From the NCBI RefSeq assembly GCF_006345805.1, contig NC_043004.1, positions 63,860,001-63,924,000 on the forward strand: 64,000 nucleotides of DNA, given 5' to 3'. The position numbers and the translations under genes are program-made. Numbering within the stretch: position 1 is the first letter of the stretch; the number at the start of each line of letters is the position of its first letter. This document shows positions 1-64,000 of this stretch, piece after piece. The notes beneath the pieces were generated by a model. The model did no database searches. It was not told the DNA's origin and saw only the letters and a list, made by a program, of their open reading frames with translations. This stretch comes from Octopus sinensis (taxonomy: Eukaryota).

Positions 1-1500
1 CCAATAGGGAAGGCGCTTTAAGGTCATCGTGAAAAAACCCCACAAAAGCCACGGGTGCCCGAACAACGGTGCGTGAGCCTTCTTTTTTTACAGGTGCACG
101 TTTAGAATGGCTCCTTTCACATTGGCCATTCTTCCAACATTCACCTGCCTTTCAACAAACTTGCTACAAGACAACACTTCCCTCTCCACCATCAACTTCT
201 TTTTCCGAAGAGGAAAATGTCTATCTTTAGCCCTTTCAAACGGGTCCATCATACTAACTCTTTCGCTACAGCCACTAAACAAATAAAAATTCCCTTCCTT
301 TCCCAGCCAAAAGAAGATGGCGTGCCATTCTTCAAAATGGATTCAGCTGATAGCCGGATCCGATCCAGTCGCGACAGCTTTAAAATGAGAACTGTTCCTA
401 GAAAACCCACCAGGCCCCAGAAGGAATCTTCCTGCCCCGCCTCAGTCGATGCCTATACATTTACTAATTTGAAAGCACCCATTTCACTTCAAGGACCGAC
501 AGTGTCTCGATAAAGCCTTTTCGAAACAGCACTGCCATGCTGTCTTCCATTCCAGTGAGGTTCAGAGATGCGCAGATTTTAAAGTCATCAAAAATGGCCG
601 CCAAAGCGCGCGTGCAGGGCATCCTGCTCTTCCTGATGACCATCACATTCATATCTAGTGATCTGATATCATTGACCAAGCGTCCCTGTTTCCAAGCCAC
701 ACCTATTTTCGGGCCACATCTAATTATAAATCCCACTAGTACATTTCATATGTGTTGCTTTTATTGGTTCTGTTTCAATATTTGAGTGAATGATTGTGTG
801 TTTTGTTGTGGTTGCTGGATCGGTTGTGTTTGACTGTTGTTGTTAATGCTGCTATTCTTTTTCCTTAATTAGTTGTTGTGATTAAACGACGGTCTTTCTC
901 TCTTTTTCTTTTGTTCCTCTGACGACAAAACGTTTTCCATTGTTGTCATCTTGTCTCGTCATTTGATGAGAGGTCATAGAGAAGAATAAAGGGGTGATCA
1001 GTGAACGTATACCAACTGACCTGGAAAAACATGGCCCAATCATTCTTGTTTGTTTCGTTAGGGGCGTTCATGTGAGACGTCTTCTTTTGAACTTGATGTT
1101 GTCTTTCGCTACTCTGGTTATGGTTTGGGTTTCTGTTATTGTTACCACTTCAGTTGCTGCTGATGTAAATGTGGATGTGGTGTTGGCAGCTTGGGGGTTT
1201 TACACCGTTTTTCCTCGAAGAGAGAAAACATTCTTTTGTTTAGGGCTACCTCACGTAAAGCACTGTGTCTTCTGACTTCTACCACAACTCTCATTTAGTC
1301 TTCACTGATTCAATTCATAGGACTGAGTATCCTTTGGAATTTCATATGTATGAACAACATCTGAAATTGAAGTTTGGAGAATTAAAGATTTTGCTTGTAT
1401 TACCGCTGAGTCTTGGCTCCGCAGTTGTACGAGTAGAATTCGCGGATACGTTGCTAATTTTCTAATGTTCAGCGTTTTCATTTACAGTATTGATGTTGTT
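1..1500 (-). mobile_element. Decayed Tx1/L1-like non-LTR retrotransposon, 5' part (ORF1 zinc-knuckle remnant plus AP-endonuclease remnant)
   Basis: Minus strand ~700-300 reads KQGRLVNDIRSLDMNVMV...AVLFRKG, then GAFKLVNV*ASTEAGQ, resembling the LINE APE start and the LVxVYAP strand. ~1290-1210 reads VVVE..(R)RxxCFT*GSPKQK, a broken CCHC knuckle. Stops and frameshifts throughout; boundaries approximate. Confidence 0.65.
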
Positions 1501-2024
1501 AAACTTTATCGTTGTAATTGTAGTTGTTGCTATCGCCGTTATTCATTTTAGCCATGGTAATGTGAGTGAATAATGGTGGCAGCGATATTAGTGGCGGGAC
1601 TGTCGACATATATTTTTCATTTATTGTTATTGTTATCGCTGCCATTTATGAACGGCAGTACTGGTGGTGGTGGTGAGGGGGCTGGTGAAGGTAGCCGTGA
1701 GGGTGATAGCGGTGCTGAATTTTACTGGCTTTATAACTGCAAGGGCAGTATCATGTTTGCGGTTTTCTCCCCCCGTGTTGTCATTATATTCCATGCTTTG
1801 GTTTTTTTTTTTTACTTTTCTATTTTTTTTTTTAATTACTGACTTGCAGAAAAAAAAGAACACCCACAGATTCCGCCCCGAAGGTCCAAAACAGACCTGA
1901 ACTCTTGCCTTTCAGGATGCTGGTTAGCTTAAAAACGAGACACAGTACAAACATGAGTTCTCAGATAGGTTATTTTGGCAATACCAAAACAACAACAGTA
2001 ACAACAATAATAATAATTGCTTCA

Positions 2025-2160
2025 AATTTTGGCACAAGGCCAGCAATTGTAGAGAGAAGAGTTATAATGCCAGGGCTTGTCCAGTACTTCATTTTATCAA
2101 CTCTGAAATGGTGAAAGGCAAAGTCAACCTCGGCGGAATTTGAATTCAAAATGTAAGGGG
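2025..2160 (-). mobile_element. tRNA-derived SINE fragment (family bearing GAGTTCAAATTCCGCCGAGGTCGACTTTGCCTTTCATCC)
   Basis: ggcaaagtcaacctcggcggaatttgaattca is the reverse complement of a B-box-containing motif that recurs more than 10 times in the window. Confidence 0.8.
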
Positions 2161-2198
2161 CTAGAAAAAAAGTCCAAATTTGTCATCTCGTCATCTTG

Positions 2199-2274
<76 letters not shown>
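2199..2274. repeat. (AAT)n microsatellite
   Basis: Direct reading, about 25 units. Confidence 0.98.
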
Positions 2275-2276
<2 letters not shown>

Positions 2277-2800
2277 GCCTTGATGCAGTACCAGCTCATG
2301 GCTTCTGATTTTAACTGATTCGAAATGTTATCTTGTACATTGTTTTGTCTTGGTATAAAATAGATGGGCTACAGCAAATATTCTGCTCAATACCACAGAC
2401 TTGCTTGTCAGTTGTTTGATTTTAACCAGTTGAGCATGTTCCTTAGTGGCTGACGGTATGTGCATCTCTGATCACGAGCAGAAGTAGTGGGGGAGCATCA
2501 TAGCCATGTGTTGAGAGGGATTCTTTGGGGTTTGAATAATTCACCACTGGAAACATGGATCTTTCGTTCAACATCCTTCAGGGATCTTTTGAGTGAGATG
2601 GACCATTCGACCTGACGAAAATTCTAACTGGGCCTCACCTGCAAGGTCATATCCTGATATGAGATCACCATGGTCCGTACATATGGTTGTGATGCATGTT
2701 CCTGGTGTACCCTTACTAGACAGGTAGTCATGATAGGTATACTGAGTTTCGTATATTTTACCCCAGTATCACTTTTATAACATGCACTGCTCTCTCTCAT
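2275..2800. mobile_element. ~520-bp non-coding interspersed-repeat-like segment embedded between (AAT)n tracts
   Basis: Higher-GC complex sequence bounded on both sides by (TAA/AAT)n; no ORF; family not determined. Confidence 0.45.
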
Positions 2801-3003
2801 TTAATAATAATAATAATGATAATAATGAGAAGAAGAAGAAGAAGAAGAAGAAAGAAGAAGAAAGAAGAAGAAGAGATAGACGAAAAAGAATGAAGAAGAA
2901 GAAGAAGAAGACAAGAAAGAAGAGAAGAAGAAAGAAGAAGAAGAAGAAAGAAGAGAAGAAGAAGAAGAGAAGAAGAAGAGAGAAGAGAAGAAGAAGAAGA
3001 AGA
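2801..3003. repeat. (AAT)n then (AAG)n compound microsatellite
   Basis: Direct reading; explains the poly-K/R and poly-F/S/L ORFs. Confidence 0.97.
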
Positions 3004-3011
3004 ATTCCTTT

Positions 3012-3140
3012 TTAATATAGGCACAAGGCCTGAAATTTGAGGGAGGGGACAATTAACTGCTACTTAATTTATCGACCCCGAAAGGATAGATGACAAAGTT
3101 GACCTCGGCGGAATTTTAACTCAAAATGTAAAGGGCTAGA
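3012..3140 (-). mobile_element. SINE fragment
   Basis: atcgaccccgaaagga...aaagttgacctcggcggaatttt.aactca motif. Confidence 0.8.
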
Positions 3141-3914
3141 ATAAATATCCAAACCTGTCATCTTATCATTTGGATAATAAGTAGTGATAATAATAATTGT
3201 ATTTGAAAAAATTACATTAAAAATTTCAAGCATTTTACAAACATTCAGTTCTATACTAAATTTAATGCAGAAAAAATAAATTCTTTTTCTGAGCCTACGG
3301 TATTTTATACGCAAATACCCAATCCCAATTAATGCAGGGTTGAACTAATGCTTCTAAATAAATAATAAGTTTACATCCCTTAAATTACACATGAAGCTGA
3401 AATTTATTTATTTTTAGATCCTGATGACATTACGACATTTAGAATTATAAATCCAACCTGCATGGAATTGTATCTTGAAAGACATGTAGCTGTGAATTTT
3501 TTAGCTTACTTTTCTCTTTTTGTCAGTAATGTTAATTTTAAACGAGTTATTTAATACAGGATTTAGACCGCCGTGGGTTTTAAAGTACCATAGAAAATTA
3601 TGTAAATATATACTAAAGTATAAAGACCACATTTAACAAAAAATATTCAAGCATTCTCGGATTTAACTAAGCTGTTAATGGAAATTTTCAATGTGAAAGA
3701 AATTTCGGCCAGTAATGTTTAAAATTTTAACCTAATACTTGTAATATTTTTAAGACTCACTTTAACAGAACTGAACAAATAGTGTGCCACATACGAAGCA
3801 ATATATAGCAGGAATTACATATACTTGTAGTCAATATTGCAATTTTGGCAATCGAATATGTTAACGCTATACTCGATCACAGAATAAAACATTGATATCA
3901 AATTATACCACAAG

Positions 3915-4085
3915 ACCAGCAAATTCGGGGACGGGAATAAGTCGATTACATGGACCACAGTACTCCTCTGGTGCTTATTTTATCGACTCCGAAATGATGA
4001 AAGATAGAAAGACAGCGGTTGAATTTGAACTCAGGACATAAAAACTGATGAAATGCCGTTAAGTATTTTGCGTGGCGTATTAAAG
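3915..4085 (-). mobile_element. Diverged SINE fragment
   Basis: tttatcgactccgaaatgatgaaag...gaatttgaactcagg motif. Confidence 0.7.
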
Positions 4086-4136
4086 ATTCTACAAGCTCGC
4101 TGCCTTATCATAGTGTAAAATATTTTTATTATTTAT

Positions 4137-4438
4137 GCGCCCTTTTCAAGCCTATCCAGGCTTATGGGCCCGGTTTCCCGGTTTCTGTGGCGTATGTGTT
4201 TCTCCCAGCTGGACGGGGACGCCAGTTCATCGCAGCGTTACTCAAGAAACAGAAAGAGATAGTGAGAGTAAGTTGTGGCGAAAGAGTACAACAGAGGTCA
4301 CCACCACTCCTTGCCGGAGCCTCGTGGAGCTTTAGGTGTTTTCGCTCAATAAACACACACAACGCTCGGTCTGGGAATCGAAACCGTGATCCTCCGACCG
4401 CGAGTCCGCTGCCCTAACCACTGGGCCTTTGCGCCTCC
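4137..4438 (-). mobile_element. Near full-length tRNA-derived SINE
   Basis: Minus-strand head ggaggcgcaaaggcccagtggttagggcagcggactcgcggtcggaggatcacggtttcgattccc (A and B boxes); same head and body as the copy at 43693. Confidence 0.85.
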
Positions 4439-4479
4439 AGAGAGTAAAATATTATATGTTCAATATTAGGAATAAAACA

Positions 4480-4690
4480 ACGCGGTGAGCTGGCAGAATC
4501 GTTAACATGCAAAGCACAATGCGTAGCGGCATTTAGTCCGATTTTACCTCCTGAGTTCAAATTCCGCTGAGGTTGACTTTGCTTTTCATTATTTCGGAGT
4601 CGATAAAATAAGTATGAGTTGTGCACGGTGGTCGATGTAATCGAACCCATCTCTCCGAAACTGCTGGCCTTGGGACAAAATTCAATTTCA
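4480..4690 (+). mobile_element. SINE, plus orientation
   Basis: ggtgagctggcagaatcgtta...gagttcaaattccgctgaggttgactttgcttttcat...gtcgataaaataagta. Confidence 0.8.
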
Positions 4691-5063
4691 ATATTAGAAA
4701 TAGAATAACATCGTGCATAAATATATTCGGTTCACACATATCATAATTTCCTCACACATGTGGTATTGATTCTTACTAGCAACATTCGCCAGTCTTCTAG
4801 ATTTTAAGTAAACATTTAGATCAAATGTTTGAGATATATTTGAACTGATCTAATAACACGAAGAAAATAATATTCTCACTCTAAGCAGGGAGATTTCAGA
4901 GTGTTCCCTATGCACTGGTAAACGCATTTCGTGCTATTTGTATTCTTTTTCGTGTTAGATACCAACTCTAAAGCAACTACAATACTTAACACCTTCGTAA
5001 GAAATAAGTAAAGATTATCTACTGAATAGGTGCTTCGGCTGCCGTCGCTTACTCGTATACATA

Positions 5064-5879
5064 CAGGGTGCGATGGGTAACTTGCCGCCATTCTATATTT
5101 TAATTTCGCGCCCGCAGATTTTCTGTTCTTGATTTTGCCGACTACGCAGTGTAGTGGGGTGAGTTGGGCAGCGTCTGTGAGAAAAATAGCACCATGACGC
5201 AATTCACTCTGCCAGAATTTTGGAAATGACAGGCTGTGGTGCTTAGCATTTGCACCGGAGGCTCCAATACAATCGCTTCAGAGTGTCTGGATGTCAATCT
5301 GAGGACATGTACCGAAAGTGATAAAATCAAACATCCATTCAACATCATGGTGTTTGGAGTGATCAGTAGTGATGGCGACGTTATGCCTCCATTTATCTTC
5401 CCACGCGGCCTTAGACTTAAGACGGAGGCCTACATCAAGTTCTTGGAGCAGGTAGTTCTGTCTTGGCTCAAGAGGGTAGCTGTTGGAAACCTTTTGTCTG
5501 GCAATAAGACTCTGCACTATGCCCCACAAGCAGGAGAAACCAATCATGACTGTAAGACAATTTCTGCGACTACATCACAACCTAACTCCTAAGACTGCAA
5601 CTCCGTTGATTATTATGTCTAACACCAAAGATGAACTGAGGGCAAGGTTTATGGCAGCATACACCAACTTAAACATGGAGACCCCCCAGAAGGGTTACAG
5701 GAGATTTCGAAGTCGTCTGGACAGCGTGGTTGAAGCCAATGACGATTGTATTGAATAAATGTACTCTTTAGTATTTCAAATTATTTTTATATAATTTTAC
5801 TAAATATATCTGGTAAAATGAGATGTCAGTGTTATTTTCACTTTTGCATAATTTAAACGAGTTTATTCACCGCGCTCTG
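5064..5879 (+). mobile_element. Internally deleted Tc1/mariner transposon, maT (DD37D)-like
   Basis: Imperfect TIRs (TA)cagggtgcgatgggtaa ... ttattcaccgcgctctg(TA) with TA flanks. Remnant KHPFNIMVFGVISSDGDVMPPFIFPRGLRLKTEAYIKFLEQVV and C-terminus NTKDELRARFMAAYTNLN...RFRSRLDSVVEANDDCIE; frameshifted. Confidence 0.85.
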
Positions 5880-5886
5880 TATGATT

Positions 5887-5887
<1 letters not shown>

Positions 5888-5980
<93 letters not shown>
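5888..5980. repeat. (GATA)n microsatellite
   Basis: Direct reading. Confidence 0.98.
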
Positions 5981-5981
5981 T

Positions 5982-6285
5982 CACTTTTTTCAATCATTTG
6001 ACTGAGGCCATGCTGGAGCACCGCTTTGCAGAATTTTTCTTCGAATGAATCGATCCCAATATTTATTTTTAATCCTGGTACTTATTCTATCTGTCTTCGC
6101 CCAGCCGCTAAGTTAAGGGGATGTAATCACACAAAAACCGATTGTCAAGCTGTGGTGTGGGACAAACACAGACACAAAGATACACACACGTATACATATA
6201 TACATATACTATTTCCGTCTATCAAATCCACTCACAAGGCTTTGGTTGGTCCGGAGCTGTAATAGAGGACACTTGCCGAAGGCTC
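5982..6285 (-). mobile_element. CORE-type SINE body fragment
   Basis: gccatgctggagcaccg...caaatccactcacaaggctttggttgg...gacacttgcc; same family as 7766 and 39058. Confidence 0.8.
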
Positions 6286-6580
6286 AAATATCAGTGAGAC
6301 ACTAAGCGTCTTCGCAAGCTGTTTCGTTGAGTAATAAACGTGTATGTGGTGTTTTCGTCGTCATTGCAATTCTTTTTTTCTCTGTTTATTTGCCTCTGTA
6401 TTTTATCAGAATTTCTCTCTTTTCTCTTCCCTCTTTCAAATCTACACTCAATTCAAAACAAAATGAATGGTCTACAACTTCATAACAATTAACTATTACT
6501 ATTTCATTCAATGTGAAACAAATAATTTTAATCCTAAAATTATTCAGTGTTGTCCTTTCGGTTTTTGATATCAATGCATA

Positions 6581-7241
6581 CGGGGTGGTACCAAAACGTT
6601 CCCGGACGAGTACTGTAGCACGCCAGCAGATGGTAGCACACAGTGAGGGCTAGCAGTGAGCTTCATGAAGCAGTATGACGAGTGACATCGCTGTTTGCTT
6701 CGCAAGTTATGAAATTTGTTTTTTGTGATCACGTGTATACTGTAGTCTGTGATTTTGTAATGGACAGGAAGAAGGAACCAAAGTGAAATTTTGCGTTAAA
6801 CTTGGGAAGTCTGTTATAGAGACATTCAGCATGCCTCAGCAAGGCTATGGCAACGAAGCAATGGGTTGTATGCAGTCTTTCGACACTTAAAAAGCGGAAG
6901 AACTTTCCTGGAAAACGATGAGCTAACTGGAAGACTTACCACAAGCGTCACCCTCGAAATGTGGTATTTTGCATCGAGAATTCGTCCTCCAGGGCCAAAC
7001 AGTCAATCGAGAGTTCTATAGCGACGTTTTGAAGCATTTGAGGGGAAACATTTAGTGAAAGCGATCAGATCTGTGGTGCGCGAAGAATTGGATTCCGATT
7101 TTGCAGCCGGATCCCAAAAATAGCAGGAAAGCTGGGACCGGTGAAGTGCTGCGCAAGGTGACTACTTCGAAGGAGATGATGTTAAAACGTGGATATTTTT
7201 ATTAATCATAACTTGTCCTGGAACCTTTTGATACAACCTCG
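6581..7241 (+). mobile_element. Internally deleted mariner (DD34D-type) transposon
   Basis: TIRs (TA)cggggtggtaccaaaacgttcccggac / gtcctggaaccttttgatacaacctcg(TA). Remnants MDRKKE..KFCVKLGKS..ET..M..Q.YG and HREF..QGQTVNREFYSDVLK.L; multiple stops. Confidence 0.88.
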
Positions 7242-7765
7242 TATACAAAAACACACATATACATACATATATATTGTTGTGACTTGGGTGAGTCATTAAG
7301 TCAACAATAATGACATACGCGCAGATTCAATTCCACTTCTTTACTGTTAAAAAATTGGTTAAATACCTAACAACTAAATAACCGATTGTTCGTTTAATGT
7401 GCTGGTTAAAAATCAATCGGATATTTGTTAGGTAAAGTTATTTCATGGCTGTTCGCAGCTCCTTTAGTATCTTAGTGACTTCTCGTCACGCTACATCCGA
7501 TTGATTGTTTAACCATCACATTAAACAAACAATCGATTAGCTAGTTACTTTGATATCTATTCAGTTCACTAAAAATAATGATGATGATAATAATAATAAT
7601 AATAATGATAATAATAATAATAATAATAATAAGTAGAGATGAACATGTAAATGTGTTAATATAAGGCACAACGAATATTGTTTCCACACACGAATTCTCA
7701 TCAAGAATTTTTCAAACCGAATACAAAAACGTTGTATACACACACACACACATACATATATATAT

Positions 7766-8181
7766 ACTCTTTTACTCTTTAATCTTTTACTTGTTTCAGT
7801 CAGTTGACTGCGGCCATGCTGGAGCACCACCTTTGGTCGAGCAACTCGACCCCGGGACTTATTCTTTGTAAGCCCAGTACTTATTCTATCGGTCTCTTTT
7901 GCCGAACCGCTAAGTGACGGGGACGTAAACACACCAGCATCGGTTGTCAAGCAATGCTAGGGGGACAGACACACAAACATACACGCACACACACACATAC
8001 ATATACATTTATATATACGACAGACTTCTTTCAGTTTCCGTCTACCAAATCCACTCACAAGGCTTTGGTCGGCCCGAGGCTATAGTAGAAGACACTTGCC
8101 CAAGGTGCTACGCAGTGGGACTGAACCGGAAACCATGTGGTTGGTAAGCAAGCTACTTACCACACAGCCACTCCTGCGCCT
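7766..8181 (-). mobile_element. Full-length tRNA/CORE-type SINE with internal (CA)/(TA) tract
   Basis: Minus-strand head aggcgcaggagtggctgtgtggtaagtagcttgcttaccaaccacatggtttccggttcagtcccactgcgtagcaccttgggcaagtgtct; tail (agtaaa)-like repeats. Confidence 0.9.
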
Positions 8182-8467
8182 ATATATATATGTATAAATA
8201 TATATATAAATGTATATATATAAATGTATATATAATATATATAATATATATATATTATATATATATATATATATAATATATATATATATGTATGTATACA
8301 TTGCTACCCACTACACATATTCTCTCCTTGTTGCTTTCATTGGAAGAGCGTAGGCTCGAAACGTTGAAGAATTTTTCACTTCGCGAGCATTAAACTAAAA
8401 CATCTGTTTGTTGTCTATACCACCTGTCTTCGTCTTTTGTTTCTTTGTAAATTCTCCTATATACGTG

Positions 8468-8499
<32 letters not shown>

Positions 8500-8521
8500 G
8501 TATGATGTATATATGTATGTA

Positions 8522-8579
<58 letters not shown>

Positions 8580-8648
8580 ATATATATACATACATACATT
8601 ATAAATGTATATATATATATATATATAACATACATGTATAAATGTATA

Positions 8649-8720
<72 letters not shown>

Positions 8721-9495
8721 CACATATACATTTATATATGTATGTATATATATACACCACACTACATACATACATACATACATACATACATAATACATAC
8801 AACATACATACATACATACATCATACATACATATACGTATATGTATGTATGTACGTATGAAGGCAATAGCGGTCTTATCGTCAAATGGGAAACATTGTAT
8901 CAGTTGAGACGATGTTTACATCTTCAGAATATGTTCACCATTATTCTCAGACATTTTCTTTCTAACTGATCAGTATTAAAGATTAGAACAAAAGACACAC
9001 AACGCACGTTCACACACACATACATATATTTACGTAGGTATGTATGTGTGGGCTTCTCTCTCTCTCTCTCTCGGTCTGTATAAATATATATATATATATA
9101 CGTGTGTGTGTGTGTGCTTGTGTGAGTGTGTAAATATATATGTATACTTTTGTACATATGTATGTGCATCTATACACCAATGTACTTATATGTATATTCA
9201 TGCATAGACACATATGCGAGTGTTATTTATACATAGGTATGTATATAGGTATGCATATGCACGTAAGTTTGTAGGTAGTGATATGAGTGTGTGTGAATGT
9301 ATGTGTGTGTGCGTGTGTGTATGTTTATAGAGATAAGTATATGTATTTAGACCCACACGTATCTATATATTTATATAGGTATAATGGTATATATATATAT
9401 ATATATATATATTTATAGATATATTTATATTTATAGAGATATGCAAATACTTAAGTTTGAATATATATGTATGCATATATATATATATATATATA

Positions 9496-9545
<50 letters not shown>

Positions 9546-9685
9546 TATATATATATATATATAATATATATATATATATGGATGTATATATGTATGCATA
9601 TGTGTATATATATATACATATTATTTGTACATATATATATGCATATACATAAATATATATTTATACATGCATGTATTTATATGCA

Positions 9686-9729
<44 letters not shown>

Positions 9730-9900
9730 CGTACATATATACACATATAGATACCTGTATTGATTTAGATAGACAGGCATACACACGAGCGCGCACAGAC
9801 ACACACACAAGCATGCTCGCAAGCACGCACATTCACACACTTTCACACACTCAATCACAAGAATTTGATCCAATCCACTGCCCCTATGTGATAAAGTAAA
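8182..9900. repeat. Dense (TA)n/(TATG)n/(CA)n microsatellite field with short repeat fragments
   Basis: Direct reading; source of the YIYI/MYVC pseudo-ORFs. Confidence 0.95.
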
Positions 9901-10474
9901 ATTTAATATGTCAGTACGTGCGTATATATATTTACCCCGTCTCTATTTCACACATGGACTCAGACACATGTTTACACACATTTACACACAGTAGAAAAGA
10001 TGTGCATAGTGTTAGAGTACGAAAAACATTTTGGAGGCTCAAATATCGGATTTAAATGATATTCGTGACTTTGGGACACAATTTCGATCTTAACAAAACA
10101 ATTGTGTCTGTTAGTTTATGTGATGATGCCGAATTAACCCGAAAGATGTACTGGAAGCTGAGCAAAGAACTTATCCATTTCCCCTCTCGATCATTTCAAC
10201 ACGTTTCAAAAAACGTACATATTTTTGGGATTGTTTTTGATTTATTCTACTTCACTTTCATAATCCACGTCAATATTATCAGCAACGACAAGAGCAATAC
10301 CAGCGGCAGTGACAGCAGCGGTGGCGGCAGAGTTCGCAGAAGCAGCTGAGACGGCGGTGGACTTTGAATATAATCTTTTCCAAGTCAAATATATCACCAG
10401 TTATCCTCCTCATGCATTTCTACACAAGCACAAACATACATACATAATACATGCATACATACACACGTACGTAC

Positions 10475-10518
<44 letters not shown>

Positions 10519-10559
10519 CTTGCATTGGATTTAATTTAAAATATTACTTGCGTGATAAT

Positions 10560-12900
10560 ATTTATATTGTTTTTCGCTGGTAAAATGGAGAAGTTATCAA
10601 TTGACGTTCCATTAAAAGACATTCTTGTACCATCACCGAACCCCCATTTGGCGGCATTTGAGAATGACTTATGGTCTCTAATTAAAATTGTTAAATTTAT
10701 TAACTATCACTTTAGGGGGCATAAACATTTAAGGAATATGAGAACTTTAGTATCTGACCTTAAACAAAAAATGGAATTATTGTCCAATCACATAAAACCA
10801 GAAAATTGTTTAATATCGATATATTAAAATACAATGACCTAATTAAAAATGAAATAACTAGTAAGTATAAGGTAGTAAGTAGAAAGATTTTACTGTCTAT
10901 TAACTTAAAAGCTAAGAAGACTATGGAGAATTATGAACTTGATGACAGGACAGATCCATTTGTGCCTATGAGGCCAAGAATAACTTTAAAAGATCATAAG
11001 ATAACTTCTATTCTAAATTTCAAGTTAGATTGATTTGCCCAGGCCGATCTGGCCAAGGTAAATTAAGTAAAAGTATTTTAGATAAATATTTACCGAAACT
11101 TATGAGAAAATTGAAACTTGAACTATGGCTAAATATGCAGGAAGCTATTAATTAGTTTGTTAGAGTAGATTATTAAAATAAAAGTAAATACAAATAGCTA
11201 TTGATAATTATTATTCATCTATAAATACTATAGTTCTTAATCAGGTTCTTTTGCTTGCTAAAATAGATCTAACCTTACTTTAAAAGAAATTAAAATAATT
11301 TTAGAAGCAAGAAAATCAGTAATTATATTTGATTATTAATACAGGGTCATAAAAAATTCTTATGATAGTTTTGATATTATTATGGGATCAACTGATTTAG
11401 CCACATTACTGATCTTGTAGGGATATACATTCTGTTTTATTTACATAGTGAATTTCTGGAACTTAAAGGTGGATTACATAGGGACGATGCATTGTTTTTA
11501 ATTAATACCCTGTCAAATAGGAAATTGGATTTGTATATGAAAAGACTTCATGGATTTGGTCTATCTGTTATTATTGAAAACGAACCTGATTCTGCTAATT
11601 ATTTAGATGATAATATGAATCCTCTTACAAGCCAATATAGACCATATCATAAATCTAATACTAACTTCAAGTATTCTAATTTTAATAGTAATCATCCTAA
11701 AGCAGTTACACGTCTTTGGTTGAAAATATTTCGAGACGAATTTCATTTTTATCTTCTAAGAAGGAAATTTTCAATTGTAATGCTGAATACTATAATGTAG
11801 CCCTTAAGAAAGTGCGATATATACATAAGATTGTGCAATGTAAAAAGGATAAAGACAGTAAAAATTTCAATAACACTAAATCGAGACACAACGGATTGGG
11901 TAAATATAATGTTAGTGGTGTGAGTAATAAACTTAAACTTAGTGAGCCTCATAAAAATAAGGATGATACTATTATTAATAAATTGACTACTATTGGACCT
12001 AATAATATACAAATTAAGACTGGAGTAAATGTAGTGTAGATCTATATTCTAAAATTAATACCAATAATATGAATCTTTTAAAGAAGAAGAAGAAGAAAAA
12101 GAAGAAGAAGAAGAAGTTTAAATATAAGAGTAGGAAATATATCCCATATGTTAATTTTGATAAATCGGATGATGATAACTTTGAAAAAAGACAACAGTAT
12201 TTGGTTTATTATTCCTTTCGCTAGAAAAATAAAGCTAATTTGGTTAAATCTTTTTTACAGATCTATATCTAAAACATTTTAAGAAGAAAATAAGTATAAT
12301 GAAATAGTTAATAATAAAACGGTTAGAATTGGTTTCTCAGTATCTAAAAAAACTATTTAGAACTATCTCTTCGATTAATAACAATAAATTAGATCATTTT
12401 TATGGTAATAGAAATAATGATACTTTAATTACTAACACTAACAATGGACTTGATCGCAATCGTGCTGCTAGAACTTGTGATTAAGGATAAATGTTATTTC
12501 AGTGATTTTTGCATCCAAACTAACCTTATATACAGATGTAGGGTAGAATCTAAAGGAAATAGTAATTTTTATATTAGGTCAACCAAAAGTTTTATTACAC
12601 GGCGTATTTTAAACCATGTATATACTTTTAGAAGCAGAAATAAGTCGTGCAGCACCAGTTCAAGTAAATTCATATGGAAGCTAAGGTATAATAAATTATA
12701 TAACCTTAAATGGCAAATACTTAGTCATACTAGATCTTATAAAATTGGTGATAATAAATGTAACCTGAGTGTCGATGAAATATATCAAATTTTCAAATCA
12801 ATAATAAAAACAAAACTTCTTAACAAGGACGTATTTTATCTTGTAAACACTCTTCAAGATAAGTGTTTAGAAAATATAATTAAATTGAATTGATTATTTG
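10560..12900 (+). mobile_element. Decayed Penelope-like element (RT plus GIY-YIG endonuclease)
   Basis: FENDLWSLIKIVKF (N-terminal domain); PRITLKDHK (PLE RT motif); YIGTMH in place of YRDD near 11475; C-terminal IYRCRVESKGNSNFYIRSTKSFITRRILNHVYTF...SKFIWKL...KCNLSVDE...LLNK (GIY-YIG). Many stops. Confidence 0.85.
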
Positions 12901-13099
12901 GAGGATTATTGTGTATTAAAGTAGAAACTATTTTAGATAAACAAATGTTATAATTTTATATAATCTTTAGAATGTGTGCATATATGTATGTGTGTGTATT
13001 TATATGTATGTGTGTGTCAATGTATGTAGAAGTATGCATGTAAGTATATATGTAAATATGTATGTGTATGCATGTCTATGTACATATATATAAATGCAT

Positions 13100-13225
<126 letters not shown>

Positions 13226-13602
13226 TGTATACATATATATAAGTGTATGTATGTATACAAATATTATTATTATTTAGTAAATTGATTAGAATCATATTTA
13301 TTATCAATATTATATTAAATAAATATCACACTGAATATTTACTAATCTAAAAGTATGCTGTAAGTAAATTATCTTATAATAGCATTTAGTTAAATTCCAT
13401 ATATCTCTTATTATAAAATTATATTATAATTCTATATTAGCTATGATTATTTTAAATATTTAGGAGGTTTTAAATTTGTAAAACTTATAAATATAATTAT
13501 GAATTTATTTTTTCTTTTACTTTTATATTTATCATTATATATATATTTATCTGAATATATATGCAAGTATAAGTCTATCAGTGTATATGTACGTATATAT
13601 AC

Positions 13603-13649
<47 letters not shown>

Positions 13650-13677
<28 letters not shown>

Positions 13678-13858
13678 TGTGTGTGTATTGATATCTATAT
13701 ATATGTATGTTAACTTATTTTTATCAATTATCTATAGTCCTATATATTTGTGTAAATGAATACTTATATGTATTATGTATTGTCATGTGTAGTTATACAC
13801 ACACACATACACACACACACATATATATATCTATATCTATATATATATAGAGAGAGAG

Positions 13859-13931
<73 letters not shown>

Positions 13932-14305
13932 TATGTATCTATATTTCTATGTATATGTATATATGTGTATATGTATTTATGTAAACATGTATGTGTGTGT
14001 CTATATGTATTATATATATACGAGTGTGTATATTATAAGTATTACCATATATTATATTCCTCTAATAAAATAACTTTATTACAGGAAAAGAGTAATTATG
14101 ATAATGATATTGAAGTCATTAGGAAGTTTTAAAGTTATGTTATTTTATAATGCAGCGTGGAAGGGGTTTATAAGCCATTTAAACCACAAAAATTGTTAGA
14201 TTTACTTCAACATTTAACTTTAATTTGTCAAAATATTTCCGTCGCTTTGAGACCGCGAACTTTTCACTGACGTGCTGCGTCTGAGAAAGTAACAGTTAGT
14301 TCATG

Positions 14306-14336
<31 letters not shown>

Positions 14337-14724
14337 TGTATGTATGTATGTATGTATGTATGTATGTATGTATGTATGTATGTATGTATGTGTGCATCTA
14401 AGAATGTGCGTATGCATATGTGTACATGCCTATAAGAACATATGTATATATGTATATATGTATGCACGTATGTACTTATGTATGTATGTGAGTATTTAGG
14501 TATGTAAGTGTGTAGACGTGTCTGTGTGTGTGTGTATATGTGTATGTACATGTGAACGTATGCCTATGTACTGATATGTGTGTTTGTTCAAGTTGTATAT
14601 ATGACTATTACTAAGTCGAAGGTTGTATACACTCACACACGCACACATATATATATATATACATATATATATACATATATATATACATATATATATATTT
14701 ACAAATATATACATATATATATAT

Positions 14725-14798
<74 letters not shown>

Positions 14799-14941
14799 TG
14801 TGTATATGTGTGTGTGTGTATTGATATCTATATATATGTATGTTAACTTATTTTTATCAATTATCTATAGTCCTATATATTTGTGTAAATGAATACTTAT
14901 ATGTATTATGTATTGTCATGTATATTTATACACACACACAT

Positions 14942-14988
<47 letters not shown>

Positions 14989-14989
14989 C

Positions 14990-15074
<85 letters not shown>

Positions 15075-15793
15075 TATGTATCTATATATCTTTGTATATG
15101 TATATATGTGTATATGTATTTATGTAAACATGTATGTGTGTGTCTATATATATTATATATATACGAGTGTGTATATTATAAGTATTACCATATATTATAT
15201 TCCTCTAATAAAATAACTTTATTACAGGAAAAGAGTAATTATGATAATGATACTGAAGTCATTAGGAAGTTTTAAAGTTATGTTATTTTATAATGCCGTG
15301 TGGAAGGGGTTTATAAGCCATTTAAAACACAAAAATTGTTAGATTTACTTCAACATTCAAATTTAATTTGTCAAAATATTTCCGTCGCTTTGAGACAGCG
15401 AACTTTTCACTGACGAGCTGCGTCTGAGAAAGTAACAGTTAGTTCATGATATGTATGTATGTATGTATGTATGTGTGCATTTAAGAATGTGCGTATGCAT
15501 ATGTGTACATGCCTATAAGAACATATGTATATATGTATATATGTATGCACGTATGTACTTATGTATGTATGTGAGTATTTAGGTATGTAAGTGTGTAGAC
15601 GTGTCTGTGTGTGTGTATATATGTGTATGTACATGTGAACGTATGCCTATGTACTGATATGTGTGTTTGCTCAAGTTGTATATATGACTGTTACTAAGTC
15701 GAAGGTTGTATACACTCACACACGCACACATATATATATATATGCATATATATACATATATATATACATATATATATATTTACAAATATATAC

Positions 15794-15845
<52 letters not shown>
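13650..15845. repeat. Tandem duplication, two ~1.1-kb units
   Basis: ttgatatctatatatatgtatgttaacttatt occurs at 13688 and 14821; unique segments and the order of the (GATA), (TATG) and (GT) tracts are repeated. Confidence 0.95.
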
Positions 15846-16439
15846 ATGTATTCCTCTCATCACCGTCTAACAGGAATGAATACGTCTTAGATACATACAT
15901 GCAAATATAAACATGCCTATACACATGTACAAGCACACAGAATCATATAAACACGTATACCCACTCGCATATATACGTGTACTCTTAAAGTATACACATA
16001 TATACGCTTATCCATATATATATGTCACAATTTTCGCAGACAACGGTTAAAATTCAATTATTTTATTTTTTCAATTTATTTTTATTTTTATTTTATTATA
16101 CATAGACATATACATATATATGTGATTACATGCATGTATATATATATATATAATAGATACATATATCTACACCCATACTCGTGCATGCATCTACACACTC
16201 ATACACACATTACTTACACAGCACATACATGCACACGTACACACATACATACACAAGTACGCTAAAATACACATACATCTATACATACGTACATATATAT
16301 TAATCTTTGTACATTCATACGATCATATATAATTATGTATATTTCAATATCTTGCATCTCAACACGTACGTATGGATTTCTACACGTAAATGAGAAAAAG
16401 GGGGTGATTATAGATGGGTACTGCCGAGTGGAATCTGGC

Positions 16440-19030
16440 TGTTACACCATTAGGGTTTACGGTTGAGGATGGGTTTGAATTCCTGTATACAGACAGGTTC
16501 AGGGGTTTGTCTTAGCATTGCATCAGTTGGATGTGTACATAATATTCTAAACTAAGTCTCCTGAGGAGCCATTGTGACAGTCTACAGCATGCTGATAGAA
16601 GATGGAGTTTGTTTGTTTATTTTTTTTAATTTAGTTGTCCATGTGTTGTCTTTGAACTTGTCATCGATGCTCCTAGAGGTCTCTCCAATATATGACTCCG
16701 GGATAATAGTGCAAGTCCCTTTCTTTTCTGCAGTTCATATGTGGGTTTATAGAACATACTGTACAATTATTCTGACACGTGATTCTATCAAATGGGTATG
16801 ATGTACTTAATGCAGATTTGATAGTCCTACCTGTGTTATCTACAACTTTGATCTTAAGGCCGGTTGTGTGCAAGATTTTCTTAAATGCACTACTTAATTC
16901 GTTCCTAGGTGTAGCGTCAACAAACATTACACTGTAAAACTTCCTGTTATCATACCAAATATTGGTTTTATTTCTTTTGTTGGTGTCCCTCTCCAACCTA
17001 TTCCAGAACTTGCTGCGGTATAGGGGGCATATGCTCTTTTCATCATCTCTTAGAATGCGTTCGAATCTTGTTTTCGCTCCTTTGTACACTCTGATTCTAT
17101 CGTACTGTGTGCAACCGGAACGTTGCATTCGGAATATGTAGTGCTAGATGTGTTGTTGCCGTTCTCGTGGCTGGCATAGTGGGGATACGTTCCTCATTAA
17201 CCTAAGTCTGCCACGAAGATGCTAATGTTGGTAGTACTTGACATCGCTGAGTAACTACGGATTATCAGTGGATTAGCCATAGGTTTAAAATAGTGTGAGT
17301 GGAGTAAAGAGGGTTTAACAGTTCCGTTAATCATAGTATATTCTATCCACAACTCAGTATCTACGACAGGTAATCTATTTCTTGGGTGTTTATGGGGGTA
17401 GTCTACAGTAACCTTTATACTACTATGGATAGAGTCAGCTATGTGTTGTGTAGTTGCCATCATCTGTTCTTCATTCAGTAGAGTGTCGATATCTGTATTA
17501 CTATTACTTTTCACAACGGTAATGTCTTCAACGTATCGAGAATACATAGTTGAGTGGATGTTACGGGTCACTAGTCACTGCTTAAAATGCCTGCCCCACC
17601 ATACCATGAAGAGGTTGGCAGCATCACCGGCGATCCCCACCACCTTTCATCTATATAGTTCATTTCATTTCATTTATATAGTTTATTATTAAACTTTAAA
17701 ATATGGTTTTTAAGAGTAGCTCTAAGGCTGGCTCCGATAGCGTGTGCTACAGTGGTTCTGATGTCGTGTGTACCGAAAGTGGGTGATCTGGTTTTGTCCA
17801 TCCGTGCCAGCGTTCACTGTGGGTCATTTTGTATGCTGGAATAATAGTAGACGGTCTACCTCGTTTGTTACGGGTGGGACAAGCATATACCAGGTTATTG
17901 CGTGACAGATATTCGTCGGTACAAGTTAGGGTCAGTAAGAGACGTAATGCAAATATATCCACATTTTTAAATAATATATTGCTCTTACAAGTTAACTCTT
18001 ATATATTTTTCAATAGCAAAGTCAACATCAATAGAAGGATATAGTGATACCACATCCATGCTACCTACGATGTGGTCACTGAGGTCACATGTGGTGTTGC
18101 ATATACGGATCCTGCAAACGGGATCTTCAGTTCCATCACATACATCTATAGATAACTCTATTAAGGGTCGACGGAATTGTGAAAGAAAATATATTTTGTG
18201 ATTGTTAGCATTGTTGGCACCACAAACGGGTCGGGTAGGTGGACCAAGTACATGATTTGTGTAGCTCTTATGATTTTTCGAAGGCCATATAGGGGTGGGA
18301 TTTCATTGTTGTTGGTTATGGAATTGTTCGCTGTACGTTTCTCGGACTGGAGAATGATACACAGCATTCCCATTTGAGCATTCGAGTGTAGTTGTCTCTA
18401 TCTTGTCTCTGGTGTGTGGTTGCATGTTCGAAATATAGCTTGATACGTTATCAACATACATTCCGCCTGATTTGTCAGTCGGGAAACATACAATTTCTCT
18501 ATCCTTTTAATTTGTTAAGACCTTTCTTAATTTTGGTGTCAAGATCATAGGTCTTATTTTTTGAACGTTTCAGTTTATGCCTTTGGGTGTGGTCAGAGAA
18601 AGCAGACAGTAGTTTTGACTTAGTTAGGGTAAACTTTGCTTTTAAAGCAATGTCAGCATAGGGTGGTATGCATACTCTTTTGCTGAAGGATAAGTTGGTA
18701 GGGCAGACCCTTTTCATGTCAAACGGTATGTGACGTATGAATGATTTTTGTCAGATGTGCCATGAATATCAGGATGTTTTGGTTGTGGTTAAAGTGTGTT
18801 CTCCATCTTAGTTTGGTGAAGCATTTCTCAATGTCTGACAGTATTGATATCTTTCTAACCATATAATATATGGCAAACTTCGGAGGGAGTTCTAGGACAG
18901 CGACTTCATCTGTATCTAGTTGTACTCCTCCGTTCACTCTTACGTTTCTTGTTAGTTGATCATCATCTATGTATCTGTCATTCATCATTCGATTCAGACA
19001 TGTCAAGCTGTTTAGTTATTGGGTGGTTGT
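16440..19030 (-). mobile_element. Decayed near full-length Penelope-like element (Neptune-like Cys linker)
   Basis: Minus strand: EVAVLELPPKFAI...DIEKCFTKLRW (N-terminus); YSRYVEDI (YxDD decayed); HSHYFKPMANPLII; linker CQNNCTVCSINPHMNCRK; IYWRDL at the GIY-YIG YIG site; terminal QEFKPILNRK. Fragmented by stops and frameshifts. Confidence 0.85.
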
Positions 19031-20499
19031 ATGGTAGTTGTATCATCCATGTTAGTTTCTCTTCAAAGTGTTGTATCTTGAATGATGTTAAATGTAATTA
19101 TATAAATTTATATTAAATTTTAAAGTAGAGCCTATTGTAAATTTTATATATTTCTAATATTGTTACGAATGTACTAAATTATAAACATATTAATTTAAAC
19201 TGAATTATTTCCCCTGAAAATAAAAAAAAGATCATTTGATAATGTAAAAATTAGTATAGATAAAAATTATTCTCGCATGAATAATAATTATTATACACCA
19301 TATTAAAAACATACTTAGTAAATCACCTTTGTGAAATTATATCCTTTCTATTCTTCCGTAAGTATAAATGTATATAAACATAATATGAGATTTTTCCTCT
19401 AAGAAACAATGTAATTTTCATTTTAATTTTAATTTTAGCATTATTTTATGATATGGAAATGAATAATTAACAAAAGGACATTTACGAAGTCCTTTTCATT
19501 AAATTGCTTCCGGATAACTGGTTAATTCAGAGTTTCTTTTAAACTTCTACTGTAATAATCTTATGATATTTTTTACGAAGTTTCTTTCTTATATAAACTA
19601 TATAATTTTTAATTATTAACCTTTGAATTTTAGTTATGATTATTTTAAATAATTAATGCAATGTAATTTATAATATTATTTGCTACTTGACTAGAGATGA
19701 TATAGTAATTTAAATATATTATTTTGCTATTTACCCATAGATAAAAAAGTGTACTGTTACTGTAATAACATGTATTTTTAATAATATAAAAGAATGAACG
19801 CGATATTTCATTTTCCGCCATGGTTTTTGTATTAATATTTAAAAGAAAAATATTTCTAAAAATATTGTTCCTGGTATAAAAAAAATAATGCGCTGATATA
19901 CTTATATTAGAATACTTAACAATATACAAATGTATTCTATGAACGTTATATTATTTTATATTTTTTATATTTATTTTTGTTTTCAATTATTAGCGCTCAC
20001 GATTGAAAACATGAAAATATTTAAATTCACTCTTTTCTTGGATTTATGAATCCTTATCAATCAAAAATTACACTGAAGAGATTCATACCTACAAACAATG
20101 GATTTTTATAACTTTTTTATGGCTAAAAATCGAAACAATTGTATGTAATTTGTATTTGATATTTATTATATACTATATTATATTATTATAAGAACATAAT
20201 ATTATATAGAATTATGTTAATAAATTTTAAACTTTGTATTGATAATAATATATTTCCATTTTCTATCATTTATATATATATATCTGGCCTTGGCAGATGA
20301 ATTCTATCCATTTGCTAAAAAAAAAAAACGACGAAACTGCAGTACAAGATTGGCTGAGATGGTAAACGTTTTTAATTGTCTTTCCATTTCATGAATTTAT
20401 CCCCTCTTTGTGTATCTAGAACTTGCTTCTTTATTGGAAACCTTTTAATGTACTTATATATATATATATTATAGGCGGGAAGTAGTGCCTTTCTGTATG

Positions 20500-20655
20500 T
20501 TTAGGTTTCTTTTATTTACTGGTTTTTGGTGAAGTAGTTAGTTGGATGGAACTGCTCTTCTTCGTGATTTCTGCCGCGATTTGGACACATCTGGTAATAT
20601 CTCCCGATGCTCTTTGAAGACCTCCACATTTACACCTCGCAAGTCTCTGAGATTT
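20500..20655 (-). mobile_element. 3' end fragment of CR1/L2-like LINE ORF2
   Basis: Minus frame NLRDLRGVNVEVFKEH..ILPDVSKSRQKSRRRAVPSN*. Confidence 0.6.
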
Positions 20656-20760
20656 CCTCCTTGTGTATGTGTGTATGTGTGTGTGTGATAGAGAGAGAGA
20701 GACTCTGTGCGTGTGTGTGTGCGTGTTTATGTGTGTGTGCCTGTGTGTGTGGTGTGTGCC

Positions 20761-20814
<54 letters not shown>

Positions 20815-21399
20815 TGTAGAAGGTAGAAAAGTTACAGACGAGTTATGTATAGGGAAAGAACACAAAGTAGAAAACTCTAAAATAATTTTATCATGAACTG
20901 CATTGTAATAACGGTTTCCGTCGTTTAGACTTTTTCAATTAAGAGTAAAATAAGAAAAACAATTAAACTGGAGAAAAAAATTAATTGAAATGCTTTGTAA
21001 ATATTTCCATAGTTTTCAAATAGGTAAATATTTCTATGGTCTTCAGATACTATGTCTCTCTCCGTCTATCTCCGTCTCTCTTTCTCTCTCTCTCTCTCTC
21101 TTCCTTTGTGAATTCTTGGTAGGTAGGTAGTAGTAAATTTGAAGGAAAAGTGTATGAGTACAGCGAATTGATGGTTTAGGCAGGAGCAGCTGAGGAGGAA
21201 GAAGAAGGAGGAGGAGGAGGAGTAGGAGGAGTAGGAGGAGTAGGAGGAAGAGGAGGAGAAGTAAAATAAAGAAAGAAGAGGAAGAAGGAGAAAGAAAAGA
21301 AAAATACAGGAGTGCTGTGACAGTAAATGGTTCGAGGAATCTTCTTTAATGGTCAAATGACCTAAAAGTGATCTGTTGTAGTCATAGCAGTAGTGATGG

Positions 21400-21660
21400 T
21401 AATTGTTCTAAATTCTTGTAGTTGTTTCATTTGTGGTGGAGTCATTCAAAATAGGTTTATATTCTGCGATAAAATATGCTTCTTTGCTAATGTGCTGATT
21501 ATAGGTTACATTGTCCCTAAATTTATAGAGGGAAAAAATTCTAAGTTGGGTTGTTCCTATGTGGTGCAAATATCCATTTGCCCGTTTAATCCTATTTTTC
21601 TGTATTCTCGTATTTTAATCTTGAATCTATGTACCGTAATCCTATTGGAAGACTATGGAA
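21400..21660 (-). mobile_element. GIY-YIG C-terminal fragment of a third Penelope-like element
   Basis: Minus strand reads FPLYKFRDNVTYNQHISKEAYFIAEYKPILND, matching the PLE C-terminal E..FI..YKP.LN pattern. Confidence 0.6.
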
Positions 21661-21914
21661 ATATTTAAAAAACATTTAATTTGTCTTTTTTCCCAATTTA
21701 ATTGTTTTCCTTATTTCATACTTAGTCGAAAAAGCCTAAACGACGAAAACCGATATTAAAATGTACTTCATAATAAACTTATTTTAGAATTTTCTACCAT
21801 GTCTTTTTCCTTATATATGTGTGTGTGTGTGTGTGCCTGTGTGTGAATGTATGTGTGTATATATATATATATATACATACATACATTCACACACACATAT
21901 ATACATACATATAC

Positions 21915-21960
<46 letters not shown>

Positions 21961-22009
21961 TCTTCTGACGTTAAAAACTGTTTCCTCTTTCACTTATTTT
22001 GATCCCATT

Positions 22010-22510
22010 ATTTCCAATGAGGGATAATGAAATTGAGTCCAAAATCGGGAAGGCTAGTTCCACATTCGTTAAGTTCTACCACAGGCTTTGCAACAGCCAC
22101 GATGTATCTGTGAAGGTGAAACACGATGTGTACAAGTGGGTGAGTTTGACAGCATTGCTTTAGGGTGTTGAATCTATACCGAAAACACATCCACCACTTT
22201 AACGCTTTTCATATACGATGCTTGCATACTATCTCCAATAGAATACCCGAATAACCATATTTTTAACCATGAGTTTCGGAGAAAATGTAATTTATCAGGT
22301 ATTGACGCCCTCGTCATCAAAATGCAGCTGTGATGATCTGGTCACCTCTCACATATGAGTGATATCAGAAATCCGAAGCAACTTCTCTTTTTTCCCAACA
22401 AGAGAATCAGTTGGAAGGCTGCTATTGCTCTTCAAAGACAAACTAAAACACAGTCTGAAGCGATGTAACATTCCCTTTTCATCCCGGGAAAAGAAAGCAT
22501 CCGAACGCAG
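22010..22510 (+). mobile_element. RTE-clade LINE RT C-terminal fragment
   Basis: DNEIESKIGKASSTFVKFYHRLCNSHDVSVKVKHDVYK...LL*GVES..KHIHHFNAFHIRCLHTI. Confidence 0.8.
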
Positions 22511-22519
22511 GCTCTAGCG

Positions 22520-23330
22520 CCAGTCCGAATTTTTCCTCAGTTATAAATATGAAAGTCAATGTTTGTGTGTTCGTGTGTTCGTGTATTACTTATAGACTCA
22601 AAAACTACTGGGTCGATCCTAATGCAATTTGGAACATAAAATCTAAGCCAAGGTAGAAGGGTAATGTTGTAAGTTTCATACAATTTTGAGGGGTCATAAA
22701 GAGTTGGGGTGCAGAACCCTCCGTAAAAATCCATATGCTTCGGATTCTGATGAAATTTGAACCATCTGTATTAAAAATGAATTTTAAAATATAACCAAAA
22801 TTTCCATTTCTAACCCTCAAATTTAGTCATTTTTCAATGCATAAGGGTGTGTATAATGCAGTATGTTTGGTTTGAATTTGAGGGGGCTTAAAACCCATAT
22901 GAAAATTCATAAATTTCTGATGTTGATGAAATTTCAACCATAGATAACAAATCATGAAGTATTCCCAAAGTTTCCGCTTTTCATGAGGATTCTAAGACCC
23001 CTTAATGGGGGCCTTAACTCCCAAATTTTAGTCATTTTTTATGATCCAAAACAAGGTCAAGTATATTATATAGATCTTTATGAAATTTAGAAATTATATT
23101 CTAAGCATAAAGGCGGATGTAGTGCAGTATATGTTTGAAAGTGAAGGGACGTAAATGAAGCCATAACTCGCATGAAATTTCATGTATTTTTGCTGCTGAT
23201 GAAATTTTAACCATAGATATTAGAAACAAATGAAGTAATATTCCTAAAATTTCAACTCTTTAGGAGGTTAGTAAGACCCCTTAATGGGAGATAACCCACA
23301 CAATTTAGTTATTTTTCCTAAGCCAAGACG
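22520..23330. repeat. Segment with three degenerate ~200-290-bp internal units (non-autonomous DNA-element-like)
   Basis: ctgatgaaatttgaaccat / ttgatgaaatttcaaccat / ctgatgaaattttaaccat at ~22747, ~22923, ~23197; taagaccccttaatggg occurs twice. Confidence 0.7.
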
Positions 23331-23989
23331 AATACAATTGTAGTCTTGGAAGCTGTAGAATCACCCGAGGATACAAGATGAGCGTTATTTGTAATTCAAT
23401 GGTACAACACTGTAAGAGTTTGCTTTGAGATATATTTAGATTGTGATTTCTTCAATGTGGTGCATAAATTGTCAAGTAAAGGAGAGGCATCTTTGCCTCT
23501 ATTGATTCAGTTCCAAAGTGTTGTTTTGAGTAACGTTATTTGGTTGCAGACCTCCTTTGAGTTTTTTTATTATCACTTGGTCAGAGATAGTCCCCAGATG
23601 CTAACATTTATAAGTGATTGGTCATTCAAAGAAATTAATAGATTGCAAATTTCTGTTTAGTTACCTATCGCTATAGTAATCATTAGCAAAGTCCAAAGGG
23701 GATACGTTCATTTCACCTTAGCCCTCACGTCACACAGTTTTTAATGTTTATTTGAGTTGGGTCACGCTCTTCCAATTGCTATAGATCCGTAATGCATCTT
23801 ACGGCTGTACTGGTCACCTGAATGGTGAGGAATTCCACATTGGGGACTGGTAACGACTAAGGTAGTGTAGCTGACTGCTTATTGTGATCATTCGTCTTTT
23901 GGTTTCCTCTAGGTTTGCCTTCTTTTACAAACTCAGAGATTAATAGATTGCAAATTTATTCTGTTCTGAAGATGTGTTGATACCAAATT

Positions 23990-24350
23990 GCACCCCCTCT
24001 AGCTGGGCTCTGGAGAAATTCACTTGATACTGGCTACATTCCTGATAATTTTCTTTCCCAGTCTGTCGTTCCAGTCTTCAAAAAGAGAAACAAATCTCTT
24101 GCACTGAACTAACGTCCGTTTTCCCTCACCTTTTATATCATTAAAGTATGTGTGAGGGTGGTGAGATCGCGAATAACTCTCTTCCTCGAAGACATCAATC
24201 TGCTGAACCCCAACCAGCATGTTTTCTGTGATGGTATGGACTGCCTATCGCAGCTTCTGCAGTATTTTGGTGACATCTTAAAAACGTTGATAGAAGGCTC
24301 AAACACAGATGTCATATACCTTAATTTCAGCAAGGCAATTAATACTAGTA
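23990..24350 (+). mobile_element. CR1/L2-like LINE RT fragment
   Basis: LLNPNQHVFCDGMDCLSQLLQYFGDILKTLIEGSNTDVIYLNFSKAI matches the QHGF..GR.CL.QLL ... D.IYLDF.KAFD RT domain 2-3 signature. Confidence 0.85.
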
Positions 24351-24984
24351 CGATAATTCTGGTCCTTCGTACCTGATGCAGTTGATGATGCAGAGCACTC
24401 TCGGTTTGATTGATACTAAGAATGCAAAGCTCTTGCTCAGCCTAATAAGAGAGATCTAGTTTCTTGTATTAAACTCGGAACGCCTATCTTTCTAGTGTTC
24501 GATGCTGAAAAGAAGATGAATACTCCAAAACGAGCAGAGAGCACTCCATACTGAGTTGGCGTGTTTACGTTTTTTTTTTCAGCAGCGAGAATTCCTCTCC
24601 ACAACGAAATGCTGTGAATGTTGTTCTTACGAGGTCTCAATTATATTTGAACTGGTAAAAATTTATATTTGTAGACATCCCTGCTTAGCGCTTCGAATCC
24701 GTAGGAAATGATGGATACTACATTAACACTACATAGTTCGAATATGATATTATAAATTCTTCTATTAATAAGGTATACAAAAAATGTCCCAGATCAAAAC
24801 AATCGAACGTAGTGCAGATATAATATTAAATATCTTGAAAACCTAAAATTATATACGTAATTACAATGCCAAGTACGGAAAGGTATTAAACCTAAAGAGA
24901 GATTACTAGACTACTTTAGTCGCGTGTTAGTATGGATATGTCAGGATTTTGAGGAAGGTGCTTAGTCATATTTCTTTCTGCTGT

Positions 24985-25845
24985 AGTCAGAAGGCCTGAA
25001 ATTTTGTGGGTGCGAGCCAGACGATATCACCGAAACCAGTTTTTATTTTCCTGAAAGGAATAGTTGACCCCGGCGAAATTTGAACTCAGCAATTTTACGG
25101 GAGAAAGTCTGTTACATTAACCACCGTATTCAACTGGTACTTATTTTGTCGACTTCGAAGGGGAAAATAGTCAAAGTTGACTTCGGCGGAATTTGAACTC
25201 AGAATGTGAAGATTGACAAAATGTCGCTAAGTAATTTGCTCGTCTCTTTTATGTAACTAGTAATATTCTTCTCTACTCTAGGCACCAGGTCCCAAATTTT
25301 TAGGGAGGGGGCCAGTCGATTAGATCGACCCCTGTACGCAATTGGTATTTTCCACCTTAAAATGATGACAGGCAAAGTCGACCACGGCGGAATTTGAACT
25401 CAGAACCCGAAGACAGACGAAATACAGCTAAGCATTTCGCTCGGCGTGCTAACGTTTCTGCCAGCTCACTGCCTTATTAATTAATAAATATTCTTTTCTA
25501 TTCTAGGCACCGGGCCCGAATTTTTTTTGGTGGAGAGTCGATTAGATCGACCCCAGTACGTAACTGGTACTTATTTCATCGATCCCGAAAGGATGAAAGG
25601 CAAAGTCGACCTCGGCGGAATTTGAACTCAGAACATAGCGACAGACGAAATACCTATTTCTTTACTACCCACAAGGGGCTAAACACAGAGAGGACAAACA
25701 AGTACAGACAAACGGATTAAGTCGATTATATCGACCCCAGGATGAAAAGCAAAGTCGACCTAGGCTAAATTTCAACTCAAAATGCAGCGGCAGATGAAAC
25801 ACCGCTAAGCATTTCGCCCGTTTCTGCCAACTCGCCGCCTTGTTA
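24985..25845 (-). mobile_element. Head-to-tail cluster of about 5 SINE copies or fragments
   Basis: aaagt(c/t)gac...cggcg(g/a)aattt(g/c)aactca motif at ~25065, 25175, 25375, 25603 and 25752, all in the same orientation. Confidence 0.85.
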
Positions 25846-26281
25846 ATTCCGAAATACTGTAAGCTAAGTTAACCCGTGTAGTGTTTGAAACCAAAACGTC
25901 ATTGGACAAAATTAAAATCTGCTAACCAATGTTTATATGGTTCTTTACGTTTTTGCTATCCAACAACATTCAGAGAACAAAAAGAAATTGATCACAAAAA
26001 AGCAGTTTGTCTTTCTTCTAGGTTTTATTTAGAAACAAACATAATAAAAGAAAAAATATTACGTAAAAAATTCTTCACCTCTGCTTCCTACATGCAATAC
26101 ACTTGAAACAGTGAGAAAGCATCTACGTTGCTGCTCGCCTGCTTAGAATTGAAGCAAAGTCTCCTTCAAATCACACCATATTGTTATTTAAACTTCAAAA
26201 TATAAGATTTTATATGTTTCTAGTGTGTTTGTGTTCTTGTTTAAAATTTTGACGTATATATATCTATATCTATATATATTA

Positions 26282-26334
<53 letters not shown>

Positions 26335-26634
26335 GATATATATTTATAAGCTAAATCCAATGAAATGTGATTCGGAGAAAATTCGGCAGCTATTTTTAGC
26401 AGACACAACCCCATGCAAAGACTTAATTGTTGTTTTGTAATATAAATATATATATTAAAATTTACAAGGAAAAGGTTAACAGGAACTACGAAGTTTCGGC
26501 TTGCTCGCCGTTAGCATACTGACCTTGTAAAAATAATATGCACTCTACTACAAGTACCGAGTAAATCCTTCAGTATAATGGTTTTCAGTATATAACTAGA
26601 TATACAAGCATTTATACACATACACACACACACG

Positions 26635-26676
<42 letters not shown>

Positions 26677-26722
26677 AATATATATATAATACATATATAT
26701 ATACATACATTATATATATTAT

Positions 26723-26797
<75 letters not shown>

Positions 26798-26803
26798 GAT
26801 ATA

Positions 26804-26847
<44 letters not shown>

Positions 26848-27801
26848 GAACACGAGAATGAGTGTTCAACACAGCATTTATTGGATAAATAAAATGTGTA
26901 TTTATGGGTTAACAATGCTACTACTTGATCACTGGTTTTGATTTCACAATACTGAAAATCCCTCTCCTCGTTCCATAAGACTACATTACTCAGGTATTTC
27001 TCTTAGAAGCTATGATATCCGTTTCCAAGCTGGACAAAGTAACCTTATACAACATTGAAACGAATTAAGAGGAACGCTTGAAAATGTCGACTCTTTTCAC
27101 ATGAAACCAGGAGTAGCATTGATACTAAATATAGAATATACTCTGTGTGTGTGCGTGTGTGCGTTTGTGTGTGTGTGTAAGTATCCTTCTTATTGACTTT
27201 GTTGCCATTTGAGAAAGCGTTGAAAGTCTCATCATCCACTTGCTTATACTTTAGCATTACAAAGCTTCTCTTCTATTCTTTATATTACGGTTACCCACAG
27301 TGGCTGAACAAGATACTGAATTCTACTGTTATTGGAAACACAATATACTAATCAACGAAACATTATTATCCAAATTTTCATGCAAGTTTAATTGCACATG
27401 CATTAAATGCACGTCGGTGACCCAGACGTAAATTAAGCATTATCCTTTTTGAGATCAGTTTGACATGGTTTAGTACAGGTGGATCTTGGTTTTATTGGTT
27501 GGAGTTTTACTTGGGGATATTTTGTACGTTGTGTAGTTTATGAGTGATGTGAGGTATGTTTATTTCGTTGGGTGGTGAATATATGTTTCGTGTGCTCTGT
27601 ATGATTAGAATTATAAGTTAGAGAGCTGGGACGGTGATTGGACAGAGAATGTGCTGTGTGGGATGTTTTCGAAATGATAATGTTTTCGAAATGTGTACAT
27701 AGAAATGTGAACTGCGTGCATCTATTCAAGTTGTTTTAGTTATTGTTGTTATTGTTATCATTAATATTATTGTTATCATTAATATTATTATTATTATTTT
27801 C

Positions 27802-27847
<46 letters not shown>

Positions 27848-27933
27848 TAGTGTAGTAGTAGTAGTAGTAGTAGTGGTGTTGGTGGTGGTGGTGGTGGTGG
27901 TGGATGGTGGTGGTGGTGGTGGTGGTGCTAGTG

Positions 27934-27980
<47 letters not shown>

Positions 27981-28210
27981 GGTGGTGGTAGTAGTAGTAG
28001 TAGTGGTAGTAGTAGTAGCAGCAGCAATAGCTAGAGAAGGAGGAGGAGGTTTAATGTGGTTGTAGTGCCAGAGAGAGATTTTTTAAGTATTGATTGTTGT
28101 TGCTGATGTTATTATTATTATTATTGCCGTTCTGTCATGGATGCAGCTGCTGCTGTTACTGTGGCTGTTACTGTGGCTGCTTCCGCTTCTGACTTTGAAA
28201 TATATTCGAC

Positions 28211-28393
28211 CTATATTCGCGAACAGTGTCCATAATCCGAATCGTCCATTTCCACGCAGTCGAGACCTTCTCTACATGGACAAATGTGTAAGGCGTCCTT
28301 CAAAATACACAGTTCTCCCTCGTCGCGCATGCGTCGACATACCAAATGTCCAGCTGCTCTCTGGCCCTTGAAACTTGGCTGGTACGCAAGAAT
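28211..28393 (-). CDS. Last coding exon of a prokineticin/astakine-like (colipase-fold) Cys-rich protein
   Basis: Acceptor atctttctctttctag|ATT; reads ILAYQPSFKGQRAAGHLVCRRMRDEGELCILKDALHICPCREGLDCVEMDDSDYGHCSRI* (60 aa, TAG at 28213-28211), in phase with the upstream exon. Confidence 0.92.
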   Translation of the reverse strand: MLAYQPSFKGQRAAGHLVCRRMRDEGELCILKDALHICPCREGLDCVEMDDSDYGHCSRI

Positions 28394-29304
28394 CTAGAAA
28401 GAGAAAGATATAATTCAATACATACTTTGTCAATATTAGTAAGACAGAATGGGTGACGTTGATGGGTGTCAATCTGTTCGTATGCAGAGAAGAGAAATGG
28501 AAACTGGGGCTTCAGGACTGCGCTATCGTCAGAAAAATAAGGGAAAAACAGTGCAAAATGTAACGTCCTTTTTCTTCTCTCTCTCTCTCTCCCTTTTACT
28601 CTCTCTTTCTCTTTCTCTCTCTCCCTCTCCCTCTCTCTTTCTCTCTTTCTCTTCTTTCTCTCTCTCCCTTTCTCTCTCTCCCTCTCTCTCTTTCTCTCAC
28701 TCACAAACACACACAAAAGAAATAACAATCACGAAGCATTAGATTTATCTTCACCCTACGGCACATGAAATTACATTTACAAACATTATTGCAAATTTTC
28801 CCCGACGGAGATCCCCTTCGTTTCTTCATCTAAGGTTTGTTTTATTTGTTTGCGTTTTACCGTTGAAGATAATGCTTCTGATTGAAATACAAACTCAATA
28901 ATTTCTTGGAAGGAGATTAGTCTATACCAACATTTCCAGTAATTCACTGGTATTTTATCGTATTGAACCCGGAAGGATAAAAGGGAGGATTTGAACTCAA
29001 ATAGTACCGAGCCTTAAATAGATGCCCTGTTTTCTAGGAATTCTACCATTGAAATCTGATATTATTACAACACTAGCGATAACGCAATCGCTCAACTCAT
29101 TCTCCTATTTAATTTTATGAAAAATCTTCGACATTTTAAAACCTAAATGTGTTTTTAAGTTAAATTTCTGCTTTAATGCATTCGTCTTTAAATCGACATA
29201 TTAGTGATAACAAGCTAACAAACATGAAGACAGCATAAACAGCTAACAAAATAAATGTTCGTGTATTCCCTCACCCTTGAAAGACCTAAACCCTATAACA
29301 AAAT

Positions 29305-29520
29305 ATATATACATTTCTTTACTGCTCACAAGGGGCTAAACATAGAGGGGACAAACGGATTATATCGACCCAGTGCGAAACTGGTACTTTATTTATCTAC
29401 CCCGAAAGGATGAAAGGCAAAGTCGACCTCGGCGGAATTTGAACTCAGAACGTAACAACAGACGAAATACCGCTAAGCATTCTGCCCGGCATGCTAACGT
29501 TTCTGCCAGCTCGCTGCCCT
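29305..29520 (-). mobile_element. SINE inside the intron of the Cys-rich gene
   Basis: gaaaggatgaaaggcaaagtcgacctcggcggaatttgaactcagaacg...gctaacgtttctgccagctcgc. Confidence 0.88.
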
Positions 29521-30179
29521 CTAGAACAATATATATATCATTACTGCTATCATGAATTTGACGAAAATGGTGCGGCAACATAATAACTCTTTATGCCAGC
29601 ATTTTCCACTCGGGGTTCCCCTGGAAACTGAGGTTTCACGGAAGGTTACCGCCTGTTACACGTTAAATAGGAATAAATAACTATACGTCAATGTCACTGG
29701 GAGCCACTTTTGTACTTAGTTCTATATTCCTAATTTTCCTATACATGCACGACATATTCGTTAATTTTGCAGCTGTTAGTAGCAAGGTACCCCACAGTGA
29801 AAAAATGGCTTGTTAGTATAATTATTTAAATCTAAACAAGGTATTGGTTGAGACAAAATTCTTTAAGCTTCCTTTGTGATGTCTGATGGATTTTTCGTGC
29901 TAAAACTTTCAAAGAGTTTTAAGATACTTTAATATTTTGTTTATGAAATTTAACTCTATGAAAATAATAATAAATATTACTAAACCTATATATTAAATTT
30001 TATGTTGGGTTATGTAATTTCATGTCCTGAGACATGGACTGAAAGTACACGAATCTTCTACAAAGCTCTTGAAAATTGAATGCAGTGTGTTACTTAAGTC
30101 CACTAGTTGTGAACAGCTGACATTTTGTTATACCCTTTCACAAGCAAAGATGCTGTGTTTAACAACAAATCATCTAGTG

Positions 30180-30885
30180 TCTCCAATAGGCACAAGATAC
30201 TAAATTCTAAGGGAGCATTATTTTGAATCCAGAGCTTCACAAGTACTTGGTTTAATGCCTCTTAAAGGGATGAAAGATAAACTCGGCTATATTGTTATTT
30301 GAATTCAGAACGTATAGACGTTATGTATTTTGTCTGACGTGCTAATGATTCTATCAGCTCACGCCTTAACACCAATAATGATAATAATTCCTTTCTCCTT
30401 CAAGCACAGAGAGATAGATTTCATAGACAGCAACTAGTTGACTGCATGGACCTCAGTGATCAACAAGATACTTATTCTACCACTCAGTATGGATGAAAGT
30501 CAAAGTCATCTTGACGGAAGTGTACAGAGTAGATCGCATCGAATATTTGAGCGATCACTGGAGAGGTGAAAGGCAAATTTCACCTCAGCCGGATTCTAAC
30601 TTGGTATGTAAAGAGCCGGAAATAACACTTCAATGAAATTCTCCAACGCTCTAAAGATTCTACCAATAATAATGGATTCAGATGTTAGCAAAAAGCTAGT
30701 AATTTTAGGGTAAGGAATAAATCGATGTCATCGACCACTTTGCTCGAATGGTATTTATTTTATTGATCTCCAAAGTACGAAAGGCAAAGTCGAATTCAGT
30801 CATACTTTTACTGGGAACTGAAAGGCAGAAGAAGTCCGCTAGCCATTTTGTTCAGCGCAGAAATGATTTTGCCGGCTCGTTGCCA
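30180..30885 (-). mobile_element. Cluster of strongly diverged SINE fragments (intronic)
   Basis: Degenerate gatgaaag(g/t)caaagtc motifs at ~30270, 30495, 30568 and 30780. Confidence 0.6.
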
Positions 30886-31001
30886 ATTCTACATATAATA
30901 AATGTTTCCGATTTATAGATTCAGATTCAGTTTACTTAAACTGAGTTCTTTTATAAAATTCAGCTTATGATATTAAAATATAGACACTACAAACAACTCA
31001 C

Positions 31002-31139
31002 CTCTGTGACACAGCAATGGTCTGGAGGACATGACGTCAGATTCTTTGGCTGGCATTCCTCTTCATTATCTAATGGAAAACTATCATCATCTGTGGTTTC
31101 TTCTTGATCTACAGGAGCAACAGGATTCCCATAGATGAC
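31002..31139 (-). CDS. Internal coding exon of the same prokineticin/astakine-like gene
   Basis: Acceptor atttcttgcgtctttcag|GTC, donor GAG|gtgagt; 138 nt, phase 0/0; reads VIYGNPVAPVDQEETTDDDSFPLDNEEECQPKNLTSCPPDHCCVTE. Confidence 0.92.
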
Positions 31140-31909
31140 CTGAAAGACGCAAGAAATATAGACACTTTGAGAACAAATCTCAGCCTTATAACTGTAAAAA
31201 ATCCTTAATTTACTTCTCTACCGCAATACTCCAAGAAAACCAGAATACTCTTCTTATTTCATTTATATATTCATGATATATCCAAAGCTGTATTGTTATT
31301 ATGTGGGGGTCATTAATCCGTGTTATAATTGGATACAGGATTTTTGCAACATTAAGTGTTAGATATAATTTATCTTTAGCCAGTATTATTCTTAATATTT
31401 CTAATATTTCGTTGTGTGATTTTGTTTCCTTTTTAACTGATCCTATTCGAAATATTTTATTATTGAAGTGTTCTTAAGGGATATAAATTCGTTGATGAGA
31501 TTCATTGGAATATTTGGAATATAGGAGCCAATGACGTTGTCTCTAGCGGTAGAGTGTTCTGCTAGATATATCATCCAAATATCTTTGAAATAACATCTTA
31601 TTGTCTTAAAAATAAAGACAGATATATCGGTCGATGTATTCCATGATATCCGGAAAAACTGGAATGTCATCACTGTCTGCAAACACATTTTATCACAGAT
31701 TTGCTTCATTAGGGGAAACAATATTTTTCTAAATATTAATTTTTCGTTTTCATGTACCTAAACGCACACATTGAATGTTTGTAAAAGTCATGTTTTTGTG
31801 TAAATGTAAGAGGCGTTTTGAAGGAGAGGCAATAATAACTATCCTAAATTATTGTAATTTTAGTATATCATTATTATACATCTAATAAGTCAACCTGCTA
31901 ACTTTTTAT

Positions 31910-32280
31910 TGAAGATTGGCGGAAACGCCTGACAATACTTTGGACACACTCTACTAAAGACGGTTTATTACAATTCCATCCTAGTAACATTACTACTTGA
32001 CAGAAATTAGCATCATTCCATCCCTTGCTCTCTGTAACAATTGGTTGTACCTCAAACTGAGGAGAATTTAGAGGCAATCGTTTTGAAGGCATTGAAAACA
32101 TGGAGGCTGTGACAAGGCTCCTGGAACGTTCACTTTGGAGGATCCCATGGAAGTCTTCATGAAATGACTGGAGCGCTACAAGTACATTCATATCAGAGGA
32201 TGCTATTTTCAAGGAGATTAGAGATTTGTACTTCTTTGAAATTACAAAATTTCTGTCCTGAAAAAGTATCAAAACTTCAG
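31910..32280 (+). mobile_element. Mariner transposase C-terminal fragment
   Basis: FRGNRFEGIENMEAVTRLL, then with frameshifts TFTLED..VFMK*LERYK.I.IRGCYFQGD*, a typical mariner C-terminus. Confidence 0.7.
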
Positions 32281-34873
32281 AAGTGCAATTCGTATGTAGT
32301 GTGTAAGTGTATTTGTGGTGCATAATTGTATAATTGTATATAAGTGTATTTGTCATGTGTATGTCTTTGTAAATATGATTGAGTTTATATTATACAAGTA
32401 TAAAAGTTTACATACAAAAGAACATATATCATATAGAAGTGCATGTACTTGTATATATTGCGCAATTACGTGTGGGCGTCAAGGTACATGGTAACAAAAA
32501 AAATTAACATACATGTGCATTAGTGGATTCGAAACCGGATCATGCATTAAACTGACATGGGTTTACAACTACAGTGAAAAACATCTCTAATCACTCGTAA
32601 ATATCAGATTGGCTGCGTGTTCAGCAAGAAAATGACAACTCTATTTGACAGTACATTATAATGTATTTGTATGTTATATCTAGATGGCACGAAAACAACA
32701 CCCACATGAATTGGTTTCCTCTGTTTATCCTCTATGTATATAAACTTGCACAACAGGCTGTTTTGCTCATTGCTTACAGGTTATCGAGTGGTGTGCTTCC
32801 AAAACAATTATTATTTTCATAAAGCGATTGAATGATTTCCAAGTGAACACACGAATAACGAGAGTTCTTTGCCTTTAAGAAGTACAATCGTAAAGCATTT
32901 GGAAATGACTTTCTTCAGTTAAAAGGGAACCACAGATACACTACTCTGTCACACAATTTGAAAGAAATAGCAGCTAATTCTTCCTTAGCTTTTTAGACAG
33001 ACTAATTTTAGGAGGTAGACCAAGAAGTACCGTCTTTATGAATGGGCCGCAAAACGTCCGTCATGAATTGAAACCTGGCCACAAAATTAGCGACTGAGGA
33101 TAAGTTACCGTTGTTTTCGACCTAAAATTGATTGTAAGAGACTTCTCGTAATATTTTCTGAAGATTGATATTTCTAGATAACTGACAATTTCTATTCTAT
33201 ATATGGTGGTTTATTTCTGTTCGAGCGCAACCCACTCGTTATATTTTATGATGAGAATTTACAACCAATTTTATTTCTATCAGTTGTTTTATCTCTATTC
33301 AAGATGAAAAACTGTTCGTTTTAACAGTTTCAAATATAATCTTGTAATCAACTCAAAATGTTCTCTGTGATTTGTTTCTGCTGAAGGCCAAATCTAACAT
33401 TTGTATAGCTTCTCACCGGCATTATATTATTTCCTTACTCTATAATTTCTTTTTCCTTATTTTCGTTTATTTTAGAGTTACTTATATTTAATTCTTTTAT
33501 TTAAATCAAGTGGATAAATAGTTTTGCTTTAGGGAGCTTCTATACAAATATTTCATGAAGACCTTCTTGCTTGACGAAACGCTGTATTGAAAATGGTTGC
33601 CAAACTTAAAAATCTTCTGCTTTATGAATGAATCTTTTATCAATTCTTTTTACAGCGAGTTACTTAAGCTCGAATGACCAAACACCTTCAATTGCTTACC
33701 GTTTCTATGATTTCGCTTTCATAAAGGAAAATAAAACGAATCTTGGTGTCTGATGGTTAAAGAATAACACAAAAAGCCATCAATACTTTATTACAACCAA
33801 AACAGAATCCTTTCTTATCTTCCAGAGAGGCTAGCGCAGAATTTTTCCTTGAATTCATATGGAGTTGAAACCAAATGAAAGCTTGGAAAGTCACCGATGT
33901 AGAGCGGGTTACGAGATGGGGGGAAATGGAATGGGTGATACTGTTACTAAACATAAAAATATTTATTTAACTGAAGCTTGAAGCGATGGTGATTTTTTTA
34001 GCATTTAGAGAAATGGGTGCAAATGTTTGAAAATATTCTTTAAACAAATGGCACTATATAAACACACACCACACACACACACACACACACACGCATACTT
34101 ATATCCCCTCTTGACATATAGCTGTCTGTTATATTGATCAATATTTTATAGATGCGCTAGGCTATGATTTGTTATAATGGTTTCCAAACCAGTAAACATA
34201 AGCATAAACATAAACACACATAGAGACAAATATATACACATAGGCACTCGTACACACATCACCTACATATACATATAAATATAGATAAGTGAATATGTAT
34301 ATTCATATGTATATATATATATATACTCTTTTTTTAACACTTTTTTATTTTGTTTCAGTCATATGACTGCGGTCATGCTGGAGCACGCCCTTTATATATA
34401 TGTATGTATATGTATAATATATATATATAATATATATATATATCTATATATATATATATATGTAATATAAAACCTTTATTTAAGTAATATACATATCATA
34501 CTGTAATATATATGTGTGTGTGTATGTGTATGTATGTGTGTGTGAGTGCGTGCGTGTTTGTGTGTGTGTGATGTACTTATATCTGTCAATGGAATATCGC
34601 CAAGCTGGGTCAGTGCATTTTTGGGTTATAATCGATTATATCGAACAGAGCATGATTTTGCTTTTCCATCAACTAGTATTTCTTTTATCCGAATCGGAAG
34701 AATGAAAGGCACGGTGACTCTTGGTAGGCACCGAGCTATGAAGTACACACATACACATACATAGATACATACATATATATATAATATATATATATATAAT
34801 ATATATATGTATATACAGTTATATACATATATATATATGTACATAAATGTATATACATATGTATATATATATG

Positions 34874-34930
<57 letters not shown>

Positions 34931-34934
<4 letters not shown>

Positions 34935-35625
34935 CGTATTTTTGCCATTTCAATATGGCTAACCCCTAAGGGTGGATGCTACTGTAGTTTTTAGCCCCAG
35001 GAGGAAACACTCCTCCACCTGGCCATAGACACACTATCTGTGTCCTGTCAGTATTGCAAAAGGAAGTCATCCTTCCCGTCTTCAACTTATGATACACACG
35101 GACTCGAGAGTTTCGAGTATTGGACCTCTCGTCAGCGTGTGACAATCACAGTTGTCGCCGAGCGAGATTAGATTTCCTTCACAAAACTTATACTTTTCCA
35201 GCGCCCACTGTCGCTGATATTGAAAAGTGAATCAAACAATGATAAATATCAAAGTGAGTTATATACAGAGGTAACACATCGTGACGTATTTTTGCCATTT
35301 CAATATGGCTAACCCCTAAGGGTGGATGCTACTGTAGTTTTTAGCCCCAGGAGGCCACCCTCCTCCAGCTGGCCATAGACACACTATCTGTGTCCTGTCA
35401 GTATTTGCAAAGGGAAGTCATCCTTCCCGTCTTCAACTTATGATACACACGGACTCGAGTTTCGAGGTATTGACACAGATAGTGTGTCTATGGCCAGCTG
35501 GAGGAGTATGTCCTCCTGGGGCTAAAAACTACAGTAGCATCCACCCTTAGGGTTGCCATATTGAAATGGCAAAAATACGTCACGATGTGTTACGCTACTG
35601 TATAACTCACTTTGATATTTATCAT
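34931..35625 (-). mobile_element. Non-coding 350-bp tandem repeat with terminal inversion (retrozyme / Penelope pLTR-like)
   Basis: Unit 1 34931-35280; unit 2 35281-35471 (partial); 35472-35625 is the reverse complement of ~35239-35394; flanked by (TA)n on both sides. Confidence 0.85.
35091..35147 (-). ncRNA. Type I hammerhead ribozyme
   Basis: Minus strand gattgt-CACACG-CUGACGA-GAG(guccaaua)CUC-GAAA-CUCUCGAG-UC/-CGUGUG-uauc: full catalytic core, 6-bp stem I, 3-bp stem II, short stem III, GUC cleavage triplet (cut between 35101 and 35100). Confidence 0.88.
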
Positions 35626-35648
35626 ATATATATATATATATATATGTT

Positions 35649-35682
<34 letters not shown>

Positions 35683-36682
35683 CTGTATGTCTCAAATAAA
35701 ATACTTGCGTACAGTAAGGCTTTGTTCTTTGTTTAAGTTGCTTCTTTTGTTGTTTTGAAATTTCTATATTCCTTACAATCCAATAATTTTATTTCGAAAT
35801 CTACACCCTTCCCGCAAACAAAAAGTAACAAGATTGCAATATACATAATAATCAACTTCCATTATTTATTCGATCCAGGTAATTTTATAAAGCAATATCT
35901 CAAGTATTTGTAGGAGCAGATGCATAAGTCACATGTGACAAAAAATGTACAGAAAATGTCTGTTAAAATTCGTCGAAATGTACAATGAAAGCAAAATCCA
36001 ACAGAATATTGCAGCTATTTCTTGTATATTAAGAAGGTTTCCACATTTTTGTGCAATATTGTGCATATGAGTGACAATTCTAAAATCATCCAAACTATAA
36101 AAGGAATTTATTAAAGGCCAATCTCACAGATTGGCTTGAAAAAGTAAACAGTCAAATTAGTACAATCTACATTCTTTTCCCACTTCATTCTGATGCTTTT
36201 GTGTTCTGACTAAATCCAAATCTATGTCAGTAAAAGCATCGCCTTTACGCGCGCTCTAAGTAGAATTAGAGACATTTAACAAATTTTCTGTCGGATCCAA
36301 ATTAATATCTGGCATTGGTCGGATATTTACTAGTTTGTCGATCTCCAGTGTTATAGTGGAGATATCCTTTGGAAGGCACTTACGACACTTGTGAATTAAG
36401 AAGCATTTTTCGAATTTAATCTTCGTATTTATTAATATTCGTATAATGTTTGTCTTTCATAGAATATCTACTTAACTTTTCATCTTTGCATGCAACATCC
36501 CTGTTTGTATGAGATGGAAAAATGCTTGGCAACAAACAAATTATTATTTATTCTTCTGTTCCAATATACATATGTATGTATGCATGTATGTATGTATATA
36601 TTTATGTGTGTATGTATGTATGTGTGCATGCATCTGTCTGTCACCCTTTCTCTCTCTCTTTCTCCCGCTGCAAATATTTGAC

Positions 36683-36742
36683 TATAAACATGTTAATATA
36701 TACATATACATATATGTATATGTATATATTAACATGTTTATA
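36683..36742. repeat. Perfect 60-bp palindrome without spacer
   Basis: tataaacatgttaatatatacatatacata|tatgtatatgtatatattaacatgtttata. Confidence 0.95.
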
Positions 36743-36903
36743 CTCACATATATGTATATGCATAAATATATATATGCATATACATACACATATATATATG
36801 TATATATATATACATATGCATATACTATATATATATGATATATATATATATATTATATATATATGTGTGTGTATATGCATATATATATAGATATAGATAT
36901 ATA

Positions 36904-36955
<52 letters not shown>

Positions 36956-36985
36956 TGTATGTATGAATATATATATGCATATATG

Positions 36986-37036
<51 letters not shown>

Positions 37037-37274
37037 TTATACATATCTATTATATATATCTATATTTATATATACATATCTATATTTATACATATCTCTC
37101 TCTCTATATATATATATATATGTTGTATATATATATATGTTTATATATATATGTATATATTATATATATATATATATATGATATATATATATGATATATA
37201 TATATATATAATATATATTATATATATATATAGAATACATATATATATATATATATATATATAATGTATATATA

Positions 37275-37356
<82 letters not shown>

Positions 37357-37605
37357 CATTCCACTCAAATAATGGAATGCAAATACAATCCTTAAATATC
37401 ACGCTTGTATATTCATTCTCTTACTTCCCTGTATTTCATATATTCTCTACAATAATTAATCTCAAAAATTTTCTTGCACCGTCTCTGAGGAAGGAACATA
37501 TAAAATATCCCGGAAACAGCTTAAGTTTCTTGATAAATGGTATGAAATATATCTACTACCTTGGATATTTATCTCATACTATATATAATATATATATATA
37601 TATAT

Positions 37606-37696
37606 ACTCTCCTCTGACACAACAATATTTATAATATATATATATATATAATATATATATATATATATTATAAATATTGTTGTGTCAGAGGAGAGT
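37606..37696. repeat. Perfect 30-bp inverted repeat around a (TA)n spacer
   Basis: actctcctctgacacaacaatatttataat ... attataaatattgttgtgtcagaggagagt. Confidence 0.95.
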
Positions 37697-38543
37697 CATT
37701 TTCATTTAGTACCTTATTATTTAACACAGTCAACGGTAAACTTTCCACCTTTATTTTTACTAAAACTTTCCTTGCGTCTTGCAACCTTGTCAATAGTCGT
37801 TGACTCTGTCCAGTATTCGAGCTGCGTTATTTTTCTTTGCCTGTGCGCCTGTGTGTGGGGGGGGGAGCAGTATGTGTGCGCATACACATATATGTATGCA
37901 TGTATGTATGTATGCATGTGTGTGTGTATAGATGTATGTGTGTGTGTGGTGCATATGCATATATGTATGTATATGTGTATGTTTGCATGTATGTGTGCGT
38001 GTGTAACTCTATCTCGTCGTGTAAACTGAAGTGTGTGTGTGTTTCCCTGCTCATAAAATCCATTTACCTATCCGTATATGTATATCCATATATATATATA
38101 TATATATATATTTCTATTGAATTTTTGGCCACCCTATATTGATTAATTGATGATTTTCTGACTAATTCTGAAATTAAATCAGCAGTTTATATTTGCTGCT
38201 GATAAGTTTGGCGCGATTACGGTAGTTTTCGAAAATTTTAGGGCAGACATTCCCGAAGCATAGATACTACTGCCTCGTGTATGTCTGTCTCTCCTGGCTT
38301 CTTTACCGATGAGATGTGGCCTTTGGTAGATCGACTTAATTAAGTTTAATTTAATTTAATTAGGCTGGTATGCCATTAAAAACATTGAAACAATGCATTG
38401 TCTAAAGTGAATAGGGTAAATGTTTTTTAATTTTCCTTTAATTTCTAAATACTATTATGGCGGTTTGAGTCCTGGCTGCTCTTTCAAGTGGGTCGAATGG
38501 CCTATTTGAGGCCGTTCCTCAATTGTTGTTGAATATATATATA

Positions 38544-38576
<33 letters not shown>

Positions 38577-39057
38577 ACAAGGATAAGATCGTTATTTAAA
38601 ATACCGATCATATCAAGTGGGAATAAAAACCTCATAGGTAATAATTATTATTAAAATTATAATGAAGGGTATCTAAAAGATACCATCATGCTGGATATAG
38701 TAGTCAAACCTTGACTCTAAAACCACATCAAGTATTCATACAGCATCAGGAGAGAAGACAAAGCGACAAAATAAACTAGCAAAAAGATTATTCTACTTTG
38801 AAAACAGAGAGGAAGTTGCCACGGATCTTGATCAAGAACAAGGATCACTTTACACCAATGAAGTACAGACAACAGAGTCAACACCACAGTAGACTACCAC
38901 ACATGTACGTTTCTACACAGAAGGGCAACATTTCCATCAAGTTACTTATTGGTGTGCTAGTGCGTTCTTTTAGTAAATATGTAGATATACATGTGTACAT
39001 ATTGGTGCGTGTGCAATATATACATACATACATGCATACATACATATAATATATATT

Positions 39058-39458
39058 ACTCTTTTACTTATTTCAGTCATTTGACTGTGGCCATGCTGGA
39101 GCACCGCCTTTAGTCGAGCAAATCGATCCCGGGACTTATTCTTTGTAAGCCCAGTACTTATTCTATCGGTCTCTTTTGTCGAACCGCTAAGTGACGGGGA
39201 CGTGAACACACCAGCATCGGTTGTCAAGCAATGCTAGGGGGACAAACACAGACACACAAACACATACACGCATATATATATATATACATATATACGACAG
39301 GCTTCTTTCAGTTTCCGTCTACCAAATCCACTCACAAGGCATTGGTCGGCCCGGGGCTATAGCAGAAGACACTTGCCCAAGATGCCACGCAGTGGGACTG
39401 AACCTGGAACCATGTGGTTGGTTAGCAATCTACTGACCACACAGCCACTCCTGCGCCT
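39058..39458 (-). mobile_element. Full-length tRNA/CORE-type SINE
   Basis: Highly similar to 7766-8181 along its length. Confidence 0.9.
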
Positions 39459-39689
39459 ATATATACATATACCTATATATATATATATACATATACCTAT
39501 ATATATATACATATACCTATATATATACATATATATAGGTATATGTATGCACACACACATACACACACACTCACACACACACACATATATATACATATAT
39601 CGATGTTAACATCTTTTTCGAAGAAGACACCTTTCGCTTTAAAGTCCATAAAAATAAAGTGGTACGTGAATAAAATGGCTATAAGCCGA

Positions 39690-39960
39690 TATATATGTCA
39701 AATTGGAAAGAACATTTGCCAAAGTTGATCTAAGATTTAGACGGGCTCTCCGAAAATGGACGATGAATAATACGTGAATCTGCATGTTGTGGTCAGTGGA
39801 AAATATCGTCTGACACACCGTGAAATCTCCAAAGAAGTAGACTTCTAAATCCATTCGTGTCACTGAATTTTAAATGAAAATCTGTTGCCAGAAATTTTCT
39901 GCCGGATCACTTGCTTGGTTGTACTATCAATGAAGAGTTCAACTTGGTCGTCTCAAAGCG
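39690..39960 (+). mobile_element. Mariner transposase N-terminal (HTH) fragment
   Basis: Decayed GR.S...D...RL T.REISKEV...S....ILNENL pattern. Confidence 0.5.
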
Positions 39961-40340
39961 TATGAGAGAGGCAGGGTGATGGAAGATGCCTGACACGAAG
40001 ACAAAGCTTAGATGTTGCATCAAGAACCTACTCATGTGTTACTCCTTATCTGTAAGGTTTCTGTAAAGGATGAGGCGTTTATTGTTCTCAGATATCCTAC
40101 CTTGAGGATTCGGTTTAGGGACCTATTACTGTTTTCTAAGTTAGAACTGACTCTGAAATTTTGCAAGTTTCAAACGAAAGTAGAGATAGAAAGAATCTGC
40201 AGTAAGGAAACTGGAAAGTCAAGATGTAAAAGTTTTGTCCTTCATACTTGTTTCCGTTAATTCCGTTGCTCGATGAAAGAATATTAAATGCAATATATTA
40301 GATATGAGTGAAGTACCAGACAAAATTTAATTACACATTA

Positions 40341-42300
40341 TGTTGTGGAAGGATTTCGTTGTTATAAAATAAAGAACTGTGAGTAATTAGCAGTTCGGGT
40401 TAGTAAGTAGTTCACTGTGAGCCGTGGTTGAGAGCGCTGAATCTCGTGTAGTGCATCGTGTAAATACTTTCTCCCCCTGCTTCGTTATATCATATATCAC
40501 AATACAGGGATAAAAGTGGCGACGAATTGTTCGAAGCTTGCACTGGATGTTTAAAACATTTTTGGTACGAAACCAAAGAAAGCATCGTTTTAATATGAAA
40601 GATTTATTGGCCTCCGTGGTGCAGTTACAACAGCAACTACAACACAACTACAACAGAAACAACAACAAAGCCAACAGTTGCTGGAATTAACGTTGAAGAA
40701 GTCTGAAAATACTTCAGGTTCGTACTCTCCAGAAAGCGTAACAAATTCGGTTGAAGATTTCAGCTATAATCCAGAAGGGATTAAATTTTTCTGCATATTT
40801 TCGAAGATATAAAGTAATCTTCAAAGAAGAATGTAAAAGTTGGTCCAACGGTGAAACTATACAACTACTTTTGTGAAAGTTATCCCCTACGAAGACAGGG
40901 GATATATTCTTCGGCAGAATATAGTAATGATATTCTGCCGTAGAAACTAGGTGTAATTTCGATGAAACAATTAATATTTTATCGAAATTTTTCAGTGAAA
41001 GATGTTCCCTGTTCAATACTCGATCGTAATGTTTAAATTTGGTCAAAAAAGATTTTGTCACCTATGCCGGAGTGGCAATCAGAGACTGTGAGAAGTTCAA
41101 ACTGAATGAGTTGACCCCGGACATGTTCAAGTGTTTAATTTTTGTTCACTGGCTTACTGCAAGCAAAGATGCAGATATACGTTTCGGGATATTAATAAAA
41201 TTAGAACAGGGTCAACATTTAACTCTGAAGGCAGTAGCGGATGAATGTCAGAGGATTATAAATACTATGGCATAGATAAAAGTGAACAGGATCGGGATCG
41301 GATAATAAAAAAATATCAAGACCGAATCCATATTATGAGTGCGGTGGTCAACATTTTAAAAATATGGAATACTTTAAGTGCAGTAAAATAAGCCATAAAA
41401 TATCACACTCTAAAACAAAAGCTAAAAACGGTTGAACAGAAGAAGTCACGTAAACAGGTTACTGGTGATAAAAAATACGAATGAGCGTCAAAGGAAATTT
41501 GTGTATATGAAAATTAGTAGCACAAACGTAAAGTCGCAATTGAATATAGGCAGGGATCTCGGCAATTAACACAGATACATGGACAAAATCAGGGGAGCAA
41601 AATTAAATAAAACTTCGAAAATTGTCCATGGTGTTTCAGGGTTAATTGAAAAGTGACATTACATTTCGTAAAAGACCTTAAAAACTACAACTTTGTTTTA
41701 AATAATACCACAAATTTATTCGGAACTGACTGGATGGAATTATTTAATTCACAGGACCTCCCCATAAACCTTTTCTGCAAAAATGTGAATGGCTTTCCTT
41801 CCGGTACAAATAAGTCATCAGAAGAATTGAAAAAATTCTGTTTTTAATTTTTCGTGAAGTTCTATCTGATAAATTAAGTCTGCGCACCAAAATAAAGACG
41901 AGGCTTCAAATGTAAGAAAACGCTATACCGACATTGAAACCAAAACGAACTGTACCTTTCGCAATGTTAGAACAGATAAACTTAGAGCTACAGAGACTGG
42001 AAAAATTGGAGTTATCCAAAAGTTATCAATGGACATCACCAACAGTTTATGCTGATAAAAATATAATTAAATCAGTGTGTGCTGATTTTTCACTGGTTTA
42101 AACGAATGTCTTAATACGTGTCACTATCCGCTATCTACTTCGGAGGATATTTTTTGCGAAATTAAACGATTTCAAGATATTTTCTAAACTGGGTCTCTCT
42201 GACGAGTACTGGCAAATTAGAATAAACGATGAATGCTCTGAACGCCTGACAATCAACACACATAAAGGACTGTATAAATACAACAGTTACAACTTGAAGA
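40341..42300 (+). mobile_element. Decayed, 3'-truncated Ty3/gypsy LTR retrotransposon (5' LTR candidate, PBS, gag, partial pol)
   Basis: tgttgtgg...caataca (40341-40506) followed by PBS-like tggcgacga (40517-40525); gag DFVTYAG...CEKFKLNELTPDMFKCLIFV; RT remnants near 41950-42290 (DFSTGLN..LN..HYPL...EDIFAKLN). Confidence 0.85.
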
Positions 42301-42390
42301 CACTTGCCCAAGGTGCCACTGTGTAGGACTGAACCCGGAACCATGTAATTGGCGAAGAAAGTTTCCTACCACACAGCCAGACCTGCGCAT
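42297..42390 (-). mobile_element. SINE 5' fragment at the truncation point of the gypsy RT
   Basis: gaagacacttgcccaaggtgccactgtgtaggactgaacccggaaccatg...cacacagcc. Confidence 0.85.
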
Positions 42391-42427
42391 ACATACATAC
42401 ATACATATATATAATATATGCACACAT

Positions 42428-42495
<68 letters not shown>

Positions 42496-43444
42496 ATGTA
42501 TAATGTATAATGTGTGTATATAAAATAGATAGATACACACACACACAGATGAACACACACACACACACGAACACACACACAACAGAGACATTCACACATA
42601 CATCCTTACATACACCCGAACACTAATGACAAAATATAGGAGACCTCGCAATCAGATAGAAATAAGTCAACCAAATCTCCCTCAAATTGCTCAACATAGC
42701 GTTCAAGACATGGAATTTAAAGAAACGCGAGATAGTTTGGTGTAATTACACCTTGGGTAAACGACCCTCGGAAAAATATGAGATAATCATATATGGAACA
42801 TATTTGATCATAGGTCTGTCCAACCTACTACCAAGTACGAACAAACTCAGCTCACACAAGCACACACACGCACTCACACACACGGCTACATACACTCACA
42901 TGTGTACACACAACAACAAACACATTATCACACGCCCACTGACAGGGACACAAGTACATAGGTAATTACACACGTCTACTATGGTATATTCAAATCAATA
43001 TCTTTATGACTACATTCGGTGGGTAATCTTCTGGAGAACAGTTTTCCTTATACATCATCCACATGCCATCTGCAGATTTCATAGTAGGACAGGAATGAAT
43101 GGTAAAAATAGCTGACATCTCATTTATAATCATATCAAGTTCTCATTTGTTATCATATATATTGTTTATCATTGAATTTAGATCATAAATATCATTTCGA
43201 TGATCTCCACTTGCATAGCTGAACGTAAACGAAAACCAATTTTAACAGTTTTTTGTTTGTTTATTTTCATATTCAAATTGCTTAGATGTTTTGGTATGAG
43301 ACCAAACATTCTCATAGAACGCGATCTAAAATGAAACTCCTCAGCTGAAATAGTGTAAATGTAGACAGAAAATACAAATATATACATAAATACATATACA
43401 CACACACACGTGCATACAGTCACACACACACACACATATATATA

Positions 43445-43563
43445 TCACCGTGATCACCGTGACCGACCAGGCCATCAGATGTTGTTACACATCGGTGGTC
43501 ACAATGCGCTTCGCATTGTTTTAGCCTTCAAATGACGCCACCCCGCTGGCTAAGCGAGCAGGC
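43445..43563 (-). mobile_element. 3' tail fragment of the same SINE as 43693-43995, opposite orientation
   Basis: Reverse complement of 43880-43995 with few mismatches. Confidence 0.9.
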
Positions 43564-43564
43564 C

Positions 43565-43667
<103 letters not shown>

Positions 43668-43692
43668 CATATATACATATATATATATGTGT

Positions 43693-43991
43693 GTGGAGGT
43701 GCAATGGCCTAGTGGTTAGGGCAGCGGACTCGCGGTCGCAGGATCGCGGTTTCGATTCCCAGACCGGGCGTTGTGAGTGTTTATTGAGCGAAAACACCTA
43801 AAAGCTCCACGAGGCTCCGGCAGGAGGTGGTGATCCCTGCTGTACTCTTTCACCACTCTTTCTCTCACTCTTTCTTCTGTTGGCCTGCTCGCTTAGCCAG
43901 CGGGGTAGCGTCATTCGAAGGCTAAAACAATGCGAACGCATTGTGACCAGCGATGTGTAACAACATCTGATGGTCTGGTCGGTCACGTGAT

Positions 43992-43995
<4 letters not shown>
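43693..43995 (+). mobile_element. Full-length tRNA-derived SINE
   Basis: Head ggaggtgcaatggcctagtggttagggcagcggactcgcggtcgcaggatcgcggtttcgattccc (A and B boxes). Confidence 0.9.
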
Positions 43996-44035
<40 letters not shown>

Positions 44036-44249
44036 AGAGAGAGAGAGAGAGAGCGAGTGAGAGAGAGAGAGGGGTAGAGAGAAAGAGAGAAAGAGGAGAC
44101 CTTTAGGCTTACGTAAAGCTAGGAACTTTATGGACGCGGCCCGTGGGTAACCTATGAAACGGCCATAACTGTCTTTCTCTGTAACTACTCTTTAATTTAG
44201 AATGTGCTCCTCTTTCAGATTTCTAATTTCCTGATGATATATGTGTGTG

Positions 44250-44300
<51 letters not shown>

Positions 44301-44819
44301 AATATATATATAGATATATATATACATATATACACATGTATAAATATGTAGATCGTAACTAATTGTGACTGGGAGTGCCAAAATACCTATGTTAAAATTT
44401 CTCTCTCACACACACACACACAACACACACACACACATACATACACACACACACACACACATATAGATATTACAGATCCAACAGAGGTAGAATCAATATA
44501 AAGAGCATTCCATCGAGTGAGAAACAAATATCAATTTAAATACAGACCGGAAACGTTACTAATTGATTCATGCTTATTGACACATAAACAGGCATATTTA
44601 TAAGATAAGCCGTGTATATTGAACCAAATTTTCAGGCTTTACATTTGTTATATTTTCTTTACTTGAAGTATTAGTGCTACATTCTTTGATTATCTCCCTT
44701 GAAAACACGTTCGTAGATTCCACGTAACCTATGGTGGCGTTGCTGTTTCCAAACTTTAATTTCGTCTCTCTATTAGTTATTTTACTCGCGTATCTATCTT
44801 AAAATGAGCTGCTTGGCGG

Positions 44820-45205
44820 AGGTGCGCGGAGGATGACATGACATGCCTTGACTATTGGGATCGACTCAAAAAGCTCATGCTTTGTTCCCTCCACCGCTGC
44901 TGTGAGCTCTATATTATCTGTAGGATATGGAGAATATTCCATCCTTAAAATTCGTCCGAGGCTTGGCCCCCGTGCCATCCGTTCACTACAGAAATGTTCG
45001 TGTCGTATCACAACACTATGGCAGAACTATTTCACCTCAATTGGCCCTGCTCTCTTTCAACATCGCGCCAGACACACATAAAGGAGTAAAGTGACTTCAC
45101 GGCATTCAAACGATCCCTAGATGATTACCCTCATCAAATACCAGATAAACCATCCACACCCTGATATCTCTCTGAAAACAATAACCTTCTGCTTGAATGG
45201 GCTTC
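44820..45205 (+). mobile_element. CR1/L2-like LINE 3' end fragment
   Basis: RPRLGPRAIRSLQKC...TTLWQNYFTSIGPALFNIAP...KRSLD.Y..QIPDKPSTP pattern. Confidence 0.7.
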
Positions 45206-45944
45206 CAGGTGGTACCTTTAATTTAGACGTCAACTTCGGCCGAAACATATCTCAGTAATCTAATTTATGCTGTAACCTTTTAATCAAAGCATGACTACGT
45301 GGGTAGAGGATGATATCTTAACATTTCTGATGGTCTTAAGTATGAAAAAATTATGAAAGATTTATATGGAACTACATTCAGAGTATGTCTATAAGCTATT
45401 GTGTTTAGACCTGGTTTCTATCCTAAAACTGTTCCGTTTTGTAGATGTAGTTTTTTTTAATAAAGCACTCCGAAATTAGAAAATCAGGAATCTGCAAGAA
45501 TCTCGGTCCCATGAGTATCGGATAATGGATTTTCAACTGTGTAAAAAAACTTATTGTGGTGATCGTAGTTTTGACGATGATTGTGGTGAAAGCAGAGACA
45601 CTGTTGATGATGACGATAGTCAAGATTAGTATGGGAGGAGGATAAAATAGTATCGGTGGTTATAATGGCCACAAGAGCGGTGTGATGTGTGATGTTGTGG
45701 TATGTTGGTAATAGTGGTGTTGATGATAGTGTTAGTTGTGTGACGGTGATATTGTAGTGGTTATACTGGTTGTGGTGGTGAAAGTGACTGTCAAAGTAAC
45801 CGTCATGATAACGTTGATGGTGGTGTATGTGGTTGAAGTGGAAGCAATAACAATGCTGCTGATGATGTTGGTGGTTGTGAACTGCTTCAGATGATTCCTG
45901 TGTTTAAAACGTTTTTTTTTTAATCATATGGCTGTCTTATTTTT

Positions 45945-46076
45945 TTTTAGCCTCGCCATGGAGTCTATGTTTTTGCCGGCGTTGGTTTTGGAAATTCGGC
46001 AATTTTCAGCATGCGTGTATATGGGTGGAAATGAGCTGCTTGGCGGAGGTCTGTGTTCTCCGAGTGCTTTTCTAGT
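45945..46076 (+). mobile_element. Short Helentron-associated non-autonomous (HINE/DINE-like) element
   Basis: Subterminal inverted repeats cctcgcca (45951) / tggcggagg (46041) and a 3' end gagtgctttctagtt; T-rich left flank. Confidence 0.55.
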
Positions 46077-47239
46077 TTGTAAATACAATGTAAAATGATC
46101 CACCTGAAACGATTTTTTTTTAATTATTATTATTAGAATAATAGGAGACACACATATCGATTCAAAATGGAATACAGTATCATTTTCTGCTTTTTATGCT
46201 ATGACATCATATTGCAAAGAATGATGGGGAATATGTACGTCATGTAATGGTTGTGTAAACGTATATTCGCTGATCGTTCGATTTTCCATCTGTGAAAGAA
46301 CGTGATAGTAAAATTAACATTGTAATTTGAACTATCGCAGCATATTAGATTCATTGCTAACTCTCCTGAAGATTTAGGCTTGTCGAAAAGAGCCTGAGAA
46401 AGAGAGAGCAAGATAAAAGTGTATGGATAAACAGACAGATAAACAGGAAGTGAAATGGGAGGGGACAACTAATGGGGGAAGTATAAGAATATAAAGACGA
46501 ACGGTGTTTACGAAATAGAACAGAAAAGTTTGAAAGCGAAATACAGACGATTATACATGAAAGAGGAACGATTTCGGAGTTAGAAAAAGGGACGACGAGG
46601 TAGGAAGTTTTGGGAATATGAAAATGATGAAGAGATGGAATTTTGTTTAAAAAGTATTATAAAAGATAATTTAGTCGGCGAAGGACAGAAAAACAAAACA
46701 ATATATAGACGTACATAGAAACATATATACATACACGCATGCACACATATATGTATCTATATGATGTATGTATGTATATATGTATGCACACGTGTTATGT
46801 GTACGGAATGAGGAAGAGAAACGCAGGGAGGATTGCAGACATAGTCATGTATATGTATGCATGTATGTATGCATTTATGATGCATGTATGTATGTATATA
46901 TATGTGTGCGTGTGTGTGCGTATATGTATATATATATGTATGTATATAGACGGACCCATGTACAGAGAGAGAAGGAGAGAGAGAGATCATTTAACGAATT
47001 TGCTTGAGAAAGGTAAACTGTTATACTCTAAACAAAACACAAAGAGCTCGGTGGTCGGTAGGGGTGAATGTAGATAGCTATTGAAGTGAGAGACAAAGAA
47101 AGAAAGAAGGAAGGAAAGAAAGAAAGGAAGGAAGAAAGAAATAATATATTAATGAATGAAAGATAAAGGTAGGGTGGAAGAAAAAAGAGAAAATGCGAAA
47201 TGAAAGAGTCGTAATAAAGCAATAGTTATATATTTCGAG

Positions 47240-47638
47240 ACAGATGAAAGAAAACAGAAAGGAGAATGCAAAAAAGAAGCGGAAGATACAAAGAACAAAG
47301 AAGAAGAAGAGAAGGAAGAAGAAGGAGAAGAACAAGAAGAACAAGAAGAACAAGAACAACAAGAACAAGAAGAAGAACAAGAAGAACAAGAAGATGAAGA
47401 ACAATAATAATAACAATAATAATAATAATAATAATAATATAATAATAATATGAAGAAGGAGAGGAGGAGGGGACATGAAGAAGCAGAAGAAGAACAACAA
47501 CAATAATAACAATAATAGTAATAATAATAATAATAATATGAAGAAAAAAGAGGAGGGGTGGTGGAGGAGGAGGACAGGACAGGAAGAAGAAGAAGACGAA
47601 AAGAAGAAGAAGAAAAGGAGAAGAGGAAGAAGAAGAAC

Positions 47639-47678
<40 letters not shown>

Positions 47679-47842
47679 TGAATAATAATAACAATAATAA
47701 TAATAATAATAATAATATGAAGAAGAAGAAAGAGGAGGAGGTGGTGGAGGAGGAGGACAGGACAGGAAGAAGAAGAAGAAGAAGAAGAAGAAGAAGACGA
47801 CGAAAAGAAGAAGAAGAAGAAGAAGAAGAAGAAGAGAAGAAC

Positions 47843-47879
<37 letters not shown>

Positions 47880-48014
47880 TGAATAATAATAACAATAATA
47901 ATAATAATAATAATAATAATATGAAGAAGAAGAAAGAGGAGGAGGTGGTGGAGGAGGAGGACAGGACAGGAAGAAGACGAAAAGAAGAAGAAGAAGAAGA
48001 AGAAGTAGAAGAAC

Positions 48015-48051
<37 letters not shown>

Positions 48052-48139
48052 TGAAGAAGAAAGAGGAGGAGGAGGAGGAGGAGGAGGACGGGACAGGAAG
48101 AAGAAGAAGAACAACAACAACAACAACAATAATAATAAC

Positions 48140-48170
<31 letters not shown>

Positions 48171-48270
48171 TGAAGAAGAAGAAGAAGAAGAAGAAGAAGA
48201 AGAAAGAGGAGGGGAGGGGGAGGAGGAGGAGAGGACAGGAAGAAGAAGAAGAGAAGAAGAAGAAGAATCT
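47240..48270. repeat. Higher-order compound triplet array (AAG/GAG/AAT), ~90-190-bp units
   Basis: Marker ggaggaggacaggacaggaagaaga and variants recur at ~47565, 47750, 47950, 48080 and 48225. Confidence 0.92.
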
Positions 48271-49654
48271 AGTAAATGTGATAACGCTAACTTATAAGGA
48301 TGTTTCGCTTCGCTAAAAGAAATGGGTTATATTCGACTGAATGAAAACCTGTATATCATGACATGAAAGATAAAATTTAGCATCACGCCATTTGAATTTT
48401 GAGACATACAAAGACAAGAAAGACCACAAAGACAGACAGCAGCGATAATATATTTATGGTTATAAAGTGCCCAGTTGGCAGAATCGTTAGAGCGTCGGGT
48501 TTATAGCATTGCGCTAATCGTTCTGCTTCTTTGCCCTTTGAGTTCAAATCCCGCACGCCGAGTTCAAGTTTGTCTTTCATACTTTCGTTCATGATGAAGT
48601 GCCAGTCTTGTACTGGTGTTTATTTTTCATTTTCTATCACTCTTTCTCTCCCCTCGATTATTTTTCTTTGCTACTCCATCCCTCTTCGTACACTTCTCAC
48701 TCTCTTTCACTGATATCGCCTGCTGTTACACCTGGATCTTCATTAGGTCGCAAAATAAGTTAAATAGACTATTCATCATGAGGGGACAACTACATCTCCA
48801 TCAACATATTAAGGACCCAAACCACAACATATTTTCGTTTGTTCAATCTGCTCCGTTTATACCTCAGCACTTGAGCCCCGACCCAACTTTAACTTGTTAG
48901 TAATTCTGCATTACAATGTTTGAAAACCTCATTCATAAAAAAAACATTCCTCGTCAACGAGACAAACCTGATAATCACTGTGTTAAAGTTAATCTTTACG
49001 CAATCACACAATCACACCAATCCATACGTCCGGAATTAAAATGCTGTTTAGCCCCGAAACAGCGCTGATTCGATATATCTATGATGAAAATCTCTCCATC
49101 TGAGACCATCACATTTTCTATTGCATTATTCAAAGTGTCTGCTTCTTGGAATTTTTTCTTTGTTAGAGAGCAACATGGAATGTGAGGGAACTTTAGCTGC
49201 TATTTCTTGCACATGAAACCACCCCATCGTACGATATCAATAGCGCAAGTGGGATGTATTAATAGAATAAATCTTACATTCGATGGAAACCTGGTTTTAA
49301 AACGAGCAGTTTTCTTCCTCGTGGGATGCGTTGGGTTTCGTTTAGTGATTGATTAATATAAGTAAACGGCCACAGTCTAGCGCTTAGTGTGTTGCTTTCG
49401 CGGTTACACGGTCGTGGGTTCAAATTTTGAATCACCATATTTTCAAATGGGAAAAGCTTTGAGATTTGAAGCAGGTGTTCGTAAATGTTCTATTTTCTTT
49501 CTCAACTGTTTCAGTAGAAATGTTCATACAAGCAGGGCAGTGTACTGTCCCAAACAAACATAGCAGAACGGTTGAGTATAAATGCATGTACGTATGTATG
49601 TATGTATGTATGTATGTATGTATGTATGTATGTATGTATGTATGTATGTATGTA

Positions 49655-51585
49655 CTGCTGGAGCTTTGCGATACAAATGGACTTTACATCGCACGCACTC
49701 ATTTTATGCACAAAGGTGATCATACAACAACGAGTATGCATCCAAGTTCCAAAGTTTGGCACTTGCTGGATTATGTCATCATTCGCAAGCGTGACATCTA
49801 TGACATTTGTAATGTCAAGTCCTTTCATGGATCGGAATGCTGGACAGACCACAATCTGGTGTGAGCAAAGTTCCGGATAATGATTAGAGTGAAAGAGAGA
49901 AGAGGACCAGTCAGCATTCCCCGGTGTCTGAATGTCCACAAGAAATATGATGCTGTGTTGAGGAAAGAGCTTCAGACTCGCTTGTCCAGCATTCAAATAC
50001 TGTAGCATGGGAAGATTTTCGAGACCAGGTTATTCAATGTGCTGCTGAAACACTGGGATATGCTACTTCCAGACACAGAGACTGGTTTGATGAAAATGAT
50101 ACTGAGGTTCAGCGACTATTTGCTGTATAGTGTCATGCCCACAATATATTGCTACACAGAGGAGTTTCTGCTGTGAAGCGAAATCTAGCACTTGTCCACT
50201 ATAGTAGTGTAAAATCACTACTGCAGCGATCTCTCGGGAACATGGAGAACACTTGGTGGGAGGATCTTGCTCGTGATGTCCCGGTTGCTGCTGATGCAAA
50301 TGACAGCAATAAGCTTTACCATCTTATGAAGCAAGTTTATGGGCCTAAGAGTTCCACTTCAGCTCCTTTGCTTTCCAAGGAAAATACTTGGCAATCTTGA
50401 ATGTCCGGATCACTTTGTATCTATAATTATATCATTTCATTATGGGATGGAGGCTAGGCTCTATGCAGTTGGTGGCATGGTGGGTCCCATTCCTGTAGAG
50501 AATGGTGTCAAGCAGGGTGACATCTTTGCTCCAACTCCCTTTTCTTTGTACTTTGCTGCTGCTTTTACTCATGCTTTTGCTAAGGTTAGCTCTGTGGGAA
50601 TATATGTCAGATATCGATCTTCTGGCCGTCTCTTTAATTTGCGCCGATTTGCTGCCAGTTCAAAAGTTTTCCACTCTCTTATTCGTGATCTCCTTTATGC
50701 AGATGACTGTGACTTAATCACTCATACAGTGGATGACATGCAAATACTTATGAATCGTATTTCTGCTTCTTGCAAAGCATGTGGAGTCATCACTAGCCTG
50801 GATAAGACTGTTGTAATGTCCCAGCCTGCACCAGGAAATCCATATGTGGAACCAGCTATCGTGGCTGAAGGAAGAATTCTGAAAGTGGCAGACAAGTTTG
50901 TCTACATAGGCACCACACTCAGCCGTTCTTGCTCCCTGGATGATGAAATACCATTCAGGCTGCAGAGAGCAACTAATTCCTCCCGGTCTTTTCAGTCTCG
51001 TGTCTGGTCCCAGCATGGTATCACAAGACAAACAAAAATTGCTGTGTACCGTGCATGTGTATTGACATCGCTCTTTCACTCATGTGAGATATGGGCCCTT
51101 TACAAACGTCTGAATGTTGAGTGGACCTTAAAAACTCCAGACACACAGATCCGGAGGACAGCTGATATCTTGAGTATTGAGATGATTGTGCACAAGCTAT
51201 ATAGGGAACTTGTGAAGGGAAAGAGACTCCGGCAGAAACCAAGACTGAGATTATGGACTGTGTCAAGTCTTCATTAAAGGTCTGTGATATGCAGGAGCCT
51301 GACTGGGAGAACAATGCCTGTCACCACCACTGATGGAGGACACTTTTAAAAGAGCAAGTATTCAGCATGAAGAACTTAAGCGTGCTGCTCGAAAGCACAC
51401 TGGTGGTGTAGTGAATGGGAAAAGCTTGGTCTGCAATGTTTGCAGTCGTATATGTTTGTCAAGAGTAGGGATCATTAGCTACCAACGGAGCCGCAAATGC
51501 AAAATACAAGTTAGTCCCAGAGCGCACAATGTTTCTGAATGTCAGCAATTGTCATCCTCGGTCACGATTGGACGGCCATCATATA
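49655..51585 (+). mobile_element. 5'-truncated, internally deleted RTE-clade LINE
   Basis: APE end MHPSSKVWHLLDYVI...ECWTDHNLV; RT GVKQGDIFAP..FSLYF ... DLLYADDC ... LDKTVVM ... FVYIGTTLS; 3' end followed by (TATG)n. Confidence 0.92.
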
Positions 51586-51606
51586 TTATGTATGTATGTA
51601 TGAATG

Positions 51607-51640
<34 letters not shown>

Positions 51641-51674
51641 TGTATGTATGTATGTATGTATGTATGTATGAATG

Positions 51675-51864
51675 TGTTGTAATCCTGTCTCCACTCCGGT
51701 ATAGTAGCATAGTTATTTAGACACGTAAGACACGACTATCTATCTAGGACCGTCTATTCGACTGACATTACCTCGACTTCCTACACCCAGTATTTGTAAC
51801 GACTAACACAGACCATGCGTCACGTGGGAGGGGGTGTTCTATTATTACTATTATCCCCATAACA
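51675..51864 (-). repeat. 3' LTR (190 bp) of the minus-strand gypsy element, with adjacent polypurine tract
   Basis: Minus strand AAAAAAAAGGGGGAGA|TGTTATGG...ATTACAACA: PPT at 51865-51881 and TG...CA termini. Confidence 0.85.
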
Positions 51865-52985
51865 TCTCCCCCTTTTTTTTCTTAGGGAGTATACTTTTAT
51901 TTCTTTTATTAGTAATAGTTTCTACATCATCCCTCCTCCTTTTTTAAGTATTTTTTCATACAGTTACACATTTAATATTTTTTCGTTTGGCATCCACTTC
52001 CAGCAACTTTTCTTTTTCTTTCGCTTGTCTGTCTGGGTTCAATTCTTTGTAGTGGCATTGGCACTTGGAAAGTATCATATAACCATTCCATTGGTTCTTC
52101 CGTTCACTTGTATTCGCTCTCAACGACTCGGGGTTTTTTTTTGTTGTTTAATATTTCTTTTGTATACCACGTTTCTACCTTTTACCAAGTGTAGAAATTG
52201 TACTTGGTAATCACGACATCTTCCCAACTTTGTTTTCCGTTCTTAAACGCCCTAACAAATACATTTTCAACAATTTCGAAATATCTTGCTGTATTATCCA
52301 TTGCAACTTTTCTCTTCTTACGAAGCAGTAATTTGTCGAAGACTGATTGTATTTTTCTCGCAAACATCAGCTCTGCTGGTGACATACCTGCTGGTGTATT
52401 TGGATTTAGTGTCACACGGTATACCTTTAAAAATTGTTGTAGCATCCGTGACTTCCTTATTCGATTTTCTTAGGGCTCTCTTGAACGTATCGACAAAGCA
52501 TATAATCTGTGGTGGTATATAGGGCCGTATTTACATGATCTACAGCGAACGTTTTACAAGACTTTTTAAAGTCAAAAGACTCACATTGCCTCTCATTGTC
52601 AGAGACTATGGTGTATGGGATGCCAATTCTCACAGACAGCTCATGTAGAAAGTTTGTTGTAATTGAGAAGGTTGGCGTTTTACCCTTACAATTTTCTGGC
52701 CATTTAGAGAAACTGTCAACTACCACTAATAGTAGAAACTGTTTAAGGCACCAGTGTAATCGATGTGTAGATGACGGAACATCTACTTTTGGCCAAGATT
52801 CACTTTTTATCGTCGGTTATTTTGCTGCTAGGGCACATCCTTTACAGCCTTTCACTAAATTTTCAATTTCTTTATCTATTTTTGACCAATACATGTAGCT
52901 ACGCATTAAACTCTCATCTTCGAATTACCAGGATATCCAACATGGAGTTACCTAAATAATTTCTTTTGAAGTGTTTCAGGTATTA

Positions 52986-53032
<47 letters not shown>

Positions 53033-55650
53033 ACAACTGTACACCATCACAAATTGAGTACAGATTCACGTCTTGGTTTTGTTTCGCACTAATCCTGTTC
53101 CTACGTACTTTTCCTGTCCACAGTATTCTTTTCATTTCTGTTAAGAATTCGTTCTTTTCCGTATTTCGTTTCATGTCTTCAATGGTTACCGGTAATTCGC
53201 GTACCACATTCCATATTACATTTTTTATTCCTCCTACTGATCTTAAAACTGCCGTATCTTCGAATGGCTCGCTGTGTTTCGGTATCAGGCTGAACAAATT
53301 ATCCGCGTGCCCTAGTTTTTTTTTTTGTTTTTGGTTTTTGGACAGTAAATATTCCATTTTCTAATAATTCAATAATGTAGTTCTCCATCGCTATAGTCTA
53401 TTCGCTGTGTGTGTTGGTATTCCTTTTTCAGGACTGTGTATTGACAGTGGTGGGCGATGATCTGCTTATAGGCAGAAACTTCTTCTATGAATAAATCTTC
53501 AGAATTTTTTCCCACTGAATATGATTGCAAACGCTTCCTTTTCTATTTGGTTATAGTTCCATTCAGCTGGTAATAACGATCGTGATGCATGGACTATAAC
53601 CTTTTCACTCCAATCGTCATATTTGTGCAGAAGCACGGCTCCAACACCGTAATCACTCGCATCTGTAGCCAATATAATTTCCAACTTCGGATCAAAATGC
53701 GTTGACGAGAAGTTCGATGTTAAAATGTTTTCTAACTCATCAAATGCCTTCTGCCACTTATCAGTCCAGCACTATTTTGCATTTTTCCTTTACAAATCAT
53801 TGAGCGGGGCCTTACGTTGTGTATATTGGAATGTAAATTTGATGGTGATTTACGAACCCCCAAAATGCTTGTAGCGTAGTCACAGTATTCGACATGGGCA
53901 TATTTTCTTATCGCAGTTGCTCTGGATGGATCTAGTTTCCGTCCGTATTTTTTTTCTATTATCTGGCCCAAATATTTACTTTTTCAGAAAGAACGCGAAT
54001 TTTCCTTCACTTAACTTAAAACCGACTTCTCTTATCTTCTCGAATACCCTCTCTACGTGTTGTACATGCTGTTCGTGTGATTCGCTTTTATTAAGATATC
54101 GTCTAAATAGGCGATAGCAAAATCACAGTCACCCAGCATTGTATCCATTACTTGCTGGAATAGGGAAGGATCCATTTTTACACCGAAGGGAAGCTGCTTA
54201 AATTTTAATAAGCCACGGTTTGTATTAATGTTTATTAAGTATGAGCATTCTTCTTCTACTTGGTTTTATAGATATGCCTCCAAGAGGTCTAATTTTGAGA
54301 AGAATTTCCCCCCATCCAATTTTGCGAACTTTTCCTCAGGACTCAGCAACAGATAGTTATGTGAGATTAAGCAATCATTCAACCCCGTTGAAAAATCTGT
54401 ACAAACTCTTAACTTATTAATTTTCTTTTTAACGTAGACCGTGGGTGCTGCCCATCTGCGAGGTCCGTCTTCTCGATTATTGCTAGGCTTTCAAGTTCCT
54501 TATTTACATGTTCTATTACCACGATTGGTACATTCCGTTTTGACTTAGATACAGGTGTTGCAGTTTGTTTTGCTACAATATTTGCCTTTGTTTTTGTGCA
54601 GCAGCCCAAAAACATTTGGAAATAAATGCTTTAATTTTAGTTTCAATGCCTCTGCCGCATTCGAACCTTCGATTGAACCGACTATATTCTCACAAAACAC
54701 TTATGGCCGTATTCCACAATTTAAATAGTTCTATCCCCTTTGTGCTGAGAAGATTAATGGAACTTTTTAACACATATACTCCTACCATTTTCATTTGGTC
54801 ACGAAATGTCACCTTACACACAAATTCAATAACAAAATACAATATGAGCTACTTTTGTAACTTTACTTAACTTCGGCTTACCGACATACTTCCAAGTTTC
54901 TTCATTGATAATGGTAATACATTTTCCAGTGTCTAACTGCATTTTTACAGTTATATCTTTATTTTCACATTTACGAATTTCCTTTTTGTCACATTACCAT
55001 TTTCTTCCGACGACATCTTGTTTATTCTCTTTTCTTTGTTTCAACGTTTTATCATCTTGGTTTTACAATGCGCTTTTACGTGTCCAATCTTACCACAACG
55101 GAAACATTCCACTTGCTTAAGTAGGCACTTTTTGTCGGGTGTAGACCTCCACATGCAAAACATGGGTTTGTTTCCTGATTTTTGTACTGTATTTTAGTAC
55201 ACACTTGATTTATATTCTGTCAGTTTTGTATTTTCCGACGCACTTGTTTCACTTGGGAGCAATCTTTATGTTCAATTTTCTGTGTCGGGTCTTAAATTTA
55301 CAATTTTTCCACATTCTTCAGTCACTTGTTGTAAGGTTACAGCTTGGTTTTGTTCCATCTTGGTGAGAATTCTTGTCCTTTCCCCTGCGTCTTTTTCTGC
55401 AATTAGTCCCTGACTAACTTTCAGGCACTTAAACATATCTGGAGTTAATTCGTGCAGTTTAAACTTTTCCCATTCTCTGTTAAATCTACCAGCATATGTG
55501 ATGTAGTCCTCTTTATTGTTTGTTTCTAAGTCCAGACATTTCCAGTGTTTATTGAACAACGACCTTTTCTTGCTAAAAATTTTACACAATATGTCTTTTT
55601 TATTTTAAAAGCTTATGTCAGAAGGGGTTTTTCGGGAGTATGTAATTGCT
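51675..55650 (-). mobile_element. Decayed Ty3/gypsy retrotransposon (gag-PR-RT-RH-IN), 5' LTR not found
   Basis: gag YITYAG..REWEKFKLHELTPDMFKCL; RT LPFGVK..PSLFQQVMDTML..CD(F)AIAYLDDIL; RNase H ILATDASDYGVGAVL...YNQIEKEAFAIIF; IN VVDSFSKWPE...IVSDN; (CT)n insertion at ~52988. Confidence 0.92.
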
Positions 55651-55841
55651 GTAATACTCATGTTCTCCCGCTGCCTATTTTCTTAGATTTAGATGTGTGT
55701 GTATATGCTTGTGTGCGTGCGTATGTGTATGTGTGCGCATTTTCGCGTTTGCGCAATGGTGAGAGAGGGAAATATTGCCGAGCAAACTGAAACATGGAAC
55801 GTCGTTTCAATAGAGAAGGACAGTGAATCCTTACCAGTTTA

Positions 55842-56480
55842 GGAATGACGTCCCCGAAGATTGTTGTTCCACATCAGGTTACAGAAACTCCCCTATCACT
55901 ATCCCGTCAGAAAAGCAAAGGCAGTGAAGAAAAAGTTATGTGGAAGTACAGAAATACCCTGTTTCATGGCAGTAAACAAGTAATGATACGAAAAGACGTT
56001 CTGAGAGACAATCGTTCTACGTCGAGTTAGAGAAACTTCTTTTTCATTCTTTCCTGTTGTCAGAAACAACGAAGTGAACAAGAATTAATAGGGAATGACG
56101 TCTCTAGATTTAATGTTTCACTCTGATTTACAAAAACTCCCTTTCACTTTCACCGTCAGAAACAAGGTAGTGAACAAAAGAAAATTATACAGAATGATGT
56201 TCTTGGAGATCGGCACAGAAATACATAAACTCCCTATTTCAATTTTGGTTTCAGAAAATAAACACAGCGAACAAGAAATGATAAGGGAGTAACATCCTAA
56301 CTGATAATTGTTTCACGTCGTGTTACAGAAACTCCCTTTTCAATTGTATCGCCTGAAGCAACGTTTATGAACAGGAAATGATATGGGGTGACAACCTTAT
56401 AGATACATGTTCCACAGTGTGTTACAGAAACTCGTTTTTCGCTCTTTCTAACCACCAGAAACCACGCAGTGAATGAAAAA
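55842..56480. repeat. Degenerate ~100-bp minisatellite, six units
   Basis: Recurring gaatgacgt..., gttacagaaactcc, cagaaa..a..gtgaacaag motifs at ~100-bp spacing (first unit ~150 bp). Confidence 0.75.
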
Positions 56481-57302
56481 TGACTGGCCCGCTCGAAACT
56501 TGTACCCAGCAATGCTATTGTTCACACTTGGCTATAACTAACCAATAAATAAATAAGATATAAAATAAATAAATAAAAATAGAATCTAAAACATTACAAC
56601 TGGCTACGTTTTCCATTTGAACAAAAGGAAATTAGATGTGCTAATGGTTGGTGAAAGATAAATCGTTGAGGTTGTTTGTGGCAATGCAGCGTTTCGTACA
56701 ATGTAATTACAATACACCTTTCACTCTTTCATTCCATTCAATCTGGTTGTTCGCAAATTCCATTTGCGTTAAAACGAGAATATAAGGTTTCTTGAAGATC
56801 GATTAAATTTTGAGTAAAACCATCAATTTCGAGCTCAAATTAATTAGAAGTATTATGCCTTCTTATTTTTCATATTTTGTTATTTGTTTTAAATGTGGGT
56901 TGATTTGATCATATTTCTTGTTTTGTTTGTACATTCGTTTTGTTTGTTTTTTTTACTTTTGCGCTTAGAAATGTAATTTAAATGGCCACGTTCGTCTTTC
57001 TTCCTCGTTTTACAAATGTCTCTAAATATATGGTTTAGCATTTGTAACATTTGAAAACTGGCCAATGTATGTGTATGTGCGTGTACTGATGCATGCATGC
57101 ATACGTGAATCTGTGTGTGTACATGTGAGCGTGTACATGTGAGCGTGTACATGCGCGTGAGTGAAGAGGTATATACACATAATACATACCTTTATAATAT
57201 ATATATGTATATATATATATATATATACACACACATTCACACATGCATATGTGCATATATAAAAACAATCATATTTATACACATATGCACTTATAACAAT
57301 AT

Positions 57303-57340
<38 letters not shown>

Positions 57341-57519
57341 TATATATAATATATATATAAATATATATATAAATATATATATATATATATTATAGAGAGA
57401 GAGAGAGAGAGAGAGTGAGAGAGAAAGAGACATGATATATACATACACACACATACGCGGAGAGAGGAGACATACACAGAGGTAGGACAGAGAAATTGCA
57501 AGACAGACCGAAAGGTAGG

Positions 57520-57523
57520 TAGG

Positions 57524-57585
<62 letters not shown>

Positions 57586-57610
57586 CATACATACATACAT
57601 ACATAGATAC

Positions 57611-57669
<59 letters not shown>

Positions 57670-57694
57670 CATACATACATACATACATAGATAC

Positions 57695-57726
<32 letters not shown>
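57520..57726. repeat. (GATA)n/(CATA)n compound microsatellite with duplicated block
   Basis: Direct reading. Confidence 0.95.
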
Positions 57727-57727
<1 letters not shown>

Positions 57728-58093
57728 GAGCGATACCTACATGAATGTATGCTTCATATTTCGACTCTTTGTTTCGTGAGTGAACTGTGTATATATGTAT
57801 AACTGTATGCGGTGTATATGTGCATGTGAATATGTGTACCTTGTGTTATATGTGCATGTGCGTATGCGAGTCGGTTAGTTACGTGCGTGCGTTCATACTA
57901 CAGTGAGTCTAGGTTTTAATCTATATTTAATTGTAAATTTGATGTATTATCTTTCATCCTGACAGATCGATCGGAGATTTTCTCAAAATTATCCAAGATT
58001 ACTATTTTTAAATGCACCATTCAGATATGTATGTATGTAGTATGTGTGTATCTATCTATCTATCTATCTATCTTTACATACATATGTATATAT

Positions 58094-58151
<58 letters not shown>

Positions 58152-58914
58152 GTGTGTGTGTGTGTGTTTGTGTGTGTGTGGTGTATATATATACATATAG
58201 ATATATATATACATGCATAAATACACACACTGCATCCTTAGATCAGGTTAAACAATAGGTTTGCTTTAATTCTCTCTTGTAATATTCTTTGTATGTTTTT
58301 GATCAGTCTCTTCCAGAACGTTCGACTCCATCTTCATACATAAGGCAAACATAACGCATACACATTCACAATTATTTACATCTCAACACAGCCACATATA
58401 CGCATACAAACCCGAAAGCAAGTACATACAGTCGTCCATGCATACACTTCACACATGCAAATACATACAAAATGTATTCGTAATGTTTACATACTTAAAA
58501 GTGCGTGCATATCCATGTCTACATACCACTTCTATATCTATGTACATACACGCGCGCGCGTACTCACACGCACACCCAAACACAGGCACGCACACATACA
58601 CACACATATACGTGGTTTTATTATATATATTTAAAGTATTTTGTTGTATAAAGACAGAACAATGCGAGATGAGATATAAACCCAAGTACATAAAGAAGAA
58701 ACTAAGTTGGCGTTTTATCTTATGCGGGTACATTTTGGGATGATGACCCTTTTTCAGGACATATGGGCAAGCGAGAAATGGAACAAAGTCGTTCCGTGGG
58801 TAGACCTGAAGTCTACTCGTATACTACGCCGTTCTACTGGAAGCAGGTGTTAGAGACTGCCATTTAGTACTTCTCGGATATCGGAAGGTGTATGATCCAA
58901 GTAGTAGCGGTTGG

Positions 58915-59492
58915 TGATAGAAGAAGAAGAGAAGAAGAAGCGAAGAAGAAGAAGAAAAGAGAGAAAAGAGAAGAAGAGAGGATAGGAAACAAGAAGAATG
59001 AGGAGGAGAAGAGCGGCAGTGGAGGAAGAAAGGAGAAAGAGGAAAGGAGGAAACGGAAAAGAAAAAAGAAGGAGAAGGAAATTCAGAAGAAGGAGAAGGA
59101 GAGGAGGAAGAAAGAAGAAGAAGAAGAAGAAGAAGAAGAAGAAGAACAAGAACAAGAACAACAACAACAACAACAACAAGGGAATTGTGGAGAAATTGAG
59201 AAATGAGGGGAGGGAGGAGAGGAGGAAACGAAAAAGAAGAAGAAGAAGAAGAAGAGAAGAAGGAGAGGAAGAAGAACAAGAAGGAGGAGGAGGAGCAAGT
59301 GGAGGAAGAAATGAGAAAGGAGGAAGGGAGGAAACGGAAAAGAATAGGAAGGAGATTCAGAAGAAGGAGAAGGAGAGGAGGAAGAAGAAGAAGAAAGAAG
59401 AAGAAGAAGAACAACAACAACAACAACAACAACAACAAGGGAATTGTGGAGAAATTGAGAAATGAGGGGAGGGAGGAGAGGAGGAAACGAAA

Positions 59493-59523
<31 letters not shown>

Positions 59524-59580
59524 AGGAGAAGAAAAAGAAGAACAGCAACAACAACAACAACAACAACAAAGAGGAGAAGA
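58915..59580. repeat. Purine-rich compound repeat with ~260-bp higher-order duplication
   Basis: caagggaattgtggagaaattgagaaatgagggg occurs at ~59176 and ~59435. Confidence 0.9.
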
Positions 59581-59619
59581 AGTGGACAGGATGAAAATAT
59601 GGATGTGATGCGGTAAATT

Positions 59620-59900
59620 TGAATGTGGAGAGTCTGAGGAGCGTGACAATGAGGAGGGAAACAACGTCTGTCTGAAAGGGTATCGATTATTTTTAAGTAC
59701 GGCTGTACGAATATCCTTGAATCTTTTACAGATCTCATTGGAACTGTTATCGAGCCCGGGGAATGCGTGTAGTAAGGGCTTGAGGAGTTCAAAAAGGAGT
59801 GAATCATTTTATAAAAGGGCTCATCAATTCCTGAGACTATAGATCGTATTTCAAGTTTGGGCTCGGATTTGTGGGTTTTTACTAAATGACAGGGAGAAGA
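59620..59900 (-). mobile_element. Penelope-like RT fragment
   Basis: LVKTHKSEPKLEIRSIVSGIDEPFYKM resembles the PLE/TERT-like K.HK...RPIVS....P.Y motif. Confidence 0.55.
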
Positions 59901-60241
59901 AAGGGATGTATTTTTCAATGCTTATGTATGCATACATATATAATATTTGTATATATACATGTGTGTATGTATGTGCGTGTATGATATACGTATGTATAAC
60001 ATAAACACATCAACATCGGTTCTCAAGCGATGGTAGGGACAAACACAGAGACAAACACACAAACACACACAGAAACACATACACACATTATTTATTTAAA
60101 GGATACAATACATGTTTTTAAGTGCTTCTAATAGTTTCGTGTGTTGAGAAATATGTCAAACATATTCTTCAGACACAAACCACATTTCACAGCGAAGTAG
60201 ATAAATGAGTAAGAGAAGAAAGCGTAAAGGCTGAGAAAACA

Positions 60242-60308
<67 letters not shown>

Positions 60309-60442
60309 GGAGTAAACACATAAATGTGAAACAAGGTGGAAAAAAGAGTACTCAAATACCAGTGGTAGAGTAATATGCTTTATTTTAAGCAGCAGAAAAT
60401 TTGTTGAATTTTCTGCTCTTATTAAAATAAAGTATATATATA

Positions 60443-60490
<48 letters not shown>

Positions 60491-60699
60491 GACAGATGTT
60501 TTTTTCCAGTGTCCGTCTATTAAATCCACTGAAACCATGGTAGAAGACACTTGCCCAATGTCTCACCCAGTGAGACTGAACCGAGAATCATGCGGTTGAG
60601 AAGCAAACTTCTTACCACATCGCTATGTCATGCTTGTATATACATAAATACATACATGTATGTATGTGTGTGTCTCTTCTACTTTTTAAATATAATAAA

Positions 60700-61260
60700 T
60701 CTTCCAATGAGAAGGAAGCCAGTTTCCAACAAAGATACAAGGCTCCATCTTTGAGATGTAGTTAACACAGACAAATTTACATTTGGAACTTGAGAAAAGT
60801 CTTGCATATTTTCACTGTTCCAGTTACAGATTGCACTTGTAATGTACGAATTAGCCGGTTGATTTCTCTTTCTGAAAATGCCAGTTTATCTAGATTCTCT
60901 GTTAAGCTTTTGCTAACAAGACCTAGTACTCCAATTATTATTGGTATGAATATGAATTCATAGTCTGGTTGAAGAAGCTGGAGGTTTCGAAGCAGTTGTA
61001 CATAGATGTCCTCTTTTTCTATGATTTTCAACAAGATATTTATATCTGCAGGGCAGCTGACCTCTGTTACGGTACATGCATTTACCCCTCTGTCCCAGAC
61101 GACAATATCCGACCTGTTATGTTTATATTTGACAGAAGGTCTGATGGGAATATTCCTTCAGTATTCCTTGAGTTGGTGTTTATAAATGTATTCTATAACA
61201 GAGGGATTTTCTAAGTTTATTTCAGGACATTCTTTTCACGGATGGATTTTTAAATTGTTT
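60700..61260 (-). mobile_element. 3' end of an R4/Dong/NeSL-like LINE (restriction-like endonuclease C-terminus)
   Basis: KIIEKEDIYVQLLRNLQLLQPDYEFIFIPIIIGVLGLV...LDKLAFS...LIRTLQVQSVTGTVKICKTFLKF*, preceded by a decayed (P)DIVVW....VEVSCPAD RLE motif. Confidence 0.8.
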
Positions 61261-61413
61261 TAGCGACAACATCGTGCTACATTTTAGGACAGTTGCCAAC
61301 CACATGTTTGACGTCTTCCACAGGGATTACAAAAACGTCACTGTCTCGCTTGTTCATGTATGTATGCATGTTTGTATGAATATAAGTATGTATGCATATG
61401 TATATATATATAT

Positions 61414-61445
<32 letters not shown>

Positions 61446-61834
61446 ATAATAGTTTACTCAATTTCATGAGACTTAAAGGTCTGTGGGGAGGCAGGAACGC
61501 GTCAGTCTCATCAGACCTTAAGAAATAAGTGAAAGTTTCAAGTAAATTGAAGACGACTCCTGGATGTTAGGCTTCTACGGGTCATCTCAGTTCACGCTAC
61601 GCTGACGCTATGAAAGAGGTACTAGGTATTGACCTTATTCTAGGCCCACGGGCTCGAATATGATATTCTCACAATACTGGTGAGGTGGGCTCGTACAACG
61701 GGGCTACGAAACGTTAATTAATATGGAGCCAAGTCAAACAATTATATAAAATATATATAAATCGTACAAATATGTTGGGTGCTACTTTCTTTCGTTTGTC
61801 CACACACTCGTGTGTGCGTGTGTATATATATAGT

Positions 61835-62150
61835 GAGGACGCGTGGCTTAGTGGTTAGGGCATTCGGCACATGATCGTAAGGTTGTGAGTTCGATTCCCG
61901 GCAACGCCTTGTGTCCTGGAGCAAGAAACTTTATTTCACGTTGCTCCAGTCCACACAGCTGGCAAAAATGAAGAGTACCTGTAATTCAAAAGCGCCAGCC
62001 TTTTCACACTTTGTGTCGCGCTGAATCTTCTTTTGAACTACGTTAAGGGTACACGTGTCTGTGGAGTGCTCAGCCACTTGCACATTAATTTCACGAGCAA
62101 GCTGTTCCGTTGATCGTATCAGCTGGGACTCACGTCATCGTAACCGACGT
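61835..62150 (+). mobile_element. tRNA-derived SINE (third family)
   Basis: gcgtggcttagtggttagggcattcggc...gtgagttcgattcccggc...gtgtcctggagcaagaaacttta (A and B boxes plus CORE-like segment). Confidence 0.8.
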
Positions 62151-62166
62151 ATTGCTCCTATATATC

Positions 62167-62208
<42 letters not shown>

Positions 62209-62214
62209 TATGGA

Positions 62215-62322
<108 letters not shown>

Positions 62323-62501
62323 TATGGAAGATTAAATGTGAGAGTGCCTGTGTGGAGTATACTGATAGACAGAAAATGGAATGTGTAGTGTTTAGATGAT
62401 CGTTTTCGTTTTTTCTTTGTATTGTATGTACATTTGCATACACACACACATACATACTTACATACATACATGCATATACATAAATAAAAATAAAATATGT
62501 T

Positions 62502-62537
<36 letters not shown>

Positions 62538-62719
62538 ATATAATATATATAATATATATATGTCATATATATATATATATACATATATGCACATACTGAT
62601 ACCAGACATTCACACACGCACACGCCACACATGCACACACAATGTTTACATACATTTTAGTATTGTGTTTGTATTGGCCCCTTGTGTAACGTATAAACCA
62701 GTTTTATTCTTACTGCCAT

Positions 62720-62752
62720 TATTATTACTATTATTATTATTATTATTATTAT

Positions 62753-62822
<70 letters not shown>
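62720..62822. repeat. (ATT)n-(AGT)n compound microsatellite
   Basis: Direct reading. Confidence 0.97.
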
Positions 62823-64000
62823 TTCTTTGTTGTTGCCTAATGTTGTTTTGGCCATGCTGATCAGTGACTTTCCAATGCTATTTTCGATGTACATTCTTTT
62901 ATTATTAGCTGGCAGATATAAATTACACACGTTATTGTATACTAAACACCGGTAGTCTTGTCGGTCGAACATGGTACACACTTCTCCCCCAAAATAGTAG
63001 TGAGCATACATAGAAATAAGTTTATTATGAATGAAGAAACAGATCGATTTTTTTCCTTCTTTGACAAGCAATGGTGGCAATAGAATCGTAGAATCTGAAT
63101 AGAAACAGAAGCTGTGGACTATTGTGGTTACACCATTTTTTTCATTATGGGTTGAAATACCACCGACATCGACTTTGTCTTTTATAAGTATTCAGTGTCG
63201 AAGGCGACAAGTTGGCAGAGCTCTTAGGGCGTTTGTAAATTGCGTTCCCTGATTTTGTAAATTTCCTTCACCTCTTAATATTCTGAGTTCAAGTCCCATC
63301 AAAGTCAAATTTGCATTTCATTCTTTTGGTTTGATAAATAATCTATAGCTATAGAGTGGCGGATTGTCAGCTTTAGTAAACGGTCAGTCGGGAGTGCTTG
63401 CGGTATGATACCTCTTCCGACCATTGCGTTCAAGTTCTACCGAGATTAATTATCTTTTCTTGTAACGTAAATAACCTACAACTCTATAGCAACAATTTAC
63501 TACAGTTGCTCAAGAATCAAACTGAAATGTCTTGTGGTACCTATACTGGCTCTGTGTTTCCTGAGATATTTCATGGTATTCCTTGAGATAAGCAACAAAG
63601 GATTCGGGAATAATTTAATTGAAATTCTTCTACCGAGCTGAATGACACAGTATAGAACCAAAGATCCGACCTTCTGCATCTTGAATAAGGTGTCAATAGA
63701 GCTACAGCTTTGGTTTTAAGAGTCCACAACAATTCAACATCTTGCCTAGCAGCTTCAGAGATTTGCCCCGTGGGGGTCGTCAAAGATTTGCGCCGTGGAA
63801 GTCGTCTAGACATATCTTTATCTGAGATACAAGATGAACCCATATTGTGTTAGGAATCACAATGAAGAGCAGCTTTATCTAACTAGCTACTTCATCAGAA
63901 ACCGTACAGAAAAAGAATCCAAACACACTGAAAGGCATTGATCAACAATGGCCCCAAACTCTGAATGAAACCAGTAAAAGATTAGAGATAAGATATTTGA

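Follow-up and report, generated by a model that had tools for sequence, protein, structure and literature searches.

The DNA analysed here, a 64-kb stretch of Octopus sinensis that we call the window, carries on its minus strand the last two coding exons of O. sinensis/vulgaris LOC115214763, the orthologue of O. bimaculoides LOC106870902. The product of this gene is a 127-aa precursor made up of a signal peptide, an acidic arm of ~24 aa and a single 10-Cys colipase-fold domain, and its assignment to the prokineticins and astakines holds at the superfamily level as judged from profile comparisons and a modelled fold. By analogy, the mature protein most likely acts, once secreted, as a ligand of the cytokine or hormone type, and it would not use prokineticin receptors. 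Taking the identity of the gene, the 10-Cys precursor of this superfamily and the action as a secreted ligand through a non-prokineticin receptor together, we put the probability of the whole account at about 0.78.

The initial annotation had proposed two minus-strand exons joined across a 2608-nt phase-0 intron with a GAG/gtgagt donor (a slash marks a splice junction or a cleavage site) to give 106 aa, and all of this is as claimed and matches RefSeq. The coordinates, strand and translation of the exons at 31139-31002 and 28393-28211 check out and the spliced product has 106 aa with 10 Cys. A cephalopod as the source is likewise supported. What did not stand is the description of the locus as a two-exon gene, as there are three coding exons, of which the window has the second and third, the first being far upstream and outside it. 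The features of the locus are the following.

27802..28210, minus strand: beginning of the 3' UTR or downstream sequence; a long trinucleotide microsatellite occupies 27802-28018
28211..28393, minus strand: final coding exon (60 codons and the TAG stop), encoding the long C4-C5 loop and Cys5-Cys10, with the motif CPCREGLDC, and closing with ...YGHCSRI
28394..31001, minus strand: intron 2, 2608 nt, phase 0, placed 3 codons past the CC doublet
31002..31139, minus strand: coding exon 2 of 3, 46 codons, encoding the final 4 signal-peptide residues, then the acidic arm, then Cys1-Cys4 up to ...CCVTE
31002..31055, minus strand: first part of the Cys-rich domain (Cys1-Cys4), with an N-L-T glycosylation sequon at 31035-31043
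31056..31127, minus strand: acidic N-terminal arm NPVAPVDQEETTDDDSFPLDNEEE, 24 aa with 10 D/E and 0 K/R, mostly predicted to be disordered
31128..31139, minus strand: VIYG codons, C-terminal end of the signal peptide, with cleavage at VIYG/NPV predicted by the -3/-1 rule
31140..64000, minus strand: a portion of intron 1, which is very long; the exon for the signal peptide is beyond the window

Exon 31139-31002 translates to VIYGNPVAPVDQEETTDDDSFPLDNEEECQPKNLTSCPPDHCCVTE, which is identical to residues 22-67 of XP_029639647.1, and exon 28393-28211 translates to ILAYQ...GHCSRI followed by the TAG stop and was matched by tblastn at 100% to residues 68-127 of the precursor (P0001). The acceptor of exon 31139-31002 reads ...tgcgtctttcag/GTC (tctttcag/GTC), and the splice signals of intron 2 are consensus at both ends, the donor being GAG/gtgagt and the acceptor ...ctctttctag/ATT. 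When exon 1, which encodes the signal peptide, was searched for in the 64-kb window by tblastn and by a fuzzy six-frame search, no match was found. The annotated range of the gene is ~109 kb in O. bimaculoides and ~155 kb in Argonauta.

Over all of its 106 aa, the spliced product matches O. sinensis XP_029639647.1 (LOC115214763) at residues 22-127 with 100% identity and thus the prediction is far beyond chance. The O. bimaculoides LOC106870902 protein (XP_052826107.1; UniProt A0A0L8IEB8) is one residue (L/V) apart from the window product, and the splice junction CCVTE/ILAYQ is common to the window product and to the O. sinensis and O. bimaculoides entries, which give no function. Two further models are mis-built, XP_014772624.1, an older one for O. 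bimaculoides, at its 5' end and CAI9726469.1 of O. vulgaris at its 3' end. At the RNA level, a 1196-nt RNA-derived contig from a related cephalopod (L001) bears the orthologous ORF uninterrupted, and the DNA homology of the last exon to this mRNA contig starts at the predicted splice junction; the orthologous ORF is likewise uninterrupted in larval RNA-seq contigs of Sepia esculenta (L002-L007). That the two exons are a chance ORF pair or the remains of a pseudogene has nothing in its favour other than the absence of a start codon from the window, whereas the RefSeq identity, the transcripts in relatives, the intact orthologues across Mollusca and the strong purifying selection all speak against it. 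We regard this explanation as vanishingly improbable and as refuted by the RefSeq identity, the homology to the L001 transcript and the selection. The gene had also been called hidden, but it is already in RefSeq for both O. sinensis and O. bimaculoides and the orthologue A0A0L8IEB8 carries the UniProt name 'Prokineticin domain-containing protein', thus the finding is a correct rediscovery. No paper on LOC115214763 came up when the literature was searched by gene and protein accession and for octopus prokineticins or astakines.

RefSeq exon 1 puts MALSNFVQLTWTCLAMGIFLH ahead of VIYG and thereby supplies the preceding hydrophobic part, which bears out the earlier suggestion that a signal peptide ends in VIYG. 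In the AlphaFold model the residues of exon 1 together with VIYG form a hydrophobic helix at residues 2-24, and GNPV is invariant among the three cephalopods. The architecture is that of a secreted single-domain protein, a hydrophobic N-terminus and then one Cys-rich domain, with the cleavage site placed by prediction. Over most of the acidic arm the model confidence is low, with residues 33-36 and 38-46 at pLDDT <50 and the final EEE within a block averaging pLDDT 54, and the arm is also under weaker constraint (pN 0.38 versus pS 0.60) than the Cys domain. For the latter, pN was 0.149 versus a pS of 0.79, which is strong purifying selection and is given as pN versus pS and not as a numeric dN/dS because dS is saturated between the available cephalopods. 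All three cephalopod orthologues have an N-x-S/T sequon between C1 and C2. The AVIT motif is absent, as had been noted, since the predicted mature N-terminus is NPVAPVDQEE..., 24 residues ahead of Cys1, and the Cys spacing of 7-4-0-21-9-8-1-5-10 is as it was first read.

Profile-profile comparison and the predicted fold support the proposed place of the protein, as one with 10 Cys and a colipase fold, in the prokineticin/astakine superfamily. In hhalign, with reference sets from one paper's supplement only and with a spider sequence and a louse 'Bv8 precursor' entry excluded, the mollusc family to which the octopus protein belongs gave a probability of 97.3% with the prokineticin-related peptides of nemerteans, of 96.0% (E 4e-9) with astakines, where every aligned Cys was in register, and of 95.5% with the prokineticins of deuterostomes. 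For scale, astakine against prokineticin gave 96.7% and the Cys-rich negative control (prohormone-3) gave 0.4%. The core spacing C-x4-CC, C-x9-C and CxC-x5-C is common to the window protein, astakines, prokineticins and spiralian relatives. The AlphaFold (AF2) model has a pLDDT of 81.5 overall and of 87-94 in the Cys domain, and its top Foldseek matches in the PDB were MIT1, a spider MIT-like peptide (U33-theraphotoxin), colipase, which is a lipase cofactor, and Dkk1. These matches had probabilities of 0.99-1.0 and TM (target) values of 0.40-0.66, and their E-values were only 0.01-0.1, which is expected because the domain is so small. In a profile search of the PDB the top matches were all colipase-fold proteins, and phmmer with the single sequence against PDB sequences gave no match. 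The initial annotation had looked to the Pfam Prokineticin model (PF06607) for confirmation, and here the result fell short: the exon-3 piece only was matched, at 14.9 bits (E=0.033) compared to a gathering cut-off of 21.6, and the full spliced product gave no match to PF06607. Weak matches to the Pfam Prokineticin model were found in just 3 of the 16 family members (best E=0.069), there was no precomputed Pfam domain in any family member, and neither the Dickkopf nor the colipase Pfam model was reached.

The best sequence-profile match in the PDB was the Dkk2 C-terminal domain (E=0.0044), and this match, the motif C(K/R)P...GE.C ... C.C..GL.C that is common to both, and the Dkk1 structures among the fold matches would all fit a protein of the Dickkopf type with CRD2 only, one that would bind receptors of the LRP5/6 class and modulate Wnt signalling. 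However, Dickkopfs have two Cys-rich domains, the extra one being CRD1, whereas the octopus 127-aa precursor has one 10-Cys domain, and two-domain mollusc Dkk1/2/4 orthologues have been described apart from the prokineticin-like peptides (PMC6425005). In the profile-profile comparison, which covered astakine, prokineticin and nemertean sets and the prohormone-3 control, the scores to the astakine and prokineticin sets are also strong. Dickkopf CRD2 and pancreatic colipase are of the same fold class as the octopus protein, with weak sequence-profile and Foldseek matches to it, and the weak match to the Dkk2 CRD2 profile arises because the fold is common to both. We consider a Dickkopf-like role very improbable.

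An exhaustive HMMER search gave 16 family representatives, of which all the source-named ones are molluscs, and when the family profile was run in a word-indexed search, three more mollusc sequences (P0024-P0026) and none outside Mollusca came in. All 10 Cys are invariant in this family, the Cys spacing across bivalves, gastropods and cephalopods is 7-4-0-(19-21)-9-8-1-5-(8-12), and the position of intron 2 is identical in the Gigantopelta, Dreissena and Haliotis members, the three-exon structure being conserved. In a tree of 46 short domains, whose deep relationships are without resolution, the mollusc clade was a separate long branch with a split support of 93/98 and was nested in neither the astakines nor the prokineticins, and thus orthology to astakine is not established. 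As far as sequence comparison goes, the LOC115214763 product is shown to belong to this mollusc-wide clade, which has a long first finger loop and a short second one compared to astakines and prokineticins. The x21 and x8 loops had been presented as a peculiarity of this gene, but they are invariant traits of the mollusc clade, and the claim is further undercut by relatives in that brachiopods have x21 and nemerteans have second loops of x7-12.

Arthropod astakines (e.g. Pacifastacus leniusculus astakine 1 and 2, and the shrimp and insect astakine-like proteins) are like the octopus protein in that they have a single secreted 10-Cys domain, have no AVIT and share the x4-CC, C-x9-C and CPC-x5-C core. 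Their spacing, however, is 5-4-0-11-9-(15 or 28-30)-1-5-(4-6) compared to 7-4-0-21-9-8-1-5-10 in octopus, thus the long and short loops are swapped, and the acidic arm ahead of the domain is present in the octopus protein and not in astakines. By Cys spacing and by clustering with astakines, the octopus protein falls outside the astakine class. The vertebrate and cephalochordate prokineticins (PROK1/2, Bv8 class) have 10 Cys and the colipase fold, as is predicted for the octopus protein, but they have 6 residues ahead of Cys1 whereas the octopus protein has ~24, the loop lengths also differ, and the AVITGA N-terminus that comes immediately before Cys1 in vertebrate-type prokineticins is absent in octopus. 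The brachiopod prokineticin-related proneuropeptides resemble the octopus protein in their x21 loop between C4 and C5, in a KGKR-like motif and in the G(H)C end, and the nemertean prokineticin-related peptides have a short second loop as it does. In the lophotrochozoan set (brachiopod, phoronid, nemertean; Thiel et al. 2021), however, the first spacing is C1-x5-C2 compared to x7 in the mollusc clade, which has an x8 second loop and groups apart from the brachiopod, phoronid and nemertean prokineticin-related proneuropeptides. Mollusc prokineticin-like peptides have already been reported, including the oyster Cragi-prokineticins/CgAstakine (PMC6425005, PMC8398477), which were set beside the mollusc clade by their published description and not by sequence.

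The likeness to the brachiopod precursors bears on the possibility that the octopus protein is a prohormone that is cut at K-G-Q-R in the long C4-C5 loop to give a two-chain disulfide-linked peptide, in the manner of a neuropeptide precursor. The FKGQR motif of the loop aligns with the dibasic RKGKR of the brachiopod prokineticin-related precursors, KG(Q/E)(R/K) is kept in the cephalopod orthologues, and the family is listed among spiralian proneuropeptides (PMC8557429, PMC6425005). But the octopus site is monobasic, and in most members from bivalves and gastropods the site reads G-P-(R/K)-P, in which the basic residue is followed by proline, an arrangement that is unfavourable to convertases. 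Such processing is therefore decidedly improbable in our view.

In the account that we prefer, that of a cytokine- or hormone-like ligand, the octopus protein would be secreted after cleavage at VIYG/NPV and would fold with five disulfides, and the mature protein would act extracellularly. The AVITGA N-terminus is needed for activation of prokineticin receptors (PMC8398477) and orthologues of these receptors are absent from protostomes (PMC8557429). Since the octopus protein is without AVITGA and protostomes are without the receptor orthologues, signalling of the vertebrate type is not expected and another receptor would be needed (PMC8557429, PMC8398477). Astakines act in haemocyte production and bind cell-surface F1-ATP synthase beta, activities that come from the crayfish, shrimp and oyster proteins only (PMC8398477), and the role of crustacean astakine and oyster CgAstakine in haemocyte production would be the best functional analogy for the mollusc clade. 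A more specific proposal, which we hold to be unlikely though worth stating, is that the clade is a distinct mollusc-wide branch of the superfamily missed by Pfam, that cephalopods added the acidic arm to it, and that the octopus protein may use a non-GPCR receptor and possibly be the haematopoietic (white-body) growth factor of cephalopods.

The protein could also be a salivary or venom-type effector directed at prey and not an endogenous signal, comparable to the MIT-like peptides that snakes, spiders and scorpions have and that share its fold. The posterior salivary glands of octopods are venomous, as is generally known, the nearest solved structures of the fold include venom peptides, and two of the bivalve relatives are named 'venom protein 164-like' by NCBI. 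These names, however, rest on similarity alone, and the clade occurs with the same gene structure in non-venomous bivalves and grazing gastropods. The locus is present in one copy in the window without tandem expansion, the domain is under strong purifying selection and does not have the diversifying pattern that is typical of venom genes, and the Sepia relative is expressed in larvae, which were sequenced for stress-exposure studies. A venom role is thus improbable, and a ligand of the cytokine or hormone type remains the reading that we favour.

Public databases already contain the gene model, its splice junction and the prokineticin-domain label, non-AVIT prokineticin/astakine-like proteins of molluscs have already been described, and the value of this locus as a discovery is small. 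The value that remains is modest and is in the tight mollusc clade defined here, which has fixed Cys spacing, a fixed intron position and strong constraint, is below the Pfam threshold, and offers a clean set of candidates for work on expression and for receptor fishing. To our knowledge, no receptor is known for the protostome prokineticin-like ligands, and we know of no growth factor that has been identified in cephalopod haematopoiesis. As for the other content of the window, an Rfam search of the whole stretch gave no match, and the other long ORFs are translations of microsatellites, except for one reverse-transcriptase fragment.

When the minus strand of the window was read directly, two exons were found that are separated by an intron of 2608 nt in phase 0, and when joined they encode 106 aa with ten cysteines in the spacing 7-4-0-21-9-8-1-5-10. 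Every detail of the splice, coordinates, strand, intron, length and cysteine count in the initial annotation was thereby borne out.

Features of LOC115214763 read from the window sequence
31139, minus: acceptor of exon 2, ...tgcgtctttcag followed by GTCATC
31139-31002, minus: exon 2, 138 nt, 46 residues, ending in GTCACAGAG before gtgagt
28393, minus: acceptor of the last exon, ...ctctttctag followed by ATTCTT
28393-28211, minus: last exon (exon 3), 183 nt, 60 residues, TAG stop at 28211-28213

The gene had been considered hidden, which it is not. In a collection of 5.8 billion proteins the product matched 'uncharacterized protein LOC106870902 [Octopus bimaculoides]' (127 aa) with 99% identity and full coverage, and orthologues in Argonauta and in an RNA-seq assembly also turned up. 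Entries in the 90% cluster include XP_029639647.1 (LOC115214763) of O. sinensis, a model from O. vulgaris and an older one from O. bimaculoides, along with UniProt A0A0L8IEB8, called 'Prokineticin domain-containing protein'. The predicted 106 aa are a perfect substring of XP_029639647.1 (residues 22-127) and therefore the window is O. sinensis/vulgaris DNA and the predicted junction, CCVTE/ILAYQ, is the annotated one. Since public databases already have the gene together with its splice junction and prokineticin-domain label, this is a correct rediscovery of what was already known. Literature searches found no publication on this particular gene, and non-AVIT prokineticin-like proteins have already been published from molluscs (PMC6425005, PMC8398477). 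The one modestly new result is a tight and distinct mollusc clade lying under Pfam's threshold. The O. vulgaris protein CAI9726469.1 (P0027, 100 aa) ends in ...AAGHLGK and lacks Cys5-Cys10, unlike the window, where the full last exon (28211-28393, minus) is intact; CAI9726469.1 is probably a mis-built gene model.

A Pfam search gave no match to Prokineticin (PF06607) with the whole 106-aa product, and the exon-3 piece scored 14.9 bits (E=0.033) against a cut-off of 21.6 bits, so by this measure the proposed family assignment fell short. When 1.84 billion representatives were searched exhaustively with HMMER, only 16 proteins came up at E<1e-3, and every one of these with a named source is from a mollusc: bivalves and gastropods (Dreissena, Ruditapes, Mizuhopecten, Solemya, Mya, Mactra, Mercenaria, Haliotis, Patella, Gigantopelta, Bradybaena, Physella and Elysia) and cephalopods (octopods and Sepia). 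All ten cysteines and the Gly preceding the last are invariant in their alignment. Pfam matches of the 16 members are scattered and weak but all colipase-fold (Colipase_C, Prokineticin, MIT_LIKE_ACTX, Dkk C-terminal). Membership of the prokineticin/astakine superfamily was upheld by hhalign, for which sequences came from the supplementary data of Thiel et al. 2021 (PMC8557429). Arthropod astakines, deuterostome prokineticins and spiralian prokineticin-related peptides were the reference sets, with prohormone-3 serving as the Cys-rich negative control, and all were trimmed to the Cys domain. The mollusc family matched astakines at 96.0% probability (E 4e-9), deuterostome prokineticins at 95.5% (E 1.6e-8) and nemertean relatives at 97.3% (E 2.7e-11), and prohormone-3 at 0.4% (E 0.14); since astakines and prokineticins match each other at 96.7%, the mollusc family is as close to each group as these groups are to one another. 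In a maximum-likelihood tree it forms a single long separate branch (split support 93/98; deep branching order not settled), and nesting within astakines or prokineticins was not found. P0012 (608 aa, from a 57.6-kb ENA contig) has nine separate stretches matching the family profile, a pattern suggestive of a multi-repeat protein. In the P0010 model (271 aa, Elysia chlorotica) the N-terminus is extended by 190 aa, perhaps through an error of annotation.

The predicted structure agrees with this placement. AlphaFold2 with a 16-sequence alignment gave a pLDDT of 81.5 overall and 87-94 in the Cys domain, with values below 50 at arm residues 33-36 and 38-46. Colipase-fold structures head the Foldseek list for this model, the best PDB matches being MIT1, a spider MIT-like peptide, colipase and Dkk1 (probability 0.99-1.0, but E-values of 0.01-0.1, as expected for an 80-residue domain), and a shallower AlphaFold2 model returned the same list. 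The toxin-type matches might bring to mind a venom or salivary effector, which we consider less likely than a cytokine-like role. The mollusc family profile searched against PDB sequences also had only colipase-fold proteins at the top, with Dkk2 at E=0.0044 followed by Bv8, MIT1 and Dkk1 at non-significant E-values; a Dkk-like Wnt modulator, to which Dkk2 might point, is likewise less likely.

Cysteine spacing in the groups compared
Mollusc family: 7-4-0-(19-21)-9-8-1-5-(8-12)
Astakines: 5-4-0-11-9-(15 or 28-30)-1-5-(4-6)
Deuterostome prokineticins: 5-(4 or 8)-0-11-9-(17-19)-1-5-(9-11)
Brachiopod relatives: 5-4-0-21-9-18
Nemertean relatives: 5-4-0-(8-11)-9-(7-12)

The x21 loop had been called unusually long and the x8 loop short, which holds against astakines and prokineticins but not as a peculiarity of this gene, because the pattern is fixed across the mollusc clade. 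Each loop has precedent in published spiralian sequences, and the x21 C4-C5 loop is common to the window protein and the brachiopod relatives. The acidic arm (24 aa, 10 D/E, no K/R) is specific to cephalopods, whereas Sepia, bivalve and gastropod members have a conserved DG-x-LV-D-x-x-D-(D/N)-C segment ahead of Cys1 in its place. Within the long C4-C5 loop lies a basic motif, FKGQR (28333-28347, minus). Cephalopods have KG(Q/E)(R/K) here, lined up with a dibasic KGKR in the prokineticin-related precursors of brachiopods, and in most bivalves and gastropods it is replaced by G-P-(R/K)-P. The motif may serve in processing or in binding. As a reading of the whole protein, a two-chain prohormone cleaved at KGQR is less likely than a cytokine-like role.

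The product, a secreted-type precursor, has a single constrained domain, which is of the colipase fold and belongs to the prokineticin/astakine superfamily. Its signal peptide would be cleaved at VIYG/NPV (GNPV is invariant among three cephalopods), and the mature protein would carry five disulfides, be N-glycosylated at N-L-T in the C1-C2 loop and act as an extracellular ligand. The window protein has no AVITGA and prokineticin-receptor orthologues are missing from protostomes (PMC8557429, PMC8398477), therefore the vertebrate receptor mechanism cannot apply. Since the sole functional data in protostomes are for astakines, oyster CgAstakine among them, whose effect is to promote the production of haemocytes (PMC8398477), a cytokine-like role is the leading analogy, although the tree, which places the mollusc family apart from astakines, does not show the two to be orthologues.

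Relatives have spliced transcripts, as two cases show. L001, a contig of 1196 nt built from a sequencing run, has a complete, uninterrupted 130-aa orthologous ORF, and its DNA is homologous to window exon 3 from the counterpart of 28393 onwards; the cuttlefish relative P0004 lies on ~950-nt contigs from RNA-seq of Sepia esculenta larvae. Between the window and L001, pN is 0.149 and pS 0.79 in the Cys domain, where synonymous sites are saturated, and 0.38 and 0.60 in the arm, which means that the Cys domain is under strong purifying selection and that constraint on the arm is weaker.

The RefSeq precursor starts with MALSNFVQLTWTCLAMGIFLH followed by VIYG. The exon encoding MALSNFVQLTWTCLAMGIFLH was looked for in the window and not found, and the gene as annotated spans ~109 kb in O. 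bimaculoides and ~155 kb in Argonauta; thus, 31140-64000 is part of a very long first intron. XP_014772624.1, the older O. bimaculoides model in which exon 2 is extended upstream, is ruled out here because reading through the exon-2 acceptor (31140-31208, minus) meets a TAA 22 codons upstream with no ATG between. The valid gene model is three exons, and the same layout, in which an exon for the signal peptide is followed by one that stops three codons past the CC doublet and then by a last exon, is found in Gigantopelta (vent gastropod), Dreissena (bivalve) and Haliotis (abalone). The ~155-kb Argonauta hians locus (P0002) has an intron-nested gene for a 402-aa immunoglobulin-domain protein on the opposite strand, and the window's part of intron 1 showed none like it. 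A 312-aa ORF at 50339-51277 (plus) has a partial reverse-transcriptase domain (RVT_1, E=3.4e-6, slightly below the Pfam cut-off) and looks like a decayed non-LTR retrotransposon fragment within intron 1. About 190 nt past the stop codon begins a trinucleotide array (27802-28018; TRF consensus unit AGT, plus strand), and very long microsatellites also occur at 47298-48267, 58919-59542 and 36696-37350; besides AGT, they include AAG/AGA arrays of 0.6-1 kb and an (AT)n of 650 nt. Translation of microsatellites accounts for most of the window's long ORFs.
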